Shown here: one piece after another, positions 1 to 64,000 of the stretch
Numbering within the stretch: position 1 is the first letter of the stretch
How the letters are laid out: the number at the start of each line of letters is the position of its first letter
From: Mycobacteriales bacterium
Lineage (GTDB): Bacteria; Actinomycetota; Actinomycetes; Mycobacteriales; Mycobacteriaceae
Assembly (NCBI GenBank): GCA_018376445.1
Contig: JAHABL010000001.1
Location: forward strand, 278,111-342,110
Direction of reading: 5' to 3'
Length of the DNA stretch: 64,000 nucleotides
Program-made: the position numbers and the translations under genes
The notes under the pieces: model-generated
Told to the model about the DNA's origin: nothing
The model's input: the letters and a program-made list of their open reading frames with translations, nothing else
Database searches by the model: none

Positions 1-1585
1 GGGTGGGGAAATCGATCGCAGCGAACGGCAAAGGAGGCACGATAACCTTGATCTGTTCTTCGGTGACTTTGAGATAGAAGGGGACGACGGGGTCTTCGTC
101 AATGTTTTCCGCGAGGAAGGCATCCAGGGCAGGGTCTTGAGCGCGCTGTTCGAGGACCTCGGGGGGGAATGAGCAAAGCGGCTTTGTAGTAGCGAGGTTC
201 GTCATCTAGGCCGAAGGCGCGGCTGAACAGGCGTTGCGATAAGGGGCTTGCGAGGCGTCCGTAGGCGGTGGCGATGGTCATGTGGTAGGTGCGGCCAGTT
301 CCCCAGGCGTTGTGGGGTCCGCCCGCTTCGGCGTCTTCCGAAGTGTTGTAGACGGTGGCTTCTACCGGGTGGCTCGTGGCGGCATAGGCGAAGTGGGGAA
401 GTTTTACGCGCACATTCTGTTGCCGTAGAGGCGGCCTTCGTAGCTGTAGGGTGAGGGGTCGGCGAGAGTGTCGGACGTCCGGTCGGTAGGGCTGTTGTTG
501 AGGATGGTGCCTTGTAGTGGTTGCCCGGTGGCGGTGAAGCCCCATTCCTCGTCGAGCAGCATCTTGTGCCAGTAGCCGGTGTGGCCGGCGTGCTCCCCTT
601 CGACGCGCAGTTCGCGGTTCTCGGCGCCGGGTGCAGTGGAGTGGATGGAGATCCGGTCGGTGATGGTGCCAGGGATCTTACTGTGGTGTAGCCATTCCTG
701 TGGGGGTAATTTGATGGGGGCGGTGCGGAAGTTGATGCGGTGTTCTTTCCAGGAGCCGCTTCCTTTGCGTTCGGGTTTTCCTACCCACGTGTAGCGGAAT
801 TGGGCAGGGTCGCCGCCGGCGAGGTCAACGTCGTAGAGGCGGGTGTACATGTCCCCGTACTTGTTGGTGATGAAGGTGGTGGAGGCGGCCGACGACAGGG
901 AGTGGACGAGGAAGCGGCAGTCCTCGGGGGTGCCGACCTCGTAGGAGTAGTCGCGGGTGAGCCAGGGGTCGCAGGAGATGATGTGTTGTCCGTTGCCGGC
1001 GAGGAAGAGTACTTGGGTGAGTCCGGCGAAGGAGACGGGGTGAACGCGACCGTCACCGTCGATGTAGGTTTGGTCCTCACTGGCGCTGATGACGGAGAGC
1101 ACCCATTGCCCAGGGGTGGTGTTGGCAATTTGGAAGCCGTCGAAGATTCGGCCGGGCCCGCCCCAGGCGCGGATCCACACGAACTCTTCGGGTTCTTTGA
1201 GGGTGCCTTTCATGGTGTAGAGCCAGCCGTCTGCGTCAACACCTACTAGACGGTCGGCATCGAGGGAGATTCCGATGAGAGTATCGTCAAAGCCTTCCGG
1301 CATGGGGGCGTAGCGCCACGGTTCGTCTGTCTCTCGGTGGCGCATGTAGAGGGTGCCGTCGAGAAGGGTCATTTCCCAGTGCCGGTTGAAGCTGGAGGTG
1401 TTGTCCCGTAAATCGATGCGGGTGGGTAGCCGCGGGTCGGTCGCTACAGGGAGGTCTGCGAAAGGCTGTTGGTAGCTGAGGTCCGTGTCGTCTTTGATGC
1501 GGACGGGGATGATGGTGTTGGGGCCGTCACTGGTGGGGCGGAAGGGCGTATTTGGGTGCGGGGTACGTCCGGGGGTAGTCGTCAT
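1..1585 (-). pseudogene. Decayed paralogue of the downstream secreted-protein gene. The reading frame is broken at least twice (near 425-440 and at the G7 tract 161-167). The 3' end runs off the window.
   Basis: ORFs 404..1585, 99..545 and a third frame from 205 downward each align in turn with consecutive parts of the 1898..3583 protein (RVDMRDNTSS.., ITNKYGD.YTR.., LPHFAY.., NPALAAF..). The frame shifts occur within otherwise collinear homology. No signal peptide is present. Confidence 0.5.
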
Positions 1586-1694
1586 CTCGTCCTCTATGTG
1601 GATAGTGTAAAGGTGGTGGGGCTGGGGTGGGAGAGCCTTCCGGAGTGGGAGATGACGTCGGGGTGGCGCTCAGCCCGCCTCCTCTCAGTCTACC

Positions 1695-1792
1695 TATAAC
1701 GGCCAGCTCTTCCCCGCTAGCACTGCAGCGCAGTCGGCGGATGGTGCCGGCCGGAGTGGCTCTGCAGGCGTGGGGGAAGAGCTAGCCGTTAT
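1695..1792. repeat. Large imperfect inverted repeat with 20-bp arms (TATAACGGCCAGCTCTTCCCC / GGGGAAGAGCTAGCCGTTAT) and a spacer of about 57 nt. It lies between the two tandem paralogues. It may be a terminator or a REP-like structure.
   Basis: Reverse-complement match read directly from the sequence. The spacer contains two CTGCAG palindromes. Confidence 0.5.
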
Positions 1793-1897
1793 GGTGGGAG
1801 TCCGCCCCGTCCGGGAAAGGGCGGAGTTTGTGCGGTGCTGCTCAGGTGGGTTGCGGTGCAGGTGAGTTTAGACTGGCACACCCAACTCGGGCAGGGG

Positions 1898-3583
1898 TTA
1901 GTAGCGGTCGAGTTCGGCCACCTGGGGGGTGAGGGAGATTCCGGGGACGAGCGGGTTGAGAAGAGTCATCGTGTCAGATGTGACGGTCATGTACATCGTG
2001 TGGGTGCGCTCACCTCGCAAATAACTCTTCACAAAGGCGGCCAATGCGGGGTTGCTATGCTGTGCCGTCCAGACTGCGGAGGGCAGTTCGAAGGCGATGG
2101 CGTAGCGGCGTGGCTGTTGGGTCACTCCGTATGAGTGTGCAAAGAGTTCTTGGCTTGCCATTGTCCCTAGTCGTCCGTAGACCGTGTGCATGGTGATGGG
2201 GTAGCTCTTCCCTCCGACGGTGAGAGTGACCGGCTGATGCGGGGATTGGTAGGCGAAGTGGGGAACGGTGAGGGAGGCGTTGGCGGACAGCTTACCCCGG
2301 TAGTTCAACGGGGAGGAGGGGGCGAGGGTGTCCATGGTCCGATCACGTGGACTGTTCTCAAGTAGTGTGCCGCGGAGTGGAAGCCTGGTGGGGACAAAGG
2401 TCCAGCGGCGGTCGTTGAGCATCTTCTTCCAGTAGCCGGTGACGCCATTCTTGCGTCCCTCAACCTTGAGGAGGCGGTGAGCGGAGCCTACTGCTACGGA
2501 TTCCACCGAGAGTCGGTCGGTGATCTCACCGGGGATCTTCGGTTGTTGAGTCCAGTCGGGGACGGGGATGCGGATCTTTGGAGTACTGGGGTTGAGTCGC
2601 TGGTCGAACCAGTCCTCTGCCTCGTGGCGGGAGGTGTCTTTGGTGAAGGTGTAGCGGAACTGTGCGGGGTCGCCGCCGGAATAGTCGTAGTCCCACATGC
2701 GGGTATAGAGATCGCCATACTTGTTGGTGATGAGGGCGACGGAGCCGGAGGCAGAAACAGATCGGGCGATGAAACGGGACTGTACTGGGGTGCCCCATTC
2801 GTAGCTGTAGTCGTTGGGAAGCCACGGGTCGTGAGAGAAGAGGTGACGGCCGTCGGGGCTGAGCTCCAATATCTGGGTGCAGCCGGCGAGGGAGATGTGG
2901 TGGGTCACGCCGTCTTTGTCGGTGTAGTACTTGTCGTCATTAACATTGATGATGGAGAGGGACCATTGGCCGGAGTGTGTGTTGGCCATTTGGAAACCAT
3001 CTTCGGTGCGGAGGAGGCTGCCCCAGGCGGTCTTCCAGTACCATTCGTCAGTGTCTTCTTGGGCCTCGAACATGGTGTAGACCCAACCGTTTTTGTCGAG
3101 CGCAACGATTTCTTCAGCGTCCATGGAGACCCCGATGAGCTGGCCGCGCATGCAGCTGGGCATGGGAGCGAGGCGCCATTCTTTTGTGCTGTGGCGGGGG
3201 CGGGTATAGAGCTGCCCGTCTTTCAGCGTGACCTCCCACTCTCGGTTGTAGGAGCTGGTGTTGTCCCGCATGTCGACGCGGGTGGGGAGCCCAGCGACGC
3301 GGGCGAGAGGGAGCTCGTCGAAATCTTCAGCGTTGGTCGCTTCGGGTTCATCATCGTGCACGGGGACACAGCTGAGCGGGGCGCCTTTGCGTGCTGGGCG
3401 GGGCGGTTGGCCCGGCCAGTCGGGGTAGGTGGCGTGCTGCGTGTGGGCAGCGTGGAGGGCGGCGCCGGTGGAGGCGCCGAGGAGGGGGGTGGGAGCAGCG
3501 GTGGCTAGTGGAGAGGCCAGGAGAGAAACGCCCAGAGAGAGGACGGAGGCAGCGGCAAGTGCGCCGGTGCGAGAGGAATGCAT
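1898..3583 (-). CDS. Secreted hypothetical protein, the intact paralogue of 1..1585. The likely start is the ATG at 3583 (MHSSRTGALAAASVLSLGVSLLASP..).
   Basis: Long ORF with an N-terminal signal peptide. About 55% collinear identity to the upstream disrupted copy. No recognised catalytic motif. Confidence 0.7.
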   Translation of the reverse strand: MHSSRTGALAAASVLSLGVSLLASPLATAAPTPLLGASTGAALHAAHTQHATYPDWPGQPPRPARKGAPLSCVPVHDDEPEATNAEDFDELPLARVAGLPTRVDMRDNTSSYNREWEVTLKDGQLYTRPRHSTKEWRLAPMPSCMRGQLIGVSMDAEEIVALDKNGWVYTMFEAQEDTDEWYWKTAWGSLLRTEDGFQMANTHSGQWSLSIINVNDDKYYTDKDGVTHHISLAGCTQILELSPDGRHLFSHDPWLPNDYSYEWGTPVQSRFIARSVSASGSVALITNKYGDLYTRMWDYDYSGGDPAQFRYTFTKDTSRHEAEDWFDQRLNPSTPKIRIPVPDWTQQPKIPGEITDRLSVESVAVGSAHRLLKVEGRKNGVTGYWKKMLNDRRWTFVPTRLPLRGTLLENSPRDRTMDTLAPSSPLNYRGKLSANASLTVPHFAYQSPHQPVTLTVGGKSYPITMHTVYGRLGTMASQELFAHSYGVTQQPRRYAIAFELPSAVWTAQHSNPALAAFVKSYLRGERTHTMYMTVTSDTMTLLNPLVPGISLTPQVAELDRY

Positions 3584-3800
3584 GAGATTCTCCCAAAGTC
3601 CGTTGCGGTTTATGGAATTGTGTAAAAACACTCTGTCGTCCTCATCGTTCTCTCTTTTGGTCAGCTTTCCTAGAGCGGTAGGCACAATGTTGCCTTACCT
3701 AAAAAAGTGGGTGCACACTACGGACGTAACGGCGTGGTGATAGCAAGAGTGATACTGGTGCGTCGGTGAATGCGTCTGGACGTGCCGGGGTGCGTTTGCG

Positions 3801-6458
3801 GTGAGGAGAAGTCTGGCCAGGGTTGGGGTTAAGGTTAAGGGCGTGCGCATCCTGCTTGTGGATCATCATGATTCCTACACACACATTCTGGGGCACCTCT
3901 TGTACCGTGCTGGCCAGCAGTTAGGTTATGCCGTGGAGGTGGATATTGTTCCCCATGATTGCCCATCGTGGCAGGCTGGGCGAAAGGACAAGGTGTTCCG
4001 CTACCACTTGGTGGTGCTCTCCCCGGGTCCGGGAAACCCTTTGGTAGCAACAGATGTGGGAGTTTCCAGGGAGCTTTTGCTGGAACCGGTTCCAGTGTTG
4101 GGTGTGTGCTTAGGACATCAGCTGATGGCAGTGTCCCAGGGGGCTCAGTTGCGACCTGACCATGTACCGCACCATGGGGTAGTGTCGCAGGTTCGTCACC
4201 ATTGTGACGGTATCTGGGAGGGGGTGGCACCCTCGGCACAGGTGGTGCGTTATCACTCGTTAGCGGTGGTGGAGCCGCTCCCGGAGGGGGTAGAGGCAAC
4301 ATCCTGGGCAGAGGACGGCACTGTGATGTCGTTACAGTACGAGTCGGTTGGGGCACCACGCTGGGGGGTGCAGTTTCACCCAGAATCCATAGATTCCACC
4401 TGCGGGCTGCAGCTGGCGATGAATGTGCTGAGGCTGGCCCACCAGTGGTGGGGGACGCGCCGTGCGGCAGTGTCGGCTTCCGTTCCGGTGGTGGAGGGAA
4501 TAACTGCGGTGCAGTTGGCCGAGGTGCTGCGGTGTGCGCTGCAGGAGGGGGAGAGTTTCCGCTGGCTAGATGACAGTTTGGGGGAGACGACGAGTCTTTT
4601 GGCGATTTGCGGCGAGCCCGGAGGGTTGCCTGCCATCACCCCAGCGTGCCCTCCGTACCCCTACTCCGGCTGGATTGGGGTGCTGCCCTATGAGGTAGAC
4701 GGAGCAGATTTTGCCCATACCCGTGTGGTGGCATGGGGGAGTGGCACTCGTTGGCAGTTGGCAGGGGAGGACGCGGAGCGTGTTGCGGCACTGCGGAAAC
4801 GTGCCGCCGCGTGTGATGTCGCTGCACGCCGTGCCGATGCGGAACAGGCGGAAGAGCTGGGCAGGAGGAGCGCCTCTGAAGTCGCTGAGTTAGCGTCGAC
4901 TATCGGCGCCCTTGCGCTCAGTCCAGGACGGTACCGTCGCTCATTTGCGGACTGCCAGAACGCGCTATCTCGTGGGGAGAGCTACGAAGTGTGTCTGACA
5001 GATGTGCTGCGGCTGCCACGTCGGCTTACCCTCAACCCGTGGGAGGCTTATCTGCGGTTACGGCACACCTGCCCAACGTCTTTTGGGGCGTTTATGCAGC
5101 TGGCCGGAGGCCCAGTGGAGGCCATTGTCTCTGCTTCTCCCGAGCTTTTCTTACAGATCAGTGTGGATGGCAGTATTACTACTCGCCCCATGAAGGGAAC
5201 GGCGGAACGGTGCCTCTCGGACCCTGTTGTGGATCGCGAGCGGGCGCTTGACCTGCAGCAGGATCCCAAGACGCGCGCGGAAAACTTGATGGTTATTGAT
5301 ATGGCTCGCAGTGATGTGGCGCGTGTGTGCCAACCGGGTAGCGTCACCGTCCCGCAGGATAGGGTCGTGGAGAGCTACCGCACCGCGCACCAGCTGGTGA
5401 CGGAAGTGACGGGTCGGCTCCGCCCGAAATGCAGCGCCGTGGAGGCGATTCGGGCGTGTTTCCCGCCTGCGAGTATGACGGGTGCCCCGAAGGAACGGAC
5501 TGTCCAGCTGCTCCGAGACATTGAGAGGCAGAATCGCGGAATCTACTCCGGCACTTTAGGTTTCCTCGGTGATGACGGATCCGCTTCGCTGTCTGTGGTC
5601 ATCCGCTCCGCCTGGTTTACGCGCGCTGGGGAAGTTTTCGTGGGGGCGGGTGGCGCCATTACCGCAGAGTCGTCCTGCAACGACGAGTATGCGGAGATGC
5701 TGCACAAGGCTAGCTATGTGGTGGGGTCAATACTCGATCCGGCAGCATGGACTCCGCGAGTAGTGGACTCGTTTTACCTCCGTGACGGTGTCTTCGCGCA
5801 ACAGCTCACTACGGGCTTTGCGGGCTTCCGTCAAGGCAATGGGGGAGATGGAGACAGCCGGGCCCGAGAGCTCCATCAGCAGCGTTTCGTGGCGGGTGTG
5901 CAGAACCTTTATGGCCCCGCCGCAGCGGCGAAGGCCGCGGAGTTCTACGCGCAGTGTTGTGCCGCGCTTCCCTCCACTGGTGAGTTCTTCCCGCAAATCT
6001 GTTGGGAGGCAACAGGTGGTAGTGCTCAACTGACTCGTCCATGCCCACCCAGGTACACCCACATTGTCGGTCTCATCGGAAGTGCGGTCTGTTTCACCGA
6101 CCGATATGCGCGGCTGGTCCTCCCGCGCATTAAGGGGCCCGATATGCCGGTTTACGGGGAGCTGCGCGCCCTCGCCGGAAAGCAGGGAGCGCAGGAAGTG
6201 GTGCTGGTTGACCGATGGGGAATGGTACGGGAGGGAAGCCATTCGGCAATTCTGTGGTGGGACGGGGACACACTCTGTGGACCACCGCACGATGCAGTGA
6301 TGCCATCCACGATGCGCCTGCTCGTGGAAGAGGAAGCACGCTCCCAAGGCTATGCGGTGGAAGAACGCTGGTTGGCAGCGACAGAGCTGCCCCACTACCG
6401 GGTATGGTCTGTTAACGCGCTTCATGGGGTGCGCGAAATCGACCGCTGGGTTGAGTAG
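3801..6458 (+). CDS. pabABC: Trifunctional para-aminobenzoate synthase fusion. It combines a glutamine amidotransferase (PabA), aminodeoxychorismate synthase component I (PabB) and a C-terminal aminodeoxychorismate lyase-like class IV aminotransferase domain (PabC). The start could alternatively be the GTG at 3843.
   Basis: N-terminal GATase motifs (ILLVDHHDSYTH, GVCLGHQ, QFHPES). Central chorismate-binding motifs (SPELFLQISVDGSITTRPMKGT, DPKTRAENLMVIDMARSDV, PKERT..IERQNRGIYSGTLG). The C-terminal 250 aa align with the PabC fold (VVLVDRWGMVREGSHSAILWWDGDTLCGPP). Confidence 0.85.
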   Translation: MRRSLARVGVKVKGVRILLVDHHDSYTHILGHLLYRAGQQLGYAVEVDIVPHDCPSWQAGRKDKVFRYHLVVLSPGPGNPLVATDVGVSRELLLEPVPVLGVCLGHQLMAVSQGAQLRPDHVPHHGVVSQVRHHCDGIWEGVAPSAQVVRYHSLAVVEPLPEGVEATSWAEDGTVMSLQYESVGAPRWGVQFHPESIDSTCGLQLAMNVLRLAHQWWGTRRAAVSASVPVVEGITAVQLAEVLRCALQEGESFRWLDDSLGETTSLLAICGEPGGLPAITPACPPYPYSGWIGVLPYEVDGADFAHTRVVAWGSGTRWQLAGEDAERVAALRKRAAACDVAARRADAEQAEELGRRSASEVAELASTIGALALSPGRYRRSFADCQNALSRGESYEVCLTDVLRLPRRLTLNPWEAYLRLRHTCPTSFGAFMQLAGGPVEAIVSASPELFLQISVDGSITTRPMKGTAERCLSDPVVDRERALDLQQDPKTRAENLMVIDMARSDVARVCQPGSVTVPQDRVVESYRTAHQLVTEVTGRLRPKCSAVEAIRACFPPASMTGAPKERTVQLLRDIERQNRGIYSGTLGFLGDDGSASLSVVIRSAWFTRAGEVFVGAGGAITAESSCNDEYAEMLHKASYVVGSILDPAAWTPRVVDSFYLRDGVFAQQLTTGFAGFRQGNGGDGDSRARELHQQRFVAGVQNLYGPAAAAKAAEFYAQCCAALPSTGEFFPQICWEATGGSAQLTRPCPPRYTHIVGLIGSAVCFTDRYARLVLPRIKGPDMPVYGELRALAGKQGAQEVVLVDRWGMVREGSHSAILWWDGDTLCGPPHDAVMPSTMRLLVEEEARSQGYAVEERWLAATELPHYRVWSVNALHGVREIDRWVE

Positions 6459-6497
6459 AGCTGCACGCGCACAGGTGGGTGAGGTGAGCTGGAGAGC

Positions 6498-7346
6498 TTA
6501 GTCGCGAGGCGGGAGCTCCCCCAGGTTGATCGCGCGCAACACTTGGTCGTGGAGGAGAGCGTTGGTGGCGACGGCCTCGCCGGAATGCGGTCCGGGACGC
6601 CCATCCAGAGAGCTGAAACGTCCGCCGGCTTCGCGTACCAGAATGTCGAGAGCGGCGAGATCCCACAGACAGACCTCAGGCTCTGCGGCGACGTCTACCG
6701 CACCTTCCGCCATCAGACAGTAGGAGAAAAAGTCTCCGTAGCCGCGCATGCGCCACGAGTAATTCATCATATTGATGAAGTTGTCCATGAGGTTTTTGCG
6801 CTTCCACCCGATGAGGCTGGAGAAGGAAATAGAGGCGTGGCGTAGTTCGCTCACTTCGGAGACGTGAATCTGTTTGGCAGGGGAGTTGGCGGAGCAGCGG
6901 TAAGCCCCTGCGCCTTCTGCTGCCCACCAGCGTCGTTGTAGAGCAGGGGCGGAGATCACACACATGCGGGGGATTCCATCCACCATAAGGGCGATAAGGG
7001 TGGCCCAGGTGGGGACGCGACGGACAAAATTTTTCGTGCCATCGATGGGATCGATGACCCACTGGCGTCCGACGTAGTCGGCGTTACCCCCGAACTCTTC
7101 ACCCACAATGTCATCTGTAGGGCAGTGGTCGTTGAGGTAGGTACGGATGGCGCGTTCGACGGCAAGGTCCGCATCAGAGACCGGGGTAAGGTCCGGCTTC
7201 GCCTTCACCTTGAGGTTGTCCGCCTCGAAGCGGTCCATGGTGATGCTGTCGGCAATGTTCGCCAGCTCCCAGGCAACACGCAGGTCGTCCTGATACTCGC
7301 CTTCCAGACCAGGAAGGGCGTCGACGGCAGGTGGGTAGGCGTTCAC
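6498..7346 (-). CDS. Inositol monophosphatase family protein (HisN/ImpA/SuhB-like; possibly histidinol-phosphate phosphatase).
   Basis: IMPase motifs [12 protein letters not shown] and [10 protein letters not shown]. About 280 aa. Lies near prfB, as hisN does in corynebacteria. Confidence 0.8.
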
Positions 7347-7448
7347 TGCCAGCTTCTCCTCTGTTACGGCTCGGGGAGTCTATCGTCCCGATGCAGCTCG
7401 CATGGTTTCTTAAGGCTAGCCTACTCCAGCCGTTGGAGGATACTGGGC

Positions 7449-8300
7449 TTAGTCGCCACGAAGTGCCGCAGCAGCTTCCTCGACGAGGTGTGGTGCGCCA
7501 GCGAGTGTCCATATTTCCCCGGCTGCTTCAACGTCCTGTACGGCTCCACCGACTCCGAGGACGAGGGCGGCGCCGGGCAGGCGATCCCAGTCGGGGAGGC
7601 GGTGTTGCATCCACAGGTCGGTGTCGCCTTCAGCAACCGACGCGAGGTCGACAGAGGCGGAGCCCATCATGCGGTAGGTGGCGGAGCGGCCAATAACCCG
7701 CAGGAAAGCAGCGTAAATGTCGGGGTCTTGGTAGAAGGTGGGGTGTAGGTAGGTGTTGATGCAGGCGGCCGCCAGGTTGTCTCGGTGGGGTCGTCCGGTT
7801 TCTCCAAAGTGAGGGAGGGGTTGTCCATTGCGGGTGGTGGGGATGTTTGGGCCGCCCATCCAGAGCGTGTGGGTGCAGGGTTGGTAGACAGCGCCTGCGG
7901 TGACGTTTGTGGAGGGCGAGAGGTAGCGGTCGCGGTTACTGAACCGTGCAGGGTTGGTGGGGTCCTGTTCGGTGAAGGCGATGGCGGAGCACCAGTATTC
8001 GAAGTTGTTGGCGAAGTTGTAGGTGCCGTCAACGGGGTCGATGGTCCAGCGAGTTCCGCTGGTGCCGAGGTGGGTGGTGCCTTCTTCGCCGAATACTGCG
8101 TCGGCGGGGCGTTGGTCGTGGAGGGTGGTGACGACGTAGTCTTCCGCAGCGCGGTCGGCTTGTGTGACGACGTCGGAGATGGAAGTTTTGGTGTCGATGG
8201 TGAGGCCGCCCGCACGGAGAGAGAGGGCGAGGTTTCCGGCGGTGTGGACGAGGTTGGCTGCGAGATACAGATTGCTTGTCGTCGTGTTCACGCTTTCCAC
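7449..8300 (-). CDS. Second inositol monophosphatase family protein, a tandem paralogue of 6498..7346.
   Basis: WTIDPVDGTYNF and AVFGEEG motifs. Confidence 0.75.
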   Translation of the reverse strand: MESVNTTTSNLYLAANLVHTAGNLALSLRAGGLTIDTKTSISDVVTQADRAAEDYVVTTLHDQRPADAVFGEEGTTHLGTSGTRWTIDPVDGTYNFANNFEYWCSAIAFTEQDPTNPARFSNRDRYLSPSTNVTAGAVYQPCTHTLWMGGPNIPTTRNGQPLPHFGETGRPHRDNLAAACINTYLHPTFYQDPDIYAAFLRVIGRSATYRMMGSASVDLASVAEGDTDLWMQHRLPDWDRLPGAALVLGVGGAVQDVEAAGEIWTLAGAPHLVEEAAAALRGD

Positions 8301-8427
8301 GGTAGCGGCTTGCGCGGAGTTTTTCGAGGGCGTCTGGAGGAGAGGGGAGGAGGTAGGACAGAAGATTGGTCAGGGGATGTGCCCGGGGCGGGTAAGCGGG
8401 GGTGCGGCTCTGTAGTGAGGGCTGGTG

Positions 8428-9606
8428 CTAGTGGTGGATTTGCGTGACGAGGGTGACGAGCTGTGTCCGGTTGAGTTTGCCGTTGCTGCGGTGTGGTAGT
8501 TGGGGGAGGTAGATGACGTTTTTGGGAATGGAGTAGTGGCCGAAGGTGGGTTCGAGCAAGGCGTTGAGTTCTTCCAGTGTGGGGGCTGTGGTGGCGTTGG
8601 TGGGGACGATAACGGCGGTGACGCACTGTCCGAAGTGCGGGTGGGGGAGGCCGATAACAGCACATTCCTTGACGCCGGGATGGGTGTAGAGTGCGGCTTC
8701 TAGGGGTTGGGGGATGACGATGATGCCGCCGCTGTTGATGGCCTCGTCGAGGCGTCCGTCGATGATGAGGCGTCCGGCGTCGTCCCAATGACCGAGGTCG
8801 TGGGTGTGGTACCAACGTTGGCCGTCGTCGTAGGTCCAGTCGGGGTGGGTGGCCTTTCCCACGTATCCGTCGGCGAGGGTGGCTCCGCTGATGCTCACTC
8901 GGTGGGTGGTGGGATCGATGCGGAGCTGAGTGGCGGGGCCGGGGCGGCCGTTGAAGAGCACTCCGCCAGCGACTTCGGAACTGCCGTAGCCGCGCACGAT
9001 AGTGAGTCCTGCGCGGGTGAGGAAGGTGTTGATGTGATCGGGGAGGGGAGCGCCACCGGAGAGGATCGCGTCGAGGTGGGAACAGGAAGCGAGGGCTTCT
9101 TCTGCAATGCGTCTGGTGGGGAGGTGGGAGGAGTGGAGGCCGTGGTAGAGGGTGTCGAGTTGGCTTGGGACGAGTGAGGCGTAGTGGCGTCGGTGCGAGG
9201 TGGTGCTGCCGTCGCGGAGTTCGGCGATGGCGGCGGGGAGATCCGCTAGGTGGAAGCCATTCTCTATGGGGATGGTGACAGGGTCGTATCCGGCGTGGAG
9301 GCTGCGGAGGAGGACTTGCATGCCGATGATGTGGTGGGCGGGGACGGCGAGGAGCCAGCGTCCGGGGCCGCCGAGTGCCGCGTGGGTGCTGTCGATGGCG
9401 GCGCGGAGTGCGGCGGCGGAGAGGCGGGCACCTTTGGGGGTTCCGGTGGTGCCGGAGGTGGCCATGATGAGGGCGCTGCCGGGAGAAGGGTGTCCAACGA
9501 AGTGTCTGTGCAGGCGCTCGGCCTCGGAGGGGTTAGGGGGGAGGGCGAGGAGTGGCGGGGTGGTGCCGTGGAGGCAGTCTCGCAGTACAGGGTAGATTGA
9601 GGCCAT
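8428..9606 (-). CDS. AMP-dependent synthetase/ligase, short form (o-succinylbenzoate-CoA ligase MenE-like). The ORF track extends to 9828. The likely start is MASIYPVL at 9606.
   Basis: ATSGTTGTPKGARLS P-loop-like AMP-binding motif. About 390 aa. Further motifs: GYGSSE, IDGRLDEAINSGG. Confidence 0.65.
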   Translation of the reverse strand: MASIYPVLRDCLHGTTPPLLALPPNPSEAERLHRHFVGHPSPGSALIMATSGTTGTPKGARLSAAALRAAIDSTHAALGGPGRWLLAVPAHHIIGMQVLLRSLHAGYDPVTIPIENGFHLADLPAAIAELRDGSTTSHRRHYASLVPSQLDTLYHGLHSSHLPTRRIAEEALASCSHLDAILSGGAPLPDHINTFLTRAGLTIVRGYGSSEVAGGVLFNGRPGPATQLRIDPTTHRVSISGATLADGYVGKATHPDWTYDDGQRWYHTHDLGHWDDAGRLIIDGRLDEAINSGGIIVIPQPLEAALYTHPGVKECAVIGLPHPHFGQCVTAVIVPTNATTAPTLEELNALLEPTFGHYSIPKNVIYLPQLPHRSNGKLNRTQLVTLVTQIHH

Positions 9607-9698
9607 GTGGGCGTATGGAGGTAGCGGTAATGCTTCGATGAGGTCCTGCACAGCGCCATTATTGAACAGTGTGTAGGAGAATGCAATATGCTCGCTAT

Positions 9699-10862
9699 AT
9701 GACCACCCGCAACCATGCGCAGACCTCGCCGCAGCAGAGTGCACTTCACTCCTCACAGCGCGTCTCACACCTCGCCCCGGAAATCCCGATTGTTCGCCAG
9801 GACACGCCGCGGTCAGCCGCCCACACATTCATCGATCTAGCTAGCAACGACTATCTGGGATTAGCGAGACATCCGCGCGTACAGACCGCCGCACATCAGG
9901 CAATCGACCAGTGGGGTGTCGGAGCAACAGGCTCTCGGGTCGTCGCTGGTACTGTCCCGCCGCACCATTGCTGTGAAGCGAAACTCGCCGGCTTTCTCGG
10001 TTTCCCTGCCGCGCTGCTCTTCTCCTCGGGATACCTTGCAAATCTGGCAGCCATTACTGCGCTCGTCCCGTCGGGAGCCACTCTGATTTGCGACACCCGC
10101 AACCATGCCAGCCTGATCGACGCCTGCCGCCTCACCACAGCTCCCCGCATCATCTGTGATGTGACGAAGCCGCAGGAACTTGCCGCCGCACTCCAGCAGG
10201 CGACCTCCTCAGTCGTTGTCTGCGATGTTGTGGACTCCACCGATGGTAGTGTGCTCGACATCCCCTCGATTTACCACGCCACTCATGCGGCAGGTTCGCT
10301 GCTCATCGCTGATTTCGCACACGGGCTCGGAGTGCTGGGACACGATGGGCGAGGCGCGCTTCCCACGCTGTGGACGAATGGACAGGCGCCAACAGATCTC
10401 GTCATCACCTGCACCCTTTCTAAAGCTCTGGGGAGTCAAGGGGGAGCAGTACTATGCTCGGCGGAGCAACGGCAACATTTGGTCAATACCGCCCGCTCCT
10501 TCATCTTCGATACTGCCCTCGCACCTGCCTGTGCTGCTGCCGCCACCACCGCACTGGAGATTATCGCTAGTGAACCGACACGCGTTGAGAGGCTCCACCA
10601 GCACATGTCAGCGTTAACGAACGCTCTCGATCTCCCTTCGGTCACTGCTGGAGTAGTTGCCATCCCCCTGGGTGATCCCACACGTGCTATCGCCGTTCAC
10701 CGTACGGTGCTCTCCGCTGGAGTAGGGGTGGGGTGCTTCCGTCCGCCAAGTGTGCCGTGGCAACGAAGCGGATTGCGGTTAGGGGGTCGAGCTGACCTCT
10801 CGGCTGAACAGTTGATCCGCGCCATTACCGTGTTGCGAGACGCACTTCAACAGGGGAATTAA
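9699..10862 (+). CDS. bioF: Class II aminotransferase, 8-amino-7-oxononanoate synthase (BioF)-like. Divergent from the ligase gene.
   Basis: NDYLGL, SSGYLANLAAI and TLSKALGSQGG (PLP-lysine region) motifs. Start taken at MTTRNHAQ. Confidence 0.65.
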   Translation: MTTRNHAQTSPQQSALHSSQRVSHLAPEIPIVRQDTPRSAAHTFIDLASNDYLGLARHPRVQTAAHQAIDQWGVGATGSRVVAGTVPPHHCCEAKLAGFLGFPAALLFSSGYLANLAAITALVPSGATLICDTRNHASLIDACRLTTAPRIICDVTKPQELAAALQQATSSVVVCDVVDSTDGSVLDIPSIYHATHAAGSLLIADFAHGLGVLGHDGRGALPTLWTNGQAPTDLVITCTLSKALGSQGGAVLCSAEQRQHLVNTARSFIFDTALAPACAAAATTALEIIASEPTRVERLHQHMSALTNALDLPSVTAGVVAIPLGDPTRAIAVHRTVLSAGVGVGCFRPPSVPWQRSGLRLGGRADLSAEQLIRAITVLRDALQQGN

Positions 10863-11007
10863 TAATTGTTGCCAAAGTTTCCGGAATTTATCTGAGTTAT
10901 TGTTAGCGACGTAGCGTCCAGCCTGCGCAAATGCTGAAGAGCCTAAAGTTGTCCAAAATGCCAACCGTGTCTTGGGAGCGGAATAAATCCGCCTTTAGTA
11001 TGTCGGC

Positions 11008-11529
11008 ATGAGCAATACCGACAATCTTCCTATCGTCTACTTCCTCGGTGCCAACAACGTCGAGAAGAGCGCAATGGCGGAAGCGATCACCAACGCCCGC
11101 CATGGAAACCTCTTCAAGGCCTACTCTGCCGGTACGAACTGTGAACCGGATCTCCCACGGGATGCAGATTGTGTCGCCGCCTGTGCCGAAGCCGGCATTA
11201 CCCTTGACGGCGTCTCCACCCCCGTTGATGAAGAACTTTTCCGCAACGCCAATCTCGTCATCATCGTCTCCCGCAAGATGATGATCGATCCGGTACCTGG
11301 AATGAAAGGCATCATCCTTCGCTGGGGAGTTGATGAACCCGCCGACACCGGCATTTCCGGCCGCGAACGCGCCAACCTGCTGCGCGACTACCTCATTCGG
11401 CGTGTCGACGCCCTTGCCGTCGGAGCCATGACCAGCGATGGTACCCTCCGTTCCGGTTACCGCGGAGAAGATATCCTCGACCAAACCGGTGGGCAGAAGT
11501 CCAGTCGTCGCCTCACCGGCGTGAAGTAA
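11008..11529 (+). CDS. ArsC/low-molecular-weight phosphotyrosine phosphatase-fold protein that lacks the catalytic Cys and Arg. Probably a pseudo-enzyme.
   Basis: IVYFLGANNVEKSAMAEA aligns with the CX5R P-loop VxFxCTGNSCRSQMAEG (C to G, R to K). KAYSAGT and the ADLVIxV-like segment are conserved. The antisense ORF 10903..11538 is rejected. Confidence 0.6.
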   Translation: MSNTDNLPIVYFLGANNVEKSAMAEAITNARHGNLFKAYSAGTNCEPDLPRDADCVAACAEAGITLDGVSTPVDEELFRNANLVIIVSRKMMIDPVPGMKGIILRWGVDEPADTGISGRERANLLRDYLIRRVDALAVGAMTSDGTLRSGYRGEDILDQTGGQKSSRRLTGVK

Positions 11530-11710
11530 CCACATCACTACTACTTTTTAGCTAGCCCCCGTCACTCCCGACGGGGGCTAGCTGCATCTCCTGATCTAGA
11601 CGGATGTCCGTTTTCTGAATGCAAGAAGAAAAATCGCCCACCCAATAGGAAAAACAGTAGAAAATGCACTATTTTTACAGTGAACATATCTTCCTATAGG
11701 AGTCCCACTC

Positions 11711-13105
11711 ATGCCTCGTAATTTCCGGGTTCGACTCGCCAGCGCCACCCTCGCGTGTGCCACCATAGCTGGCAGCCTGGTGATCAATCCCACCCAGGCT
11801 CAGGCTGCTAGCAACGGCATTGCACTTACGCCTCCCATGGGCTGGAACAGCTGGAATGCCTTCCACTGCAACATTACGGAAGGAAAGATCCGCGCTATGG
11901 CCGACGCCATGGTGAAATTGGGTCTCAAAGATGCTGGCTACACCTACATCAACATTGATGATTGCTGGCAAGCCTCCACTCGTGACGCCAACGGCAACCT
12001 CCGAGGGGACCCCAAGCGCTTTCCGTCAGGCATGAAGGCACTGGCCGACTACATCCACTCGAAAGGCCTGAAGGCTGGCATCTACGCCACCCCCGGCACC
12101 CGCACTTGTGCAAACATCTGGGACAAGTATCCAGGAAAACTTGGCTCGCTGGGGCACGAACAGCAGGATGCTAACATCTTCGCCAAGTGGGGCTATGACT
12201 TCCTGAAGTACGACTGGTGCAACGCTGACGAAGATGGTCAGGAACAGCAAGCCGCATACACCAAGATGGCTCGTGCTCTGAAGAAGACCGGTCGTCCCAT
12301 CGTGTACTCCATCCACAGTGAGCCCGAGCTTCCGGTGCTCGCTTGGGAACCCACCGTCGCTAACATGTGGCGCACTACTCCTGACATCCAGGACAACTGG
12401 ACCTCCATGATCGGTACCGGTCTCATCAACCTCTTCGGGCAGCGCTACCAGCGCCCCGGCGCCTGGAATGATGCGGACATGTTGGAGGTTGGCAACGGTG
12501 GGATGACCTACCGCGAATATCGCACCCACATGACCCTTTGGTCCATCATGGGTTCCCCCCTCATGATCGGCACTGATCTGCGTAAAATTCACGCGTCGAA
12601 TCTGGAGCTGCTCAACAATCCTTACACGATCGCCATCAATCAGGACCCGCTGGGTGCCGCCGCGCAGACTGTCTACTTCAACGGGAAGTCCCTCATTGTG
12701 GTGCGCCGTCTGACCTACGGTCGTGTCGCCGTTGCCATCTTCAACCTCTTTGGGCAAGTACAGCAGAATTCCCTGTGGTTCAGCACCCTCACCCAGCACG
12801 GTCTGAAGCAATCCAGCAACTACCTCGTGACAGACGTGTGGGGCGAATACAACCGCCTCGGAAAACGGTATGTGGAAGGCCGCCTGGAAAAGCACGACTC
12901 CATCTTCTACATTGTCACGCCGATCACGGCTCGCCAAGCGGATGCTTTCAAGCGCTCCGAAGCAGCACGCAAAGCGTACGAAAAGGCAGAAGCCAAGCGT
13001 GTCCGTGAAGAAAAGGCTCAGGCTTACTCTGAAAAGGTAAAGGCGCAGAAGGAAGCCTCAACGCCAGCTAAAGACAAGAGCCCGCTCGACAAACTCTTTG
13101 GCTAA
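11711..13105 (+). CDS. Secreted GH27 alpha-galactosidase (melibiase) with a Lys/Glu/Ala-rich C-terminal tail of about 55 aa.
   Basis: Signal peptide (ATIAGSLVINPTQAQA). GH27 motifs PPMGWNSWNAF and YTYINIDDCW. RBS aggagt before the ATG. Confidence 0.85.
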   Translation: MPRNFRVRLASATLACATIAGSLVINPTQAQAASNGIALTPPMGWNSWNAFHCNITEGKIRAMADAMVKLGLKDAGYTYINIDDCWQASTRDANGNLRGDPKRFPSGMKALADYIHSKGLKAGIYATPGTRTCANIWDKYPGKLGSLGHEQQDANIFAKWGYDFLKYDWCNADEDGQEQQAAYTKMARALKKTGRPIVYSIHSEPELPVLAWEPTVANMWRTTPDIQDNWTSMIGTGLINLFGQRYQRPGAWNDADMLEVGNGGMTYREYRTHMTLWSIMGSPLMIGTDLRKIHASNLELLNNPYTIAINQDPLGAAAQTVYFNGKSLIVVRRLTYGRVAVAIFNLFGQVQQNSLWFSTLTQHGLKQSSNYLVTDVWGEYNRLGKRYVEGRLEKHDSIFYIVTPITARQADAFKRSEAARKAYEKAEAKRVREEKAQAYSEKVKAQKEASTPAKDKSPLDKLFG

Positions 13106-13247
13106 CGCCAACACGCACGCACTCCGTCGAGCTTTCCTCACCACCCTGTTGACGGTGTGGCTGCGGGCTTCGCTGACCGGCAGCCCCACCTGCGGGACGT
13201 TACCGAGAGGCTAACACCTGCGGTACTACACCCGGTATCCTGGCCGT

Positions 13248-14375
13248 ATGACCCCTGAAATTTCCGCAGACATTGAGGATCTGGAAACCCGGCTCGCCTC
13301 TATCGAAAAAGTACTCGACCCGGAAGACCTCCAGCGTCGAGTCGACGAACTGGAGCAGAAAGCCGCCGACCCTGATCTGTGGAATGACCAGGAGTATGCA
13401 CAGCATGTCACTAGCCAACTCTCCCAAGTACAAGCACAGCTGCGGAAGGTGACAGCGCTCCGCGATCGCCTTAACGACCTCCCCATCATGTACGAACTGG
13501 CGGAGGAAGAAGAGAACTCCAGTGCTCAGCAGGATGCCATCTCACTCGCCGACGACGAGCGCGCCGGACTGCGTGGTGACATCGAATCGGCGGAGGTGAC
13601 TACTCTACTCTCCGGAGAATTGGACGAGCGTGACGCAGTCGTCAATATTCGTTCAGGTGCCGGTGGCGTGGATGCGGCAGATTTCGCGGAGATGCTGCTG
13701 CGTATGTACATTCGCTGGGCGGAGAAACGCGGTGCAAAGGTGGATTTGTACGACACGTCCTACGCGGAAGAGGCAGGAATTAAGTCCGCTACTTTCGTCG
13801 TACATGAACCCTATGCCTATGGCACACTCTCGGTGGAACAGGGCACCCATCGCCTTGTGCGACTGAGTCCCTTCGATAATGCACACCGGCGCCAAACCTC
13901 GTTCGCGGAGGTAGAGGTACTCCCGGTAGTCGAGCAGACCGATCATATTGATGTGCCAGATTCTGACATCCGAGTGGACGTGTATCGGTCATCTGGGCCT
14001 GGCGGCCAGTCGGTGAACACTACAGACTCGGCAGTGCGTATCACCCACCTCCCCACCGGCATCGTCGTCACCTGTCAGAACGAGAAGTCGCAGCTGCAGA
14101 ATAAAGTGGCTGCTATGGCTGTGTTACAGTCCCGACTGCTCGAGAAGAAGCGCCAAGAAGAAAAGGATGCGCTGCGTGAACTGGGGGCTGGTGGCAACGC
14201 CAGCTGGGGAAATCAGATGCGCTCCTACGTGTTGCACCCCTACCAGATGGTCAAAGATCTGCGCACGAGCTACGAGGTCAATAACCCGCAGGCGGTATTG
14301 GATGGGGATCTCGATGGTTTCTTGGAGGCAGGAATCCGGTGGCGTGCTAATGGTGGGGCGGATGCAGAGAACTAA
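13248..14375 (+). CDS. prfB: Peptide chain release factor 2.
   Basis: SPF and GGQ motifs ([15 protein letters not shown]; [26 protein letters not shown]). The ORF is continuous with no programmed frameshift. Confidence 0.9.
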
Positions 14376-14532
14376 CTGTGCGGAACTAGCCCACTCGCAG
14401 GCGACTCTGCCGTGTGCCCGTTAAGCTGGATGTAGCTACTTTTTCACCAACCCGCGTTGGTACCTCCTGGGGGCAGCAGACCTGCCTCCACCGGATTGTT
14501 GCAGCGGCCCGCTGCCGGCCCCAAGGTGGTGC

Positions 14533-15468
14533 ATGAACGCAGGAAGGATCGGCATGTCTAACCCTACGTGGGCGTCAATACTGTCCTGGCTCGGTACACA
14601 AGGGATACAGATTCTCCTTATCGTCATCGGGTCCATTCTCTTAGCTCGGCTGGCAGGGTTTGTCAGCCGACGTGTCACGCGAAGCATCGCGCAAGGCGAA
14701 GAAAACCGTGACAGCCTGGTGCAATCTGAAACCGCTAAGCATCGCTATGCGGTAGCGCAGGTCATCACCTATGTGGTGGTGGCACTCATTGTGGTAGTCG
14801 CAGCAGTAGGCGTCGTGGATCGCTTGGGTATCTCTCTCACCACTTTGGTGGCACCTGCCACCGTCCTCGGCGCTGCTCTCGGTTTTGGTGCACAGCGTGT
14901 GGTGCAAGATTTCCTCGCAGGATTCTTTGTGGTGACGGAACGCCACTACGGATACGGCGACGTGGTCACCATCTGGGTGACGGGCTGTAGCGAGCCGGCG
15001 AAGGGAACCGTGGAGGACGTCACCTTGCGTATCACCCGGGTTCGGACCGCTGACGGTGAAGTGGTGACGGTACCTAATGGTCAGATCGTCAAGACCATCA
15101 ACCGCTCGAAGGACTGGGCCCGCGCGGTGGTGGATGTGCCCGTCCGAAACCAGGACATTGGTCCAGCTACCCACCGTCTGCATGAGCTATGTGACGACAT
15201 TATTAATGACCAGCAATTCCGTGACCTGCTACTCGACAAACCCACCGTGATTGGCGTGGAGGAGATCGGCGCGGAGGAAACAGTGCTGCGTATTGTTGCC
15301 CGCTCGCTGCCCGGAAAGCAGTTTGAGGTGTCTCGTGAACTACGTGTGCGTGTTGCGCATAGTCTGGCAGGCCTCGGAGTGGATTCTGACAAGGTACAGG
15401 CAGTAGGCACCAATGGGGAATTGTCCGAAAGTGTGCAGCGGAGCGAACGAAAGGGGGAGGACGCATGA
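14533..15468 (+). CDS. Small-conductance mechanosensitive channel (MscS family).
   Basis: Three N-terminal transmembrane segments followed by the MscS beta-domain (ITRVRTADGEVVTVPNGQI). Confidence 0.8.
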   Translation: MNAGRIGMSNPTWASILSWLGTQGIQILLIVIGSILLARLAGFVSRRVTRSIAQGEENRDSLVQSETAKHRYAVAQVITYVVVALIVVVAAVGVVDRLGISLTTLVAPATVLGAALGFGAQRVVQDFLAGFFVVTERHYGYGDVVTIWVTGCSEPAKGTVEDVTLRITRVRTADGEVVTVPNGQIVKTINRSKDWARAVVDVPVRNQDIGPATHRLHELCDDIINDQQFRDLLLDKPTVIGVEEIGAEETVLRIVARSLPGKQFEVSRELRVRVAHSLAGLGVDSDKVQAVGTNGELSESVQRSERKGEDA

Positions 15469-16001
15469 CGGAGCGTAACCAGCAGAACGTGAGTGGCGCC
15501 CATGAAGTCGTCACCGCCGACAACACCGGGGAACAGACACCAGTGGAAAAGGACGAGGGCCACGAGGAGCACAGCTTCGGCCTCCACTGGGGGGAGCAGC
15601 GGGAGCGGGAGCACCGCAGCAAAGTAACCTCCACAATCGTGCTCGCGGTACTGTTTGTCGCTCTCCTCGGTACTTACCTGTACCTGCACGGTTCTACTCG
15701 CTTTGAGCTCTTCCAACCGACCCCGACGAGCAGCACTGTGCAGCCAATCCCCATCATCCCGTGGGAGGAATACCAAAAGCAGATGCAACAGGAACAGCCG
15801 AGCTCGCAGACGACGCCCCCTACGAGTTCGGAAAGCTCTTCATCGCCCTCCGACGAGCTGACAACGGAGCCTGCCCCAGGGGAAGAGCCGGGGAGTGACA
15901 GTGAGACCACCCGCCGGCCCCTCCTACCGCCGTTCAATGATTCTGGCTCGACTCAACCTTCGGATTCTCACCCAGCGCCCGAGTCTGCCCCAGCACAGTA
16001 G
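15465..16001 (+). CDS. Hypothetical membrane-anchored Ser/Thr/Pro-rich protein. Its start overlaps the mscS stop (ATGA).
   Basis: One transmembrane helix followed by a low-complexity tail. No homology recognised. Confidence 0.45.
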   Translation: MTERNQQNVSGAHEVVTADNTGEQTPVEKDEGHEEHSFGLHWGEQREREHRSKVTSTIVLAVLFVALLGTYLYLHGSTRFELFQPTPTSSTVQPIPIIPWEEYQKQMQQEQPSSQTTPPTSSESSSSPSDELTTEPAPGEEPGSDSETTRRPLLPPFNDSGSTQPSDSHPAPESAPAQ

Positions 16002-16061
16002 AGTGAGTTTCCATCCCGTCTCCGTGCGTCCTGTGGCAACAGCCCCTGCGAACCTTTTAGA

Positions 16062-16760
16062 GTGATAACCGTGATGATCGACGTTCAGAATGTCTCAGTC
16101 GAATACCGAGGCGCTACCCGCCCGGCACTCGACAATGTCAGTTTCCAGGTAGCTAAAGGTGAGTTCGCCTTTATTATTGGCCCTTCTGGTTCGGGCAAGT
16201 CCACGGTGTTGTCAACACTGTTGGCAGACCAGAAGATCCGCTCCGGCACCATTACGGTGGCAGGACAGCGTGTCGATAAACTACGCGGCGGTGCGATTTC
16301 ACGCTACCGTCGGAATATCGGCTGCGTCTTCCAGGACTATCGCTTGTTAGAACGCATGACGGTGGAGGAGAACGTGGCTTTCGCTCTGCGTGTCATCGGC
16401 AAGCGTGACCGCTTCATCAAAGAAGCTGTCCCCGAGGCACTCGATATGGTTGGTTTGGCCGGTAAGGGGCGGCGTTTCCCCAACGAGCTCTCCGGTGGTG
16501 AGCAGCAGCGCGTGGCGATTGCCCGGGCCTTCGTCAACCACCCGCTGGTACTGCTGGCCGACGAGCCGACGGGTAACTTGGACCGCTCAATCAGCGACGA
16601 AATCGTCACCCTGCTGCAAAAGATCAACCGCATAGGTACCACCATCCTCATGGCCACCCACGACGACCGCATTGTGGATGATCTTCGCCAGCATGTCGTC
16701 GAAATGCGCCATGGCAAAGTTATCCGCGACGAAATGTCCGGCGTCTACGGGCGTATCTAA
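16062..16760 (+). CDS. ftsE: Cell division ATP-binding protein FtsE.
   Basis: Walker A (GPSGSGKST), ABC signature (LSGGEQQRVAIARA) and Walker B (LLADEPTGNLD). Confidence 0.9.
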   Translation: MITVMIDVQNVSVEYRGATRPALDNVSFQVAKGEFAFIIGPSGSGKSTVLSTLLADQKIRSGTITVAGQRVDKLRGGAISRYRRNIGCVFQDYRLLERMTVEENVAFALRVIGKRDRFIKEAVPEALDMVGLAGKGRRFPNELSGGEQQRVAIARAFVNHPLVLLADEPTGNLDRSISDEIVTLLQKINRIGTTILMATHDDRIVDDLRQHVVEMRHGKVIRDEMSGVYGRI

Positions 16761-16772
16761 GGAAGGCCAGCT

Positions 16773-17720
16773 ATGAACGTGAAATTCCTGTTCGGTGAGG
16801 CCTTCCGTGGACTCCGCCGCAACCTCGCCATCACCTTCGCTATGATCGTCACCGCCTCCATTTCCCTTGTCATGCTGGGTGTGGGCATTCTCATTGCCGG
16901 CATGGCCGACAACTCAAAGCAGGAGTGGGTAGACCGTACCGAGATCTCGATCTTTGTCGAACCCAGTGTGGCAGTGAAAGACCCCGACTGTGACAAGAAG
17001 GGATGTGGGGACCTCCGGAAAGCCCTGCTCAACACGGAAGGTGTGAAGTCTGTTCGTTACCGCGACCAGCACCAGTCTCTGGAGGTTGGTAAGAAGACAG
17101 CGCGTGCAGACACAGCAGAGATCTTCGACCGTGCCGATGCGCGTGCCATGCCTGGCACGTTGCTGGTGAAACTGAATGGTGAACATACCGACTCCACCCC
17201 TGTAGAGGCCACTGTTTCCCGCTTCCCGAAGGTTGCACAGCCGGCTGTACAAGCCCGCAATGGACAGCCTGCCATCTATATTTCGGACTCACGAGAGCTC
17301 ATTAACCGCCTCTTCAGCTTCCTTGACCTCACTCGCAATGCTGCCTACGTCCTGGCCGCATTCCTCGGGCTGGGTGCCCTAGCGCTTATTGCCAATATGG
17401 TGCAGATGGCTGCCTTTACCCGCCGGAAGACCACCCAGATTATGCGGCTGGTTGGAGCTAGCCGCACCACCGTCACCGCTCCTTTCACTCTGGAAGTGGT
17501 GTTGAGTTCCTTCATTGGTGCCCTGGTGGCGATTGCTGGCCTGTTCGCCGTCCACGCGTGGATTCTGACCCCGTTGTTGAAGAATGTGTGGGAAGGCCGT
17601 GCCATCGCCCAGATCACTGTGGCTGATGTTGGGTTGGTGTCGCCTATTCTTATTCTCGTTGCTATTGTTGGTTCCGCGCTGGCATCTGTGCTGGTGCTGC
17701 CCTTGTATGTTCGTCGATAG
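16773..17720 (+). CDS. ftsX: Cell division permease FtsX.
   Basis: Position after ftsE. Four-transmembrane FtsX topology with a periplasmic loop. Confidence 0.85.
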   Translation: MNVKFLFGEAFRGLRRNLAITFAMIVTASISLVMLGVGILIAGMADNSKQEWVDRTEISIFVEPSVAVKDPDCDKKGCGDLRKALLNTEGVKSVRYRDQHQSLEVGKKTARADTAEIFDRADARAMPGTLLVKLNGEHTDSTPVEATVSRFPKVAQPAVQARNGQPAIYISDSRELINRLFSFLDLTRNAAYVLAAFLGLGALALIANMVQMAAFTRRKTTQIMRLVGASRTTVTAPFTLEVVLSSFIGALVAIAGLFAVHAWILTPLLKNVWEGRAIAQITVADVGLVSPILILVAIVGSALASVLVLPLYVRR

Positions 17721-17733
17721 GTGGTGTAGCTAG

Positions 17734-18258
17734 GTGGGCGCGAAGTCCAAGAAAGCTCAGCAGAAAAAAGCAGCTGAGATGGCAAAGAATGGTGGCAATT
17801 TCACTGTTGCCACCAACCGGGCTGCCCGCCACAACTACACCATTCTGGATACCTACGAGGTGGGCATCATGCTCGTCGGTACCGAAGTGAAGAGTCTTCG
17901 GGAAGGGAAAGCATCGCTGGTCGACGCGTGGGCGTCCATTGAGGACGGTGAACTGTGGCTGCGAGGCTTGCACATTCCTGAGTATTCGTATGGGACGTGG
18001 ACTAACCATGCTCCGCGGCGTACCCGTAAACTGCTTGCCCACCGGCGTGAAATTGACTACTTGCAGGGTAAAGTCCGGGACGGACACCTTACCCTGGTGC
18101 CGTTAAAAATGTATTTCAAAGATGGTCTCTGCAAGATTGAGTTGGGATTAGCCGCCGGCAAGCAAGCCCATGACAAGCGTCAGGATATGGCCCGCCGCCA
18201 GGCGGAACGCGATGTTATTCGAGAGTTGGGTCGTCGCGTGAAAGGTATGCGCGGCTAG
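17734..18258 (+). CDS. smpB: SsrA-binding protein SmpB.
   Basis: NRAARHNYTILDTYEVGIMLVGTEVKSLR motif. The tmRNA lies downstream. Confidence 0.9.
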   Translation: MGAKSKKAQQKKAAEMAKNGGNFTVATNRAARHNYTILDTYEVGIMLVGTEVKSLREGKASLVDAWASIEDGELWLRGLHIPEYSYGTWTNHAPRRTRKLLAHRREIDYLQGKVRDGHLTLVPLKMYFKDGLCKIELGLAAGKQAHDKRQDMARRQAERDVIRELGRRVKGMRG

Positions 18259-18298
18259 CTAGGGCTATCACGCTCTCGCTCTGCTGTGCCCTAGGGGA

Positions 18299-18332
18299 AG
18301 CTGACGGGCGTCGGAGGTGAGGCTCGTCAGCT
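18299..18332. terminator. Hairpin downstream of smpB, bidirectional with the convergent gene.
   Basis: AGCTGACGGGCG..CGTCAGCT inverted repeat. Confidence 0.5.
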
Positions 18333-18340
18333 CCTCCTAG

Positions 18341-19810
18341 CTACTGCGGGGCAATACGTAGCATGCGGGTAGCAGTGGCTTGCCACATCACCCCATCGGG
18401 CGTAATCATGCCGGTAAGCTGCATGGGTTCATCAAATGGTAGCCACCCCACCGGAGTACGTGACGTTTCCTTGCCGGTGCGAGCATCCACCGAAACCACC
18501 CACACTCGTGACGAGTCCTGATCAGTCGTCAGCGACCAGATTCGGAAATCTTTCAGCGTCAGCATGGGTAAAGTGCTGATGCGATGCATATTCTCCCACC
18601 GGCGCACGCAACGATCATTCACCAGATCGATGCGGGTGAGTCCACCAAGGAAGGTAGCTTTTTCCGGGAACTGGGGGCCTTCTACCGCCAGCTTGGGGTA
18701 AGTGAAGCCATAGGTGGATGGAATCCAGAGGCTATTCCCATGGGCCATGATTGAATTCTCGGTGCCTTGGTTTGGAGCCCGGAACGCCGGCATCTTGCAG
18801 ATAGTACGGCCAGTTTCTGCATCAAAGACAAGCAGATGTGGTGTGAAATCTGCACTGTCAACAATGGCCACACGGGAATGATGAGGGCCGAAGAACGTGG
18901 GAGTTGTGCCGGATCCCCAGGAGAGCTGTCCCGCCTTGCGTGCTCTGCCACGGTCGTAGGCGCGGGCCCACTTGACCTTAGGAACAGGGCCACTGATTTC
19001 CCACAGTTTGTGCGTGGTGAGGACAGACACCCCGTTGGGTCGTGGGGTGAGGCCATTGGCTACGCGCTCTCCTTTCCCCAACTGTAGTGTGCGGACTTTA
19101 CCAGTGGGGGTGATGCTTCCCACCAGCGCAGTGGAGGTGGAGAACCAGGTATTTCCGGCCCCATCTGGTATCACCCCGGCAATGCTCACCGTTTCGGGCA
19201 GACCGGGAATGGTGGTGGACTCAGCAACGTAGAACTCCCAATGGCGGTTGGTGGAAGGTCGTCCGACTGCTCGGAAGGCAATTTTGAGTAGTTTGTTTCC
19301 TTCCGTCATCACCACGCGGTCCTGTTCATCGAGGTAGCCGTAAACGCCACCCAGTAGGCCGTTCTTATGGAGTTCCCACGTGGCGAGTGGCTGGGCAGTG
19401 CGTGGGTCCATAAGGACCACAGTAGGGGCGATAGGGGTGATGCCATGTTGCAAGCCCACATACTTGGTGCAGAGGGCAATTGTCATCTTCGTGGATGTCT
19501 GGAAAGCGGTGGAGCAAGCGCCAAAAGGTATAGAGAAGGTGACGGAAGGGTTGTTGCCTGGGCCCGCCCAGGGGAGAGTGTCGCTGGAGTTCATGTCGCG
19601 ATGCATGAGGCGGACATTCGTAGGGGAGAAGGCAGGGGTGAGTGATGAAGTCGTGGAGGGTGACAGAGTAGTGAGGGACGGGGTAGTGGAAGGTAGGTTA
19701 CCCGCGGGCGATGGTGTCGCATTCGCGGGAAAGGACAAGCCGGCAACGAGCGCAACTGCACTTAGGAGGGTGGTTGCCTGGCCTGCTTCAAAAAGATGAC
19801 GGTTGCTCAT
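18341..19810 (-). CDS. Secreted hypothetical protein with a signal peptide and an S/T/P-rich linker. It is inserted between smpB and ssrA.
   Basis: 489-aa ORF. Signal peptide MSNRHLFEAGQATTLLSAVALVAGLSFPA. No recognised domain. Confidence 0.6.
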   Translation of the reverse strand: MSNRHLFEAGQATTLLSAVALVAGLSFPANATPSPAGNLPSTTPSLTTLSPSTTSSLTPAFSPTNVRLMHRDMNSSDTLPWAGPGNNPSVTFSIPFGACSTAFQTSTKMTIALCTKYVGLQHGITPIAPTVVLMDPRTAQPLATWELHKNGLLGGVYGYLDEQDRVVMTEGNKLLKIAFRAVGRPSTNRHWEFYVAESTTIPGLPETVSIAGVIPDGAGNTWFSTSTALVGSITPTGKVRTLQLGKGERVANGLTPRPNGVSVLTTHKLWEISGPVPKVKWARAYDRGRARKAGQLSWGSGTTPTFFGPHHSRVAIVDSADFTPHLLVFDAETGRTICKMPAFRAPNQGTENSIMAHGNSLWIPSTYGFTYPKLAVEGPQFPEKATFLGGLTRIDLVNDRCVRRWENMHRISTLPMLTLKDFRIWSLTTDQDSSRVWVVSVDARTGKETSRTPVGWLPFDEPMQLTGMITPDGVMWQATATRMLRIAPQ

Positions 19811-20050
19811 ACGTGCAGTGTAAAGAGGGGAAACGGGTTTCCAACTGAATATCGTCAGTTATCTACTTCACACTTTTATCGTGTCGGAGTGAGTGAATGT
19901 GTGGGGAGTTGATACTGCGGCGGGTTCAATTTGTTCGACCGTCCATCCTCGATACAGTGGTGAATCCTAGAACAGTCTGTTGAGTGTGATCATGTTTTGG
20001 CGTATCCTGGGGTGTCACCTGGTTTCAGGTGATAGCTTTTTGGTTTTCAA

Positions 20051-20420
20051 GGGGCTGAACGGTTTCGACTGCGTATGTTGCGTCGGGAGAAGCGTGCCGG
20101 TGCAGGCTAGAGACCACCGTGAGCGTCGTAGCAAACTATTAAGCGCCGAAAATACTCAGCGCGACTACGCTCTCGCTGCCTAATAGCGACGGCTAGTCTG
20201 TGGGCCCGGAAGTGTCTCCGATCCGGTGTTTTCCCACATCATCAAGGGGGCTTACTGTGAGCTGCGGCTACGGCAGCCTACAGGACATCTAACAGTGGCT
20301 GGGTTCGCCTTCTGGACTTGTGAGCGTGTTCCAGAGAACCGAGTAATGGTGTAGTTCACTGCGCACGGAGAAGTCCTGTCAAAGCTGCGGAGGACCCGGG
20401 TTCGATTCCCGGCAGCTCCA
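20051..20420 (+). ncRNA. ssrA: tmRNA (ssrA). The predicted tag peptide is AENTQRDYALAA (tag ORF 20145..20183).
   Basis: 5' end GGGGCTGAACGGTTTCGAC and 3' T-arm/acceptor GGGTTCGATTCCCGGCAGCTCCA. Near-collinear with mycobacterial tmRNA. Tag coding region GCC GAA AAT ACT CAG CGC GAC TAC GCT CTC GCT GCC TAA. Confidence 0.9.
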
Positions 20421-20556
20421 CAATATGGAAATTCCCAGGTCATTAACGACCTGGGAATTTCTTTATCTTTGCTGGTAGTTGCATGTTTTCATCTTAACCC
20501 CTTGTGGACAGTTTGGGACACCTTTAGACTCAGTTTTGGCACGTTTTTGGCGGCAG
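20421..20556 (+). repeat. Copy 1 of the attP/integrase-proximal repeat. It includes a 13-bp-stem hairpin (AAATTCCCAGGTC..GACCTGGGAATTT, 20428..20460) that functions as a replacement terminator for the tmRNA.
   Basis: Direct comparison with 30231..30366. Confidence 0.75.
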
Positions 20557-20644
20557 TTCTGTCGTGTACAGGGGGAGTCCTCGTATCTCTGGTACAGGCA
20601 GAAAGCTTCCCGAGAGGCTCCCTTAGTAGTGGGCAGCGTGATAG

Positions 20645-21073
20645 CTACCGGTTCCGATCCTTAAAATCGACCTTCACCCCAAGCTTATCGGCGAGTTCAT
20701 AACCATCAATATGCAGGCCATCATAAAGACGATCACCCATACCGATAGCATCCAGGAAAGCCTGCAAATCATCCTTAGATTTGAAGCACAATCCAGTCCA
20801 GAAACCTGCATCGACAGCAAACTTGAACCTAGACCGCTCGGCCTTGTTCCTCTCAACAAAACCGGAATAGGCCTCACCCATCTTCTCGGCAATATCCTTC
20901 AGATCCTTTTCCAGATCACCAGACTCGCCAACACCCTCAATGGGGTTCTTGTGCGGGTTGGTGTAGGGAATCTCTGTAGAACCATTGGCAGACTTTCCTC
21001 CGCCGAAACCAGTCTTACCACTACCGAAACCCTTAGACTTGGACGAACTCATAGCGCATAAACTCCATTTCAA
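20645..21073 (-). CDS. Hypothetical protein with a Gly-rich N-terminus. It overlaps the upstream PP-loop gene and is probably co-transcribed with it.
   Basis: 142-aa ORF in the low-GC segment. No known motif. Confidence 0.45.
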   Translation of the reverse strand: MKWSLCAMSSSKSKGFGSGKTGFGGGKSANGSTEIPYTNPHKNPIEGVGESGDLEKDLKDIAEKMGEAYSGFVERNKAERSRFKFAVDAGFWTGLCFKSKDDLQAFLDAIGMGDRLYDGLHIDGYELADKLGVKVDFKDRNR

Positions 21074-21872
21074 CAGCGGGGAAATACTTCAATACCTGGT
21101 CATAATCATCTGGCAGCTTATCCCGCAAAGGCCTCACAAACCGGTAGTCCAAACCATCAAAAGTCCTACCGAAAAGCTCATAATCAACAGGCAGCTTCAC
21201 CTTATTGATCTCAAGACAGCGCCGAATGTCCTTGATTTTCCAGTCATGAACAACATGCGCATACCGCTTAGCAAAAGCCCGCCCATTACTTCTGGCAATG
21301 GAATCAGTCCACGGTGAATGCTTCTGGATTGACACACGACGCTGGATACTATCCGCACACCGGATACCATCACACAACCACGTATCCTTCGGCAGCCCCT
21401 GCCATTCTTTGAATGCATCCCACAATTCATCATGGCCAATAACCCCCAATTCGGCAGACTGATTAATCGAAATCTGCCAGGGAGCCTGGAAAACACCACG
21501 ATCCAAGTAGTACCAAAAATCGCGATGAGGAAGATTGAAAATCCGCATCTGGAAGAAATCCTCAAAATACTTCAAGGAGTCTTCCTCAAACTTCAACCCA
21601 GGCACCCGATACAAATGCACCGGAATAACCTCAACCCCTGCTGCCAAAAGCGCAATCATCGCGCAAATAGAATCCTTACCGCGCGAAAATGACACAATAA
21701 CAGGCTTACCTGAGCTAGCAAGACGCTCTCGCATATGTATAGAAGTTTCGACAGCCCCAGACATGGGATCCTTACTCTTCTTATAGATCAGATCAGGCTC
21801 AATCCCATCAATCCGCCAACGATTACTCACCATAACTTCACTATGCCACGGCAGAGAACTATTTCTTCCCAA
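21033..21872 (-). CDS. Phosphoadenosine phosphosulfate reductase family (PP-loop ATP pyrophosphatase, DndC/IbrA-like) protein.
   Basis: PP-loop motif VSFSRGKDS. Size and conserved blocks (e.g. WLCDGIRCADSIQR) match the phage and island-borne PAPS-reductase-like family. Confidence 0.75.
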   Translation of the reverse strand: MGRNSSLPWHSEVMVSNRWRIDGIEPDLIYKKSKDPMSGAVETSIHMRERLASSGKPVIVSFSRGKDSICAMIALLAAGVEVIPVHLYRVPGLKFEEDSLKYFEDFFQMRIFNLPHRDFWYYLDRGVFQAPWQISINQSAELGVIGHDELWDAFKEWQGLPKDTWLCDGIRCADSIQRRVSIQKHSPWTDSIARSNGRAFAKRYAHVVHDWKIKDIRRCLEINKVKLPVDYELFGRTFDGLDYRFVRPLRDKLPDDYDQVLKYFPAVEMEFMRYEFVQV

Positions 21873-22150
21873 AATGGTCGGTCTCTACTCACAGTTGATG
21901 GATGGCTCCACTACGAGCAGTAGCAATTGAGAAAGATCAGGATCATGTCGATGATGAGTTTTAGAAACAACACGTTGACTACACGTATGACGTGCCACCG
22001 CAACGTTCGAAACCTGTAAAAAACCTCATCGTCTAGGCCTCAACGACGACTATGAGGTATTGGCGTCTCACGCTCTATACCTCGTAGGAGGCTACCACTG
22101 GAGATTTATTTGGCTCTGGTGGTGGGATTAGCCCTGAGTATGCTCGAAGT

Positions 22151-22537
22151 ATGGCTCACACAATCAAAGTTGTTCGGGTGTACGAGTGGGATGATTCACT
22201 AGCAGGCCACAAATTCCTTGTCGATAGGTTGTGGCCGCGGGGTGTGAGTAGAGATTCTCTGGAGCCGTTCAACTGGGCGAAAGAGCTCACACCTTCCCCG
22301 GAATTGCGCAAATGGTTCGGGCATAGACCGGAGCGGTTCGACCGCTTCGGTCAGCTCTACTTGGAAGAATTGGAAGACAACAGCGACGCTCATGAAGCGC
22401 GGGAGAAGATTCAGACACTCCTTCGGGATGACGACGTTCTTTTGCTCTACGCAGCTAAAGACAAGGAGTGTAATCACGCGATTATTTTGAAATCGTGGTT
22501 GGACTGCGATTCCGCGTATTCGCAAAGGAGTCTATAG
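22151..22537 (+). CDS. DUF488 (YeaO-like) family protein.
   Basis: IKVVRVYEW..GHKFLVDRLWPRGVSRDS..WAKELTPSPELRKWFGH matches the DUF488 signature. Confidence 0.75.
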   Translation: MAHTIKVVRVYEWDDSLAGHKFLVDRLWPRGVSRDSLEPFNWAKELTPSPELRKWFGHRPERFDRFGQLYLEELEDNSDAHEAREKIQTLLRDDDVLLLYAAKDKECNHAIILKSWLDCDSAYSQRSL

Positions 22538-22550
22538 GACGGAATCGCGT

Positions 22551-22725
22551 CACCTTGTTATTACCGGACGTGACTTGGTGGGGACGGTAGTAGAGGTTGG
22601 GCCGGGCGTAGCGGATGTAGCCTGCGGGGACAGAGTGTGGACGAATTCCGCCGGTTTCGAGGGGCGTATGGGAGCTACTGCCGAATACGTGGGGGTGGAC
22701 ATGCTTACGCGTGCCGAAGGGTGAG
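22551..22725 (+). pseudogene. Internal fragment of a medium-chain (zinc-type) dehydrogenase/reductase gene, about 58 aa.
   Basis: Translation LVGTVVEVGPGVADVACGDRVWTNS..AEYVGVD matches the MDR G-x-E-x-x-G-x-V..GDRV..AEY block. High GC like the host. Truncated on both sides. Confidence 0.35.
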
Positions 22726-22733
22726 GCCCGGGG

Positions 22734-23738
22734 TTACGACCGATAGATCGTGAGACCCCACCGTTCCATCGCTGGACCAATGTCTTGGGCACTGACGCGT
22801 GTGGCATCGGCAGGTTGGCGGTAGGAGATGATGCCGACGGCATAGAGTTCGTTGTTAATGAGGGTGTAGACGGGGCCGCCGGAGTCGCCACTATCGACGT
22901 ATCCACGGAATTGGAAGATTCCGGTTTGGTTGTAGCCAAGGTAAGCGCCACAAGATTGGCCGGTTCGGTAGCCGAGGTGGCATACGCGGGTGCGTTGTTT
23001 GTCGAGCCAGGCAGTGTTTCGCCAGCCTTTGAGAGTCTCTTTGAAAGGTGGTTTCGCGTCGACGTATTTCATGCTGTAAAGCTCAATGAGGCCATAGTCT
23101 GCGCCCCCAGCCTTAATGAAGGTGGATTCCACCATTTCTCCAATGATGGCCCGGTTGCCGGCTTGGTCGGAGATCGCGAATTGGTCGCGGATGTTTCCGC
23201 AGTGTCCGGCGGTGAGAATGAAGCGGCGCTGTTCGCGTCCGACGATCCATCCGACGGAGCACTGCGTGCTCTGAGTGATGTTGATCATAAGTCCGCCGGG
23301 AATAACTCTGCCGGGGTAGCTAAGCCACCCCCATTCTGCACTGCTGTGGTAGATCTGGGAGTCTGATTGGCCGTCTGGGGGTGCGGGCCGAACTTGGGTG
23401 GTTGTGAGAGTTGTCGTGGTTGGCGCCAAGCTGGTGCGGGTGCGTTGGATACTCCGCGGTGTGACCTCATGGTTATCGCCGTCACGGTCCCGGTAGGAGC
23501 GTCGATAGGAGTCTCGTTCAGTGCTGCGATTCCCGTTGTATTTAGTGCTGCTGTGGTAGTCGTAGCGGTCGCTCGTGCGGGACGTGGATTGAGTAATGGT
23601 AGTAGTTTCTGTTCCGGTGGCGTCTCCGGAGGTGTAAATGGAGTTTTCACCGCACGCGCTGAGGGTGAGGAGGCTGATAGTTGCTGCGGCGGCAGTGGCG
23701 AGGAGGTGTCGGGGAGGGGTCACGGGAGGTCCTTCCAC
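22734..23738 (-). CDS. Secreted or lipoprotein S1-family (chymotrypsin/alpha-lytic-type) serine protease.
   Basis: Lipobox LSAC. Catalytic triad motifs TAGHCG and GDSGGPV. Thr/Ser-rich linker. Confidence 0.8.
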   Translation of the reverse strand: MEGPPVTPPRHLLATAAAATISLLTLSACGENSIYTSGDATGTETTTITQSTSRTSDRYDYHSSTKYNGNRSTERDSYRRSYRDRDGDNHEVTPRSIQRTRTSLAPTTTTLTTTQVRPAPPDGQSDSQIYHSSAEWGWLSYPGRVIPGGLMINITQSTQCSVGWIVGREQRRFILTAGHCGNIRDQFAISDQAGNRAIIGEMVESTFIKAGGADYGLIELYSMKYVDAKPPFKETLKGWRNTAWLDKQRTRVCHLGYRTGQSCGAYLGYNQTGIFQFRGYVDSGDSGGPVYTLINNELYAVGIISYRQPADATRVSAQDIGPAMERWGLTIYRS

Positions 23739-23946
23739 TGAGAGGCTGCGTTTGTGACGGAGTTCACTTTTTGTAACGATCGTAGCAGTGGAATCCTTCC
23801 CAGTGGCCTGGATGAGGCCTTTATTATGGTGAAACCAGTGTGCCGCCGTTCGGGGTGCTGCGGCACGTGGCCAAGTAGCTATAGGGGGAAGGCTAGGCGC
23901 CGTAAAGGGTGAGTCCCCAATGCTCCAGGGCAGGGGAGAGGAGTGA

Positions 23947-25412
<1,466 letters not shown>

Positions 25413-25937
25413 GTGGTCTCCTCCTTCGGCGCGGTTATTCGACCGTTCTCATTATACTTAGGTAAGCCTAAACAAATTGCAGAGAAATGGGTATGGGGCA
25501 CCGATATTTTCGCAGTCTTTTCTAGAACAGCACACCGCATGAGAAATGAAGCGAAAAGGCCCTCTGTATAAAACTGGGGAAGGGGAAGAGCATGAACTGG
25601 CTCCAGCTAGCAGAGACCAGGAGAACGGGCCAAGGCAGCTCGCTATGTGCGAAATTGCCAAGTTCGCAGCAATAAGAACGTAGGCTAGAAGAGTCGCCAT
25701 CCCCATTGTTGTGGACATCGGCCGTCCCTCTTCCGTTCCATCTGCTAAGAAGCCGGTATGAAGGGTGTGAAAGACAAGGTGTGTTCACGGTGATAGGAAT
25801 GGACGCCCGTGAACAAGACGCAACGGACACCCAACAGCATTAGTGCAAAAACAATAAGTGTATATTCATCTGTATTAGGCATGTTGGCATTAAGAGGGAA
25901 GCCTTGGTTTCTCCTAGAAGGATGTACTAAAACCGCT

Positions 25938-26717
25938 ATGACCAGTGAAAACAAGGTGTGGTGCCAGCTCCTTGAGGGCAACCGGAGATTTGCCGAAGGT
26001 AAGTCTCGATTTAATGGATATTCCGTCGACTTGAGAAAAAGCCTGATAGACGAGCAACATCCGCATACGGTCATTGTGTCGTGTTCCGACTCTCGGGTTC
26101 CTCCCGAAATTGTTTTTGACGCCCATTTAGGTGAGCTATTTAGTGTGCGTACAGCCGGACCAACACTTGACGACATGGTCTCGGCCTCCATCGAGTTTGG
26201 GGTGGTGAAGCTGGGGATACGCCACGTTGTGGTGATGAGTCATACCAACTGTGGCGCCGTAGCAGCTGCCATGGATGCTTTGGATAGTGGGGAGACGGTG
26301 GCGGAGGAAAATATTTCTTCCACAATCGAGGGTTTGGATGCAGATGCCATCATCGGGGCAGGCGGCATGATTGTCACCGGTTCCTCCGTCATCACAACAG
26401 AGGCGCATGGGGATGGAGAGCATCATTCCCCTTCGGGTCTGTTGGCAAAGACTGAATTTACCCGGGTGGTAGCTGAGAATCCCGAGGCGGAGTCGTACTT
26501 GCCGGGCATCGTGGCACGCGTGGCACCAATTGTTGCGGAAGCACGACACGACGGTCTGGTAGACCCGAGCGATTATTCACGTCGTAATGCCCAGTTTGTC
26601 GCCCACAAGTTGCGGGAGATGCCAGCACTGACAGGACTCTGGCAGGCGGGAGAGCTCACCATCCGGGCTGCGCTCTACCATCTGGACTCGGGGCTTGTAG
26701 AAGAGCTTGAGATGTAG
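25938..26717 (+). CDS. Beta-class carbonic anhydrase.
   Basis: CSDSRV and HTNCGAV zinc-ligand motifs. The ORF track start at 25809 is probably too early. Start taken as the ATG at 25938 with RBS gaagga. Confidence 0.8.
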   Translation: MTSENKVWCQLLEGNRRFAEGKSRFNGYSVDLRKSLIDEQHPHTVIVSCSDSRVPPEIVFDAHLGELFSVRTAGPTLDDMVSASIEFGVVKLGIRHVVVMSHTNCGAVAAAMDALDSGETVAEENISSTIEGLDADAIIGAGGMIVTGSSVITTEAHGDGEHHSPSGLLAKTEFTRVVAENPEAESYLPGIVARVAPIVAEARHDGLVDPSDYSRRNAQFVAHKLREMPALTGLWQAGELTIRAALYHLDSGLVEELEM

Positions 26718-26857
26718 ATATGCCACGTAGGGCGTAATCTCCCCGATTTTGCGTTTATAACAATGACATCCCTTCCGCGGAGGAAATTACCCCTGCAGAA
26801 TCTGCGCGGAAAGGGCACCATGGAAGAAGACACCGCCTATCGCTTACGGAGTGAGAA

Positions 26858-28552
26858 ATGCATCCTCGTGCTGGTCGTCCCGCCGACCCTAGTGACCTCA
26901 TTGATGTGCAACATGTCCTCGACTGCTATTACGACATCACCCCAGATCCCGACGACCCCAATCAACAGGTCGCGTTCGGCACCTCTGGGCATCGCGGAAC
27001 CTCCGTCAACGGCTCTTTCAACGAAAACCACATCCTCGCGACCACTCAAGCCATCGTCGACTACCGACGTAAGATGGGCTACACCGGCCCGCTCTATATT
27101 GGCAAAGACACCCATTTGCTCTCCGGTCCCGCACAGGACACTGCCCTCGAAGTATTGCTTGCTAATGGGGTGACGGTGATGGTCGACGCGCGGGAACGCT
27201 TCACTCCTACCCCTGCTGTCTCCCGCGCCATCCTGCGCCACAACGCCGAGCTCCCCGGTGGCGTAACCGGTACAGCTGGTGACCGTGCCGATGGCATCGT
27301 TGTCACTCCCTCTCACAACCCTCCTACCGACGGCGGCTTCAAATACAACCCGCCTTCCGGCGGTCCCGCAGACACTGACGCCACCTCCTGGATTGCCGAC
27401 CGTGCCAACGAGTACCTACGCGCCTCCCTGAAAGGTGTGGCGCGCTGTAATCTCAACCAGCTCGGCCAACCGGGCCAACCAGCCGCGAGTCTCAAAGTGC
27501 CCTTCGACTACCTCGACATGTATGTTTGCGATCTTGGCCTCGTGCTAGATCTTGAGACCATCCGCGGAGCAGGAGTACGCATTGGAGCTGATCCCTTAGG
27601 TGGTGCATCGGTCGACTATTGGGGAGCTATTGGGGAACAGTACGACCTCTCCTTGACCGTGGTGAACCCCAGCGTAGACCCCGCATGGTCATTTATGACG
27701 CTGGACCATGACGGCAAGATCCGCATGGACTGCTCGTCACCCTACGCTATGGCTTCCCTCACCGCCCGCATGGAGCAGAAGGATGCCCTCGGCCGCGCCC
27801 CCTTCGACATCGCCACCGGTAATGATGCCGATGCTGACCGGCACGGTATTGTCACCTTCGATGCCGGACTGATGAATCCCAACCACTACCTGGCGACTGC
27901 CATACAATACCTCTTCGCACACCGCCCCGAGTGGGGCTCGTGTGGAGTAGGGAAGACCCTGGTGTCCTCCTCCATGATCGACCGAGTCGTGGATAGCTTA
28001 GGACGAACTCTGGTGGAAGTACCGGTGGGCTTCAAGTGGTTCGTGCCTGGCCTCTTCGACGGTTCACTGGGATTCGGCGGTGAAGAATCCGCAGGCGCAT
28101 CTTTCCTCTGCAAGGACGCTTCGGTATGGTCCACCGACAAGGACGGCATCATCCTTGCTCTCCTCGCCTCTGAGATTCTTGCTGTGACCGGCAAAACCCC
28201 CAGCCAGCATTACGCCAAACTCACAGAGGAGTTTGGGGCACCCTGCTACGCCCGTATGGATGCGCCCGCCACACGGGAAGAGAAGGCGACTCTCGCGAAA
28301 CTCTCCCCAGAGCAAGTGACAGCCACTGAACTTGCTGGTGAGCCGATTGTTGCGAAGCTTACCGAAGCCCCCGGAAACGGTGCTGCTATTGGTGGCCTGA
28401 AGGTCGCCACCGAGCATGCCTGGTTTGCTGCACGCCCGTCAGGCACTGAGGACATCTATAAGATCTACGCAGAATCCTTCCTCAGCGAGGACCATCTAGC
28501 TCAGGTACAGGAGGAAGCACAGCAGGTCGTGTCTGCGGCGCTCGGCAGCTAG
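26858..28552 (+). CDS. pgm: Phosphoglucomutase (alpha-D-glucose phosphate-specific).
   Basis: FGTSGHRG and [15 protein letters not shown] active-site motifs. About 560 aa. Confidence 0.9.
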
Positions 28553-28590
28553 AAGCGACGAATTGGCGGTTCCCCGCTAGGATAGAAGCC

Positions 28591-29136
28591 GTGACCACTG
28601 CAGAAAACGCTGCGAGCGCCCCAGAGATACAGCCCGTGGCAGACCGCGATTCGGCGGTACGCCCCTGGGTCAACTGGGTGTCGCTCCTAGCCCGCCTTGT
28701 GCTGGCGGCCATTTGGATTGTGTCAGGCTCGCTTAAAGCCAGCAACATGCTGGAGACCCGGGTAGCGGTTCGGGCCTACCAGGTGTTGCCGGACTGGGCT
28801 GCGCCAAGTGTCGCCTTCATGCTGCCAGCATTGGAGATTCTGCTAGGCATCCTCCTCCTTCTGGGCATCAAAAATCGGTGGATGGCGATAGTCTCTGCTG
28901 TTGTCTTTGCTCTGTTTATTGTGATGATCGTACAGGCATGGGCGCGAGGACTACAGATTGACTGTGGTTGCTTCGGCGGCGGCGGCTACGACGCCTCTGC
29001 AAACAACCTCACATACCTCTCAGAAATCGCCCGTGATCTTGCCTTCATGGTGTTCGCCGTATGGTTGGCCTGCTTCCCGCACACCCCCTTGACGGTGGAA
29101 CCAGGAAGCCGTGCCCCCCTCCGTCGTCGCCCCTAA
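28591..29136 (+). CDS. MauE/DoxX family membrane protein.
   Basis: Four transmembrane helices. CGCFGGGG motif. Confidence 0.7.
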   Translation: MTTAENAASAPEIQPVADRDSAVRPWVNWVSLLARLVLAAIWIVSGSLKASNMLETRVAVRAYQVLPDWAAPSVAFMLPALEILLGILLLLGIKNRWMAIVSAVVFALFIVMIVQAWARGLQIDCGCFGGGGYDASANNLTYLSEIARDLAFMVFAVWLACFPHTPLTVEPGSRAPLRRRP

Positions 29137-29145
29137 CTCGACTGT

Positions 29146-29961
29146 GTGCGTGCCCACAGTTGTCCTATGAAAGGTTCCTCCGTGGAAAAGAAAAAAGATA
29201 AGCGTCGTCGCACCTCTACTCCGTCCAAGTATGTGCCTTCCAATAAGAAGGGCTATGGCTGGCTGTGGGGCTTACTGGTTGTCATCGTCGTAGCGGCCAT
29301 TGTTGCCGTGGGCATCTATATGGGTGTGAAGAGCAACCGAGACAGTGAAAATGGCGCGGATATCGCCATTAAACATTCCTCTGTGAAGGTCACCGAAAAC
29401 TACATCGAGTTCCGCTCCAACAACGCAAAAAAGGATGCGAAGATTATCGAATTGTTCGAGGATCCGCGCTGCCCAGGCTGTTCTGAGTTGGAAAAGATGC
29501 ACGGTGCCGAACTTGCCGACGCTATCCAATCCGACCAGGTAGTGCTCCGACTCCGCCTGATGGACTTCCTCAACTCGCAGGGCGCCTCCCAGTATTCCAC
29601 CCGCGCCAATGCCGCTCTTATTACTGTTGCACTCACTGGAGATGCAGAAAGTGCATTCCGTTTCCACTCCATCCTTTGGCACACTGCTCCCGCGGAGGGC
29701 GGCGGTGTACCGGAACCGACCAACGCTGAGTTGGCCGAGAAGGCCAAGATGGCCGGAGCTAAGGGTGAGACTCTCTCTCAGATCAAGTCTGGAAACTTTG
29801 GCACCATGCGCGCCGCCACCATGGGTCGCGTTAACCTAAAGGTCCTCAACGAGCGTATGGACGGCAAGGGTGGTACCCCGGCCGCCTTCATGAACGGTGG
29901 GCAAATCGACCTTAGCCGCCCCGACTGGGTCACCTCGCTCTACACCACAAACAAGAAATAA
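29146..29961 (+). CDS. Membrane-anchored DsbA-like thiol:disulfide oxidoreductase.
   Basis: N-terminal transmembrane helix. CPGC active site within a thioredoxin fold (FEDPRCPGCSELE). Confidence 0.7.
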   Translation: MRAHSCPMKGSSVEKKKDKRRRTSTPSKYVPSNKKGYGWLWGLLVVIVVAAIVAVGIYMGVKSNRDSENGADIAIKHSSVKVTENYIEFRSNNAKKDAKIIELFEDPRCPGCSELEKMHGAELADAIQSDQVVLRLRLMDFLNSQGASQYSTRANAALITVALTGDAESAFRFHSILWHTAPAEGGGVPEPTNAELAEKAKMAGAKGETLSQIKSGNFGTMRAATMGRVNLKVLNERMDGKGGTPAAFMNGGQIDLSRPDWVTSLYTTNKK

Positions 29962-30000
29962 CTCGCGCCACACCGCGAACAAGAAACAATCTGAGTGAAG

Positions 30001-30030
30001 CGCCCCGGGAGTGTTCCCGGGGCGCTTTCT
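30001..30030 (+). terminator. Rho-independent terminator after the dsbA-like gene.
   Basis: GCGCCCCGGG-AGTGTT-CCCGGGGCGC followed by a T-run. Confidence 0.65.
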
Positions 30031-30157
30031 CATTTACGAGCGTGTTGCGTCGCGTCTTTCTTGCCGTCGCCTGCACGTAAACTGTGCCCCTGTGACCTGC
30101 CGATTTGGTGAGCTTTCACGAAGTGGTGTAACTTAACTAAAGCAGCCGAAAGGCACT

Positions 30158-30230
30158 GGGGCTATGGCGCAGCTGGTAGCGCACCACACTGGCAGTGTGG
30201 GGGTCACGGGTTCGAGTCCCGTTAGCTCCA
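30158..30230 (+). tRNA. tRNA-Ala (anticodon GGC).
   Basis: Manual fold gives a 7-bp acceptor stem with G3:U70, anticodon loop CTGGCAG and T-loop TTCGAGT. CCA is not encoded. Confidence 0.9.
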
Positions 30231-30366
30231 CAATATGGAAATTCCCAGGTCACTAATGACCTGGGTTTTTCTTTATCTCTGCTGGTAGTTGCATGTTTTT
30301 ATCCTAACCCCTTGTAGACAGTTTGGGGCACCTTTAGACTTAGTTTTGGCACATTTTTGGCACAGA
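30231..30366 (+). repeat. Copy 2 of the attP/integrase-proximal repeat. It contains the hairpin CCCAGGTC..GACCTGGG-TTTTT (30244..30270).
   Basis: See 20421..20556. Confidence 0.75.
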
Positions 30367-30381
30367 CTAGTGAGGTGCACC

Positions 30382-31626
30382 ATGGCAGCGGGAGAGTTCG
30401 GCAACACTAGACAACTCCCCTCAGGTAGGTGGCAGGCGCGCTACAGATACAGGGGGCAAGACTATAAAGCTCCCGAAACCTTCAAAACTAGGAAGATAGC
30501 CGAAGGGTGGCTCAGTCACGAAAAGAAACTTATCGACCTTAACGCATGGATACCACCACAAGAGCGCCTAGCCCTCCAGGAGAAACACCAGCAGGAGATG
30601 GAGTTAACCGTGGGGTTATGGCTCGAGCAATTCCACGACAGTCTACGAGACGCTAAAGCCTCCACCCTGCAAACATATAGGCGGACCATCACTAATAGGA
30701 TCCTTGACCCTGTTGCGCCGGGCAATGAGGTGGAGGACATTACCCGGCTTAGAGACATTCCCCTGGTGGAGTTGACGAAACAGGACGTTTACCAGTGGTG
30801 GGATGCTATTGAGCGCACCTACGACACGCCTGAGACGAATAGGAAGGCCTACCGGAGGTTGAAAGCCGCGGGGCGAGAGGCTGTGGAAAGGGAGCTTATA
30901 GGGAGTAACCCTGTGAATGTTCCCGCAGCGAATAAGAGTGTGGCGAAAGATTCACCTTATCTTCCCAAGACGGAGGAGCTGCATAAGATTCTGACGGAAG
31001 TCCCGGCACGCTATCGGCTTATTACCGCCCTCATACTGTTTCACGGCCTGCGTATCGGAGAGGCGATCGCCCTGGAGGTGGATAGTGTTGTCGCCCATGA
31101 CACCACGGGAGGGCACCGTTACGGGGTCCGGGTGAAACAGAATGCGCAGAGGATTACCCCGCCGGGGAAGTCTACATTCATGCTGGTGCAGCCTCCTAAG
31201 AGTAGGGCAGGGAATAGGGAGGTGCCGATTATGCCCGAGTTTATTCCCCTCCTGGAGGAGCACCTGGACAAGTATGTGGCCGAGTCTCCTACGGTAGTGC
31301 GTTTGTCTAAAGAATTTGGGGGCGGTACCCGCCCGGCGCAACTGCTGACGACGACGGGGGCGGGCTTAATGGTGATGGATACGTCCTACCGTAGCGTGCT
31401 GAAACGTGCCACGGAGCGGGCGGGGGTGTCGCCTTTGATTAAGCCGCATAGCGGGCGTAGGTGGTTGGTGACAACGTTGGCGGAGCACGGGGCGCACGTG
31501 AAGGAAATTTCGCGGATTCTCGGAGATGAGGACTTGGAGGTGATTATGTCTATCTATATGCAGGTGAGGGCAGAGAGAACAACAGAACTCATGGATATTG
31601 TCAGCAAGTCGGTAGCGCGGGGATAG
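30382..31626 (+). CDS. int: Tyrosine-type site-specific integrase.
   Basis: N-terminal SAM-like/arm-binding region (GRWQARYRYRG..). C-terminal catalytic residues (R..HxxR..Y: LRIGEAIALEVDSV, HSGRRWLVTTL, IMSIYMQV). Start at ATG 30382 with RBS gaggtg. The upstream ORF extension lies inside the repeat and is rejected. Confidence 0.9.
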   Translation: MAAGEFGNTRQLPSGRWQARYRYRGQDYKAPETFKTRKIAEGWLSHEKKLIDLNAWIPPQERLALQEKHQQEMELTVGLWLEQFHDSLRDAKASTLQTYRRTITNRILDPVAPGNEVEDITRLRDIPLVELTKQDVYQWWDAIERTYDTPETNRKAYRRLKAAGREAVERELIGSNPVNVPAANKSVAKDSPYLPKTEELHKILTEVPARYRLITALILFHGLRIGEAIALEVDSVVAHDTTGGHRYGVRVKQNAQRITPPGKSTFMLVQPPKSRAGNREVPIMPEFIPLLEEHLDKYVAESPTVVRLSKEFGGGTRPAQLLTTTGAGLMVMDTSYRSVLKRATERAGVSPLIKPHSGRRWLVTTLAEHGAHVKEISRILGDEDLEVIMSIYMQVRAERTTELMDIVSKSVARG

Positions 31627-31630
31627 CGGC

Positions 31631-32452
31631 ATGAAACGGCATATATGGCGTAGTGAGTGGGCCGAGGAAAACGTTGGGTTTGCAGTCATGGTTATGGACG
31701 GCGACTACCCTATGGGCCGGTTAATTATTTGTGGCACGCCTAGAGAGATACTGGTAGAGAACGCTATCTTTGTGGGGGAAAAGTGGACCGATAGGCGACC
31801 AGAAGTTTTTACTCCCCGGCGTAGAACAGAGGTCACTCGTATTCGAGCTAAAGGTGAAGACTATCGACGGCAAATTAAAGAGGAAACCAAAAAAATAGGT
31901 GACTGTGAGCAACATTTTCTCGTGTTTCCTGATTTTGAGGTGCGCAACAGAAAACTAGACCCACTCATATATAAAGTCATACAAGATGGTCACCTTGTCG
32001 TGGAGTACAGCTTTATTAAACATGTGGTTGACAGTGGGCTTATTAACCACATTTGCGATTCATGGACAGATGAAGAAAGACGGGAGTATCTGTTTTATCG
32101 AACTCTGATACATATCCTAGACGGGGACAAAATTATGGGCATTATAGAAGGTTACAAGGGGGGGAAATTTATCGTTTTCGACACTCACGATATGTCTGAA
32201 TGGTATGCCAGGTCTTCTTCTCGTACTTGGGCACCAGCTGAAGAAGATAGGGGAATGCGGGCAGAGCACGTAAAAGGTAAAGGGAGATTGTCTGGCAGTA
32301 TTCGTTTCCCCGATTTCTGTATTGAGCGTGAAGAACTCTACCAGCTAATTTCCCGGTACTTATTCCCCAGTGGTCTAACAGGCAGTGACTTTTTTAAAGT
32401 GCAGTATGACACTTTGAAAGAACTGGTTGAGCATGGACGCATGAATAAATAG
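31631..32452 (+). CDS. Hypothetical protein of 273 aa encoded by a markedly low-GC gene. It is orphan cargo between int and xis.
   Basis: Clean ORF, AT-rich relative to its flanks. No recognisable motif. Confidence 0.6.
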   Translation: MKRHIWRSEWAEENVGFAVMVMDGDYPMGRLIICGTPREILVENAIFVGEKWTDRRPEVFTPRRRTEVTRIRAKGEDYRRQIKEETKKIGDCEQHFLVFPDFEVRNRKLDPLIYKVIQDGHLVVEYSFIKHVVDSGLINHICDSWTDEERREYLFYRTLIHILDGDKIMGIIEGYKGGKFIVFDTHDMSEWYARSSSRTWAPAEEDRGMRAEHVKGKGRLSGSIRFPDFCIEREELYQLISRYLFPSGLTGSDFFKVQYDTLKELVEHGRMNK

Positions 32453-32679
32453 AACAATATGGGTCCCATTAGTACTGTTGGTGTGTTATTGTGGCGTCGG
32501 CGTTGGAATACAGTGTGACCCGTCCACTACCTCCGACAATAGCCACTCACGTGGTGCATAAACGGGAACAAAGCAAGCTCTGTATCTTGCTTAGGCGCTA
32601 ATTGGGCGCTTTGACCTTGAGGCTCTGCGAATAGCGGGGCGGATACCTCGTGCTTTGAGGTAGAAAAGGTCAGACATAA

Positions 32680-32874
32680 ATGTCTACTCCAACTCGCCAC
32701 TATGTTTCTATCCGTGAAGCCGCTGACTACTGGTCTGTCTCCACGAAAACGATTCGCCGGTGCATTAACCGGGGAGAACTCACAGGCTACTACCCCTGTG
32801 GTAGGACTCTACGCCTCGATCTCAATGAGCTAGAGGCAATTGCACAGGCTAACGCCACTCGTAAGGTGGCGTAA
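32680..32874 (+). CDS. xis: Excisionase / AlpA-like helix-turn-helix DNA-binding protein.
   Basis: 64 aa. YVSIREAADYWSVSTKTIRRCINRGEL is a typical MerR/Xis HTH. Confidence 0.7.
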   Translation: MSTPTRHYVSIREAADYWSVSTKTIRRCINRGELTGYYPCGRTLRLDLNELEAIAQANATRKVA

Positions 32875-32878
32875 GGGC

Positions 32879-33463
32879 ATGGAGACAAAAGAATACCCCG
32901 CCGTAAGCGGGGCACCTTCGAGCACTCTTCAATCATACCCGGTAGGCGTAACAGAAACTGATACTGCTCCTGCTACCGGTATCCTTGCCGTCAGACCACA
33001 GCTAGACACAGTTTTCTTGACTGCTCTTCTCCATGCGGGGAACCGGGGGAAAACTGTTCTGGAACATGTAGACGCTACAGACTTCCATAACCCGGTCTAC
33101 GGTGACCTGTACGAGAGAATAAAGGCCGTCGCCGCTACAGGTGACCTCACGCACCTACGAGTGTGGGGCACGCTCACTGCAACCCGCTGGACTGAGGACT
33201 CTTACTGGCATGGACGAGTCCTAAACCTTGTTGCGCCGGGCAGTGGCGGCTATGAGGATATCGCACTCGCTGCTGCTCAGCTGGTGCAAGGCTCACTGCG
33301 TCACCGTGTGTTTAATCTAGGCGTGGAGTTGCGACAGGCGGCCTGTGAGAGGTCGCTAGAGGAACTTATGGTGTTCCTTGCTGACTCTGCCCGCATGGAG
33401 ATGATTCGTGCGACTGTGGCGCGTCTAGAGACCCTTACAGCGCTTACAGGGGGTGCAAAGTAA
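32879..33463 (+). CDS. Protein resembling the DnaB helicase N-terminal domain, probably a replication-initiation accessory.
   Basis: DTVFLTALLHAGNRGKTVLEHVDATDFHNPVYGDLYERI resembles the DnaB N-terminal domain. Translationally coupled to the next gene (ATGA overlap at 33463). Confidence 0.5.
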   Translation: METKEYPAVSGAPSSTLQSYPVGVTETDTAPATGILAVRPQLDTVFLTALLHAGNRGKTVLEHVDATDFHNPVYGDLYERIKAVAATGDLTHLRVWGTLTATRWTEDSYWHGRVLNLVAPGSGGYEDIALAAAQLVQGSLRHRVFNLGVELRQAACERSLEELMVFLADSARMEMIRATVARLETLTALTGGAK

Positions 33464-34950
33464 TGACTACCCCCGATACCACTACCGACACCACAGAGAC
33501 GCGGAGAAGCTGCCTTGTGAGGGCTACTGATATGGCACTGCCTAAACGCCGCAAGTGGATAGTGCCAGGACTATTGCCCCTCGGTTGCCTTGTGTTCCTA
33601 GCTGGTGATGAGGGCATTGGCAAAAGTACTTTCGGGCTACACCTTGCAAGTGTCATCACCAGTGGCAAAGGTGACACCGGTCTCAAGATTCCCGCCGGAA
33701 ACGCCCGGCGCGTATATCTCTACAGCACAGAAGATAATTGGGGTGACACTACTAGTCCGGCGCTCAAAGCAATGGGCTGTGATTTTGAAAATCTCTCACT
33801 CTTTTTCGACGACACAGACGGCACGTCTTATCCGAGCTTAGGGGCCAACGTCATCAAAGATATGTACGAAGACTCTGAGTGTTATGGTGCCCCGGCACTG
33901 ATCATTGTGGATAACTTTATTGACACTCTCCCCGCCAATGTTCAGCAGAGTAAACCCGAGCAGTTGAGGAGTGTTCTAAAACAATGGGTCAAGATAGCGA
34001 AACGGCTTAATGCCACTGTGTTGTGTCTTCATCACACGAACAGGTCAGGGTCTGACAATAGCCGCGACCAGTGGGCGGGCAGCAGCGAATACCGTAAAGC
34101 TGCCCGTGTTGCTCTGATGGCTAAAGACAATGAGGACGGCACCTTTACCGTAGGCGTGGATAAGTGCAATCTGTCACCAGAGAGACGCGCCGTCATCATG
34201 AAGAACATGTCCACTTCCACACCCTTGCTCTATGAGGGAGAAGAGAAACCCGAAACTGTAGAGTCCCACACAGTTGACTATGTGGGAGAGTCTGACAGGT
34301 CCATTGCTGAGCTTGTGGAAGATAAAGCCGATGACGATACGGGCGGGGATGAAAGGACTGAGACTCTCAGAGCCTTCCTTCTCTCTCTCAGTGCCCATAG
34401 TGGAAGTGCCACTCGTAGGGAATTGTGTAATGGCCTCAAGGACGAGGGCTATTCCGACAGGAAGATAAAACAAGCTATCAAGACGGCTAAGAGTCGCCAT
34501 TTCGTTGACTCGGACAGGTCAGGGTTTCAGGGTGAAACAACATTCGCTCTCACAGTCGCAGGGCGTGACATTCTCCAAAATGTCCACTTGGCTGCCCAAA
34601 ATGGTCACCAAAATGTCCAAAATAAAACAGCAGGTCAGCCCCAAAATGTCCAAAATGTCCAACATGTTCACCCCTATAGGGTGACTAAGGGCAATGCGGC
34701 GGCAAAAAAGTCCCCCGGCACTGTCTCACAGGGCAGTGATTCTGGGGCTCTCCGCACTTGGCTAGTAGATGGTCTGAGTGTTGAGCAGTCGCAGGGCGTG
34801 GAGTCTCTCTATGGGCAACTGCCCCGCTCTCTCCGTGACTCTCATAGCCGGGACAGTGTGAAGGAAGTTTTGGACTCCATGGTTGAGAAAGGCAATGTGG
34901 TGAAGGACTCTCACGGCCGTTATCTGAAGGCGGGTGAAACTTTGTTTTAG
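33463..34950 (+). CDS. RepA-like RecA-fold ATPase (AAA_25 / primase-helicase-associated) replication protein with a C-terminal wHTH-like region.
   Basis: Walker A GDEGIGKST. Walker B ALIIVDNFID. LCLHHTNRSG. A C-terminal QNVQ-rich segment is encoded by the iterons. Confidence 0.7.
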   Translation: MTTPDTTTDTTETRRSCLVRATDMALPKRRKWIVPGLLPLGCLVFLAGDEGIGKSTFGLHLASVITSGKGDTGLKIPAGNARRVYLYSTEDNWGDTTSPALKAMGCDFENLSLFFDDTDGTSYPSLGANVIKDMYEDSECYGAPALIIVDNFIDTLPANVQQSKPEQLRSVLKQWVKIAKRLNATVLCLHHTNRSGSDNSRDQWAGSSEYRKAARVALMAKDNEDGTFTVGVDKCNLSPERRAVIMKNMSTSTPLLYEGEEKPETVESHTVDYVGESDRSIAELVEDKADDDTGGDERTETLRAFLLSLSAHSGSATRRELCNGLKDEGYSDRKIKQAIKTAKSRHFVDSDRSGFQGETTFALTVAGRDILQNVHLAAQNGHQNVQNKTAGQPQNVQNVQHVHPYRVTKGNAAAKKSPGTVSQGSDSGALRTWLVDGLSVEQSQGVESLYGQLPRSLRDSHSRDSVKEVLDSMVEKGNVVKDSHGRYLKAGETLF

Positions 34951-35045
34951 GGCTATGTAAGTGAACAAGTTGGACATTTTGGACATGTTGGCCGTGACCT
35001 GCTGTTTTACTGTGACCATTTTGGTGGACATTTTGTGGACATTTT
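34566..35045. repeat. Iteron array. Four direct copies of CAAAATGTCCA lie at 34566-34670, within the 3' end of the rep gene. At least three inverted copies of TGGACATTTTG lie at 34966-35045, just past the rep stop. This is a probable origin of replication or rep-binding site.
   Basis: Repeats read directly from the sequence in both orientations, about 290 bp apart. Confidence 0.6.
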
Positions 35046-35211
35046 GGGCGGCTTCAGTGTTGAAATGGCCTAATGGTTAAGAAGAGAGAGACCCCTAGGT
35101 GTATTCCCGGGGGTCTCTTTCTGTGTGCCTGTTGCGCCGGGCAGGTGGTGGAGGTTGAGGTGAGGTCAGGACTTTACCCCGAAATCGGGGAAAACGTTCC
35201 CCCTGAGTGGT

Positions 35212-35345
35212 GAGGTGGTGTTCCGCCACCCCATGGGCGCAAGGAGGTGGTGTTCTGCCACCCCCCTAGTGGGTGCAGGGGTGCGGTATTCCGCCGCCCC
35301 CTTATTTTTAGCGAGGTGAAAGGGGGTCGGAATTTGCGACACCCT
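35212..35345. repeat. Three to four tandem degenerate GC-rich palindromic repeats of about 22 bp (GGTGGTGTTCCGCCACCCC-like) in an 880-bp non-coding stretch of the island.
   Basis: 35212-35232, 35254-35275 and 35279-35302, with a weaker copy at 35323-35345. Each can form a GGTGG/CCACC hairpin. Confidence 0.5.
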
Positions 35346-35982
35346 TTATGGGAGCCGTTTTAAGCCGCTTTAGGGATACTCCATGAGTGGAGTGGCGCGG
35401 GAGGTGGGAAAAGTGTCCGAGAATTGATTTGAGGGCCAAATAGAGGGGTGCAGACGATGGAATAATGGAGTGCTATCCCATCTATGCGGGTAGCTGGTGG
35501 GGTATGGCCTAAAAATCACCAGAAACACACACTCGGACCACTTCACGCCGGTTAGTCGTCCTTTCCCCCCGCACTGGGTAGGGGGGTATTCCGTATCTAG
35601 GCCATTTCCTCATAGATGCCCCTGAGAGCCACGTAGAGGAGCAAATACATTTGCCTAGGCAAATCACACATAGAACGAAGAGAAATAGCCTTAAAAACGT
35701 TTATAGAGCCTGAAATATTACCCGGGGGGGGTAGAGCTGCTAAGCCCATGGGATGCTTGGGGTGTGGGGTGGGGGTGGTCCCCGTGGGGTGTGTGCTGTA
35801 TCCGCTATAGAAACCACGTCTGCTAGGGAAACTGCTAAACCTGTACTCAACCAAAGCGCCTAGGCCATACGGGCTTATGTGGTGTGGGGGCGGGGGTAGT
35901 GGCCCTGGTGACGGATGGAGTAAACCCCCACCACTACAGGTAAGCAGCAGCAGGGGTTTAATCTTTGGTGTGGATACTATCG

Positions 35983-36210
35983 TTACCAGGTTTCCTGGTA
36001 GTGGTGTTCTAGGACATGGTTGACGCAGGTTCTCACTACCTGTTCGCCGTTGTAGCCGTTGCGTGTGATCGCCTTTGCGGCATAGTCGAGAACACTGGTG
36101 AGTTCCTCACTGGTGAGTGGCCGGGTTCCAGGGTAGGGGGAGCCTTTGGGCATCGACATGTATAGGTAGACCTGTGCAACCGACGCATAGATGAGTTCTG
36201 GGAGTGTCAT
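35983..36210 (-). CDS. Hypothetical small protein, the distal gene of a two-gene operon at the island right end.
   Basis: 75-aa ORF overlapping the upstream stop (ATGA). Confidence 0.4.
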   Translation of the reverse strand: MTLPELIYASVAQVYLYMSMPKGSPYPGTRPLTSEELTSVLDYAAKAITRNGYNGEQVVRTCVNHVLEHHYQETW

Positions 36211-36896
36211 TATTCGCCTTTAATGGTTGCTTGTGCGTAGTCGTCGAGGTCATGCTGCCACCTAGCTCCGAGGAGGGCGGTGAACTGTGTCAGGTGGGAG
36301 GCAGTGTTGCTGGAGGCTACCTGCCCGTCTTTATCGTGGAGGAGGATGAGACCCTCACCAGTAGGCGAGACACCAAGGTAGAGGGTGAACGCGCCTAGAT
36401 GGGCGACTCTTTGCCCGAGCCGGTAGCTGCCCATGTTAGCGAATGGTGTGATGTCGCAGTCATGCCAGGTTAGCTCGGTGAAGCTGCTAAGTCCGTGCCG
36501 GTAGCGGTTCACTAGCTCACTGTGCAGTCCTGGTGTGAGAGACAATTCGACAAGCATGTGAAGGGCGATAGTGTCGGAGTCTTCAAGGTGTGTGTTGCCG
36601 CCCCACAGGCTGGCTGCTATCTCCCTAGCCCTCTTTGTTTTGGCGGGGGTGAGGGTTTCTTCCACTAGGTAGCCGTAGCAGTCATTGCCGGGTGCCTTGT
36701 CGATGTCTCGCATGAAGACCATGGCAAGGTCTATGGGGGTGCGCCGTGCTGTGGGGTTGGTGAGGATTTCGGTGAAGAGGACGGGGAGAAAATCGGGGTA
36801 TTCCACTTTTACTTCGTCCATAATGGGTGTGTCCATGTGGTCTTCCTTTTCTGGCAGTTTTGAAAACTTTGGCATATTTTTGGCACGCGCTCGCAT
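36210..36896 (-). CDS. Hypothetical protein. A shorter start at MDTPIMDEV near 36836 is possible.
   Basis: 228-aa ORF on the opposite strand from the rest of the island, next to attR. Confidence 0.5.
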   Translation of the reverse strand: MRARAKNMPKFSKLPEKEDHMDTPIMDEVKVEYPDFLPVLFTEILTNPTARRTPIDLAMVFMRDIDKAPGNDCYGYLVEETLTPAKTKRAREIAASLWGGNTHLEDSDTIALHMLVELSLTPGLHSELVNRYRHGLSSFTELTWHDCDITPFANMGSYRLGQRVAHLGAFTLYLGVSPTGEGLILLHDKDGQVASSNTASHLTQFTALLGARWQHDLDDYAQATIKGE

Positions 36897-36946
36897 AGCT
36901 ATGTGCCTTTTTATGCTTCTACCAGTAGGAATACTGATTAATTATG

Positions 36947-36965
36947 GAGCCCCGTTAGCTCCACA
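36947..36965 (+). repeat. attR, a direct repeat of the tRNA-Ala 3' end.
   Basis: GAGCCCCGTTAGCTCCACA versus tRNA 30214..30232 GAGTCCCGTTAGCTCCACA. Confidence 0.8.
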
Positions 36966-36971
36966 GAGTAT

Positions 36972-37004
36972 AAAACCCCTGGTCAGAAATGACCAGGGGT
37001 TTTG
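36972..37004 (+). terminator. Probable original terminator of tRNA-Ala, now displaced to lie after attR.
   Basis: AAAACCCCTGGTC-AGAAAT-GACCAGGGGTTTT. Confidence 0.6.
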
Positions 37005-37119
37005 TTTATTTTCCTGCTTCATTACATAGTTTTGCGCACTCCCGTCACCTCTCATGAGCACCATTGTGAGGCACAATACGATGTAAATTGTGGAATTTTG
37101 GCGAAAATTGGGCGTTAGG

Positions 37120-37953
37120 TTAGCTGCGCCACCACGTGTCATAGGGTGCTACCGGAACTGTGCGCTTGTGCTGTGAGCGCAAGAAGTGCGACTCAATGGT
37201 TGCGCAGGCTTCGGTACTAGGAGCGTCGGCGACTCCTTCCAGGTAGTCATCGATTTCATGGTAAGTGACTCCCAATGCTGTTTCGTCGGGGAGGGCGGGG
37301 CGATCGTCCTCAAGGTCTGCGGTGGGAATCTTCTCCCAGGTTGCGGAAGGGGCTCCGAGTCTCTGCAGGAGGGCAGCACCTTGCCGTTTGGAGAGTCCAC
37401 TTAGGGGGGTGAGGTCGGAGCCTCCGTCACCGAATTTCGTGTAGAACCCGGTGACGGCTTCGGCTGCGTGGTCGGTGCCGATGACCAGGTACCGTCGTTG
37501 TCCGGCGACAGTGTATTGGGCCACCATGCGCTGTCGGGCCTTCACATTTCCACGTACGAAGTCGCTGATCTCTTCGCCATCTAGTGCAGTGCGTGCTGCC
37601 GCGACTGCTGCGTCAGTCGCTTCCTTGATGTTGACCACTAGAGATGTGTCGGGTTGGATGAACTGCAAGGCGCGTTGGGCATCGTCTTCATCTGCTTGTA
37701 CACCGTAGGGGAGGCGCATTGCAATGAACTCAGCGTGGTAGCCTTCGGCACGCAGTTCTTCTGCAGCTAGCTGCCCTAGTCGTCCTGCCAGAGTGGAGTC
37801 TTGGCCGCCGCTGATGCCGAGGACATACCCGTGGGAGCCGGTGGCGCGCGCATAGTCTTTGAGGAAATCGATGCGGGTGCGAATCTCCTCAGCCGGGTTG
37901 ATGGTGGGCTTCACGTGTAGTTCTGCGATGATGCGATCGCGGAGAGTAGTCAT
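37120..37953 (-). CDS. nadE: NH3-dependent NAD+ synthetase.
   Basis: SGGQDS PP-loop ([14 protein letters not shown]). About 275 aa. Confidence 0.9.
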
Positions 37954-38038
37954 AGAGCTAGCTTAGCGCCCCATTATTTCCGCTGTGTTTCCGCTTTTAA
38001 CCGTACGGTTGTTTCTGGTCCGTGCGAGAATTCCAGGC

Positions 38039-39484
38039 ATGACAGTAACCACTGACGAGAGCGCCACCAAGCGCGCGAGTGTCCAGCACCGTACTTCTAG
38101 CATCGGGCTGGTATCTACCATAGCTGCACTGGGCGGCATTCTTTTTGGCTATGACACTGGCGTGATGTCGGGTGCTCTGCTCTTCATCAAACCCACGTTT
38201 GACATGTCTGCTACTCAAGAGGGGCTCATCACCTCCATTTTGATGGTAGGTGCTGCTGTGGGCGCTCTTTCAGGTGGCCGCCTCGCGGACGCTATTGGCC
38301 GCCGCTGGGCAGTGTTCTGGGCGGGTGTTCTCTTTATTGTGGCGTCGCTTGCCTGTGCGTTCTCGGGTGGGGCGTCGGCTGCGGCCGCAACGGTGTCGCT
38401 GTCGATCTCGCGTTTCATTCTGGGCGTGGCAGTTGGTGGTGCGTCCATCATCGTTCCGATGTACATTTCTGAGATTGCGCCGCGTGGTGTGCGTGGCCGG
38501 TTGGCTACGCTGAACTCTCTTATGATCGTGGTGGGGCAGCTTATCGCTTATGGCGTGAACTCTGCGTTGGCGCCGTCGGAAAACTGGCGTCTGATGCTAG
38601 GGCTGGGTGTTGTGCCGGCCATTGTGTTGGCCATTGGTACCTACTTCCTTCCCGATTCCCCTGTGTATTACCTGCTGCATAATAAGGTTGACGATGCGGC
38701 TGCAGTGCTGCGTCACCTGCGGCGGGGGGACGATCTTGCGCATGTTGATGAGGAGCTGGAGGCGTTAGCTCAGGCGGTTGCTGCGAAGAAGGATAAGAAG
38801 TCTGAGTGGTCTGCGCTGGGTACTCCGTGGATCAAGATGGTGATGGGTATTGCCATTGTGGTCGCCATGATTCAGCAGGTGACGGGTGTCAACGCCATTG
38901 TCTACTATGCTCCGACGATGTTGAAGAATGTGGGATGGACCAGCCAGAATGCGGTGTTCGGCTCCATTCTTATTGGTGTCGTGTCGGTGGTGTCCTGTTG
39001 GATTGGCTTGTCGATTGTCGACAAGGTTGGGCGTCGCCCGTTGTTGCTGGGTGGCCTTGCTGGTACGTCGGTCTCGTTGTTGGCGTTGACGCTGGTGTAT
39101 TGGCTGGCGCCGACTGATGAATTGTGGGCGTCTGGCTTGATGTTGGGACTGATGGGTCTCTTCATGGTGTTCCAGCAGTCTGCGGTGTCGGTGGCGACGT
39201 GGCTGTTGGTGTCTGAGCTTATCCCGTCGGCGGTACGTGGCATTGGTATGGGTATCGCTGGTCTGGCGCTGTGGCTGATGAACTTTGTGGTGGCGATGTG
39301 CTTCCCGCCGCTATTGGAGGGCATCGGTGGGGCTTGGACGTTCCTGGTGTTTGCTGTGCTCTGTGTGTTGGCCTTTAGTTTTGTGTTTAAGATGATTCCG
39401 GAGACGAAGAATCGGTCGTTGCCGGAGATCGAGGAGGGGTTCCGCCTGCGTTTTGCTGGACAGGAGGAGCCGGCGGAGGGGTAG
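38039..39484 (+). CDS. MFS sugar-porter family transporter (inositol/sugar:H+ symporter-like).
   Basis: Twelve transmembrane segments. Sugar-porter signatures GRR (DAIGRRW) and PESPRY-like/PETKN. Confidence 0.8.
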   Translation: MTVTTDESATKRASVQHRTSSIGLVSTIAALGGILFGYDTGVMSGALLFIKPTFDMSATQEGLITSILMVGAAVGALSGGRLADAIGRRWAVFWAGVLFIVASLACAFSGGASAAAATVSLSISRFILGVAVGGASIIVPMYISEIAPRGVRGRLATLNSLMIVVGQLIAYGVNSALAPSENWRLMLGLGVVPAIVLAIGTYFLPDSPVYYLLHNKVDDAAAVLRHLRRGDDLAHVDEELEALAQAVAAKKDKKSEWSALGTPWIKMVMGIAIVVAMIQQVTGVNAIVYYAPTMLKNVGWTSQNAVFGSILIGVVSVVSCWIGLSIVDKVGRRPLLLGGLAGTSVSLLALTLVYWLAPTDELWASGLMLGLMGLFMVFQQSAVSVATWLLVSELIPSAVRGIGMGIAGLALWLMNFVVAMCFPPLLEGIGGAWTFLVFAVLCVLAFSFVFKMIPETKNRSLPEIEEGFRLRFAGQEEPAEG

Positions 39485-39623
39485 TGGTCTGCTGTTCCTC
39501 ACTTTGGAGTAGCAGGAGAAATCCGGTAGACTCTTCCGAGTGTGTCGGTCGGCGCTGCGGTTATCCCGCGCGGAACTGACTGGCGAGAAGACTTATTCAT
39601 TGGCTTAAGAAAGGAGCGTCCGC

Positions 39624-39746
39624 ATGAAGGTCCGTAATTCCCTCCGGTCGCTGAAGAACAAGCCGGGCGCTCAGGTTGTGCGTCGCCGCGGCAAGCTTTA
39701 CGTCATCAATAAGAAGGATCCTCGGTTCAAGGGCCGTCAGGGTTAA
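39624..39746 (+). CDS. rpmJ: 50S ribosomal protein L36 of the Cys-less (zinc-independent, YkgO-type) form.
   Basis: 40-aa [43 protein letters not shown] with RBS aaggag. Not in the ORF track (under 60 aa). Contains no Cys or His. Confidence 0.8.
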
Positions 39747-39765
39747 TTCTTAGAGTTGAGAGAAA

Positions 39766-39800
39766 AGAGCGTGAGCATTTGTGCTTACGCTCTTTTTGTT
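39766..39800 (+). terminator. Rho-independent terminator after rpmJ.
   Basis: AAGAGCGTGAGCA-TTTG-TGCTTACGCTCTTTTT. Confidence 0.65.
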
Positions 39801-40033
39801 GTGTGTGGGCTCTGGGGTAGAGGCATGTGTGCTCTCTATGGGAGAATTTAGGGCCTAGACCAGCGTTTTTCCTCTAAAAGTGATATAGATCACATCATAA
39901 TGATGACAATTCCCGCAGACAGAATCACATCTTTGTTAGTTCAGTAAACGCAAGATGTGGAATCACTATTGTCGAGTTTCGCGACTAAATCCTAAAAAGT
40001 GAGACACCGACATGGGAATTTCACTTTTGTAAT

Positions 40034-40079
40034 TCCTATATCTAGTGCTACTAGCGGAATTTTCGCACAAGTTATAGTG
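40034..40079 (+). promoter_or_regulatory. Candidate tandem NrdR boxes upstream of nrdH (TCCTATATCTAGTG and CACAAGTTATAGTG, centres 32 bp apart).
   Basis: Two CAC-N8-GTG A/T-rich 14-mers at the canonical NrdR spacing, about 55 bp upstream of the nrdH start in an AT-rich leader. Confidence 0.45.
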
Positions 40080-40133
40080 TTTTCAGTGTTAGTCACATTG
40101 ATGTGAGTCGTATGTCGTCAGTGAAGGAATACC

Positions 40134-40367
40134 GTGAGCGTCACCGTCTACACCAAGCCCGCCTGTATGCAGTGCAAGGCCACCCAGAAGGCCCTCAATA
40201 ACGCCGGTATTGAATTCGAACTGGTGGACATTTCTCTCGACGACGAAGCCCGTGAATACGTCCTTGCCCTCGGTTACCTGCAGGCACCGGTCGTCGTCAC
40301 CGAAGAAACCCACTGGAGCGGTTTCCGCCCTGACCTCATCAACAAGTACGTTGTACAGGCTGCCTAA
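40134..40367 (+). CDS. nrdH: Glutaredoxin-like protein NrdH.
   Basis: CMQC redox motif. 77 aa. GTG start with RBS gaagga. Confidence 0.85.
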   Translation: MSVTVYTKPACMQCKATQKALNNAGIEFELVDISLDDEAREYVLALGYLQAPVVVTEETHWSGFRPDLINKYVVQAA

Positions 40368-40472
40368 CCGCCTACGCAGAACCGCGTACCGAACGAGGAG
40401 ACACCCGTCACCCTCCCCTAGCAGCCACAACCGCAACGCCGTCACCGCATAGCACATATGTAGTGGGCGGCG

Positions 40473-42722
40473 TTGACGCGTGTATTACACCCCAATGCTA
40501 AAAATGATCAGGTAACCACACCAGCGAACTCCACGGAGCGCACAACCGACGAGGCAGAGGAGAGAAAAACGACCATGGGCGAAAAGAAGATCCTGACCGA
40601 TGAACATGGACAGCCCCTTGACTACCACTCGCTGAATGCGATGCTGAATATCTACGACGACAACGGACAGATCCGTTTCGAGTCCGACCGGGAAGCAGCC
40701 CGCCAATTCTTCCTCCAGCACGTCAACCAAAACACCGTCTTCTTCCACACCCTCCGAGAGAAGCTCGAATTCCTCCTGGAAAATGATTACTACGAAGAAG
40801 ACGTCATCAATCAATACTCCTTCGAGTTCATCAAAAGCCTCTTCCAACAGGCCTACGCACACCGCTTCCGCTTCAAGACCTTCCTGGGAGCTTACAAGTA
40901 CTACACCAGCTACACGCTGAAAACTTTCGACGGCAGCCGCTACCTCGAACGCTACGAAGACCGCGTATGCATGGTCGCCCTTGCACTCGCTGAAGGCAAC
41001 GAGCAGATGGCCCGCGACATCGTCGAAGAAATCATCACCGGCCGCCTGCAGCCCGCCACCCCCACTTTCCTCAATGAAGGCAAGAAACAACGCGGTGAAC
41101 CCGTCTCCTGCTTCCTCCTACGCATCGAAGACAACATGGAGTCCATCGGCCGTGCCATTAACTCCTCCCTACAGCTCTCCAAGCGTGGCGGTGGCGTCGC
41201 GCTCCTCCTCACCAACCTGCGCGAACAAGGTGCCCCTATCAAGCGCATTGAAAACCAGTCCTCCGGCGTCGTCCCCGTCATGAAACTCCTGGAGGACTCC
41301 TTCTCTTACGCCAACCAGCTGGGTGCCCGCCAAGGTGCAGGTGCTGTGTACCTTCACGCCCACCACCCCGACATCATGCGGTTCCTCGACACAAAACGCG
41401 AAAACGCCGACGAGAAGATCCGCATCAAGTCCCTCTCACTCGGTGTCGTTATCCCCGACATCACCTTCGAGCTTGCCCGCAACAACGAAGACATGTACCT
41501 CTTCAGTCCATACGACGTTGAACGTGTCTACGGTAAGGCCTTCTCCGACATCAACGTCACCGAGAAGTACCGTGAAATGGTCAACGACCAGCGCATCAAG
41601 AAGTACAAGATCAACGCCCGCAAGTTCTTCCAGACACTCGCCACCATCCAATTCGAATCCGGCTACCCGTACATCGTCTACGAAGACACCGCCAACCGTG
41701 CAAACCCCATCGAGGGCAAAATCACCATGTCGAACCTCTGTTCCGAGATTCTGCAGGTGTCCACCCCCTCCACCTACAACGACGACCTCAGCTACTCACA
41801 TGTCGGCCGTGACATCAGCTGCAACCTCGGCTCCATGAACATCGCTATGGCCATGGATTCCCCCGACTTCGGCAAATCCGTGGAAACCGCCATCCGTGCC
41901 CTCACAGCCGTCTCCGACCAAACCAACATCCAGTCGGTCCCCTCCATCGCCCGAGCTAACTCTGAAGGCCACGCCATCGGCCTCGGCCAGATGAACCTGC
42001 ATGGCTACCTCGCCCGCGAATCCGTTCACTATGGCTCCGAGGAAGCTCTCGACTTCACCAACATCTACTTCTACTGTGTCCTCTACTACGCCCTCAAGGC
42101 ATCCCATCAACTCGCAGTAGAACGCAATAGCCGCTTCTTCAACTTCGAGAAGTCCAAGTATGCCACCGGCGAGTTCTTCGACAAGTACATCGAGAAAGAG
42201 TGGGCCCCCGTCACCGACAAAGCCAAGGAACTCTTCGCGAAGTCCAGCGTCCAGATCCCCACACAGGAGGACTGGAAGAAACTCCGCGACGACATCATGC
42301 GCGACGGCATCTACAACCAGAACCTACAGGCAATCCCGCCCACCGGTTCCATCTCCTACATCAACAACTCCACTTCCTCGATCCACCCGATTGTCTCCAA
42401 GATCGAAATTCGCAAGGAAGGCAAGATCGGCCGCGTCTACTACCCGGCTCCGTTTATGACGAACGACAATCTGGAGTACTACACCGACGCATACGAACTG
42501 GGATACAAGCCCATCGTCGACACCTACGCGATGGCCACCCAGCATGTGGACCAGGGCCTGTCTCTCACCCTCTTCTTCCCCGATACCGCCACCACCCGCG
42601 ATATCAATAAGGCCCAGATCTACGCATACTCCAAGGGAATTAAGTCCCTCTACTACATCCGTCTCCGCCAAATGGCGTTGGAAGGAACAGAAGTCGAGGG
42701 CTGCGTGTCCTGCATGCTCTAA
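40473..42722 (+). CDS. nrdE: Class Ib ribonucleotide reductase alpha subunit. The start may instead be MGEKKIL at 40575.
   Basis: Length and conserved RNR motifs (active-site NLCSEI, C-terminal CVSCML). Confidence 0.9.
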
Positions 42723-42835
42723 CCAAAGACACACTGACGCCCTGCCGGGGAAGGCAGGGCGTCAGTTTTTGACCTCCTGCACCTGGCCAGGAACAATAAG
42801 ATCTATCGAGCTCCACCGCGATATAAGGACGCAGC

Positions 42836-44041
42836 ATGAAGAAAGCGGATACTGTTCTCGTCACCGTTACAGGAAGGGATAAGCCCGGCATTACGTCCGC
42901 CCTCATGGGCATACTCGGCAAACACAACGCCGTTCTCCTCGACGTCCAACAGGTAGTCATCCGTGGCCGTCTCATCCTCACCGCACTCATCGAGCGTCTC
43001 CCACACTGCGGTGCACTCGTCACCGACATTGAAAACGCGATGACGGCACTGGGCATGGATGCCGACATTGAAATTGGCTCCGACCCAGTCGGTTCCGCTG
43101 CCAACGCCACCCACACCATTCTCATTCTGGGCCGTCCCGTCACCGCAGAAGCCTTCTCCCGCATCGCAGGAACGCTCGCTGAACTAGGCGTCAACATTGC
43201 CACAATTAACGGCATTGCCGACTATCCGGTCACCGGCATCTCCCTGCAAATCGTGGCCCGCAATGCCTCCGGCGAGCGTATCTCTGGCATTCGCGCTGCC
43301 CTCGCCAAACTGTCCACTGAATTGGGCGTCGATATTTCCTTCGAACCAGACGCCCACGCCCGCCGTGCTCAGCGCCTCATCGTCTTCGATGTCGATTCCA
43401 CCCTTATCCAGGGAGAAGTCATTGAAATGCTGGCCGCACACGCCGGGAAGGAAGCCGAAGTAAAGGAGATTACCGACCGTGCCATGCGCGGCGAGATCGA
43501 CTTTGCCGAGTCCCTCCGCGAACGCGTTGCCACCCTAGAAGGGCTTCCAGCCACCATTATCGACGAAGTCGCCCAGTCCATCGTGCTGACCCCCGGGGCA
43601 CGCACCACCATCCGCACCCTCAAGCACCTTGGCTTCAAGTGTGGTGTTGTGTCCGGTGGTTTCAACCAGGTTATTGCCCCCTTGGCGAAGAGTCTGGAAC
43701 TGGACTTCATGCGCGCCAACGAACTCGACATTAAGGATGGGATCCTTACCGGTAAGGTCAATGGGGCTATCGTCGACCGTGCCGGGAAAGCCAAAGCACT
43801 CACAGAATTCGCTGCACAGGAACGCATTCCCCTTTGGCAAACCGTGGCAGTGGGAGACGGTGCCAACGACATCGACATGTTGAAGACCGCCGGCATGGGT
43901 ATCGCGTTCAACGCCAAGCCCGCGCTGCGCACAGTAGCCGACAACTCCGTCAACTTCCCCTACCTGGATGAGGTGCTCTTCATGTTGGGCATCACCCGCT
44001 CCCAGGTAGTGGCAGTAAACGGCGATATTCGCCGCGACTAA
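42836..44041 (+). CDS. serB: Phosphoserine phosphatase with N-terminal ACT domains (SerB2-type).
   Basis: HAD motifs FDVDSTL and VAVGDGANDIDM, preceded by two ACT-like repeats. Confidence 0.85.
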   Translation: MKKADTVLVTVTGRDKPGITSALMGILGKHNAVLLDVQQVVIRGRLILTALIERLPHCGALVTDIENAMTALGMDADIEIGSDPVGSAANATHTILILGRPVTAEAFSRIAGTLAELGVNIATINGIADYPVTGISLQIVARNASGERISGIRAALAKLSTELGVDISFEPDAHARRAQRLIVFDVDSTLIQGEVIEMLAAHAGKEAEVKEITDRAMRGEIDFAESLRERVATLEGLPATIIDEVAQSIVLTPGARTTIRTLKHLGFKCGVVSGGFNQVIAPLAKSLELDFMRANELDIKDGILTGKVNGAIVDRAGKAKALTEFAAQERIPLWQTVAVGDGANDIDMLKTAGMGIAFNAKPALRTVADNSVNFPYLDEVLFMLGITRSQVVAVNGDIRRD

Positions 44042-44299
44042 TCTCCACCACAGCCAACCCGCAATGACGGATTTCCATAGCGGCTAGGCGCGCTCTAACG
44101 AGTTCCCGCAGTGTATTGCCCCCACAGCGTATGGTTCTCACAGTGGCGTACGTCGTCGTCCTACCAGAGCCGGCCCCGCTCCACTAGCTAAAGAATCCGC
44201 CCCCGGTCACGCCAAAGACCAGGGGCGAATCCTCTGTAGACGGCGGTGCACAAGCCCAGCGAAGTGGGGGATCACCAGTACGACGAGTCCTTCGGGGAG

Positions 44300-46063
44300 T
44301 TACTTCGGCAGGAAGTTGTAGCGCCGCATAATCTCTCCAATAACTGTCTTGTCCAGGAACTTCACCAGCGGACGACGGAGAAAACCGGGGATCTTCTGAA
44401 GCGGGGTTTCACCATCCATCATCTTGATGGTGGACTCCATGAGGGTACGGACGTCATAGACGGAGCCGAAGACTTCAGGAACACCACGGTCTACGTCACA
44501 GAGAGTGTAGACGGACTCCATGCCGGAGCGGACAGAGTACTCGGTGGTGAAGATGGTGTCGCGGGGGATCTCGGCGAACTGGCCGATGAAGGCGAAGTTC
44601 TGGGAGCCGTCCGGGACGACCTTGGGCCGGTCGCTGTTTTCACGCGGCATAAAGAAAGCAGTGATAAAGGGCATCATGACCGGAATGCAGTGGGCAGAGT
44701 GGGCTGCCATCTCGGGGATCTGCTCCTGCGGTACGCCAATGTGGTAAAGCCACTCGGCGGTGATTTCCTCGCCAGTGCAGTCGCGCATCGGCTTCTTAAT
44801 GTAGTCGCCCGGGCGATCAGTGAAGAGACTGTAGATCCATACCACAATTTGGTCGTCGGTCTGTGCCTTGAAGTGTGGCTGGCGGTTGATGGTCCAGGAC
44901 ATCAGCCAGTTGGAGTCCTTCACGGTGACAATACCGCCGGTAACGACCCGCCCGGAGAGCGCATCGCGCTTCGTGATCTTCTCGATATAGGGGCGGATCT
45001 TGTTATCCAGGGTGGTGAGGGTTGCGGATTCCCAGTTGGTGAGGTCAGTTTGGGTGCAGTACCGCTCTGGGTTGCCGAAAGAATCGTGTTGCTTGGCGAT
45101 GTTGCGCCACATTTCCCAGCATCCCACCGGCTCGGTATTGAAGGCTGCCGGGGTGTCATGGTCACCGTTGGCGGATCCCTCGGTGCAGGAACCATTGGTG
45201 ATGAAGACGAGGTCATTCTTGGTGAGGTCGATCGTCAGGGGATTCCCTTGATGAGTGCCGACAATCTGCACGGCAGTCTTCTTCTCGCCGCGGATATCGA
45301 ATTTCACATTGCTGACGGTGGTATCGAACTGGAAATTCACTCCTGCCGCACGGAGGTATTCCACTAGCGGCTTGATGAGAGACTCGAACTGGTTGAACTT
45401 TGTGAATTTCAGCGCCGTGAAGTCCGGGAGCCCACCAATATGGTGAATGAAACGCTGTAGGTAGCGGCGCATCTCAGTGGCGGAGTGCCAGGGTTCGAAG
45501 GCAAACATCGTGCGCCAGTAGAGCCAGAAGTTCGATTCGAAGAATTCCGGGTCGAGAACATCCGTGATCTTCTTGTGGTCAAGTTCTTCCTCTTTGGCGA
45601 GGAAGAGCTTCATGATGCTACGGGAGGCCTTGTCGGAGAGCCCAAACTTTCCGTTAGTGTGGGCGTCCTCGCCTTGCCGGACGGTGGCACGGCAGAGCGA
45701 GTAGTTGGGGTCGTCTTTGTTGAGCCAGTAGTACTCGTCCAGGACAGAAACTCCCTCGGTTTCTACTGAGGGGATAGAACGGAAGAGATCCCAGAGGCAT
45801 TCGAAATGGTTTTCCATTTCGCGTCCACCGCGAATGATGAAGCCTTTGTTGGGGTCTTTGATGCCGTCGCAGGCTCCGCCGGGAAGTGACATGGATTCCA
45901 GAATGGTGATACGGGATCCATCCATCTGGGCGTCGCGGACAAGGAAGGCTGCGGCAGACAGGCCGGCAAGGCCAGCGCCAATAATGTAGGCACTCTTTTC
46001 ATCAATGCCTTCGGGTTTACGGGGACGCGCAAACGCTTCGTAGTTGCCGTTGCTGTAGTACAA
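44300..46063 (-). CDS. Oleate hydratase (myosin-cross-reactive antigen family, FAD-dependent fatty-acid hydratase).
   Basis: N-terminal FAD motif YIIGAGLAGLSAAAFL. Length of 587 aa and conserved MCRA blocks. Confidence 0.85.
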   Translation of the reverse strand: MYYSNGNYEAFARPRKPEGIDEKSAYIIGAGLAGLSAAAFLVRDAQMDGSRITILESMSLPGGACDGIKDPNKGFIIRGGREMENHFECLWDLFRSIPSVETEGVSVLDEYYWLNKDDPNYSLCRATVRQGEDAHTNGKFGLSDKASRSIMKLFLAKEEELDHKKITDVLDPEFFESNFWLYWRTMFAFEPWHSATEMRRYLQRFIHHIGGLPDFTALKFTKFNQFESLIKPLVEYLRAAGVNFQFDTTVSNVKFDIRGEKKTAVQIVGTHQGNPLTIDLTKNDLVFITNGSCTEGSANGDHDTPAAFNTEPVGCWEMWRNIAKQHDSFGNPERYCTQTDLTNWESATLTTLDNKIRPYIEKITKRDALSGRVVTGGIVTVKDSNWLMSWTINRQPHFKAQTDDQIVVWIYSLFTDRPGDYIKKPMRDCTGEEITAEWLYHIGVPQEQIPEMAAHSAHCIPVMMPFITAFFMPRENSDRPKVVPDGSQNFAFIGQFAEIPRDTIFTTEYSVRSGMESVYTLCDVDRGVPEVFGSVYDVRTLMESTIKMMDGETPLQKIPGFLRRPLVKFLDKTVIGEIMRRYNFLPK

Positions 46064-46511
46064 GGGGGTGTCCTTTCAGGCGGAGTCATTCCTCGAAGCC
46101 TTTTACCACATGCTGCTTTCGGTAGCTCATGGGTAATCAGGGGGAAGGTGACGACGCTATAGGGGCATGTGGGTTTTAACTGCAGCGCCATTCCGTCGAA
46201 TGGCTCGATGTCGGCCGACAACACTCACTCCATCGATGCACCGCAGTAGAGTGTTACAACTCGCTGGTAACCCGTACGGGAAAAACGCTGCCGCGTGTCT
46301 AGTGAAGCGGTAACTCGAATCCCTTCGGTGCCATGTTTGTGCAGGTAAAGAGGACAACTGTGGGAAAGTCAGGGGAGGAAAACTATTGTCCGATATACTT
46401 GGCTTGAGTACCGTGGCAGTGGTGTCCACGGCCTTCCTTAAACAGGCACTACGTTCGCGCGTTTCACAACACTCGTGTACTGACCGCACTCGCCACTTAC
46501 AAGGAAGCACA

Positions 46512-47156
46512 ATGGTGGAGAAACTACGCACCAAGGACCTGCTCAACCTCGGTATTTTTGGCACCATCTACATGGTCGTTGTGACCATTCTCGGGGTAGC
46601 GGGAGCCGCTACGCCGGGCTTATTGTTTGGCACGATGGTGGTAGCCGCTTTCGTGAACGGTACTGTGTTTATGATGTACCTCACCCGGGTGGATCGCTTT
46701 GGGATGGTGGTCGTGCTGGCCCTCCTCATGGCTCTTATCATGATGGCTATTGGCCGTTCTTGGACCACGGTGTTCACGGCACTCGTTTTTGGCCTGCTTG
46801 CGGAGTTTATTCTGGCGCTGACGAAGTACCGGAATACGGTCGCCACCATTTTCGCCTATGCGGTGTTTACCCTCTGGTTCATCGGTCCGCTCCTCCCCAT
46901 CATTTGGTTCGCTGATGACTACTTCCAGTCTGCAGCCCAAGAGAACGGTGCCAACTACGCCCACGAGATGATGAACTTCTTTACCGTGCCGGTGATTGTC
47001 GCTTTCGGTGCCACTATCTTTGTGGTCGGCGCGTTGGGCGCATGGCTGGGGTCTGTTCTCATCAAGCGTCACTATGCCAAGGCCGGAACGGTAGCGGGAG
47101 CAGCTCCGCAGGAGACGGATGTCGACGCGCGGGATAATCCAGAGGAAACTCTGTAA
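46512..47156 (+). CDS. Polytopic membrane protein, possibly an ECF-transporter S-component-like (Trep_Strep-type) protein.
   Basis: Five or six transmembrane helices. Start at ATG 46512 with RBS aaggaag. The ORF track start at 46386 is probably too early. Confidence 0.5.
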
Positions 47157-47269
47157 GGCTTTGTACGCCACCGATGCTGACGACGGTACAGTTACCCCCT
47201 AGCGAAAACCTCCTGACGCCCCTTCTCCTACTCGATACCCTGGAAATAACCGAGAGAAAGGGTTTTCTA

Positions 47270-48241
47270 ATGCCAACGACACCAGCAACCCGTGTTATCT
47301 ACTTGGCAGGAGGCTGTTTCTGGGGAGTAGAAGGATACTTTCAGCGTCTCTCAGGAGTGGTCGACACCGAAGTAGGCTACGCCAACGGAGTAAGTGCCGA
47401 CACTAGCTACCATGACATTGCTAAAACTGGCCATGCCGAGACCCTTAAGCTCACCTACAACCCCGCGCGTCTCTGCCTAGTGGAGATCCTGCTGCACTAC
47501 TTCCGCATCATCGACCCACTCAGCCTCAACCAGCAAGGAAACGACCGCGGCACCCAATACCGCACCGGCATCTACTGGGAGGGTACGGCAGACGACGCCA
47601 CTGCCCGCAGCGTTCACCGCTTCCTGAACCTCCAACAGGCAAACTTCAGCTACCCCATCCAGGTAGAGGCAGAACCACTCCGCAACTTCTGTCCGGCAGA
47701 GGACTACCACCAGGATTACCTGCAGAAGAATCCGGGTGGCTACTGCCATATCAGCCTCGCTGCGGCAGACCGCCCCCTCGACCCCACCGACTATCCCACT
47801 CCCAGCCGGGAGGAGATTCTCGAAAAACTCACCACGGAGCAGTTCCGTGTAACCCAACAGAAGGACACTGAACGCCCCTTCAGCAGCGAATACGACGCAT
47901 TCAACGAACCAGGTATTTATGTTGATGTGGTGACGGGCCAGCCCCTGTTCTCTTCGGACGACAAGTACGACGCCGGTTGCGGCTGGCCCAGCTTCACCCG
48001 CCCCATGATCGGTGACGCACTCAACTACGAAGAGGACTTCAGCCACGGGATGCACCGTATGGAAGTCACCTCCAGCAAGGGTGAGAGCCATCTGGGTCAT
48101 GTTTTCCCCGATGGTCCGCGTGCGGAAGGCGGACATCGGTACTGCATTAACGGGGCTAGCCTACGTTTCGTCCCCCTCGCACAGATGGAGGAGGAAGGCT
48201 ATGGCCGTTACCTCCCGTTTGTCACACCCCGGGACCAGTGA
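47270..48241 (+). CDS. msrAB: Bifunctional peptide methionine sulfoxide reductase, an MsrA-MsrB fusion.
   Basis: MsrA GCFWG motif. MsrB CGWPSF and RYCINGASL motifs. Confidence 0.85.
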
Positions 48242-48269
48242 CCCGTATACTCCGAGCGGGTGGTGACTA

Positions 48270-50378
48270 CTAGTCTGCTTGTGTCGTTATACGTCGCAAG
48301 GACTGCAGGACAACCTCAGTGTTGGTGGTTTCCCAATAAGAGGGAAGGCTTTGCCGGAGGAAACTGCCGTAGCGTGCCGTCACCAATCGCGGGTCCATTA
48401 CAGCAATGACGCCCCTGTCGGTAGTTGAGCGCAGAAGCCGGCCTGTGCCCTGTGCTAAAAGCAGGGCAGCATGGGCAGCGGCAACCGACATAAAGCCATT
48501 CCCACCGTGCTGGTTGACGAAATCGAGCCGGGCGGACATGAGCGGATCGTCCGGTCGTGGGAAGGGTATGCGGTCAATAATGACGAGGGAACAGGACGGC
48601 CCTGGGACATCTACACCCTGCCAGAGACCGAGGGTGCCCACCAGGACACTTTCTTCCTGCTCAGCAAAGTCGGCAATGAGCGAACTCATGGTGTCTTGCC
48701 CCTGCCGCAATACCTGATAGGGCACATGCTCATCCAGATAGGCCGCGACATCATCGGCGGCACGCCGCGAACTGCACAATACTAACGTGCGTCCACCGGC
48801 AGCACTGACGAGCTCTTCCATCCGTTCGAGTATCGCAAGCTGGGTGGGGCCTTGCAAAGGGCTAGGGAGATCCCGCGCAATATAGAGGATTCCTGCTGTG
48901 CGGTGGGAGAACGGAGATCCCACGTCCAGGCTGCTCCATGCGACAGGGGAATGGGCACCACCATAGCAACGTAGGTCACTGTTGGGCTCCACCTCCCGGA
49001 GATCTTCCGTCAGATTGGGGTCCCGAGATGTTGCCATGTCGGTGAGAGGGGAGGCCTCGCGTTCTTCTTCGGGTAGGCCCCACTGTCGTGCCATAGTGCG
49101 GAAAGAACCTCCTGCCTGCAGAGTTGCCGAGGTGAGAATGACGGTGGACTCTGCGAACAAGCGGTCGCGCAGTACTGCAGCAACAGAAAGCGGGGCGACA
49201 TGGATTTCGTGACCACGGCGTTCCGGCATGCTCATCCAGACCACGTGGGTGGGGGACTCTGCGAGCACCACATCGCACACGTCGACAATCTGGTTGAGTC
49301 CACCGATGGATTGCTTCTTTGCGGCGGCGTTTTTCGGGTCGGAGACGATGTCTGCTTCCTTCACCGGACCGAGGGCTGTTAGCAGGGTGGTAGCAGTAGA
49401 GCGGAGGAGAGTCAGTGCGGAGACCTGTGTGTCGTCTAGGGCAGTCCAGCGTCCAATAGGGCTGGATTCCAGAGCGGCGGAGAGGCGCTCTACGCTCTCG
49501 AGGAAATTGTCAACGTCGCTATCGCTAAGGAAATGGATGAGGCGTTTTCCTAGAATATCGAGGCCGGCGGTGGATAGTGTGCCGGATATGACGTTGGTGA
49601 CGCGGCTCTCAAGCTCGTGGGCTTCATCGACTATAACGACGTCATGATCGGGGAGAAGGTCAATGGGGGAGGCGGCGTCAATTGCTAGCATGGCGTGGTT
49701 AGTGACGATAATGTCTGCCCGGTAGGCCTGCTGGCGGGCCTGTTCCGCGAAGCACTCCTCCCCGAACGGACAGGCTGATGCCCCGATACAGGATTGGGTA
49801 TCGACGGAGACGGTACGCCACACAAGGTCTGAGACGCCGGGTTTGAGGTCGTCGCGGTCCCCACTATGGGTGTCCTGTGCCCATTCGTGGACCCGTTGTG
49901 CTTGTTGGCCCGCCTGGGAGGGAATGAGGGCGTGTGTGCCGTCATCATCCGTATCGGGATCTTCGGCACTGTGGAGCGCGTTCCAGCACAGATAGTTGTT
50001 TCGACCTTTGAGAAGGGCAAAGGTCGGACGGCGGCCAAGGTCCTCTGCCAGCGTATCAACCAAAAGAGGAAGATCTCGGTTGCATAGCTGGCGTTGCAGG
50101 GCGATGGTAGCGGTCGAGACCACGACTGTCTTTCCAGATTCCACAGCATGGCGCAGCGCGGGGACCAGGTATGCTAAGGATTTTCCGGTGCCCGTCCCCG
50201 CCTGAACTGCCAGGTGTTGGCCGGTGGCCATGGCGTGATCAACAGCTGCAGCCATGCGTTGCTGGCCGGTGCGTTCCTGGCCACCCATAGCCGTCACCGC
50301 AGTGTGTAGGAGCTCTGCCACGCTGGGAACCTGGTAGGAGTCAGGTTGTGAGGGAGTAGGGGCAGAAAGGTGGTCCAC
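48270..50378 (-). CDS. dinG: DinG/Rad3-family ATP-dependent DNA helicase.
   Basis: Walker A AGTGTGKSLAYL. DEAH box VIVDEAHEL. 700 aa. Confidence 0.8.
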   Translation of the reverse strand: MDHLSAPTPSQPDSYQVPSVAELLHTAVTAMGGQERTGQQRMAAAVDHAMATGQHLAVQAGTGTGKSLAYLVPALRHAVESGKTVVVSTATIALQRQLCNRDLPLLVDTLAEDLGRRPTFALLKGRNNYLCWNALHSAEDPDTDDDGTHALIPSQAGQQAQRVHEWAQDTHSGDRDDLKPGVSDLVWRTVSVDTQSCIGASACPFGEECFAEQARQQAYRADIIVTNHAMLAIDAASPIDLLPDHDVVIVDEAHELESRVTNVISGTLSTAGLDILGKRLIHFLSDSDVDNFLESVERLSAALESSPIGRWTALDDTQVSALTLLRSTATTLLTALGPVKEADIVSDPKNAAAKKQSIGGLNQIVDVCDVVLAESPTHVVWMSMPERRGHEIHVAPLSVAAVLRDRLFAESTVILTSATLQAGGSFRTMARQWGLPEEEREASPLTDMATSRDPNLTEDLREVEPNSDLRCYGGAHSPVAWSSLDVGSPFSHRTAGILYIARDLPSPLQGPTQLAILERMEELVSAAGGRTLVLCSSRRAADDVAAYLDEHVPYQVLRQGQDTMSSLIADFAEQEESVLVGTLGLWQGVDVPGPSCSLVIIDRIPFPRPDDPLMSARLDFVNQHGGNGFMSVAAAHAALLLAQGTGRLLRSTTDRGVIAVMDPRLVTARYGSFLRQSLPSYWETTNTEVVLQSLRRITTQAD

Positions 50379-50395
50379 GAAGCCCTCACTTCCTC

Positions 50396-51724
50396 CTAGA
50401 AGCCCATAAATTGGGTGGGGATAGCGGGCTCACCGCGAGAGAGGGACAGGCCTTCCCAAGGTAGTTGCTTGAGGTTGTCGTAGAGCAGGGTGCGAGCATC
50501 ATCGAGAGTGGGCAGGTCCTGCTGTACTTCGCCATCTACCACATAGTCAATGGTGAGCTTGTCGCAGTTCAATGTGCCAGTATCGGGGGCTGCTGCACCC
50601 AGCGGGGTGACGATTTCAGACACCATTGTGCCGGTAGCTCGAGAGGTCCGGAAGCCTTGCTTGCTGCCGCCGCGAGTTTCCTTATGGCTGGAGCGTTTGG
50701 CTACCTTTTGGCCGTCCACTTCAACAATCTTGAATACGAGTTCGGCGGTGGGTGCACCAGAGCCGGTCACCAGGGAGGTGCCGACACCGTAGGCATCGAC
50801 AGGTTCGGCGCGTAGTGCAGCAATGGAGTACTCGTCGAGGTCGCCGGACACCACAATGTGTGTGTTGTGGGCGCCTAGAGAGTCCAGCTGTTGACGCACT
50901 TGGCGGGCCAGAACACCCAGATCGCCGGAGTCGATACGGACGCCACCTAACTGCGGGCCAGCAACGTCAATGGCATTGGCGACGCCTTGCGTGATGTCGT
51001 AGGTGTCTACGAGCAGTGTGGTGTCCGTGCCCATAGCCTCCACCTGGTGGCGGAAGGCTGCTCTTTCGTCCGGCTGGTTATCGGAAGTGTGGAGCAGGGT
51101 GAAAGAGTGTGCCGATGTTCCACCGACGGGGATATTCCATCGGTAGCCGGCTGCTAAGTCGGAGGTGCTGGTGAAGCCGGCGATGTAGGCTGCCCGAGCA
51201 GAAGCGACAGCGCTTTCCTCATGAGTGCGGCGCGCGCCCATTTCGATGATGGCGCGCCCATCCGCAGCAGCTGCCATCCGTGCGGCGGCGGTACCGATAG
51301 CACAATCGTGGTTGAGTATGGAGAGGGCGAGAGTCTCTAATACCTGGCATTCAGCGAAGGTACCTTGCAGAGTCAGGATGGGAGAGCCGGGGAAGTAGAG
51401 TTCGCCTTCCCGGTAGCCGCTGATGCTGCCGGAGAAGCGGAAATTGCGCATCCACTCAAGTGTTTCGTCGGAGAGAAAATCGCTGCAGAAGTCAACCTGT
51501 TCGTCGGTAAATCGGAAGTTTTGCAGTTGATCGAGCAGGCGCCCGGTACCGACGACAACTCCGTAGCGGCGGTCGTGGGGGAGACGTCGTCCGAAGATCT
51601 CGAAGGTGGAGTGGCGGCTTGCCAGCGGGGTGCCACTCGCCTTTTCTGCGGTGAGAGCGGCATCCACCATAGTGAGTTCGTACATATCCGTCAGCAGCGC
51701 AGGGGCGCCGCGATAAGTGTTCAT
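50396..51724 (-). CDS. pncB: Nicotinate phosphoribosyltransferase.
   Basis: TDMYELTM N-terminus and NAPRTase blocks. Start taken at MNTYRG (51724). Confidence 0.85.
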   Translation of the reverse strand: MNTYRGAPALLTDMYELTMVDAALTAEKASGTPLASRHSTFEIFGRRLPHDRRYGVVVGTGRLLDQLQNFRFTDEQVDFCSDFLSDETLEWMRNFRFSGSISGYREGELYFPGSPILTLQGTFAECQVLETLALSILNHDCAIGTAAARMAAAADGRAIIEMGARRTHEESAVASARAAYIAGFTSTSDLAAGYRWNIPVGGTSAHSFTLLHTSDNQPDERAAFRHQVEAMGTDTTLLVDTYDITQGVANAIDVAGPQLGGVRIDSGDLGVLARQVRQQLDSLGAHNTHIVVSGDLDEYSIAALRAEPVDAYGVGTSLVTGSGAPTAELVFKIVEVDGQKVAKRSSHKETRGGSKQGFRTSRATGTMVSEIVTPLGAAAPDTGTLNCDKLTIDYVVDGEVQQDLPTLDDARTLLYDNLKQLPWEGLSLSRGEPAIPTQFMGF

Positions 51725-51868
51725 AGGAGCTCTTCTCGGGGTTTTCTCGAGGGTGACCTGTCCTAGTCTACTCAACTTCCGTGTCTCTCAAGTGAACTAC
51801 ACTGGGGTGGACTACTCCGCTAACCAGCATCGGACGGTGTTGGGTGGGAAAGGATAAGGATTACACGC

Positions 51869-52777
51869 ATGGTTTCCAGTGCCGTGGGCGACAAAACTGC
51901 ACCTATTGGTGTGTTTGATTCGGGCGTGGGGGGTCTGACCGTGGCGCGTGCCATTATTGACCAGCTGCCCCAGGAACGCATTCTTTTTGTCGGTGACGGT
52001 GCACACGGCCCCTATGGGAACCAGACGATGGAGGCGGTACGTGGACATGCGGTAGCTATCGGCGACTACTTGGTCGAACAAGGCTGTAAGGCGCTTGTCA
52101 TCGCCTGCAACACCGCTACTGCTGCTGCCTATCAGACGTTCCAGGACCGTTACGATGTCCCGGTGGTGCAGGTGATCAGTCCGGCAGTACGTACGGCGGT
52201 GGCGACGACGCGTACCGGCCGAGTCGGTGTTATTGCCACACAGGCTACCGTGGACTCTGGTGCCTATGAGCGGGAGTTTGCGCGTGTGAGCGGTCAACAG
52301 GTAGAGAACGGGCCTCGGGTGACGGTCTCGAGTGTAGCCTGCCCGCGTTTCGTTGATTTTATTGAGCGGGGGATTACGACTGGTCGACAAGTGCTGGGTT
52401 TAGCGGAAGGATACTTGTCTCCTCTGCAAGAGGTGGGAGTGGATACGCTAGTGTTGGGCTGTACGCACTATCCGTTGCTGTCTGGCATCATCCAGATGGC
52501 GGTGGGGCGAAATGTCACGTTGATTAACTCTGCTGAGGAGACGGCGAAAGATTTGGTTCGGTTGTTGACTGAACAAGATATGTTGGCGCCGGGCGAACCA
52601 GATGGGGAGGGTGCCACTGTTGATGCGGCGGGTGTGACGGATGCAGCGGACATAGCTGAACCGCTGAGGCGTTTTGAGACGACGGGTGATCCGGTTTTAT
52701 TCGAGCGGCTTGCACATCGTTTTTTGGGGCCTGTAGTGGGGTCGGTTGCCGCTACTCGGCTGCTAGCGGAGGAGTAG
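51869..52777 (+). CDS. murI: Glutamate racemase.
   Basis: [13 protein letters not shown] motif and CNTA and GCTHYP catalytic Cys motifs. Confidence 0.9.
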
Positions 52778-52942
52778 CGGCTCTCTCTGAAATGCCCTAG
52801 AGCTGCAGAATTTCGCCAAGTGGAGACATGTTTTCATTTTTTGAGCGAAACGTGTTGAATTCCTCACACCCCACAGCAGTTGTGCAATTTTGTCTCCACT
52901 TCCGGTGTCACAAATAGCAAGAAAAACTGACACCATAGAACC

Positions 52943-53704
52943 ATGCGATTAACTGTTGTTGGATGTTCGGGAAGTGTGGTGGGTGCTCACACACCTGCCT
53001 CCTGCTACCTCCTGCAGTCCGCAACGCACCGTCCCATCATTATGGATATCGGTAATGGTTCCATGGGGGGCTTGCAAGACCTTGTCGACCCTAGCGACTG
53101 CGACCTCGTCCTGTCGCACCTGCACCCCGACCATATCGCCGACATCTCCAGTCTTATCGTGTGGCGTCGCTACTCTCACAAATCCACTAATACTCCGGCG
53201 ACGGTGTTAGGACCTTCCACCTTCCTCGAGAAAGTGGGGGAATGGTTTGCGGACGATTACGGGACGCGTCACGACCTCACCGATACGTTTGATTTCCACC
53301 CATGGGATCTCGCCGCACCCCAGAGTCTTGGCGGCTTCACATTCCAGGCTTTTCGTGCCGACCATCCGGGTGAAGCATATTGTATGCGGGTGAAAGAGGA
53401 CTCTACTGGTGCGACGTTCTGTTTCTCCGGTGATACGGGCCCAGCTAACGGCATTCACTCAGCAAGTGCTGGTGTTGACGTATTCCTCTGCGAGGCCACC
53501 TGGACGACTCAGCCGCATCTGCCGGAACATATGCACATGACGGGTGCACTGGCGGGAGAGCTCGCTACTGAGAATAGCGTGGGGCGACTGCTCCTTACCC
53601 ATGTGTCGCCATGGACGGACAGGGAGGCCGTGTTGGCGGAAGCGCGGGCAGCGACCACGGTGCCCGTTGAGCTGGTAACTCCGCGGGCGGTTTATGAGTG
53701 GTAG
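52943..53704 (+). CDS. MBL-fold metallo-hydrolase.
   Basis: HxHxDH motif (LSHLHPDHIAD). Conserved position between murI and rph. Confidence 0.75.
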   Translation: MRLTVVGCSGSVVGAHTPASCYLLQSATHRPIIMDIGNGSMGGLQDLVDPSDCDLVLSHLHPDHIADISSLIVWRRYSHKSTNTPATVLGPSTFLEKVGEWFADDYGTRHDLTDTFDFHPWDLAAPQSLGGFTFQAFRADHPGEAYCMRVKEDSTGATFCFSGDTGPANGIHSASAGVDVFLCEATWTTQPHLPEHMHMTGALAGELATENSVGRLLLTHVSPWTDREAVLAEARAATTVPVELVTPRAVYEW

Positions 53705-53716
53705 TAGGCTCTAGGT

Positions 53717-54496
53717 GTGTCTACTACTGTGAATTCTCGCGCCGATGGGCGCGCTGTTGATGAACTCCGTCCTGTCTCTATCCAGCGTGGTTTTACGCAG
53801 AATCCGGCAGGCTCTGTGCTGATTTCGATGGGGAACACCCGTGTGATGTGCACGGCTTCCGTCACCAAGGGGGTGCCACGTTGGCGTATGGGCTCCGGTT
53901 TGGGATGGGTGACGGCGGAATACTCGATGCTGCCGGCGTCTACGAATGAGCGGTCGCAGCGCGAGTCCACGCGTGGCAAGGTGGGCGGTCGTACCCACGA
54001 GATTTCTCGCCTTATTGGTCGGTCGCTCCGCGCCTGTATCGATCTGTCCGCGCTGGGGGAGAATACTATCGCGTTGGACTGCGACGTCCTGCAGGCGGAT
54101 GGGGGTACGCGTACCGCCTCTATTACTGGTGCATATGTGGCATTGGCGGATGCCGTCACCTACCTGTCTTCGCATGGGCTCATTGCTAAGGGAAGCCCGT
54201 TGAAGACCAGCATTGCCGCAATTTCGGTGGGAGTTATTGACGGTGAGGTGCGGTTGGATCTTCCGTATGAGGAGGACTCCCGCGCTGAGGTCGACATGAA
54301 TGTTATCTGCACTGGCGATGGTCGGCTGGTTGAAGTGCAGGGGACGGCTGAAGGCGAGCCGTTCGATCGGGCAGTGATGGATAGTCTGCTCGATATGGGA
54401 CAGCTGGGCTGTGTTGAGCTCGGCAAAGTGCAAGAGGATGTGTTGGCGGCGCCCTATCCGTTCCCTGCGAAATTGGGCCGCGGCGCATACGCTTAG
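53717..54496 (+). CDS. rph: Ribonuclease PH.
   Basis: [14 protein letters not shown] and [18 protein letters not shown] motifs. Confidence 0.9.
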
Positions 54497-54561
54497 GCTG
54501 AGTGGTGGCTGCATTCGTCGGGAGTGCAGCACTATCTGCATCCCTATTATCAGGAGAAACT

Positions 54562-55236
54562 ATGAAACTGCTTGTTGCCTCCCGCAATGCGAAAAAACTT
54601 GCGGAACTCAAGCGTGTGCTTGCTGCTGCTGATCTCGCCAGTATCGAGGTGGTGGGGCTAGATGCGGTGGAGGACTTCCCCGAGACTCCCGAAACCGGGG
54701 CGACATTTGCGGAGAATTCTCTCATTAAAGCCCGGGACGGTGCTGCTCATTCCGGTTGGGTGACGGTCGCTGACGACTCTGGGTTGGCGGTGGATGCGCT
54801 GCATGGAATGCCGGGGGTGCTTTCTGCCCGCTGGTGTGGTGAGCATGGGCGCGACCAGGACAACCTAGAACTTGTGTTAGCGCAGTTGCGGGATGTTCCC
54901 GAGGAACGCCGCGGGGCAGCGTTTGTTTCTGCAGTGGCCATCGTTGTTCCAGAATCGTTTGCGACGTCCACGGAGTTGGCAGAACGCGAGCTCGCGCGAG
55001 AGATGGTGGTGGAAGGAGAGTGGCGGGGCGTGCTGACGTCTGCGCCGCGTGGCGAGAACGGTTTCGGCTACGATCCGATTTTCCAGCCCTTGGATGCAGA
55101 TGGCCGGACTTCCGCCGAACTGTCGGCTCAGGAGAAGGACACGCGTTCGCACCGTGGCCAGGCTCTCCGAGCAGCGGTGCCGCTTTTTAGGGCTCTTGCG
55201 CAGCTGGAGGCCGATTCTGCAGCTGCTTGCGGCTAG
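54562..55236 (+). CDS. rdgB: dITP/XTP pyrophosphatase (Ham1/RdgB).
   Basis: LLVASRNAKKLAE and FGYDPIF motifs. Start at ATG 54562 with RBS aggaga. Confidence 0.85.
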   Translation: MKLLVASRNAKKLAELKRVLAAADLASIEVVGLDAVEDFPETPETGATFAENSLIKARDGAAHSGWVTVADDSGLAVDALHGMPGVLSARWCGEHGRDQDNLELVLAQLRDVPEERRGAAFVSAVAIVVPESFATSTELAERELAREMVVEGEWRGVLTSAPRGENGFGYDPIFQPLDADGRTSAELSAQEKDTRSHRGQALRAAVPLFRALAQLEADSAAACG

Positions 55237-55373
55237 CTGCTACTACTGAGGTTGTGGCTGCGAGCTTCTGATCACTGCTGTGGATTGCTGATGTCGTGGC
55301 TAGCATTTGGCTGCCAGGTTGGCGTGAAGGCTGGTGTGAACTGTAGAGTATGAGAGTCCTGCTTACAGGGCTT

Positions 55374-55454
55374 GCGCGAGTGGCGGAATTGGCAGACGCG
55401 CTAGATTTAGGTTCTAGTGTCTATGACGTGCGGGTTCAAGTCCCGCCTCGCGCA
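55374..55454 (+). tRNA. tRNA-Leu (anticodon TAG).
   Basis: Acceptor stem GCGCGAG/CTCGCGC. Anticodon loop TTTAGGT. Long variable arm. T-loop TTCAAGT. Confidence 0.85.
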
Positions 55455-55458
55455 CAAG

Positions 55459-55489
55459 AATCCCCGGAAGCTTGGCTTCCGGGGATTAA
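55459..55489 (+). terminator. Hairpin after tRNA-Leu, bidirectional with bcp.
   Basis: AATCCCCGGAAGC-TTGG-CTTCCGGGGATT. Confidence 0.6.
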
Positions 55490-55494
55490 TTACT

Positions 55495-55983
55495 TTAGAC
55501 GCCGAGTTCGGTAATGATGCGTGCTACGTGACCAGTAGCTTTGACGTTGTATTTTGCTAGGGCAATGGTGCCGTCTGCATCCACGAGGAAGGTGGAGCGG
55601 ATGACGCCTTGGACGATTTTGCCGTAGTTTTTCTTTTCGCCAAATGCACCCCACTCTTTCATGACGGCTTTGTCAGGGTCGGAGAGAAGGGGGAAGGTTA
55701 GCTCATATTTGTCGCGGAAGGCAGCAAGTTTTTCCGGCTTATCGGGAGAAATGGCAATAACGTCAATTCCGGCGTCGTTCAGTTGGGCGAGGTTGTCGCG
55801 GAAGTCACAGGCTTCTTTGGTGCATCCGGGAGTGTTAGCGCGCGGGTAGAAGTAGACGATAAGGCGTTTACCTGCGTAATCGGAGAGGCTGACGGTGTTG
55901 TTGTGGTCGTCGGTGAGGGCGAAGGCGGGTGCGGTGTCACCTTCGGAGAGGCGGGCCTTGTCGTTGGTGGTTTCTGTGCTCAT
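55495..55983 (-). CDS. bcp: Thiol peroxidase / peroxiredoxin (Bcp-type).
   Basis: FYPRANTPGCTKEAC peroxidatic Cys motif. Confidence 0.85.
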   Translation of the reverse strand: MSTETTNDKARLSEGDTAPAFALTDDHNNTVSLSDYAGKRLIVYFYPRANTPGCTKEACDFRDNLAQLNDAGIDVIAISPDKPEKLAAFRDKYELTFPLLSDPDKAVMKEWGAFGEKKNYGKIVQGVIRSTFLVDADGTIALAKYNVKATGHVARIITELGV

Positions 55984-56097
55984 AGTGACAGAGTAGCGAC
56001 TTTCCGTCGATTCATCGGAGATTGGGCGTTATTGCAGTACTCTAGAGGAGAAACACTTCTCGGAGTGCGTACGTGAAAAACTTTGCTGGAGGACATT

Positions 56098-56325
56098 ATG
56101 GCCCAGGACTTCGAAGCTATTGAGCTGAACATTGCCGTCGCTCGCGATAACCTTGCCGCAACTCTTGATGAGATTGCCGACCGCGTTAATCCCACCAATG
56201 TCGTGGAGAAGGGCAAGGTTGCTGCTCAGGATGCGCTGCAAAAGGTCGAGGTTCAGATTGCGCTGGGTATCGCTGCTGCCGTCATTCTCGGTACGCTGGT
56301 GATCCGTCTCGCTCGTCGCAAGTAA
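56098..56325 (+). CDS. DUF3618-like small membrane-anchored protein.
   Basis: N-terminal coiled region followed by a C-terminal transmembrane helix. RBS ggagga. Confidence 0.5.
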   Translation: MAQDFEAIELNIAVARDNLAATLDEIADRVNPTNVVEKGKVAAQDALQKVEVQIALGIAAAVILGTLVIRLARRK

Positions 56326-56388
56326 TCCGCGGTCGTTCTAGCCTTCAGATGTCAACGGCTAGTGCGAGATCTCATCATTAACAGATAA

Positions 56389-56425
56389 ACGAAGCGCCCA
56401 CACTCTCTGGTGGGCGCTTCTTTAT
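56389..56425. terminator. Bidirectional terminator hairpin.
   Basis: AAGCGCCCACACTCTCTGGTGGGCGCTT followed by a T-run. Confidence 0.6.
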
Positions 56426-56443
56426 TGCTTTCGTGGGGGTAGG

Positions 56444-57601
56444 TTAGTCGGTTTTTGCGTTACCGGCTTTCCATTCGGACCAGGGGATGTTCCAGTCTCC
56501 AAGGCCTTCGTTTCCTTGTAGAGTGGGGCCCTTAGAGTTTTTAACGGTTACAGGGTCGCCAGCTTTGAGGTTCCTGTATACCCATTCCCCGTTGGAGACG
56601 GAGACGTTGAGACAGCCATGGCTGGTGTTACTGGAGCCTTGTGCCCACACAGACCAGGGGGCAGCGTGGATGAAGATGCCGCTGTAGGACATGCGGGTAG
56701 CCCAGGAGACTTGGGTCTTGTACCCCTCTGGGGAATTGATCGGCACGCCGTAGGTGGAGGAGTCCATCACCATGGATTCGTGCTTGTCGCCGATATAGTA
56801 GATGCCGTTCGGGGTGGGGTGAAGGTCGGTTCCCATGGAGATCGGGATGGTCTTGATGAGCTTGCCGTTCTTCTTGATGACAAGCTGGTGGGTGTGGTCG
56901 TCGGCGAAGCCTTCCACGCGGTCCCCGATGGTGAAGGTGGAGCGGACGTCTTTTTGACCGTAGAGCCCTTTACCGAGGTCGTGACCATAGCACTTGACGT
57001 GGACATTGATTGTGGTTCCGGGCTTCCAGAAGTGCTCCCCGCGCCAGCGTACCTCGGTGTTGCTCACCCAGAAGAAGGCACCCTCCACGGCTGGAGTGGT
57101 CTTGATGTGGATGCAGTCTTGGGCTGCTTGACGGTCTCCGATGGGTTCATCGAATTTGATGGCGACGGGCTGGGCGATGCCAACGACCGCTCCGTCAAGG
57201 GGGTAGGCCCACGGCATGGTGAGGTTGTCGGGTTTGACGGTGCGGAAGCTGCGCTGGAAGTTGAAGCGTTTGCCGTCCTTCGTGGCGAAGGACTTGATGG
57301 TGTAGGTCTGGTCGTATCCAAGTGGTTCGGTGCTCGACCACTGGTTTCCGTCTTTAGTGCCCTTCACGGTTTTGCCGGTTTCGTCATTAATGAGTTTGAC
57401 GGATCCGAGGGTGCCGCTGGTGGCTTGAACAAGGACGGGGGAGATGACGTTGACGTTGGTGGCGGCTTCTCCCACAGATGCCTTAATAGACGGCAGGCTG
57501 CTAGCTTGCTGCGTGTCTTGGCAGCCGGATAGGCCGACTACCAGAGCAGTTGCTGCGGCGAGGGCTGCGAGAGCCGAGCTACGTCGAGCAGGACGACGCA
57601 T
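56444..57601 (-). CDS. L,D-transpeptidase lipoprotein (YkuD domain, LdtMt2-like).
   Basis: Lipobox LSGC. Catalytic SHGCLNV motif. Ig-like N-terminal domains. Confidence 0.85.
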   Translation of the reverse strand: MRRPARRSSALAALAAATALVVGLSGCQDTQQASSLPSIKASVGEAATNVNVISPVLVQATSGTLGSVKLINDETGKTVKGTKDGNQWSSTEPLGYDQTYTIKSFATKDGKRFNFQRSFRTVKPDNLTMPWAYPLDGAVVGIAQPVAIKFDEPIGDRQAAQDCIHIKTTPAVEGAFFWVSNTEVRWRGEHFWKPGTTINVHVKCYGHDLGKGLYGQKDVRSTFTIGDRVEGFADDHTHQLVIKKNGKLIKTIPISMGTDLHPTPNGIYYIGDKHESMVMDSSTYGVPINSPEGYKTQVSWATRMSYSGIFIHAAPWSVWAQGSSNTSHGCLNVSVSNGEWVYRNLKAGDPVTVKNSKGPTLQGNEGLGDWNIPWSEWKAGNAKTD

Positions 57602-57911
57602 ATGGAACCTCCGAAAGCAAAAAATAATGTGCGAGTAGTTGGTGATTGGGGTGTACTCGCACGGCCTGGCTGCGTCTTTTGTGTCGTCTGACGCGGCTGG
57701 CCGGTGGGGTCACTCACTGTAATTATGGTGAGCTTCGCTTCATTTGTAACAGTACCGAAGGAAGCAGTGTTGTACCTACTGGGGACGCTGGGTGAGGGCG
57801 CTTGCTTACTATGGGCGAAACGCCCTTCGTGACGGGTGATGACCTCATCGTTCACAGTGTGACACCAAGTAGGAACGTGACAGATGTCAGTCTACTGACG
57901 GGGTGTAATAA

Positions 57912-57950
57912 GAAAAAACTCCCGAACGTACCTGGGTACGTTCGGGAGTG
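57912..57950. terminator. Hairpin downstream of the 58003..59106 gene.
   Basis: AAAAAACTCCCGAACGTACC-TGGG-TACGTTCGGGAGT. Confidence 0.55.
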
Positions 57951-58002
57951 GGTGGTTGTTAGGCTGTGTGAGGGCGTGCCTCACTATGTGGAGACGCGTG
58001 GC

Positions 58003-59106
58003 TTATGAGGGTGTGCTGGGCGGTGCTCCTTGTAGAGATGGGGGTTGGAGGTTGCGGGTTTTGGCATGGCGGGCAGCGTCGTCCCATGGCAGGTCGTAGC
58101 CTAATTCAGCGGGTGTGCGTCCGGCACGGGCAGCGATAAGCTCCTTGTCTTCATCGCTTGCGTTTGTGGCGATGATGGCGGTGTTGTCTGGGGTGTCGGG
58201 GTAGACCTCCTGGGTGAAGGGGTTACGACGGAACTTCGCGATCCGGTATACGTGGTATACAGCTACCGCGATGTTGACGAGCAATGCCACGAGTGAGACG
58301 AGGAATAGCGCGGTCTCGTTATGGGAGGAGCGATGCGCGAACATCGACGTATGCATGAAGGCCGGGAAGGTGAGGACGACGGCCGACCAGAAAGTGAGTG
58401 TGTAGGCCCGGTATTGGATCCAGGAGCCGCGTGCGAACTTGAAGATGACTGGGATGGTGCAGGACAGCAGTAGAGCGAGTCCGGAGTACCAGGCGCGGTC
58501 TGCCAGGCAGTTGTAGACGTAGGCGAAGTTCCAGAAGTCGTAGGCAATAATCCACCAGATTGTCAGATCGCCCCAGATGATGGCCTTCTCTTTGTTCTTG
58601 GAGACGAATATTCCGACCCAGCCGGAGATCATGAGGAAATTGAGAATTCCGGCAATGCCGTTCATGATGTTCCAGGGGCCGCCGAGTGTCACCATTCCTT
58701 GGGCGGGGTCGATTCCGTAGATGCTGTAGCACTGGAAGTCTCGGACCACAGCTTCCAGAATGTTAATCGTCAAGATAATTGGCGGAATGCAGAGATACCA
58801 GTATTTATGTCGGAGTTTGGGGAAGTACTGCAACGCCACTAGGGAGAGGCTTCCCAGGAGCGCTGAATACTGCTTGACGATGGGGAACCACCCGGCTGAG
58901 TTGGTTCCTTCGGTGGAGTGTGGCCACCAGAAGATGGTGAGGAGAATCGGGATGACGATGAACACGGCAATGGCTACCCATTTGTAGCGTTGTGCGAGGT
59001 AGGCGGCTACCGCGAGAGCGGCAATCACCACGAGTAGCATGACGTAGTCCCACCATTCGCCGCGCTCAAAGAAGAAGAGGGTGGGGTAGTCGACGTGGTA
59101 GCTCAT
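58003..59106 (-). CDS. Polytopic membrane protein, paralogue A of the pair.
   Basis: Eight to ten transmembrane segments. Shares conserved blocks with 60386..61873 (W.IIAYD.WN.AY.YN.LAD..WY..LALLL.CTIP). The stop overlaps the upstream gene start. Confidence 0.6.
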   Translation of the reverse strand: MSYHVDYPTLFFFERGEWWDYVMLLVVIAALAVAAYLAQRYKWVAIAVFIVIPILLTIFWWPHSTEGTNSAGWFPIVKQYSALLGSLSLVALQYFPKLRHKYWYLCIPPIILTINILEAVVRDFQCYSIYGIDPAQGMVTLGGPWNIMNGIAGILNFLMISGWVGIFVSKNKEKAIIWGDLTIWWIIAYDFWNFAYVYNCLADRAWYSGLALLLSCTIPVIFKFARGSWIQYRAYTLTFWSAVVLTFPAFMHTSMFAHRSSHNETALFLVSLVALLVNIAVAVYHVYRIAKFRRNPFTQEVYPDTPDNTAIIATNASDEDKELIAARAGRTPAELGYDLPWDDAARHAKTRNLQPPSLQGAPPSTPS

Positions 59107-60143
59107 TGTTCTTTACCCCAATTCGGTAGGTAGGTTTTTTCTTTCTTCTGGCGCATTTGTTCTTCCCAGGAGAAGACGGGTTCTTTCCAACCGACGTAAT
59201 AGTTAGAGTCGACGGTGGTTGCCCAGGGGCTGTCGGCATCGGTGGGTGGCCAATTGGGGTTGTCGGTGACGGGTTCACGGAAGTCGGTGACGGCGGGTCG
59301 CTGGCGCCCATAGCGGAACCATTGGGTGTACGTTTCTTCGAAGAAGGGGGTGTTGTCCCAGCGGCCGGCGGGCGTGTCGGAGTGGAAGAACCGGCCTCCT
59401 AGCATTCCGCGCATTAAGCGACCGGTGAATTGTTGCTTTTTGCGGAATTCAACGGTGCGTTTGATGTAGAGGTTTTGTAGATGGGCCATGCAGCCACCGA
59501 CAAAATCGATCTGCATCCAGTTGATGAACCAGGTCCATAGGTTGTCGGGCTCGTAGGCGACGCGCCAGTGGTTGAGAAGTCTAGTCTTCCCGTTTTTCAG
59601 GGGTACAAGGTAGAAGCACCAGGCGGCGGCGTAGTGCTTCATACCCGGGTAGCGGAAGGCGTAGCTACCGGGAGCGGCGGGCGGATGTTTGGTGTCGACC
59701 CATTCGATGAGGTACTTGCCGGGGACAACGTCTGTCCATTCCATGGTCATGCCGTGAAAGTCAAAGGTCGCGACGTCACCGGGCATGAGGGAGTCGGGCT
59801 GCTGCCATTCTTCTTGAATCTCGTAGGAGTTGAAGAAGGGGAGTCGGGCGAAGGCTCGTTCGAGGAATTCAGAGCTGTAGGATCCGCCTTTGTCGGCGCC
59901 GATTTGTTTGAGGATGCGGTAGACCGCGTAGGCGGGGGCGTCGATGTCGATGGCGTAGGTGGAAGATCGGCCGTTGGTGTAGTTGCGGTCGATAAGGTCG
60001 TCACCAGGATAGGTCCAGGTATTTTCAGCTTTGGTGGCTTTGCCCGTCAATTGGCTGAACACCGTCATGAAGGAGGCGATGCCGGCGGCCGCCCCGCTGG
60101 CGCCTATGCTGAGTGCCTTCCACTTATGAGATGAGGCGCACAT
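59103..60143 (-). CDS. Hypothetical membrane-anchored protein with an SRPBCC (START/Bet v1)-like domain.
   Basis: N-terminal hydrophobic anchor followed by YAIDIDAPAYAVYRIL...GDVATFDFHGMTMEWTDVVPGKYLIEWVD. Co-operonic with paralogue A. Confidence 0.45.
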   Translation of the reverse strand: MCASSHKWKALSIGASGAAAGIASFMTVFSQLTGKATKAENTWTYPGDDLIDRNYTNGRSSTYAIDIDAPAYAVYRILKQIGADKGGSYSSEFLERAFARLPFFNSYEIQEEWQQPDSLMPGDVATFDFHGMTMEWTDVVPGKYLIEWVDTKHPPAAPGSYAFRYPGMKHYAAAWCFYLVPLKNGKTRLLNHWRVAYEPDNLWTWFINWMQIDFVGGCMAHLQNLYIKRTVEFRKKQQFTGRLMRGMLGGRFFHSDTPAGRWDNTPFFEETYTQWFRYGRQRPAVTDFREPVTDNPNWPPTDADSPWATTVDSNYYVGWKEPVFSWEEQMRQKKEKTYLPNWGKEQ

Positions 60144-60385
60144 GCCTACTCCTTTCTAGAGAAGTGGAGACAATATGTGAAAAAATCCTAAGTATCCTCG
60201 CGCCAGGTTATTGTTGCCCTTTTCACCTGGAGATTTGCGTCGATACCCGGGATTTAATGTAACGTCCTGAGATGGTATTTACGTCGAATTGAACAGTGAT
60301 TTAGATCATGTTCATTTTCTATTTCTCAGAAGTTTATTAGTTGTAATTTGAGCGGTAGCGACCCACGAGAGCTGCCTTCCTCGCA

Positions 60386-61873
60386 GTGCTCCCAGGGCTC
60401 CTCTTGCGCGGCCGATCATCCCTTCAAACCGTCATCACAATGGCAGGAGGTCGGACTGTGGATTCACTCTTCTTCTGGGAAGTGGGCCCTCTCCGCGTCT
60501 ACATCATCTGGATTGTGGTCTTCGCGGCGCAGATTCTCATTGCGGAGATTAATCGGCGTTGGAACTGGACCATTTTTGTTCTTTGGACCGGTATTGGCAT
60601 CATCATGATGCCTTTCGCTATCAAACAAGGTATCCCCATTCTGGGATGGTTCCCCTTTGCTAAGTACACGCTCATGGTGCTTACGGCTACTCTTACGGGA
60701 GCGATTCTTGTATACGCCAAACGTCATCCGGAGTCAGCGCACCGCAACGTGATCTGGATTGGCGTCATTCTGTGGGCGTGCCTCGTGCTTAACATTATGG
60801 AGGCTAACGTCCGCGACGTTCTTATCTACGTCAATAGGGATGCGTACTATGCATGTGCGGCAAACTGGCACTGTCTCGCCAATATCAACGCCACCCACGG
60901 TGCCGATATGTTGAACGGTCTGCCCGAGTCGCGAGGTATTAGCGCTGCAGTGGGCTCAGACGCCTGGTATCAGGCGCTGGCACACAACTTTGCAGCGCGG
61001 CATGTGGGTATTGACCCAGAGACTGGCTTCCGGACCATCGGCGGTTCGTGGAACCTCATTACAGCGGTTGCTGGGCTATTGAACTGCATTACCGTGACAG
61101 GTCTGGGCAAGATCATGATCACGAGCAACAAAAAGCAGAAAGTACGTGGCATTATTTGGATTGACCAAGTGTGGCCGTGGATTATCGCCTACGACTTGTG
61201 GAACCATGCCTACCTCTATAACTCGCTGGCAGACTACACCTGGTATTGCACGCTAGCACTGCTGCTTGCCTGCACCATTCCTGCGTTCACTTGGGCCAAG
61301 GGGCAGTGGATTTGGTTCCGCTGCTTCACCCTCATGTTCTGGATTGCCTTCTACAATTGGGTACCCAGCTTGTCGGCACCGCCAAGCAAGATGTCCCAAT
61401 ATGCTACCATGGATCCCAACGCGAACCTTGTGTGTGCGTGGGCGGCGCTTATCTTCAACGTGGGCGTGTTCATCTACTGGCTGTACAAGATCATTAAGTA
61501 CAAGCGGAATCCGATTACCAACGCGCTCTTCTTCGAGTTGGGTGAGTTCCGGAAGACCGTCAATGAGCACTTTGATGACAAAGACAAGTACTTCCTGACG
61601 GATATGGTTCCGGAAACACCTGCCGAACTTGGGTTCGAGCCAGAGACCCCGACACCACCGGTCGATGGGTACGTGACTCACCACTTCTGGTGGGGGAAGA
61701 AGGACAAACGGTATCCGAAACTGCGCACGCCGCTAACTGCAGATCCTGTGTTGGTGGCGAAGGGCGTGGTACCTGATCCGCAGTGGGATGTGACGTTATC
61801 GCTAGATGCTGCGGAGACGTCCGCGAAAAATGAGGCAACGTCGGTACCTATACAGGAAGGAGGTAAGCAGTAG
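60386..61873 (+). CDS. Polytopic membrane protein, paralogue B, divergently transcribed.
   Basis: See 58003..59106. The start may be the ATG at 60440. Confidence 0.6.
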   Translation: MLPGLLLRGRSSLQTVITMAGGRTVDSLFFWEVGPLRVYIIWIVVFAAQILIAEINRRWNWTIFVLWTGIGIIMMPFAIKQGIPILGWFPFAKYTLMVLTATLTGAILVYAKRHPESAHRNVIWIGVILWACLVLNIMEANVRDVLIYVNRDAYYACAANWHCLANINATHGADMLNGLPESRGISAAVGSDAWYQALAHNFAARHVGIDPETGFRTIGGSWNLITAVAGLLNCITVTGLGKIMITSNKKQKVRGIIWIDQVWPWIIAYDLWNHAYLYNSLADYTWYCTLALLLACTIPAFTWAKGQWIWFRCFTLMFWIAFYNWVPSLSAPPSKMSQYATMDPNANLVCAWAALIFNVGVFIYWLYKIIKYKRNPITNALFFELGEFRKTVNEHFDDKDKYFLTDMVPETPAELGFEPETPTPPVDGYVTHHFWWGKKDKRYPKLRTPLTADPVLVAKGVVPDPQWDVTLSLDAAETSAKNEATSVPIQEGGKQ

Positions 61874-61934
61874 AGACTACTCAAGGGAATGGCAAAGGTC
61901 CCGGCTAGCTAAGCTAACCGGGACCTTCTCTGTG

Positions 61935-62007
<73 letters not shown>

Positions 62008-62196
62008 ATGTTCTGTTGCGATGCGCGGGTGCGCTGTGCAACAGAGAAAACTTTATAACGTTCTTTTCCGAGAAACAAATTGCCTGGTAAGAAAGGGTAA
62101 ATAAGTAATACTCTGGGTGGCACGCACAAAGAGAACGAGGGTTAGGGGGAGTATGCACTCCGTCTCAACCCTCGTCGTCAGTGTGGGAGAAGAAGA

Positions 62197-62424
62197 TTAC
62201 TTCTTCAGGCCGTCGATAAGGCCCTTGGCCTTGTCGGCAACTTCGCCTGCCTTTTCAGAAGCGGCGTCCTTGGCGTCAGCGAGGGCGTCCTTGGCAGAAG
62301 CGGTAGCCTGGTTAACCTTACCTTCGGTCTTAAGTTGCTCGTCGCCAGTAGCCTCTCCGAGGCCTTCCTTGGCCTTGCCGGCTACGTCTTGTGCGGTGTT
62401 CTTGATCTTATCTTCGAGAGACAT
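62197..62424 (-). CDS. CsbD-family general stress protein.
   Basis: MSLEDKIKN..GKAKEGLGEATGDEQLKTEGK repeats. Start at MSLEDK. Confidence 0.75.
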   Translation of the reverse strand: MSLEDKIKNTAQDVAGKAKEGLGEATGDEQLKTEGKVNQATASAKDALADAKDAASEKAGEVADKAKGLIDGLKK

Positions 62425-62620
62425 GGGGGTCCTTTCCTTTTTTATAAGGTTCACGCGGAGCGTGCCTGGCATGCTGTGTTTAATTTCAGCCTAACAAAGA
62501 TTTTTCAATAAGGTAAGGAAAATTAGATAAGTATAATTAATCAATCAAGGAAATGGCAGGCCAAACACATAAAATCACTGTGCGCGAAAAGACCCCCGTA
62601 CCTTTGTACGGGGGTCTTTA

Positions 62621-62697
62621 TGGGGTGAGTGACGAGACTCGAACTCGCGACAGCCAGGATCACAACCTGGTGCTCTACCAACTGAACTACACTCACC
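62621..62697 (-). tRNA. tRNA-His (anticodon GTG) with G-1 and an encoded CCA.
   Basis: Anticodon loop TTGTGAT. Extra 5' G. A downstream hairpin at 62591-62620 acts as terminator. Confidence 0.9.
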
Positions 62698-62744
62698 AAG
62701 AGTGCTGCTTGTGGCAGCAAGCTAATAGTAGCGGAGAATGACGA

Positions 62745-63389
62745 TTAGGAAAAATCGGCAAGTTTTTCTTTGATCTCAGCATCACTAGGCCCTGGTGATG
62801 GCACGAACGCAACTGCACGGTAGTAGGCCAGTTCCTTGATGGACTCTTTAATATCCGCCATAGCGCGATGATTCATGCCCTTGGGAGGCTGATTGACGTA
62901 AATCCGCGGGAACCAACGATGGCACAGTTCCTTAATTGTCGACACATCAATCATGCGATAGTGCAGGAACGCATCAAGATCCGGCATGTCACGCGCAATA
63001 AAGGCACGATCAGTAGCAATGCTGTTGCCGGCAAGAGGCGCGGTGCGGGGCTCATCCACAAACTTTTTAACGTAGGCAAGTACCTGCTGCTCCGCTTCGC
63101 CAACAGTGACGGTACTGCGGCGGATTTCCTCCGTCAGTCCAGATTTGGCATGCATTTCGGTAACAATTTCATCCATGCCGCTCAGAAGTTCATCGGATGC
63201 GTGGATAACAATGTCGAGACCTGGCTCCGTGCCCTCATCGTCGCTGAGCACCGTGAGATTGCCGTCAGTGACAAGTACTGAAATCTCCACGAGAGCATCT
63301 CTCGTGCGATCTAAGCCCGTCATCTCACAATCAACCCACACGATGCGGTCCAGCTTTGCAGGCAGATTGTCGGGAGAAATCATTGTCAC
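62745..63389 (-). CDS. orn: Oligoribonuclease.
   Basis: DEDDh exonuclease motifs ([19 protein letters not shown]). Confidence 0.85.
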
Positions 63390-64000
63390 TTGTTGTCACC
63401 TGCCAGAGCCCCATAGGTGATCTTGTTAATCGGGCTCGTAATAGCGTGGGGCAGGTAGCCCACCGCGTTGAGAACCTTGCCCAAAACACCGGGCACAATA
63501 CGACGCTTGTTGGCAGCCAGAGCCGCCAGCGACTGTTCCGCAACTTGGTCAGAGTTTGCCCACATGAAGGAGGGGATCATCCGGTCGAGGAAAGTCTCCT
63601 CTTCCTTCGGCTTATCCGCGGGGCGCACCGGTCCAGGCGCCAGCAGCGTGACATTAATGCCATAGTCTGCCAACTCGTAGCGGAGAGATTCTGAGAACGT
63701 GTTCACGAAAGCTTTTGTTCCAGCATAGGTGGCGTTATATGCAATGGGCATGTTCCCTGCCGCGGAGCCGACGTTAAGAATAGCTCCCTCACCGCGGGCC
63801 ACCATACGAGGGAGTACCGCTAGGGTAAGTTCGTGAACCGCGTTGGCGTTGAGCTGAAATTGGAGGTGCTCTTTCTCTTCCGGAAGTTTAACGACGCTGC
63901 CGAAAGTAGCGGTGCCAGCATCGTTGCAGAGAATGGTCACCTCTGTGGAACGGAGCTCATTGATAAGTGCTGCGCGCGCTTCGGGATCGGAAAGATCGCA
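63386..64000 (-). CDS. Short-chain dehydrogenase/reductase. Only the C-terminal portion is present and the N-terminus lies beyond the window.
   Basis: SDR catalytic YxxxK (YAGTKAF) and the NVxxPG region. The ORF remains open to the window edge. Confidence 0.7.

Follow-up and report, generated by a model that had tools for sequence, protein, structure and literature searches.

Changes of a few bases in the attP core of mycobacteriophage Ms6 redirect its integration among the GGC, CGC and TGC tRNA-Ala genes (PMC1762012). This system requires exact core identity, with a 26-bp core ending in ...CCCCTTAGCTCCAC (Vultos et al. 2006, PMC1762012), and its authors favoured the T-loop as the region of exchange (PMC1762012). 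According to Pope et al. (2011, PMC3203893), the integrases of cluster K1 mycobacteriophages, which use an attB at the extreme 3' end of tmRNA, are related to gp40 of the F1 member Fruitloop, which uses an attB in tRNA-Ala, with 44% identity. For the tDNA islands of Islander/TIGER, a crossover subsite "J" (the T-stem/acceptor junction) and tandem arrays at one tDNA have been described, with tmRNA as the most enriched target (PMC4383910), and the ssrA-specific islands of Dehalococcoides integrate serially, leaving stacked islands and remnants downstream of ssrA (PMC3146451).

We analyzed a 64-kb stretch of a genome assigned to Lawsonella by exact protein matches (hereafter the window) in which an element of this kind lies at a tRNA-Ala gene and a related sequence follows ssrA. 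We consider it likely that the 135-bp sequence common to both loci is the P' arm of a tyrosine-integrase module of Lawsonella and Corynebacterium islands and prophages, which recombines at alanine-accepting RNA genes, carries spacers matched to its targets and has moved repeatedly among them.

The shared repeat and the tRNA-Ala(GGC) island

The segments 20421-20556, 3' of ssrA, and 30231-30366, 3' of tRNA-Ala(GGC), are ~90% identical, well above chance, as an earlier note on this DNA had claimed. They overlap the longest direct repeat of the window (20386-20551 versus 30196-30361), which is ungapped and 89% identical over 166 nt. The earlier note had named an identity below 70%, or a similarity confined to the tRNA-derived core, as evidence to the contrary; the identity is far higher, and the similarity extends about 135 nt past the core to end near 20556/30366, shortly 5' of the integrase start codon at 30382. 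Outside the RNA ends, the ssrA arm is 91.5% identical to 30232-30361 over 130 nt, and beyond the terminator hairpin its local alignment score is 71, compared with 8.1 ± 1.4 for 1000 shuffles. The 3' ends of the two RNAs agree at 19 of 22 positions (GGTTCGATTCCCGGCAGCTCCA in tmRNA, GGTTCGAGTCCCGTTAGCTCCA in tRNA-Ala), and of five t(m)RNA genes in the window only the two of alanine type contain GCTCCA. A third, partial copy of the repeat, absent from the earlier note, lies at 36947-37009 and corresponds to attR, the right-hand boundary of the tRNA-Ala island.

Table 1 Features of the ssrA and tRNA-Ala(GGC) loci, in positions of the window.
Feature	Position	Strand	Details
ssrA (tmRNA gene)	20051-20423	+	ARAGORN 20051-20421; Rfam RF00023 20051-20423, 122.6 bits; tag peptide AENTQRDYALAA
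ssrA attachment core (inferred)	20402-20420	+	TCGATT (B) 20402-20407; CCCGGCA (7-bp spacer, putative overlap) 20408-20414; GCTCCA (B'/C') 20415-20420
Orphan integrase-proximal (P') arm at ssrA	20421-20556	+	91.5% identity to 30232-30361
Orphan-arm terminator hairpin	20427-20462	+	-26.5 kcal/mol, z -8
CTGGTAG motif, orphan arm	20472-20478	+	
Arm-type sites, orphan arm	20534-20542; 20545-20553	+	first an intact TTTTGGCAC; second copy degenerate
Phage-derived ORF pair (prophage remnant)	20645-21872	-	279-aa PAPS-reductase-like ORF 21033-21872, then 142-aa ORF 20645-21073
tRNA-Ala(GGC)	30158-30231	+	ARAGORN; Rfam 30158-30230; last nucleotides from island (attL)
attL core	30212-30230	+	TCGAGT (B) 30212-30217; CCCGTTA (spacer) 30218-30224; GCTCCA (C') 30225-30230
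P' arm of intact island	30231-30381	+	terminator hairpin 30244-30265; CTGGTAG 30282-30288
P' arm-type sites TTTTGGCAC, intact island	30344-30352; 30355-30363	+	
Tyrosine integrase, 414 aa	30382-31626	+	PF00589, E 2.6e-13; phrog_1, E 2e-46
Hypothetical protein, 273 aa	31631-32452	+	island cargo
HTH_17 Xis/AlpA-like, 64 aa	32680-32874	+	island cargo
Hypothetical protein, 207 aa	32840-33463	+	island cargo
AAA_25 replication helicase-like, 495 aa	33463-34950	+	island cargo
Iteron-like repeats	34971-35047; 35212-35300		island cargo
Hypothetical protein, 75 aa	35983-36210	-	island cargo
Hypothetical protein, 228 aa	36210-36896	-	island cargo
P arm + attR	36868-36963	+	arm-type sites TTTGGCATATTTTTGGCAC 36868-36886; CTACCAG 36919-36925
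attR core	36945-36963	+	TGGAGC (C) 36945-36950; CCCGTTA 36951-36957; GCTCCA (B') 36958-36963
Native tRNA-Ala terminator hairpin, displaced by island	36970-37005	+	-27 kcal/mol; 78% similar to island hairpin region

The tRNA-Ala(GGC) gene is occupied by an intact 6.7-kb island (30225-36957) with a matching right end at 36945-36963. Islander recognizes such elements by an integrase gene bracketed by an intact tDNA and a displaced, directly oriented 3' fragment, and the island has this layout. Residues R224, K273, H356, R359 and Y392 of the integrase, the catalytic set of tyrosine integrases, are invariant among 21 aligned relatives, and its homologues combine PF26003 (Integrase_N_phage) with PF00589. 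Putative arm-type repeats (TTTTGGCAC; 5 copies versus 0.6 expected) flank the core on both the P' and the P side, and their sequence differs between integrase clades. A PICI-like phage satellite would be a small island that pairs int, a regulator or Xis and its own replication module and origin with helper-dependent induction and packaging functions. The island has the integrase, HTH_17 and AAA_25 helicase-like genes and the iteron-like repeats; no capsid or packaging-redirection genes were recognized in it, and PADLOC defence models gave no matches to its cargo or to the remnant ORFs near ssrA. The segment following attR (36966-37120) was considered as another fossil arm and rejected, its similarity past the hairpin having a z of 1.6, with 107 of 1000 shuffles scoring as high.

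Attachment core and change of target

Both ends were available for 14 islands, and in every one of them the 13 nt of spacer plus GCTCCA are the same at the two ends and the 6 nt to their left differ, the left edge of attL/attR identity falling at position 60/61 in most of them, which points to one exchange point at 60/61. The register of the ssrA core in Table 1 is deduced from these 14 attL/attR pairs. In this putative core, the host left half-site, TCGAKT, is T-loop-like (tRNA positions 55-60), the element left half-site in the clade of the window reads TGGAGC, TGAAGC or TGGAAC, and the right half-site, GCTCCA, occupies tRNA positions 68-73. In free or circular phage forms, attP shows a 6-bp inverted repeat flanking the 7-bp spacer (TGGGGC CCCGGTG GCCCCA). 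Strand exchange likely takes place within the 7-bp spacer, at tRNA positions 61-67; the exact cleavage positions we infer from these alignments, and where the overlap ends on the right we judge only from symmetry and the usual 7-bp spacing. GCTCCA is the 3' strand of the acceptor stem and carries alanine identity elements (U70 of the G3:U70 pair, and A73), and is therefore the same in tRNA-Ala(GGC), tRNA-Ala(TGC) and tmRNA.

Members of the family were found 150-200 bp downstream of tmRNA (L002, L005, L006, L007, L012, L022, L043, L168, L175), of tRNA-Ala(GGC) (the window, L001, L004, L017, L018, L160-165) and of tRNA-Ala(TGC) (L010, L019), in a sample in which several loci are MAG or metagenome contigs. 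Users of the three targets are interleaved in the integrase tree (neighbour-joining, without support values). Across targets, the integrases of L001 (tRNA-Ala) and L002 (tmRNA) share 87% protein identity and their islands 87-89% DNA identity; those of the window and L019 share 84%, with arms 96.7% identical and islands 97-100% identical over most of their length, one lying at tRNA-Ala(GGC) with the spacer CCCGTTA and the other at tRNA-Ala(TGC) with CCCCTAT. These interleaved targets and close cross-target pairs support the proposal in the earlier note that both alanine-type sites serve a single element family, and relatives at tRNA-Ser, Lys, Val and Pro genes show that the family is not limited to such genes.

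The earlier note had further proposed that a tRNA-Ala-targeting integrase can recognize both sites, which the data support for the family but do not show for one integrase and attP acting unchanged at both. In the latter case, a single promiscuous integrase would use ssrA and tRNA-Ala interchangeably and the ssrA arm would come from the same kind of element, an unlikely scenario even though the host half-sites barely differ (TCGATT at ssrA and TCGAGT at tRNA-Ala, with GCTCCA in both), the spacers CCCGGCA and CCCGTTA differ at only 2 of 7 positions and the arms are ~90% identical. The spacers of attL and attR equal each other and that of the target in 14 of 14 islands, so attachment sites and targets agree element by element, and a single element is unlikely to serve both sites unchanged; recombination across mismatched spacers should, on the lambda model, yield unlike spacers at the two ends. 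Moreover, the ssrA arm differs by ~9% from each of the three tRNA-Ala arms, whose mutual identity is 93-97%, and thus belongs to a separate, older lineage. Likewise, Ms6 failed to integrate at a tRNA-Ala gene with one mismatch in the core (PMC1762012).

Instead, we favour target-matched modules that would recombine where the T stem meets the acceptor stem, the integrating element bringing GCTCCA and its own terminator hairpin so that the RNA gene would stay functional. Lineages would have moved repeatedly between alanine-type genes because only the 7-bp spacer differs among them, with the attP spacer tracking the current target. A target switch would then be a change in attP, possibly in the integrase too. 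An element might, on rare occasions, integrate despite a spacer mismatch and then excise with an attP that has gained the new spacer; such a route is plausible by analogy with the site-affinity (saf) variants of lambda, in which attP reportedly (Weisberg et al. 1983) gains a new overlap after integration at, and excision from, a secondary site with another overlap. We also suggest, tentatively and with slightly less than even confidence, that GCTCCA is a fixed right half-site and that the family is reprogrammable among all alanine-accepting RNA genes by a swap of the 7-bp attP spacer alone, with orphan arms and short mosaic patches in the integrase catalytic domain recording the jumps. Integrase segments, however, also vary with the target: residues 221-320 are 95-100% identical between the two Ala-GGC elements and 65-80% identical to the Ala-TGC element, so that swapping the spacer may not suffice by itself.

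The orphan arm at ssrA

The ssrA gene of the window was probably once occupied by an older prophage with an arm of this lineage; a deletion would have taken its integrase, right end and most of its genome and spared only the arm and two phage genes. As the earlier note had stated, there is no integrase at ssrA: no homologue was found in the window outside the tRNA-Ala island, nor was a second ssrA 3' end (attR) within 3 mismatches. A displaced ssrA 3' fragment with an integrase downstream, the Islander layout, is thus missing from the window and present in the sister assembly L175, where an intact island of 6.8 kb separates ssrA from this old arm. With the right end gone, the attP spacer of the former occupant is not readable. 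The remnant ORFs lie in a low-GC stretch from ~20400 to ~22100 (GC 0.48-0.49 versus a background of 0.57-0.59), and the right limit of the remnant, ~22000-22150, is drawn from GC content alone. The sequence TGGATG-GCTCCA at 21896-21912 was rejected as the attR of the remnant: it has no 7-bp spacer, and the window contains 35 copies of GCTCCA.

The 279-aa ORF matches phrog_2302 (E 6e-20), and homologues of the 279-aa/142-aa pair, with 46-70% protein identity, lie directly upstream of terS/terL/portal/capsid genes in phage contigs of roughly 31-46 kb (L180-L183). Phage-syntenic genes thus adjoin the att arm, which identifies the remnant as a decayed prophage rather than a satellite; no homologues of its ORFs were found within related islands. 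The earlier note had called the tmRNA copy a decayed or satellite remnant, and only the first term fits, given the missing integrase and attR, the low GC and the further decay seen in some strains: the arm is identical in the Lawsonella assemblies L017 and L125 and carries an internal deletion in L018, L060 and L131. A metagenome scan with the 17-mer GCTCCACAATATGGAAA returned mostly chance matches, only L060, L125 and L131 being the same ssrA locus.

The arm could also have been copied to ssrA from the tRNA-Ala island, or in the reverse direction, by homologous recombination or gene conversion with no independent integration at ssrA. We regard this as very unlikely. The two loci share an orientation, lie just 9.8 kb from each other and agree at 19 of 22 RNA-end positions, but a native homology of this length does not suffice for efficient RecA recombination. 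Copying would leave a bare ssrA arm without foreign neighbouring DNA, nested among the arms of tRNA-Ala islands, and the opposite is seen, the ssrA arm being followed directly by low-GC phage genes, which the tRNA-Ala island lacks. Furthermore, all Lawsonella assemblies examined have the ssrA arm, whereas the tRNA-Ala islands vary, and ssrA is demonstrably a live target in Lawsonella (L175) and in Corynebacterium. It is hardly credible that the 135 bp are native, non-mobile DNA, such as a terminator or processing signal common to alanine-type RNA genes, beside which an island inserted. A strong terminator does make up the first 45 nt, and the tRNA-Ala terminator at 36970-37005 is similar (78% over 63 nt, core included). 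However, the native DNA following attR has no significant similarity to the arm past the hairpin (z 1.6), the arm has integrase arm-type repeats recurring at the other side of the island, the same arm with an integrase follows tRNA-Ala(TGC) in L019, and the arm of L175 has been pushed downstream by a newer island. On the prophage reading, the orphan arm would now serve as the ssrA terminator, and its persistence would be explained by its supplying the 3' flank and terminator of an essential-type RNA gene.

Significance and comparison with known systems

How integrases change target is an old question with practical value, as integrases place cargo at chosen sites. Very close natural variants in three alanine-type genes, with differences confined to the 7-bp spacer and a few integrase patches, make the rules of retargeting testable; if our reading of GCTCCA is true, they form a natural series (integrases 84-99% identical, elements 97-100% identical outside int) for learning how site specificity arises. 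The analysis also records mobile elements, and the remnant of a prophage, in Lawsonella, a little-studied human skin bacterium. We found no description of this Lawsonella/Corynebacterium integrase family in the literature searched, and an earlier account of target sharing between tmRNA and tRNA may exist; the best INPHARED phage matches of the integrase, L5/FRAT1-like, have just 29% identity.

The layout of the window island, with int beside the tDNA and the intact tDNA and displaced 3' fragment bracketing the island, does not differ in kind from that of Islander/TIGER islands. The stacking at ssrA in L175 is the same as in the Dehalococcoides islands, which differ in having another integrase family and in being ssrA-specific, hopping to tRNA-Ala not having been described for them. 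The lambda saf variants offer only a mechanistic analogy for switching. K1 and F1 resemble the window family in that related integrases use either the tmRNA 3' end or tRNA-Ala and that arm-type repeats flank the core beside int; their cross-target identity is 44%, compared with 84-87% and near-identical arms here, and the passages considered (PMC3203893) do not offer the shared GCTCCA half-site as a reason. Ms6 and the window family both have Mycobacteriales tyrosine integrases acting at the 3' end of tRNA-Ala genes. The retargeting of Ms6 was engineered, without reported use of tmRNA, whereas that of the window family is natural, and our end comparisons indicate exchange at positions 61-67 rather than in the T-loop favoured for Ms6. 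The family is thus a clear natural example of an already known kind of integrase retargeting, with Ms6 and K1/F1 as precedents.

A repeated attachment arm and the tRNA-Ala island

The largest direct repeat of the entire window pairs 20386-20551 with 30196-30361 (166 nt, 89% identity, ungapped). The earlier note had claimed about 90% identical sequence after two RNA genes with near-identical 3' ends, and both points hold: the tmRNA and tRNA-Ala(GGC) ends agree at 19 of 22 positions, and the DNA 3' of them is 91.5% identical across 130 nt, so that identity lies above 70% and the similarity extends beyond the tRNA-derived core. The alignment of this integrase-proximal arm ends at about 20556/30366, ~16 nt 5' of the integrase ATG (30382); past the hairpin the arm gives a local score of 71, against 8.1 ± 1.4 for shuffles.

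Features of the two loci, in window coordinates
Feature	Position	Strand	Basis or remark
tmRNA gene (ssrA)	20051-20421	+	ARAGORN; Rfam agrees
CTGGTAG at ssrA	20472-20478		inverted 7-nt motif
PAPS-reductase-like ORF, 279 aa	low-GC stretch	-	phrog_2302
142-aa ORF	low-GC stretch, after 279-aa ORF	-	
DUF488 gene	past low-GC stretch		
Trypsin-like secreted gene	22734-23738	-	follows DUF488 gene, downstream of remnant
nrdF, nrdI, carbonic anhydrase, pgm, DoxX/MauE-like, thioredoxin-like (as read)	then, up to tRNA-Ala		
tRNA-Ala(GGC)	30158-30231	+	ARAGORN; Rfam agrees
CTGGTAG at tRNA-Ala	30282-30288		inverted 7-nt motif
Tyrosine integrase, 414 aa	30382-31626		PF00589; phrog_1; catalytic residues invariant
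HTH_17 Xis/AlpA-like gene	tRNA-Ala island		cargo
AAA_25 helicase-like replication gene	tRNA-Ala island		cargo; iteron-like repeats next
27-nt motif	30701-30727; 33219-33245; 35120-35146		in int; in 207-aa ORF; non-coding
Iteron-like repeats	34971-35047; 35212-35300		directly 3' of AAA_25 gene
CTACCAG	36919-36925		inverted 7-nt motif
Third partial repeat copy	36947-37009		right end of island

The third, partial copy of the repeat (TGGAGC CCCGTTA GCTCCA, then a differing but similar terminator hairpin) is the right end of a 6.7-kb island at tRNA-Ala, in which four further ORFs were without any match. The motif TTTTGGCAC occurs in two copies immediately 5' of int and near the right end as TTTGGCATATTTTTGGCAC, with five copies of this type in the window versus 0.6 expected; judged by placement, these have the layout expected of arm-type sites of a heterobivalent integrase. 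A strong terminator hairpin opens the element's arm and takes the place of the native tRNA-Ala terminator, whose hairpin now lies past attR.

Other repeats were noted in the island. The iteron-like repeats (five TGGACATTTTGG and three 21-nt GAGGTGGTGTTCCGCCACCCC) are probably its replication origin. The island has three copies of a 27-nt motif with CCTGTTGCGCCGGGCA in it, 74-85% identical to the reference (repeat family D8). An inverted 7-nt motif lies ~20 nt left and ~50 nt right of the attP core, with CTGGT/ACCAG variants at matching places in most family members, and might be bound by Xis, a host factor or the integrase.

Targets of the family and the attachment core

The closest integrases (99, 83 and 82% identity) were found only in sequencing-run assemblies, and the next-closest (65% and below) in Corynebacterium. 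An integrase-profile scan of one genome per species yielded 16 Corynebacterium loci, the target being taken as the RNA gene ~150-200 bp upstream of int. Among these related loci, numbered with an L, the targets were tRNA-Ala(GGC) in L001 and L004, tmRNA in L002, L005, L006, L007 and L012, tRNA-Ala(TGC) in L010 and tRNA-Ser in L008 and L011; the most distant members (37-40% identity) use Lys, Val or Pro genes. Context placed further loci at tRNA-Ala(GGC) (L017, L018, L160-165), tRNA-Ala(TGC) (L019) and tmRNA (L168 and L169, C. amycolatum), and family members also occur in 35-48 kb IMG/VR proviruses, some at tmRNA.

Targets are interleaved in the neighbour-joining integrase tree. L001 (Ala-GGC) and L002 (tmRNA) have integrases 87% identical and islands 87-89% identical in DNA. 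The window and L019 islands lie at tRNA-Ala(GGC) and tRNA-Ala(TGC), yet most of their length shows 97-100% identity, and the identity of their arms is 96.7%. The pattern seen in the window, one arm lineage on two alanine-type genes, therefore recurs independently.

In L161 and L162 (NCBI assemblies, ~11100-12000) the island with the P0006 integrase ends after the HTH_17 gene and unrelated chromosomal genes follow (DAGK/DEAD helicase in one, ribosomal L13/S9 in the other), which could reflect island-mediated rearrangement or misassembly. L003, a 54%-identity member in Corynebacterium spheniscorum, carries the usual arm after ...GGTGAGCTCCA (~9800-10000) with no tRNA or tmRNA gene upstream of it, and could be a secondary-site integration or have a rearranged left flank. 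At L009 (C. lipophiloflavum), the integrase follows tRNA-Ile and tRNA-Ala(TGC) with a masked gap between, and a complete tRNA-Ala(CGC) lies ~6.6 kb downstream of it (16655-16728).

We tabulated the cores of 14 islands having both ends. The 7-bp spacer and GCTCCA, 13 nt together, are identical between attL and attR in all 14, and the left 6 nt differ in all 14, reading TCGAKT or TCAATT on the host side and, in the window's clade, TGGAGC, TGAAGC or TGGAAC on the element side; TGGAGC and GCTCCA make an exact inverted repeat. This layout fits a classical core-site/overlap/core-site arrangement with one exchange point, which we infer at tRNA position 60/61 and to which the T-stem/acceptor junction subsite of Islander corresponds. 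The spacer is specific to the target, being CCCGTTA at Ala-GGC, C(C/T)CCTAT at Ala-TGC and C(C/T)CGGC(A/G) at tmRNA. In IMG/VR, phage forms that are free or circular share this design with a different specificity (TGGGGC CCCGGTG GCCCCA).

The G3:U70 pair and discriminator A73 are the identity elements of alanyl-tRNA synthetase. The acceptor 3' strand (positions 68-73) reads GCTCCA and includes U70 and A73; it is common to every tRNA-Ala species and to the tRNA-like domain of tmRNA, and occurs in two of the five t(m)RNA genes of the window, the alanine-type ones. Relatives at tRNA-Ser have TCTCCG instead. Because the element supplies this segment after integration, it must keep GCTCCA for a functional RNA. 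This constraint offers a simple explanation for jumps being mostly among alanine-type genes.

The survey thus supports the earlier note's proposal that one family uses both alanine-type sites, with the correction that each target has its own matched attP spacer instead of a single site serving both. One unchanged, promiscuous integrase and attP serving both ssrA and tRNA-Ala is unlikely, given spacers matched at both island ends and an ssrA arm that is the outgroup to three tRNA-Ala arms. When spacers are unequal, recombination in the lambda model gives attL and attR different spacers. The equal spacers in 14 of 14 islands would therefore mean that the attP of each element fitted its target before integration, and a switch of target would thus require a change of attP. 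A candidate route would be rare integration at a heterologous alanine-type site followed by excision, which would yield an attP with the new spacer, as in lambda site-affinity variants.

Switching between target-matched attP sites may be more complex, as hinted by a TCGAGT half-site in L175 (a Lawsonella locus described below) and by patches in the integrase. At residues 221-320 the two Ala-GGC elements (window, L018) share 95-100% identity, against only 65-80% with the Ala-TGC element (L019); with three sequences, this contrast is an anecdotal sign. Residues 81-100 and 161-200 group the three otherwise. The window integrase is a mosaic relative to L018 and L019, the rest of the island being the part 97-100% DNA-identical to L019.

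The ssrA remnant in Lawsonella

No integrase homolog lies 3' of the ssrA arm (20421-20556), and no displaced ssrA 3' fragment was found after it, so the tmRNA copy is a remnant, as had been proposed. GC content is 0.48-0.49 from ~20400 to 22100, against 0.57-0.59 in the surroundings. Homologs of the 279-aa and 142-aa ORFs in this stretch form the same pair directly upstream of small terminase, large terminase, portal and capsid genes in 31-46 kb phage contigs. By this synteny the occupant was most likely a full prophage with this arm lineage; of the earlier alternatives, decayed or satellite, decay stands and a satellite does not. Deletions would have taken int, most of the prophage genome and attR.

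For Pgm, NrdF and SmpB, the exact matches carry the annotation Lawsonella clevelandensis or uncultured Lawsonella sp., and most Lawsonella assemblies with identical SmpB carry the same remnant. The PAPS-like ORF is shortened to 208 aa in two loci (L170, L171) and the arm has an internal deletion in three (L018, L060, L131). The trypsin-like gene is two ORFs in L018 and is replaced by other ORFs in L179; the region beside the remnant therefore varies among strains.

The old arm of L175 is separated from ssrA by an intact 6.8-kb island that carries HTH_17 and AAA_25 genes and an int with 45% identity to that of the window. The attR of this island, TCGAGT CCCGGCA GCTCCA CAA, continues directly into tatggaaattcccagg..., a stretch that matches window 20400-21458 at 99.8% identity. 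Insertions at ssrA therefore form stacks, the arm in the window being the older occupant, and ssrA is a live target within the same species. In the new island (L175 12669-12690 and 19469-19490) the element-side left half-site, TCGAGT, has the tRNA-Ala(GGC) T-loop form despite the ssrA location, which may be a footprint of an earlier target.

That homologous recombination copied the arm to ssrA is unlikely, as phage genes adjoin it and elements elsewhere use ssrA independently. The arm-type repeats in the arm exclude a native, non-mobile element, as do the lack of significant similarity to the arm on the native side past the hairpin and the displacement of the arm in L175.

Comparison with known systems

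The window integrase is <30% identical to every INPHARED phage integrase. Ms6 integrates at the tRNA-Ala 3' end through a core of 26 bp that has TTAGCTCCAC at its end; engineering of this core retargets it among the GGC, CGC and TGC genes, and one mismatch is enough to prevent integration (PMC1762012). Cluster K1 mycobacteriophages use the tmRNA 3' end, with integrases 44% identical to a tRNA-Ala-using F1 integrase (PMC3203893), and Dehalococcoides shows serial integration at ssrA (PMC3146451). Precedents therefore exist for both the principle and the tmRNA/tRNA-Ala kinship. New beside these systems are the host group, how close the natural variants are to one another and the explicit explanation by half-sites, and the family offers a clean natural series for the study of integrase retargeting.

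Follow-up and report, generated by a model that had tools for sequence, protein, structure and literature searches.

We identified a mobile integrative element of the skin bacterium Lawsonella, inserted as 6,733 bp at the 3' end of a tRNA-Ala(GGC) gene in the 64-kb window (i.e., the whole stretch of 64,000 nucleotides that was analyzed). The element contains seven genes in 6.7 kb, very probably replicates autonomously, and is, in the reading that we favor with some reserve, a capsid-less, minimalist phage-satellite-like island that would depend on a helper phage, as its relatives and architecture suggest.

Site-specific recombination placed the element in the 3' end of the tRNA-Ala(GGC) gene, which is intact (positions 30158 to 30231, plus strand; ARAGORN; Rfam RF00005, 67.1 bits). 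The ends of the element are marked by the attL core GAGTCCCGTTAGCTCCACA (30214 to 30232) and the attR core GAGCCCCGTTAGCTCCACA (36947 to 36965), spaced 6,733 bp apart and identified by a repeat search and by comparison with the empty site. A 19-bp direct repeat of the tRNA-Ala end had been predicted; the repeat is there, although it is not perfect (one mismatch in 19 nt, with 15 nt exact). The empty-site comparison places the crossover within the exact 15 nt of the attL core (30218 to 30232), and the C at position 4 of the attR core is derived from the attP of the element. Beyond the core repeat, the likeness of the two ends runs on for 63 nt (78% identical), with a terminator hairpin in each. 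The insertion rebuilds the tRNA and brings its own terminator: an element-borne hairpin in the P' arm (30244 to 30265, plus strand), 78% similar to the native hairpin, stands in place of the native tRNA terminator, which comes immediately after the tRNA where the site is empty and is displaced here to positions 36970 to 37005 (plus strand). The insertion is flanked by a thioredoxin-like gene on one side and nadE on the other. In six contigs of the same species (NadE 100% identical), the tRNA-Ala gene is joined directly to the attR-side sequence, and this empty-site sequence exactly matches the window sequence left of attL plus that right of attR; the refuting condition set in the original prediction was thus not borne out, and the insertion is real and precise. 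The element is present or absent among near-identical strains with identical flanks. Comparison of related genomes at the tRNA-Ala locus, the check suggested in the original prediction, thus yielded empty sites, and together with the repeats at both ends these bear out the prediction that the element is discrete and integrative and has both attL and attR complete.

The element belongs to a mosaic family of 6,091 to 8,149 bp located at the tRNA-Ala genes GGC, CGC, and TGC, with its own core repeat at each. The backbone order is int, a "slot" gene, an excisionase-type helix-turn-helix (HTH) gene, ORF194, an AAA_25 Rep gene with iterons, noncoding DNA, ORF75, and ORF208; the four proteins that are not part of the backbone are orphans, restricted to this family. 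Int identity follows the target, being 98% for elements at the same site, 82% for TGC, and 48% for CGC, and the end repeats change together with the Int type. The family recombines and has colonized three tRNA-Ala isoacceptor genes, with Int and core sequence changing together. ORF208 is 95 to 97% identical even between elements whose Int proteins are 47% identical, and module exchange is recent, with a dS of 0.007 for ORF208 between such elements. These data bear on the possibility of a decayed, immobile remnant of a capsid-encoding phiRv-like island, kept by vertical inheritance or host benefit. Relatives have capsid, TerL, and portal genes that are absent here, and among the variants L010 retains a leftover of the 3' end of a second rep and L009 a 95-amino-acid (aa) AAA_25 fragment; decay and rearrangement therefore take place. 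However, both att sites are intact, all ORFs are intact on dozens of contigs, and purifying selection acts on Int, Rep, ORF194, ORF75, and the slot gene; with presence and absence varying between strains with identical flanks, three integration sites in use, and recent module exchange, a remnant is very improbable.

The tyrosine integrase (30382 to 31626, plus strand; 414 aa) was identified by PF00589 (E value, 2.6e-13), phrog_1 (E value, 2e-46), and gene calls on 40+ contigs. Two direct TTTTGGCAC repeats (30344 to 30363, plus strand) are candidate integrase arm-type sites, and TTTGGCATATTTTTGGCAC (36868 to 36886, plus strand), from the same repeat family, is their partner at the far end. Every variant with this Int type has these repeats at both of its ends; in the variant whose Int is 48% identical, the two ends share another motif. 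The 64-aa excisionase or AlpA-type HTH protein (32680 to 32874, plus strand) matched PF12728 (HTH_17; E value, 4e-8) and passed the TIGR01764 ("excise") cutoff (35 bits versus 28.8), so that int and xis were both recognized correctly at the outset. The slot gene (31631 to 32452, plus strand; gene call; 273 aa, 44.5% GC) had been listed as a low-GC orphan; it is not random cargo and represents one hypervariable, integrase-coupled family (162 to 273 aa) that always directly follows int, starting 2 to 5 nt past it or, in L012 and L126, overlapping it by 4 nt (ATGA in one variant). The gene here comprises one module and a weak second copy. Identity among variants ranges from 16 to 96% and is uncoupled from Int identity, and dN/dS is 0.26. 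The slot protein had no match in Pfam, PHROG, PADLOC, or NCBIfam, no phage match by tblastn, and just 3 matches in 1.84 billion representatives. Int and the excisionase-type HTH protein, perhaps with the Int-coupled hypervariable protein, would very probably excise a 6.7-kb circle; the attP junction was absent from IMG/VR, JGI metagenomes, and all fetched contigs.

Replication is most probably driven by an ATPase encoded in the element. Rep (33463 to 34950, plus strand; 495 aa) is an AAA_25 (RepA/DnaB-like RecA-fold) protein (PF13481; E value, 1.9e-24) that matches the C-terminal halves of phage primase/helicases in PHROG and is 26 to 28% identical to a Microbacterium phage primase/helicase. 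Its best PDB match is RSF1010 RepA (1g8y; E value, 3e-4), and no primase domain was found in Rep or the rest of the element. The C-terminal part of Rep is encoded across iterons. A repeat search located six direct copies of CCAAAATGTCCA in array 1 (34575 to 34670, plus strand) and five inverted copies in array 2 (34971 to 35047, minus strand), the two inverted arrays forming 75-nt arms that are 85% complementary. In the 64-kb window, CCAAAATGTCCA has 20 matches versus 4.9 expected, with 11 clustered in the element; this clustering and the AAA_25 match uphold the RepA-like ATPase gene and iteron arrays of the original prediction. Other Rep lineages of the family each have their own iteron in the same two-array layout. 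The two arrays together are presumed to be the origin, and Rep would, in all likelihood, bind them and copy the circle with host primase and polymerase. The orphan gene ORF194 (32879 to 33463, plus strand; gene call), whose stop overlaps the rep start, occurs in every variant, whichever Rep lineage accompanies it, and has a dN/dS of 0.3; its former label, "DnaB-N-like," lacks statistical support, as the resemblance is not significant.

At the right-hand end, approximately 1 kb of noncoding DNA lies between Rep/iterons and ORF75. It includes three G+C-rich hairpin repeats (GAGGTGGTGTTCCGCCACCCC; 35212 to 35300, plus strand; repeat search), the last of which is terminator-like, and a conserved block (35598 to 35800) that emerged from the variant alignment as a candidate cis-acting site. 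This block is the most conserved DNA of the family (87% mean column identity across nine variants, with 1-nt indels); it showed no covariation and no excess folding stability and was not found in IMG/VR. Gene calls placed two orphans beyond it, ORF75 (35983 to 36210, minus strand) and ORF208 (36210 to 36836, minus strand; an alternative start at 36896 is possible). ORF75 is identical or near-identical on >100 contigs, has a dN/dS of 0 to 0.07, and matched no family in Pfam, PHROG, PADLOC, or NCBIfam; ORF208 had no phage match by tblastn. The AF2 model of ORF208 was unusable. A terminal two-gene module thus exists as predicted, but it is no variable cargo slot: no other part of the family is as uniform (95 to 97% identity), though it is replaced in two variants (L010 and L116), the distal module of L010 being a Clp-fold protease module.

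It is unlikely that the main role of the element is antiphage defense, with the slot gene, ORF75/ORF208, or the L010 protease module representing new defense systems on a hitchhiker. Satellites often have defense genes near int or distally (e.g., PICMI UP2; PMC10803314), a Mycolicibacterium Rep relative is accompanied by a Type ISP restriction enzyme at the corresponding place, and both the swapping of the distal module in L010 and L116 and the hypervariability of the slot gene, as expected of a protein in conflict with phages, would fit such a role. However, none of the 17 proteins tested had a PADLOC defense match beyond generic HTH matches, which leaves the antiphage function once proposed for the cargo without a match for any cargo protein; moreover, ORF75 and ORF208 are nearly invariant rather than diverse, and the slot family, fixed in place and coupled to int, is more in keeping with a core function than with swappable cargo.

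Searches with Pfam and PHROGs identified no capsid, tail, lysis, packaging, or conjugation genes in the element, and tblastn against phages identified no phage structural or packaging genes, in agreement with the original prediction on this point. No ORF had a capsid-morphogenesis match in Pfam, PHROG, or NCBIfam, although the orphans may include analogs that these searches do not recognize, and terS was not found, the lone phrog_57 match being the Xis HTH (E value, 0.055). No other gene for hijacking a helper was recognizable. The element had no nucleotide match among 50,697 phage records. To our knowledge, no Lawsonella phage is known, and none was found in these searches. A prophage was rejected as an identity for a 6.7-kb, seven-gene element without structural, packaging, or lysis genes.

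A somewhat unlikely explanation is a plasmid-like replicon that has integrated, or an integrative mobilizable element, that moves without phages. Such an element might be transferred by a conjugative system in trans, vesicles, or transformation, and the noncoding block would be a transfer site (oriT or clt-like) and not a packaging signal, a role that the conserved 200 bp without RNA-structure signal would suit if recognized by a protein. An int-xis-rep unit at a tRNA gene also forms the backbone of the AICEs, the integrative and conjugative elements of actinomycetes (PMC2440964), the nearest solved structure of Rep is a plasmid helicase, and the element itself showed no phage similarity in the phage records, by tblastn, or in IMG/VR. 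However, Pfam and PHROGs revealed no relaxase, FtsK/TraB-type translocase, Spd, or Nudix/Kor genes in the element, a plasmid database gave a 137-bp integrase match only, and capsid genes dominate beside the Rep relatives. The Pfam family that recurs most often downstream of rep is Phage_capsid (13 matches among 150 ORFs at 28 loci), and no conjugation-machinery family is among the 25 families listed for these 150 ORFs, which include every family with at least two ORFs (42 single-ORF families fall outside the list).

The Rep relatives in other Mycobacteriales (25 to 37% identity) are mostly set in 9- to 11-kb tRNA islands with an HK97 capsid gene; by tblastn, capsid, with or without TerL and portal, was present at 16 of 103 Rep-relative loci. 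Examples include a complete 9,140-bp capsid-bearing island at a tRNA-Arg gene in Dietzia and another island with the order int-cI-xis-primase/rep-TerL-portal-capsid, and int-xis-rep synteny with Rep relatives was found in L020, L025, L029, L035, and L098. Islands with int and capsid correspond to published "candidate PICIs" or phiRv1/2-like elements (PMC10654092; PMC10085698). Capsid queries from the relatives had no match in the Lawsonella loci, and the probable tie to capsid-bearing islands comes from the Rep identity and synteny, not from the element itself. The initial view of a PICI- or satellite-like element rather than a prophage agrees with the int-xis-rep-iteron architecture, the empty sites, the three tRNA-Ala sites, and the capsid-bearing relatives, but no PICI capsid-morphogenesis or terS gene was found.

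If the element is a phage-satellite-like island, its amplified DNA would be packaged in particles of some helper phage, as its relatives and architecture suggest, and packaging as a concatemer may be possible because of the small size and the lack of capsid-remodeling genes. Any dealings with the helper would most plausibly fall to the near-invariant right-hand module (i.e., the 200-bp noncoding block, ORF75, and ORF208), which could act through a packaging signal or through hijacking proteins. A more tentative possibility is that these elements represent a "minimalist," capsid-less lineage of true phage satellites in actinobacteria that arose from capsid-encoding phiRv-like islands and converged on the seven-part architecture of Vibrio PICMIs. 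The Int-coupled hypervariable protein would then be an excision or induction factor sensing helper-phage cues, and a new module for hijacking packaging would be made up of the near-invariant 200-bp block, ORF75, and ORF208.

Among known systems, AICEs resemble the element in their tRNA targets in actinobacteria and similarly compact int-xis-rep modules, whereas the Lawsonella element is without FtsK/TraB-type transfer genes, spread genes, and Pif/Kor regulators, and its Rep belongs to neither the RepSA nor the prim-pol type (PMC2440964). The marine VEIMEs (integrative mobile elements encapsidated in virions; PMC9618062) are likewise small and integrative, with integrase, AlpA, helicase-type replication genes, many orphans, and no capsid genes; however, their hosts and genes are unrelated and they are defined by virion recovery as concatemers. 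Classical PICIs/SaPIs share the int, regulator/xis, and rep-with-iteron-origin layout, site-specific integration, and the lack of tail and lysis genes, but the Lawsonella element is smaller and has no recognizable terS, capsid-morphogenesis gene, or Stl-type repressor and therefore has at most three of the five PICI core components. Under the SatelliteFinder definition of PICIs (PMC10085698), the integrase is present, the regulation module (an alpA, merR, or stl homolog) is matched by HTH_17, with a predicted regulatory role, and the candidate for the primase-replicase module is the AAA_25 Rep with its cognate iterons, no primase domain having been found in the element; the capsid-morphogenesis gene and small terminase subunit were not found. 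The candidate mycobacterial PICIs and phiRv1- and phiRv2-like islands share tRNA locations and, in the same order, a tyrosine integrase, an Xis of the HTH_17 type, and an AAA_25 Rep that is homologous. However, their defining feature is a major capsid gene of the HK97 type, accompanied in some by TerL and portal, all of which the Lawsonella element lacks; it is also 2 to 4 kb shorter, and its other genes have no counterpart there.

The Vibrionaceae PICMIs differ in their target (the fis locus versus a tRNA-Ala gene in an actinobacterium) and in their DUF3987/DUF5906 primase, neither domain of which was matched here, where Rep is an AAA_25 helicase-type protein (PF13481) with iterons; no protein is demonstrably homologous except the generic Int and HTH. 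The experimentally proven PICMI115 has 6,110 bp with int, an int-overlapping gene, alpA, up1, a replicase, noncoding DNA, and an accessory gene (PMC10803314), so the element, which had been called unusually small, is small but has a precedent with the same gene order. The likeness extends to the size range (6.1 kb versus 6.1 to 8.1 kb), short terminal direct repeats, and the lack of capsid or remodeling genes in both. The co-location of int and AlpA by which PICMIs are recognized is found here (PF00589 and PF12728), the diverse gene touching or overlapping int (iolg/icg) is a positional analog of the slot gene, and the gene order is the same from int through to the distal accessory gene(s).

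The 6,733-bp element lies at window positions 30214 to 36965, between tRNA-Ala(GGC) and nadE. ARAGORN and Rfam identified an intact tRNA-Ala(GGC) gene at 30158 to 30231, and the attL core (GAGTCCCGTTAGCTCCACA; 30214 to 30232) corresponds to its last 19 nt. The attR copy (36947 to 36965), spaced 6,733 bp from attL, carries one change (GAGC...) and retains 15 nt of exact identity, within which the crossover must have taken place; GAGT represents the native tRNA-Ala and GAGC the attP copy of the element. The likeness of the two copies extends over 63 nt (78% identity) because similar terminator hairpins stand after both, and the terminator of the occupied tRNA gene is supplied by the element. Repeats of TTTTGGCAC, located ~130 bp inside attL and ~70 bp inside attR, are candidate integrase arm sites, being in the place expected for them. 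Many public contigs encode a NadE identical to that of the window, and cluster names assign the organism to Lawsonella (L. clevelandensis or an uncultured Lawsonella sp.), a difficult-to-culture bacterium that is abundant as a commensal of human skin. In six of these contigs, the site is empty: the tRNA continues without a gap into the attR-side sequence, matching it at every base, which establishes the insertion as real and precise. The original prediction of a tRNA-Ala insertion with att repeats was thus borne out (with one change in 19 nt), and no relatives carried the same 6.7 kb without flanking repeats. Elsewhere in the window, a tmRNA gene (20051 to 20421; tag AENTQRDYALAA) is followed by a G+C dip at 20 to 22 kb; a second island at this position was rejected, given the lack of flanking repeats and the same gene order in all strains examined.

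The element encodes a tyrosine integrase (30382 to 31626; PF00589 and phrog_1), followed immediately by an orphan gene with a low GC content of 44.5% (31631 to 32452; 273 aa; here, the slot gene), a 64-aa HTH_17 protein above the TIGR01764 excisionase cut-off, the orphan ORF194, whose stop overlaps the rep start, and Rep, a 495-aa AAA_25 protein resembling the C-terminal halves of phage primase/helicases. No primase domain was found in Rep, and its closest solved structure is RSF1010 RepA (E 3e-4). Six direct iterons (CCAAAATGTCCA) lie within the 3' end of rep and five inverted ones shortly after it, and a noncoding stretch of ~930 bp without credible ORFs separates the latter from ORF75 and ORF208, which are encoded on the minus strand and precede attR. 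ORF194 had been described as a DnaB-N-like gene, a claim that was not supported: no Pfam match to the DnaB N-terminal domain was obtained, a PDB profile search returned only chance matches to allophycocyanin, and hhalign against E. coli DnaB residues 1 to 203 aligned the expected region with an E value of 0.058 and ~1% probability. Word-index searches yielded two matches for the slot protein and five for ORF208, and the AlphaFold2 models of ORF208 (pLDDT 49.9; 6-sequence alignment) and the slot protein (pLDDT 46.5; 3 sequences) were unusable. Such an element might alternatively represent a decayed remnant; dN/dS values of 0 to 0.5 were obtained for the slot gene, ORF194, ORF75, Int, and Rep, and the orphans are therefore real genes. 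Another rival explanation is a defence island, in line with the anti-phage cargo suggested originally. That suggestion did not hold, as PADLOC found no match beyond generic HTH among all element proteins and variant modules.

Comparison across contigs demonstrated that the element inserts site-specifically, is polymorphic, and exchanges modules. Samples carrying the element include SAMN17764033/ERZ28600125, SRR31487596, and SRR29183808. At the tRNA-Ala(GGC) site, further Lawsonella contigs contain elements of 6,474, 6,533, 7,960, and 8,149 bp, and related elements of 6,448, 6,364, and 6,091 bp are found at tRNA-Ala(CGC) and tRNA-Ala(TGC), with a separate 15- to 20-nt core repeat in each case. 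Int identity to the window copy tracks the target (98% at the same site, 82% at TGC, and 48% at CGC), and the end repeats switch with the Int type. Rep identity ranges from 21 to 92% and separates no fewer than three lineages, which differ in their iteron but share a two-array layout; because the iterons covary with the Rep lineage, there is good evidence that the arrays represent the origin. Slot gene identity (16 to 96%) is independent of Int. ORF208 is near-uniform (95 to 97%) even in elements with Int and Rep identities of 47 and 22%, respectively, and ORF75 and a noncoding block (35598 to 35800) are uniform in much the same way. Synonymous divergence in ORF208 is only 0.007 to 0.035 even between elements this different, and exchange of the right-hand module has thus been recent.

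Individual variants show further rearrangements. In one element at the same att site (L010:11200-12800), ORF75 and ORF208 are replaced by small ORFs and a 282-aa Clp-fold SDH-type serine proteinase with a weak NCBIfam match to the ClpP-related head-maturation protease; this element also retains a remnant of the 3' end of another rep gene plus its iterons. In a tRNA-Ala(CGC) element (L116; segments 10574 to 10790 and 11332 to 11413), a portion of the conserved noncoding region (window 35506 to 35587) is found inverted ~600 bp past the main block, and the iteron arrays are ~1.1 kb apart, versus 0.3 kb. Three independent short-read contigs (L014, L015, and L018) end ~800 bp downstream of rep (equivalent to window ~35750), at the border of the conserved block and the mosaic junction (35797 to 35855), from which element variants appear to coexist within single samples. 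In the Lawsonella strain whose element occupies tRNA-Ala(TGC), a 943-aa MmeI-family restriction-modification gene (L119:8282-11113) lies just beyond attR and, given the position of the att repeat, outside the element.

Profile comparison indicated that the proteins of 162 to 273 aa encoded directly after int form one family, the 273-aa form comprising one module and a weak second copy. A profile search of 1.84 billion representatives recovered three proteins only, all from this Lawsonella family. The gene always abuts int (with an ATGA overlap in one variant), the same situation as that of the int-overlapping gene of PICMI, the minimalist satellites of Vibrio, which is required for excision and belongs to 13 unrelated families (PMC10803314). 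We therefore infer that the slot gene is not cargo but a core partner of Int that evolves fast.

The noncoding block (~200 bp) shows 87% mean column identity, above that of any protein gene across the family and including elements with a 47%-identical Int. A structured RNA was rejected, as there was no Rfam match, essentially no covariation on either strand (RNAalifold), and folding no better than that of shuffles (z of ~ +1.3); an 85-aa minus-strand ORF over the block was rejected because of 1-nt indels between variants. Given the lack of an RNA-structure signal, the block probably acts as DNA. Three of its motifs gave only chance matches in IMG/VR, the first motif retrieved one further family member and one chance match from JGI metagenomes, and neither phage nor virome collections contained a match to the block. 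A 12-mer (GTTGCGCCGGGC) also looks like a DNA-level motif. It occurs in four exact copies in the element, i.e., 30712 to 30723 (+), 31331 to 31342 (-), 33230 to 33241 (+), and 35131 to 35142 (+), and in none in the other 57 kb of the window, in which, as a whole, 0.67 matches would be expected with one mismatch allowed. Its sites fall twice in int, once in ORF194, and once in noncoding DNA, in differing frames and orientations, and their positions are conserved in variants.

Outside Lawsonella, Rep relatives (25 to 37% identity) are distributed across Mycobacteriales and other actinobacteria, and several of their loci keep the int-xis-rep synteny. Across 28 such loci, the most common Pfam family among 150 ORFs located 1 to 8 kb downstream of rep was Phage_capsid (13 matches), followed by TerL and portal; no conjugation-machinery families were present among the best 25 of 67 families, i.e., every family matched by at least two ORFs. 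Capsid genes, with or without TerL and portal, were detected by tblastn in 16 of 103 loci. Examples include a complete 9,140-bp Dietzia island at tRNA-Arg (int-xis-rep-WhiB-capsid) and an island with the order int-cI-xis-primase/rep-TerL-portal-capsid. These capsid-bearing islands correspond to the mycobacterial "candidate PICIs" and phiRv1/2-like elements (PMC10654092, PMC10085698), and the Lawsonella element thus represents a relative of this lineage without a capsid gene. A Rep-related island in a Mycolicibacterium MAG (L035:6010-11013) has int, a Cro-like gene, xis, and a 798-aa primase-Rep and, immediately after them, encodes a 1,667-aa Type ISP restriction-modification enzyme; it illustrates defence cargo within the broader lineage.

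The gene content strongly suggests that Int and Xis, perhaps aided by the slot protein, would excise the element, after which Rep would replicate it from its iterons with a host primase. Packaging by a helper phage may follow, and the near-invariant block, ORF75, and ORF208 would be the likeliest helper-interaction module. What speaks against the packaging step is that phage, virome, and attP signals are lacking altogether: the predicted attP junction (TTAATTATGGAGC-CCCGTTAGCTCCACA-ATATGGAAATTCC) was absent from IMG/VR, JGI metagenomes, and all fetched loci, and the whole element had no blastn match in phages and only a short integrase match in plasmids. A phage-independent mobilizable replicon is the rival explanation here; no conjugation or relaxase genes were detectable in the element, nor were capsid, terminase, tail, or lysis genes. 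Of the original interpretation, the satellite-like integrative replicon stands, without its anti-phage cargo and DnaB-N components.

We found no descriptions of Lawsonella mobile elements or phages. Few actinobacterial phage satellites have been experimentally characterised; those of Streptomyces (PMC10690885) and the mycobacterial EPIP, described in a preprint (PMC12822802), belong to other types, and the widespread phiRv-like candidate PICIs are still unproven. If the Lawsonella family is a satellite, the minimalist design of int, int-coupled gene, AlpA, and replicase would have evolved independently in high-GC Gram-positives, and its gene set would be the smallest compatible with a satellite lifestyle in Mycobacteriales. 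It would also provide a compact toolkit for integration and replication in a genetically intractable genus, comprising Int/attP for three tRNA-Ala sites and Rep/iteron origins with three different specificities. New excision-control or capsid-hijacking functions could be sought concretely in the four conserved orphan proteins and in the conserved noncoding block.

Compared with known systems, the element has three of the five core components of a PICI, if Rep, in which no primase domain was found, is counted as the primase-replicase module, and lacks terS and capsid-morphogenesis genes, does not fit the mycobacterial candidate PICIs in the absence of a capsid, lacks the transfer module of AICEs, and departs from the PICMI model in primase type and fis site. 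It therefore falls outside every defined family and would work like a minimalist satellite. It resembles the marine, capsid-less VEIMEs (PMC9618062) and matches PICMI in size and gene order, the experimentally proven satellite PICMI115 being 6,110 bp long with int, iolg, alpA, up1, prim, noncoding DNA, and up2 (PMC10803314).

Follow-up and report, generated by a model that had tools for sequence, protein, structure and literature searches.

What kind of gene lies directly 3′ of a tyrosine integrase gene and 5′ of a gene for an HTH_17 Xis/AlpA protein, encodes no recognisable domain and differs sharply in composition from everything around it? The gene in question, ORF273, is found in the window—the whole 64-kb stretch of DNA analysed here—and was taken in an initial annotation for a recently acquired accessory or candidate defence gene, a 'moron' in a cargo position. 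ORF273 is instead a real orphan, and is an integrase-coupled, fast-evolving core gene of an undescribed family of islands, resembling the PICMI satellites of Vibrionaceae, in a skin actinobacterium. The host, Lawsonella, is an abundant and barely tractable skin commensal whose mobile elements are essentially undescribed.

The compositional contrast noted initially is borne out. ORF273 has a GC content of 44.5% (0.445) and a GC3 of 43% (0.431), as against 0.52–0.56 GC for the remaining island DNA, 0.558 (GC3 0.653) for the adjoining integrase gene, 0.55–0.60 (GC3 0.63–0.67) for the host genes flanking the island, and a mean of 56.8% for the 64-kb window. Among all 822-nt windows of this stretch, ORF273 falls within the lowest 0.3% by GC (z = −3.3), with a GC minimum, measured in 300-nt windows, of 0.407 at 31900–32199. 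The frame is considered coding because more than 12 distinct intact alleles exist, together with further diverged alleles that remain in frame at 55–57% identity. The closest allele at NCBI, MBS6414002.1, is called from a shorter start (252 aa) and annotated 'hypothetical protein'; it occurs, along with several other island proteins, in an NCBI 'Corynebacteriales bacterium' MAG.

ORF273 is carried by a Lawsonella island of ~6.75 kb inserted at tRNA-Ala (Table 1), and the NadE protein encoded beside the island is identical, by exact-sequence look-up, to WP_296237859 from 'uncultured Lawsonella sp.'. The last 18 nt of tRNA-Ala(GGC) recur in the attR core; this 19-nt direct repeat, present at the tRNA 3′ end and again downstream, therefore identifies attL and attR as the island boundaries. 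A terminator-like hairpin follows each repeat, and thus the tRNA receives its new 3′ end and terminator from the island, the original terminator having been moved to attR. Between these boundaries, the order is int, ORF273, xis/alpA, one small gene, a replication helicase with iterons, and two end genes. The placement given in the initial annotation, directly downstream of the integrase and before xis in a small integrative element, is thus accurate.

Table 1. Coordinates of island features within the 64-kb window.
Feature	Position	Strand	Remark
tRNA-Ala(GGC)	30158–30231		
attL core	30214–30232	+	tRNA-Ala(GGC) 3′ end
Terminator hairpin, island-borne	30244–30265		directly after attL
int, tyrosine integrase	30382–31626	+	414 aa from conserved ATG (most likely start)
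ORF273, orphan two-module protein	31631–32452	+	ATG to TAG, 273 aa
Leader between ORF273 and xis	32590–32670	+	three consecutive hairpins
xis, Xis/AlpA-like HTH_17 protein	32680–32874	+	64 aa; PF12728
194-aa protein of unknown function	32879–33463	+	188–207 aa depending on start called
AAA_25 RepA/helicase-like protein	33463–34950	+	495 aa
Candidate replication origin	34572–35050		inverted iteron CCAAAATGTCCA arrays
Non-coding DNA	34951–35982		about 1 kb
p75	35983–36210	-	conserved end gene
p208/228	36210–36836/36896	-	conserved end gene
attR core	36947–36965	+	18/19 nt same as attL
Displaced original tRNA terminator	36970–37005		after attR

The integrase, whose mechanical ORF starts at 30289, matches PF00589 at 50.2 bits, and the Xis/AlpA-like protein matches PF12728 at 33.8 bits (cut-off 27). 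The 194-aa protein resembles only the N-terminal domain of DnaB, and that weakly; its gene occupies the same position as up1 in PICMI. The end genes p75 and p208/228 are 97–100% identical across island types, and their products have no family match.

The AAA_25 protein (PF13481), whose PHROG matches are confined to the helicase part of primase/helicases, is probably the replication initiator-helicase of the island. Five copies of the iteron CCAAAATGTCCA lie at 34572–34670 and reverse-complement copies at about 34969–35050; these arrays, inverted around the end of the AAA_25 gene, are a probable origin of replication. The iterons change in sequence with the AAA_25 allele, irrespective of the ORF273 allele, which identifies the AAA_25 protein as the initiator and leaves no such role for ORF273; a model in which ORF273 acts as the initiator, with two winged helices on the iterons, was ruled out for the same reason. 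Since its iterons track the AAA_25 allele in this way, the island is predicted to be self-replicating, with a pairing of replication protein and cognate origin comparable to the Rep-ori specificity of SaPIs.

Relatives of ORF273 are few. Sequence searches of 5.8 billion clustered proteins and 1.8 billion representatives returned a 96%-identity cluster, a 271-aa form at 55–57% identity, and one 129-aa protein, and the relatives from both collections are all encoded directly 3′ of an integrase in the same kind of island. A further match, P0004 (888 aa, 12 matched stretches), proved spurious, being a translated tandem repeat. Contigs encoding the exact Xis and p75 proteins yielded 20 further island copies, and in all ~25 related islands recovered (L001–L025) the slot between int and xis is filled by a gene encoding 273, 271, 185, 180, 162, or 129 aa. 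Slot gene products of every size type lack a Pfam match; they have in common the motifs V-x-V-x-D-G-x-Y-x-M-G, R...RRQ(I/L), (V)VFPDF-x-(I/V)...KL-x-P, and (I/V)-(E/Q)-Y..L. Profile–profile alignment (hhalign) of the 273/271/129 group against the 162/180/185 group gives 97.5% probability (E = 6.5e-12), and on this comparison all slot genes are judged to form one homologous family.

A search with the slot family profile returned seven clusters only, Lawsonella being the sole source name attached to them, and no relative outside Lawsonella was found in the GTDB representative genomes. The slot family is thus an orphan restricted to this genus, and its members are found solely in this mobile island family, in keeping with the mobile context proposed at the outset. 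The island family itself is common in skin metagenome assemblies: the index of the assembly collection lists the xis product in 109 blocks and the p75 product in 209; the JGI metagenomes contributed one further copy only, at 92% identity. Sibling islands are integrated at tmRNA and at least one other site.

Two claims of the initial annotation fail on these comparisons. ORF273 is a core gene of the island family, and not a 'moron' in a cargo position, because all related islands recovered hold a homologue in the slot. Nor does low GC indicate recent acquisition: slot genes are all AT-rich (GC 0.445–0.496), alleles at 28–57% identity included, and low GC is therefore a long-standing trait of the family. 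The lesson for annotation is that an AT-rich orphan beside an integrase is not to be presumed defence cargo.

ORF273 comprises two modules, an N-module (about aa 6–140) and a C-module (about aa 146–273). The profile of the single-module proteins aligns over nearly its full length to the C-terminal half of the 273/271-aa proteins (hhalign, 92.4%, E = 5e-7), and ORF273 is therefore a tandem duplication of a module that the others encode once. The two copies are marked by the motif pairs VMVMDGDYPMG/IHILDGDKIMG and VFPDFEV/RFPDFCI; plain BLASTP finds no internal repeat, which profile–profile comparison alone detects. This arrangement suggests that the single-module slot proteins act as dimers. 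Variable beta-hairpin sub-domains occupy aa 18–66 and 159–222, and a near-invariant core spans aa 67–145. An AlphaFold model built from a 9-sequence alignment is usable (pLDDT 71, pTM 0.70) and shows each module as a sheet of three strands leading into a core of mixed alpha/beta structure, for which fold comparison found no known fold.

The absence of a recognisable domain, as described initially, holds across a wide set of searches. No family was found for ORF273 in Pfam-A, NCBIfam, or PHROGs—the sole match, TIGR03704 at 14.6 bits against a cut-off of 248.8 bits, being a chance one—and searches against PDB sequences gave no robust match and against PADLOC-DB 2.0 zero families at E<=1. Sequence and structure searches taken together place ORF273 in no known family. 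The residues invariant across the slot family are D23, Y26, M28, G29, L31, R72, R80, and Q81; no conserved residues of catalytic type were found in the family alignment, and judged from its sequence, the slot protein does not look like an enzyme.

Two candidate identities were considered. A weak match to the first DEP domain of DEPTOR (PDB 7dkl; aa 65–155, E=0.0017–0.0048) arises with the single sequence and with a 4-sequence profile, and the AlphaFold model has its secondary-structure elements in a compatible order. It disappears, however, with the 9-sequence profile and with the 162/180/185-aa profiles, Pfam DEP gives no match, and DEP structures are absent among the fold matches of ORF273; a DEP or winged-helix identity is therefore unreliable, having been lost with the broader family profile. 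Faint hints of an HNH endonuclease (HNH_3-like beta-beta-alpha-metal) were judged by whether the catalytic His and the Asn/His metal ligands of an 'H-x-DGD-x-x-NN' hairpin are conserved, and fail, no catalytic His or Asn being conserved.

The slot gene is closely tied to the integrase gene in every spacing observed. A gap of 4 nt separates its start from the int stop in the 273- and 271-aa types, and one of 2 nt in the 180- and 185-aa types; in the 162-aa type, its start codon and the stop codon of int overlap as ATGA. No terminator or promoter consensus was found between int and ORF273. The short gaps or overlap, together with this lack of intervening signals, argue that ORF273 would be co-transcribed with int and is probably translationally coupled to it.

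This arrangement has a close counterpart in PICMI115 of Vibrionaceae, a 6,110-bp element with six genes, int, iolg, alpA, up1, prim, and up2 (Barcia-Cruz et al. 2024, PMC10803314). There, iolg overlaps int by ATGA, int and iolg are expressed constitutively, and alpA, up1, and prim form a helper-induced early regulon (PMC10803314). Deletion of iolg abolishes helper-induced excision and transduction; an int deletion is complemented by int alone, and iolg is complemented only as int/iolg. In the authors' proposal, the excision complex is made up of Int, IOLG, and AlpA (PMC10803314). Most of the 35 PICMI subfamilies possess iolg or an 'integrase-contiguous gene' (icg), which fall into 13 unrelated families of unknown function, and the known PICMI defence systems are encoded at the other end, in the interval from prim to the att site (PMC10803314). 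The same work names as an open question the way in which excision of minimal satellites is linked to infection by the helper (PMC10803314).

The Lawsonella island matches PICMI in size, gene order, and strand organisation. Like ORF273, iolg/icg genes encode no known domain, overlap or adjoin the int 3′ end on the same strand, and lie upstream of alpA; like the slot genes, they are present in most elements and extremely diverse between otherwise similar ones. ORF273 is taken to correspond to PICMI iolg/icg because of its position, its coupling to int, and its diversity. It differs in its duplicated two-module form and its actinobacterial host, and the Lawsonella slot genes constitute one homologous family whereas iolg/icg comprise 13 unrelated ones. 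The excision role has been demonstrated for PICMI115 iolg only. Profile searches of the 5.8 and 1.8 billion proteins, NCBI and UniRef included, return Lawsonella only and hence no detectable homology to Vibrio IOLG: ORF273 fits the positional class of PICMI iolg/icg without being a homologue, and the link is one of architecture only.

Measured against the published SatelliteFinder model for PICMI (PMC10803314), the island has the integrase marker (PF00589, PF00239, or PF07508) and the AlpA marker (PF05930 or PF12728). It lacks the other two of the four, carrying AAA_25 in place of a DUF3987 (PF13148)/DUF5906 (PF19263) primase and being integrated at tRNA-Ala, or at tmRNA in siblings, in place of a site next to fis, and is accordingly described here as PICMI-like. 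Satellites of the PICI, P4-like, and PICMI kinds are likewise small integrative elements with an int gene, an AlpA/Xis-type HTH protein, mosaic modular organisation, and large non-coding stretches; the island differs from them in having no capsid-remodelling, terminase, or other packaging genes. Phage records, IMG/VR, and the gene content of the island revealed neither a helper phage nor a packaging gene. ORF273 and p208 have no relatives in GenBank phages; in IMG/VR and phage records, ORF273, p208, and int have no match and the helicase no close match. The EPIP satellites of Mycolicibacterium (PMC12822802) were considered as kin and have unrelated content. The island may live as a satellite, and it reproduces the Vibrio PICMI six-gene layout in an actinobacterium with unrelated proteins, the enigmatic integrase-attached gene included.

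The reading that we tentatively favour, as plausible though short of probable, is that ORF273 functions as a binding protein or adaptor rather than as an enzyme and acts, as proposed for IOLG, in excision and activation of the island with Int and Xis/AlpA. ORF273 would be produced alongside Int in the quiescent state and, having no enzymatic activity of its own, would serve as a partner of Int and Xis/AlpA when excision and activation take place. Its conserved core (the D-x2-Y-x-MG hairpin, R...RRQ, and VFPDF...KL.P) may contact a conserved partner, and the two hypervariable beta-hairpin sub-domains a variable one, which could be the Xis variant or a product of the helper phage. In the 273-aa form, the module encoded once in other island types is present as a fused pseudo-dimer. 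Counting against this reading are the lack of detectable homology to IOLG, the complementation results in PICMI115, the replacement of the PICMI primase by AAA_25, and the failure to find a helper phage, a packaging gene, or an attP junction. Between islands with the same att sites and an Int that is 98% identical, moreover, ORF273 alleles diverge by up to 72%, which is awkward for a protein that docks on Int or on att DNA unless the conserved motifs alone do so. Were ORF273 to share the IOLG role, the function of this gene class would be testable in two independent systems, and the natural allele series—one-module forms, two-module forms, and hypervariable hairpins on a fixed core—provides a ready mutagenesis map.

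A further proposal, that the ORF273 family represents a new fold and an integrase-coupled excision 'gatekeeper', with the core docked on Int/Xis, the hairpins reading helper identity, and the whole convergent with Vibrio IOLG, is doubtful. If it were true, int, X, alpA would be a general and independently evolved satellite control module extending from Proteobacteria to Actinobacteria, and Actinobacteria would have in this island their first PICMI-like satellite family.

The leader between ORF273 and xis raises an alternative role. Its palindromes, or hairpins, keep their position upstream of xis, with a sequence that changes together with slot and xis type; the 273-, 271-, and 129-aa types have both the conserved core and the leader in common. 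ORF273 might accordingly be an Stl-like master repressor or immunity determinant, expressed alongside int during quiescence, silencing the xis-replication operon through the downstream leader or promoter and inactivated by helper proteins through its variable sub-domains. Profile searches reveal no other repressor candidate in the island, p75 and p228 are too conserved to be specificity determinants, and a probably dimerising module, here fused as a pseudo-dimer, would suit palindrome binding. ORF273 also resembles SaPI Stl in adjoining int, in being hypervariable between islands (PMC6695447, PMC5779228), and in its proposed part as helper-phage sensor.

Stl, however, has an N-terminal HTH and is divergent from the str-xis operon. 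In ORF273, neither an HTH nor another DNA-binding domain was detected; the protein is close to neutral (pI 6.5), and its gene is arranged in tandem with xis. The three leader hairpins are maintained by compensatory changes across four island types, and the G.U wobbles in their sense strand point to structured RNA more than to operators. In PICMI, moreover, excision is abolished and not de-repressed when the gene at this position is lost (PMC10803314). A repressor function is thus considered unlikely, and the adaptor reading is retained.

Comparison of islands at the same site shows where the slot gene stands within the element. In L003, whose host flanks are 100% identical to those seen here, int is about 98% identical, identity falls to 55–77% at the first codon of ORF273, and 97–100% identity resumes ~50 nt before the ORF273 stop and continues through the leader and xis. 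In L018, a 162-aa type with host flanks likewise 100% identical, int is again about 98% identical, and identity drops to ~50% from the first codon of the slot gene onwards; the divergent stretch takes in xis, the gene for the 194-aa protein, the helicase gene, and the origin as well, with 97–99% identity restored at p75/p208. The islands thus consist of conserved ends and a mosaic middle, of which ORF273 is the first gene, and slot alleles reassort freely with helicase alleles. Pairwise dN/dS within the 273- and 271-aa types is mostly 0.5–1.1 (from small counts), as against values for int of 0.07–0.31, most of them near 0.1. The sites that vary among 12 distinct 273-aa alleles cluster at aa 18–66 and 159–222, that is, in both hairpin sub-domains, and the radical substitutions include Y175R, K176E, R194E, and R210W.

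Such a pattern could also arise were ORF273 expressed constitutively and active in anti-phage defence or helper interference, sensing or blocking some component of a phage, its variable surfaces being shaped by an arms race. The raised dN/dS, the clustered radical substitutions, and the swapping of alleles between otherwise near-identical islands are consistent with this; so are an AT-rich composition, as is usual in genes exchanged horizontally, the predicted expression alongside int during quiescence, as expected of a protective gene, and the known carriage of defence genes by satellites (PICMI UP2, P4 and PICI hotspots; PMC10803314). One homologous family, however, fills the slot in all islands, whereas true hotspots hold unrelated cargo; ORF273 has no PADLOC match, no enzymatic or effector domain, no conserved catalytic residues, and no partner gene. 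PADLOC matches among its neighbours are limited to weak AbiEi-type winged-helix ones in the C-terminus of the AAA_25 protein, giving no defence-family signal. Excision of PICMI115 depends on the analogue, and PICMI defence cargo is found far from it, beyond prim (PMC10803314). The defence role suggested by the initial annotation is therefore regarded as improbable.

Corynebacteriales are known to have silencers of the Lsr2/CgpS type, which act on AT-rich DNA, and ORF273 contrasts strongly with its neighbours in composition and evolves under relaxed constraint, but the possibility that it is a recent, irrelevant passenger, or that the AT-rich stretch matters as DNA only, for example as an Lsr2-type xenogeneic silencer site, is very remote, given a reading frame intact in all alleles, in-frame indels and strictly conserved amino-acid blocks between alleles at 55% identity, a family present in every island type, and a near-invariant core.

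JGI metagenome contigs contain no match to the attP junction, for which the expected sequence is ...TTAATTATGGAG[C/T]CCCGTTAGCTCCACAATATGGAAA..., and the att arms carry TTTGGCAC repeats.

Compensatory changes in an alignment of the leader preceding xis, taken across four island types (alignment A7), preserve three consecutive hairpins. Pairing is retained in 86% of alignment cells, compared with at most 55% when the partners are slid, and double changes occur at eight of the hairpin pairs, a count that none of 500 shuffles matched. The hairpins contain G.U wobbles on the sense strand, which suggests that the segment acts as an RNA leader; perhaps it is an attenuator or terminator separating a constitutive int-ORF273 unit (integrase and AT-rich orphan gene) from the xis-replication operon.

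Features located in the window
Feature	Position	Location or strand
Left-end copy of the island, ~165 nt	20387-20551	3′ end of tmRNA (20051-20421)
Low-GC ORFs, 142 and 279 aa	20645-21872	(-), after the left-end copy
End repeat TTTGGCAC(A/T)TTTTTGGCAC	30334-30363 and 36868-36886	just within each island end
Hairpin leader (alignment A7)	32590-32670	between ORF273 and xis
Inverted 12-nt iteron arrays	34572-34670 and 34969-35050	flanking the end of the AAA_25 gene
G+C-rich hairpin unit GAGGTGGTGTTCCGCCACCCC, three copies	35212-35300	within non-coding 34951-35982 (1 kb)

Across the related copies L001-L022, iteron sequence varies together with the allele of AAA_25, the replication helicase gene: CCAAAATGTCCA accompanies the 495-aa type, CAACACTTTCAACA the 445-aa type, CAGTTGG(C/A)TCA the 463/464-aa type, and CCCGGCAAAAC the 460/476-aa type. 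Iterons and AAA_25 gene constitute a probable Rep-ori specificity module, comparable to that of the SaPIs. Downstream of AAA_25, the G+C-rich hairpin units may act as a packaging site or encode a small RNA; L003, one of the copies at the same chromosomal site, is without the 35200-35500 part of this non-coding stretch.

The repeat at the island ends lies upstream of int at one end and upstream of the end gene p208 at the other, and probably represents either integrase arm-type sites around attP or an operator common to both end promoters. In one island variant (L010, 9213-9924), p75/p208 are absent and three small ORFs (49, 101, and 87 aa) are found instead; outside this variant, the end genes are 97%–100% conserved.

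Sibling islands occupy other attachment sites, among them tmRNA (L001, L002, and L004) and GlpR/DoxX-PMT (L015). The integrases of the tmRNA-site siblings are 82%–85% identical and target the tmRNA 3′ end. The left-end copy at the tmRNA of the window is 88%–90% identical to these three islands and contains an att-like end, a hairpin, and TTTTGGCAC repeats; no integrase accompanies it, and it looks like the remnant of a sibling that integrated there. Neither of the ORFs that follow has a Pfam match; the longer one (279 aa) carries the motif SFSRGKDS. In L001, a complete MmeI-type restriction-modification gene (8282-11113) lies directly outside attR of the tmRNA-site island, and the tmRNA site is a possible hotspot of tandem cargo. 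In several contigs of this set of loci, which also takes in L010, L016, L023, and L024, the GlpR-side flank is joined to the NadE-side flank. Recombination of a pair of co-resident islands, a difference in synteny, or chimeric assembly across the repeated island could each account for this.

Follow-up and report, generated by a model that had tools for sequence, protein, structure and literature searches.

SaPI Rep proteins bind iterons through a C-terminal winged helix at a site next to the rep gene, with opposed iterons on each side, and are described among AAA+ helicases with 3′–5′ polarity (PMC9371898). PICI origins are located immediately 3′ of rep (PMC6092414). The origins of lambdoid phages lie in the middle of gene O, and the lambda O iterons are translated into a segment that is dispensable for DNA binding, with added iterons appearing as added residues (PMC7466680).

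The window analyzed here is a 64-kb stretch of DNA containing a mobile, tRNA-integrated island of approximately 6.7 kb from a Lawsonella skin bacterium. Lawsonella is a common actinobacterium of human skin and is hardly tractable, and we know of no replicons or genetic tools described for it. A sequence-only reading of the window had claimed that inverted arrays of an 11-mer straddle the stop codon of a RepA-like gene carried by an island. The arrays are real, and the gene encodes an AAA_25 helicase of the tRNA-integrated island.

Mirrored repeat arrays around the 3′ end of rep

The arrays and the spacer between them occupy the following positions of the window:

34575–34670, + strand: in-gene iteron array, with CCAAAATGTCCA-type sites at 34575, 34596 (2 mismatches), 34608, 34641, 34650, and 34659 (2 mismatches)
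34671–34961, + strand: spacer between the arrays, which encodes the rest of the linker and the second winged helix (wH2), with the stop codon at 34948–34950
34962–35047, − strand: downstream inverted iteron array, with sites at 34962 (3 mismatches), 34971, 34980 (1 mismatch), 35013 (2 mismatches), 35025 (1 mismatch), and 35036, in + strand coordinates

The 11-mer CAAAATGTCCA is present in seven exact copies and one copy with a single mismatch within positions 34576–35046. The exact copies are located at 34576, 34609, 34642, and 34651 on the + strand and at 34971, 35025, and 35036 on the − strand, and the copy with one mismatch is at 34980 (−). A search of the whole 64 kb, a check that the sequence-only reading had proposed, found no exact copy outside this segment. 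When up to one mismatch is allowed, the motif has 10 matches, as compared to 0.82 ± 0.93 expected (100 shuffles gave at most 4), and a segment of 471 bp holds 8 of these matches. The extended 12-mer motif CCAAAATGTCCA was used to find degenerate copies, which occupy mirrored positions at 34596 and 34659 (+), 35013 (−), and 34962 (−; 3 mismatches, read by eye). The six sites on each side span 473 bp in total, with spacings of 21/12/33/9/9 in the + array and 9/9/33/12/11 in the − array. It is thus confirmed that the arrays are mirror-image sets of six sites around the 3′ end of rep. Twelve sites within 473 bp, in and beside rep, have the character of iterons: a short, replicon-specific repeat in many copies. 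Related elements each carry a repeat of their own at the corresponding place.

The + array corresponds to codons 372–403 of the 495-codon rep open reading frame (33463–34950) and encodes LQNVHLAAQNGHQNVQNKTAGQPQNVQNVQHVH. Within the encoded residues, a helix ends and a disordered linker (pLDDT < 50) begins. Four direct copies had been placed in the last 100 codons; the four exact copies are indeed in the gene, but within its last ~125 codons. The − array is non-coding, and its copies are positioned 12–97 nt past the stop codon, in agreement with the earlier count of at least three inverted copies within 100 bp. The two arrays constitute one large imperfect inverted repeat, with 75-nt arms (34597–34671 and 34961–35035) that are 85% complementary and 289 nt apart. 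A long hairpin is predicted for the single strand of the array region (z = −8.1).

The spacer is mostly 33–47% AT and is GC-richer than the arrays. The AT content and the stability of 40-mers across the island revealed no strong AT-rich unwinding element in the array region. A short AT-richer stretch at the inner edge of the − array (34941–34980, 68% AT) is the best local unwinding candidate, yet it ranks only eleventh among the least stable 40-mers of the island. In three types of Lawsonella elements, the spacer measures 289, ~460, and ~1060 bp. The melting region about 300 bp across that the sequence-only reading had placed between the arrays does not survive this comparison: because the spacer is GC-rich, encodes the folded second winged helix, and varies so widely in length, an AT-rich melting region between the arrays is rejected.

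The Rep protein and its island

The island contains the following features in addition to the arrays:

30158–30232, + strand: tRNA-Ala(GGC) and attL core (30214–30232), left boundary of the island
30382–31626, + strand: tyrosine integrase
32680–32874, + strand: HTH_17 (AlpA/Xis-like) protein
32879–33463, + strand: p194, possible DnaB-N-terminal-like replication accessory protein, whose stop codon overlaps the rep start
33463–34950, + strand: rep, helicase-initiator candidate of 495 residues, with an AAA_25/RecA-fold SF4 ATPase, first winged helix (wH1), helix, linker, and wH2
34345–34551, + strand: wH1 coding segment (residues 295–363), pLDDT ~95, with PadR/MarR-type winged-helix matches
34738–34929, + strand: wH2 coding segment (residues 426–489), clade-specific C-terminal tail with a winged-helix fold, pLDDT 86–93
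35083–35122, + strand: hairpin followed by TTTCT, likely rep terminator, AGAGAGAGACCCC...GGGGTCTCTTTCT, 100% kept in related island L001
36947–36965, + strand: attR, right boundary of the island, where the tRNA 3′ end recurs as a displaced copy with a second terminator hairpin behind it

The Rep protein is composed of an ATPase domain (residues ~20–276), wH1 (295–363), a helix, a disordered linker (~380–423), and wH2 (426–489). It matches Pfam family PF13481 (AAA_25) with an E-value of 1.9e-24 and a score of 86.8 bits, against a cut-off of 27. The nearest structural relative of the ATPase domain at the sequence level is RepA of RSF1010 (1g8y, E 9.3e-12), and its fold matches those of T7 gp4, DnaB, Twinkle, and RepA in Foldseek searches. 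With its AAA_25/RecA fold and Walker motifs, the core has the properties of an RSF1010 RepA-like SF4 ATPase. Rep is an SF4 helicase resembling RSF1010 RepA and DnaB, and not a SaPI-type Rep: it does contain a C-terminal winged helix, but its ATPase has the RecA fold. No primase or SF3 domain is present in Rep, and its C-terminal fragment has no Pfam match to the Rep_3 initiator domain even at E ≤ 10. Relatives of Rep in phage and plasmid collections are only 21–29% identical and are labeled ‘DNA primase/helicase’ or ‘AAA family ATPase’; none is characterized. IMG/VR contains only two distant relatives of Rep and lacks the iteron 23-mer.

We propose, on the basis of sequence comparisons, that wH1 is the domain that recognizes the iterons. 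The signature of the recognition helix is GYSDRKIKQAIK in the window Rep, as compared to GFSKDQVKR and GISERTLQRA elsewhere. The + array starts 21–24 nt past the end of the wH1-coding segment. In elements L006 and L008, wH2 is replaced by a tail containing a CxxC motif.

The attR repeat comprises 63 nt that are 78% identical to positions 30214–30276. All nine contigs that carry the exact Rep hold the island in its integrated state, and no circular attP form was seen among them. The island is also present in skin metagenome runs, among them SRR31487596, SRR29183808, and SRR31758120. p194 has a weak, sub-threshold match to PF00772 (E 0.096), and the island encodes no recognizable primase. A scan for promoters and terminators identified no promoter-like site; this simple scan did not call the hairpin at 35083–35122. 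The tRNA is the sole Rfam match in the island, with nothing found for the repeats or the downstream non-coding region. The gene set of SaPI/PICI islands, which are induced by a helper phage, comprises integrase, master repressor, xis, pri-rep, and packaging or interference genes; of these kinds, an integrase, an HTH_17 Xis-like gene, and rep are present here. Searches of Pfam, PHROGs, PADLOC, and NCBIfam recognized no repressor, terS, capsid or capsid-remodeling, or interference genes in the island, and the accessory genes had no matches in PADLOC and NCBIfam. A metagenome scan returned iteron matches in seven contigs with one or two copies each and without homology to the island, which we attribute to chance.

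Repeat arrays in related islands

The repeats are kept in close homologs and replaced in both arrays together in divergent ones, which bears out the conservation in homologous elements that had been named as a check of the sequence-only reading. Islands with a Rep 94% or 83% identical to that of the window retain the same motif, and those with a Rep 51% or 46% identical carry CCAATTCTGCCA or TTTTGCCGG instead, in both arrays. The divergent Lawsonella islands preserve the mirrored layout, in which ~33 bp separate three sites spaced by ~11 bp from three sites spaced by 9 bp. The peptides encoded over the arrays are unrelated in divergent elements (QNV, NSA, or VLP types) and the DNA architecture is constant. 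There are ~12 sites per element across the Lawsonella clade, a number that fits two hexamers. The − array site at 34962 is kept in L001 and L004, where a 10-bp indel between the outer sites preserves the helical phase.

Repeat clusters, defined as at least four copies, are present in 44 of 66 related loci of Actinomycetota, and 34 of these 44 clusters map to the 3′ end of rep, in the interval between roughly −420 and +310 nt around its stop codon. Among 33 loci, the densest array starts a median of 8 nt past the end of the wH1-coding segment, and the stop codon follows that end by 3–438 nt. The array is within the rep open reading frame in 22 of the 33 loci and wholly past the stop codon in the remaining 11. 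The overlap of binding sites with coding sequence, which had seemed unusual, is the prevailing arrangement in this family, and the lambdoid origins offer a further example (PMC7466680).

In mosaic islands, the repeats and the DNA-binding domain of the initiator change together. L001 has a different integrase (47% identical), HTH_17 protein (40%), and attachment site, and the same Rep and iterons. L006 uses the attachment site of L001; from approximately nucleotide 900 of its rep gene, where wH1 starts, the identity is no higher than expected at random, and its iterons are of a new type. The iteron class agrees with that of the nearest neighbor in 21 of 24 cases when neighbors are chosen by wH1 and in 16 of 24 when they are chosen by the ATPase domain, and L018 represents a natural domain swap. 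Iteron similarity correlated weakly with wH1 in a global partial Mantel test that controlled for the ATPase (r 0.11, p ~0.05), which we attribute to the high background of the similarity measure, the overlap of position weight matrices; discrete iteron classes and the nearest-neighbor test took its place. These comparisons suggest that the repeat type tracks wH1 of Rep rather than its ATPase domain or the genes for the integrase and the Xis-like protein.

Arm-type sites of the integrase and sites for Xis are rejected as an account of the repeats, since L001 combines a different integrase and HTH_17 module with the same iterons. The p194 protein is ruled out as a specificity determinant: L004 has the same iterons and a p194 that is 61% identical, and L006 has different iterons and a p194 that is 63% identical. 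The leftward genes p75 and p208 encode proteins 97–99% identical where the iterons are the same; in L006, p75 is absent and p208 is 29% identical. Within the Lawsonella clade alone, p75 and p208 may also be binders of the repeats.

Proposed origin and its relation to known replicons

Both arrays probably consist of cognate Rep iterons and together form the replication origin of the island. The sequence-only reading had supposed such an origin, and the comparison with about 30 related islands supports it as the best reading, because the repeats hold their position across the family and their type matches wH1.

Handcuffing is a form of copy-number limitation described for iteron plasmids, and plasmids P1 and F have iteron control loci. 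With these loci and the ori and crr sites of P4 as precedents, one array could be the origin and the other a Rep-bound cis-acting control site or enhancer, operating by handcuffing or, like crr, at a distance. The variable distance between the arrays (289, ~460, and ~1060 bp) suits looping between two loci better than it suits a fixed melting bubble, the − array of L006 sits past a conserved non-coding block and the rep terminator, and many distant relatives have both orientations in one compact cluster of 100–250 bp, so that a single compact site may be the ancestral origin. We nevertheless find such a division of roles unlikely: the arrays are near-perfect mirrors with equal site numbers and spacing, which suggests equivalent functions, and the mirror layout is retained in three element types with differing iterons.

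There is only a slight chance that the repeats are sites for Rep, or for a different protein of the island such as p208 or p75, with a role outside replication: rep might be autoregulated or attenuated through them, or they might serve in partition or in packaging recognition. The covariation of p75 and p208 with iteron type among the Lawsonella elements would fit, as would the rep mRNA, which would hold both arms if it reached the terminator at 35083–35122 and could then form a long duplex. However, the duplex is not conserved, as the − array of L006 is located past a terminator-like hairpin. The sites lie where rep ends and not at its promoter, ParA/ParB and terminase genes are absent from the island, the iteron class tracks wH1, and in 33 loci with unrelated neighboring genes the arrays are still anchored to the wH1-coding end of rep. 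It is hardly conceivable that the repeats have no function at the DNA level and reflect a QNVQ peptide repeat in a low-complexity linker, combined with a chance or recent duplication-inversion downstream. The + array does encode a low-complexity disordered segment, and the close relatives are ~95% identical here, so that conservation among them proves little by itself. Yet the − array keeps the motif despite being non-coding, the whole array is past the stop codon in 11 of 33 loci, and divergent elements encode unrelated peptides over arrays that change together within a constant DNA architecture.

For the favored reading, in which the arrays are Rep iterons of an origin, we envisage that the integrase and the HTH_17 Xis-like protein would excise the island as a 6.7-kb circle. 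Rep monomers would use wH1 to occupy all six sites of an array, and each array would nucleate one hexamer. Because the arrays are mirror images, the hexamers would be loaded in opposite orientations and unwind DNA bidirectionally, after the model proposed for SaPI Rep. Melting would most likely start at or beside the inner triplets of overlapping sites with 9-bp spacing; melting across the whole spacer is unlikely. In the clade of the window, the open reading frame reads through the + array, so that the iterons are translated as the disordered linker of QNV repeats leading to wH2. The idea of one hexamer per array depends on site counts that include degenerate sites.

We speculate, with more doubt than conviction, that these proteins represent an undescribed class of self-loading, RepA/DnaB-like SF4 helicase-initiators across Actinomycetota. 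Such a class would use two mirrored sets of six iterons with one hexamer per set, and its origin would be physically fused to the stretch that encodes the specificity domain. wH1 and the iterons would then constitute a portable ‘specificity cassette’ that moves and recombines as a unit, and the open reading frame would either stop before the array or read through it into new C-terminal domains. If true, the cassette would account for the rise of non-interfering replication groups among co-resident islands, satellites, and prophages.

The locus provides a concrete candidate origin and initiator for a small Lawsonella mobile island, and a rep-ori cassette of ~1.7 kb could seed a shuttle vector. 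It also assigns a putative function to proteins labeled just ‘AAA family ATPase’ in many islands of Mycobacteriales and Micrococcales, and gives a rule for finding the origins of such islands: to look directly 3′ of the wH1-coding segment. The natural domain-swap series could reveal a recognition code between winged helices and iterons.

The island resembles SaPIs and PICIs in being a small integrase island with the order of Xis-like gene, replication genes, and origin (PMC9371898, PMC6092414). The C-terminal winged helix of the helicase-initiator, the short opposed iteron groups near the 3′ end of rep, and the island specificity of the iterons are further similarities. The SaPI/PICI origin layout invoked by the sequence-only reading is, however, an analogy only. 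Opposed iteron sets are present, but one is inside rep, and the GC-rich, coding spacer of variable length provides no AT-rich centre. The Rep core is of the RecA-fold SF4 (AAA_25) type and not the AAA+ 3′–5′ type, the iterons are 11–12 bp long as compared to 5–6 bp, and the island has only 6.7 kb and is without recognizable repressor, terS, capsid-remodeling, or interference genes.

The locus shares with lambda gene O the position of the iterons within the open reading frame of the initiator and their translation into a tolerant inter-domain segment, since codons 372–403 fall in the part of Rep that connects wH1 to wH2, with the end of the helix and the disordered linker. The iterons of lambda O have also been recoded synonymously (PMC7466680). 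This likeness is one of layout only, and not homology. O, unlike Rep, is no helicase; it relies on P to recruit DnaB, and its DNA-binding domain is N-terminal. The lambda origin lies entirely inside the gene and consists of one array with an AT-rich tract after it, and a mirrored second array is absent.

The P4 α protein joins a primase to an SF3 helicase and carries a winged-helix domain for origin binding at its C terminus, and ori and crr of P4 are kilobases apart. P4, described in part in PMC6092414, resembles the island in being a satellite replicon with a multifunctional helicase-initiator and two separated cis-acting sets of the same short repeat. No homology was detected, and Rep has no primase or SF3 domain; the idea of two separated cis-acting sites is the sole resemblance to α-dependent replication. 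Rep_3-type initiators (π, RepE, pPS10 RepA, and TrfA) likewise use Rep-specific direct-repeat arrays and winged-helix recognition with two winged-helix domains. In contrast to the window Rep, which has no Rep_3 or WH1-WH2 match in Pfam, they lack a helicase domain and need host DnaA and DnaB, and their iterons are 17–22 bp long.

RepA of RSF1010 (1g8y, 1nlf) is similar to the window Rep in the sequence and fold of the ATPase domain. It is not known to have a DNA-binding winged helix or to recognize the origin, because a separate protein, RepC, binds the iterons. The window Rep, in contrast, appears to fuse helicase and origin recognition in one polypeptide. Rep-specific iterons beside or inside rep are a well-known principle, and the arrays, though credible, represent a rather common type of feature that occurs here in a new context.

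Paired iteron arrays at the rep stop codon

The ~6.7-kb island is inserted at the 3′ end of tRNA-Ala(GGC), and the exact sequences of the flanking NrdF and NadE proteins identify the host as Lawsonella (uncultured Lawsonella sp., close to L. clevelandensis). It is composed of genes for a tyrosine integrase, a variable 273-aa protein, an HTH_17 (AlpA/Xis-like) protein and a 194-aa protein (p194), followed by the helicase-initiator candidate gene rep, ~930 bp without an ORF, and the leftward genes p75 and p208.

Features of the island and of Rep
30158-30231: tRNA-Ala(GGC)
31631-32452, + strand: 273-aa gene, between the integrase and HTH_17 genes
32879-33463, + strand: p194, directly 5′ of rep, its stop overlapping the rep start
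34575, 34596, 34608, 34641, 34650, 34659, + strand: six sites of the + array, spacing 21/12/33/9/9
34962, 34971, 34980, 35013, 35025, 35036, − strand: six sites of the − array, spacing 9/9/33/12/11
36947-37009: displaced copy of the tRNA 3′ end with a second terminator hairpin (repeat D1)
Rep aa 295-363: first winged helix (wH1), pLDDT ~95
Rep aa 365-380: helix after wH1
Rep aa ~380-423: disordered stretch, pLDDT <50
Rep aa 426-489: second winged helix (wH2), pLDDT 86-93

The exact 11-mer CAAAATGTCCA is located on the + strand at 34576, 34609, 34642, and 34651 and on the − strand at 34971, 35025, and 35036, with a one-mismatch − strand copy at 34980. This motif search confirms the four direct copies in rep and the inverted copies past its stop codon reported by the sequence-only reading, and the whole 64-kb window contains no further exact copy. 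Allowing up to one mismatch gives ten matches, against 0.82 ± 0.93 expected from shuffles, and eight of them lie within 471 bp. The repeat feature is real and non-random. A search with the 12-mer CCAAAATGTCCA (at most two mismatches) adds degenerate copies at mirrored positions; the site at 34962, with three mismatches, was taken directly from the sequence. Together, the arrays form a single large imperfect inverted repeat (I1), whose 75-nt arms have 85% complementarity and are 289 nt apart. The + array spans codons 372-403 of the 495-codon rep ORF (33463-34950), in its 3′ part as first read, though within about the last 125 codons rather than the last 100, and encodes LQNVHLAAQNGHQNVQNKTAGQPQNVQNVQHVH. 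The − array starts 12 nt 3′ of the stop codon. An exact 15-nt direct repeat, CAGTCGCAGGGCGTG, is positioned just 5′ of the + array (34553-34567) and within the spacer (34786-34800); it is also found in related islands L001 and L004.

Rep, publicly named solely 'AAA family ATPase', matches Pfam AAA_25 (E 1.9e-24), and a profile built from Rep together with its homologues hits the RSF1010 RepA helicase (1g8y, E 9.3e-12). The N-terminal 276 residues of the AlphaFold model match T7 gp4, DnaB, Twinkle, RadA, and RepA, all of them RecA-fold SF4-type helicases. The C-terminal fragment resembles PadR/MarR-type winged-helix DNA binders in Foldseek (target TM 0.6-0.74, E about 2e-3 to 2e-2). In the predicted fold layout, the + array encodes the helix end and the start of the disordered linker between two folded domains. 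Homologues of Rep are rare (18 matches among 5.8 billion proteins). No characterized relative was found among deposited phages and plasmids, IMG/VR holds two distant relatives only and lacks the iteron 23-mer, and JGI metagenomes gave chance matches only. None of nine contigs with the exact Rep is a circular attP contig.

The remaining genes provide additional observations. p194 matches the DnaB N-terminal domain PF00772 weakly and below threshold (E 0.096, 13 bits). Were this match true, p194 and Rep together would look like a DnaB split in two, and p194 might bring in the primase of the host, as the island encodes none. The 273-aa gene has no match in Pfam, PHROGs, PADLOC, or NCBIfam, and its place is taken by unrelated genes of 162-181 aa in sister islands L001, L005, and L083, making this position a slot for variable cargo. 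PADLOC and NCBIfam gave no assignment for the accessory genes, and an Rfam scan of the island found no family besides the tRNA. A 27-nt motif (…CCTTGTTGCGCCGGGCA…) is present three times across the island with 74-85% identity, in int (30701-30727), in p194 (33219-33245), and just past the rep terminator (35120-35146); these copies may be chance. A tmRNA gene (20051-20421, tag peptide AENTQRDYALAA) lies ~10 kb upstream of the island, adjoining a GC drop to 47% at 21001-22000.

Layout and position of the arrays in related elements

Contigs of Rep homologues have the same island architecture.

Arrays in Lawsonella elements
L001, L004: Rep 94% and 83% identical; repeat CCAAAATGTCCA; array positions as in the window
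L006: Rep 51% identical; repeat CCAATTCTGCCA; six + copies at −354 to −280 from the stop, spaced 11/11/34/9/9; mirrored set at +784 to +858 from the rep stop
L008: Rep 46% identical; repeat TTTTGCCGG; in-gene spacing 11/11/33/9/9; mirrored set at +211 to +284

The search thus recovers the window's repeat in L001 and L004, and between Lawsonella elements the repeat sequence is swapped in both arrays together. The layout is kept: three sites ~11 bp apart, a ~33-bp gap, and three sites at 9-bp spacing, in mirror image so that the closer-set triplets are innermost. It outlasts complete replacement of the repeat sequence and of the encoded peptide. This joint change and surviving layout argue that a single protein, binding both arrays, has kept the DNA itself under selection. 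In the − array, a 10-bp indel between the two outermost sites distinguishes the window from L001 (spacing 11 vs 21) and leaves the helical phase intact.

We extended the comparison to 71 distant relatives (~30% identical), which a scan of representative genomes located in Mycobacteriales, Micrococcales, and other Actinomycetota. Each locus (~11 kb, n = 66) was searched without bias for its densest 8-mer cluster at any position; 44 of 66 loci have at least four copies, and 34 of these 44 clusters fall between about −420 and +310 nt from the rep stop. The repeats vary by clade (AGGGAGC, GGCACAA, GTCGCGCCA, CGAAGGTGGC, ACCTTTCCA, and others), mostly occur in both orientations, and often number about 11-12 per locus. 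The densest array starts at a median of 8 nt past the wH1-coding end (n = 33 loci; within −20 to +130 nt in 25), whereas the rep stop is 3 to 438 nt past it (at most 60 nt in 11 loci, at least 280 nt in 19). Since the array position is steady and the stop position variable, the array is anchored to the wH1-coding end. Short Reps stop ahead of the array, and long ones read through it into an extra C-terminal domain; in the window clade this domain is wH2, and in L006 and L008 it is a CxxC tail. Overlap with the coding sequence, initially considered unusual, is the majority state (22/33 loci).

In L010 (contig ERR8529749_1336, 708-10766), a Rep 33% identical and with an N-terminal extension has an integrase/HTH module on one side and genes for TerL, portal, and major capsid proteins on the other. 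The iterons of L010, CAGTC[G/C]CGCCA, form 12 sites in both orientations entirely within the rep gene. This context suggests that the same Rep/iteron system also serves capsid-encoding phage-like elements.

Candidate determinants of iteron specificity

Lawsonella islands are mosaics, which allows proteins to be excluded as specificity determinants. L001 has a 47% identical integrase, a 40% identical HTH_17 protein, and another chromosomal site, yet its Rep is 92-95% identical and its iterons are unchanged; integrase arm sites and Xis sites are thereby excluded. So is p194, just 61% identical in L004, where the iterons are unchanged. p75 and p208 co-vary with the iterons inside the Lawsonella clade and are therefore excluded by the family-wide comparison alone. 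L006 shares its chromosomal site with L001 and has new iterons. Along most of nt 91-900 its rep has 51-69% nucleotide identity, but from ~nt 900, the start of wH1, identity is down at 33-41% (random level).

When iterons are grouped into discrete classes, the neighbor closest by wH1 identity shares the class in 21/24 cases and the one closest by ATPase identity in 16/24, and two of the three wH1 misses pair near-identical iterons, TGGCGC[A/G]AC. L018 is a natural domain swap: its ATPase is 85-87% identical to GGCACAA-class proteins, its wH1 is 63-69% identical to the AGGGAGC class, and its iteron is AGGGAGC. A global partial Mantel test is weakly positive (r 0.11, p ~0.05), which we attribute to a noisy similarity measure.

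Origin function and comparison with known replicons

The proposal that the DNA between the arrays is a melting region is not supported. The spacer is more GC-rich than the arrays (33-47% vs 55-62% AT), encodes the predicted wH2 fold, and measures 289, ~460, and ~1060 bp in three Lawsonella element types. Its sole AT-richer patch, 34941-34980 (68% AT), is at the stop codon and the inner − array edge, and ranks 11 among the island's least stable 40-mers.

The ORF-free ~930 bp 3′ of rep (35050-35980) consists of blocks shuffled between element types and has no Rfam match; candidate roles are a p75/p208 promoter, a packaging site, or an unwinding element. Block 35600-35788 shares 88% identity with L006 7584-7769, even though the L006 Rep is just 51% identical. 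Within this block lies the 40-mer at 35681-35720, second among the least stable of the island, with a G8 run after it, and metagenome contigs L085, L086, and L089 all end within 35715-35764. A 335-bp segment (35152-35486) of window-type islands (L082-L090) is missing from the otherwise collinear L001 and L004 and behaves like an insertable module. It contains three hairpin-forming repeats GAGGTGGTGTTCCGCCACCCC (35212-35300) and motifs GCCGTTTTAAGCC, GAATTGATTTGAGGG, and GTGCAGAYGATGG...CCATCTATG common to L006 (7954-8094) and partly L008. An 82-bp block with hairpin CCCCCCGCACTGGGTAGGGGGG (35506-35587) is inverted in L006 (8332-8413), where it adjoins the outer edge of the − array.

The arrays are probably the island's origin, bound by wH1 of Rep; the best explanation is a bipartite iteron origin, mirrored in its two parts, whose cognate helicase-initiator is RepA/DnaB-like. 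The variable inter-array distance favors the main alternative, a single array as origin with the second as a control or enhancer locus that works through handcuffing or in the manner of P4 crr; overall this reading is rather unlikely, and not strictly exclusive of the bipartite origin. Two further readings are poorly supported: binding for a non-replicative purpose is improbable, and repeats devoid of DNA-level function, set beside a layout that survives repeat replacement, are hardly credible.

For the bipartite origin, we infer that six wH1 domains would bind and dock on the six sites of each array, so that each array may nucleate one hexamer. The mirror symmetry would then load two hexamers in opposite orientations, with distortion and melting most plausibly at the overlapping inner triplets (9-bp spacing). 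The system is of value for its family-wide position rule and its natural domain swaps, and as a candidate Lawsonella replicon.

This kind of element is already well known, and the one described here is a variant of it. In SaPI/PICI origins, iterons immediately 3′ of rep flank an AT-rich centre (PMC9371898, PMC6092414). The suggested likeness to them holds in logic, as both pair a helicase-initiator whose winged helix is C-terminal with iteron sets of opposed orientation beside rep. It does not extend to family membership, since the window island lacks the AT-rich centre and the Reps of SaPI/PICI are helicases of another class. The classical precedent for an array overlapping coding sequence is gene O of lambdoid phages, where the origin lies mid-gene and extra iterons add residues to O (PMC7466680).
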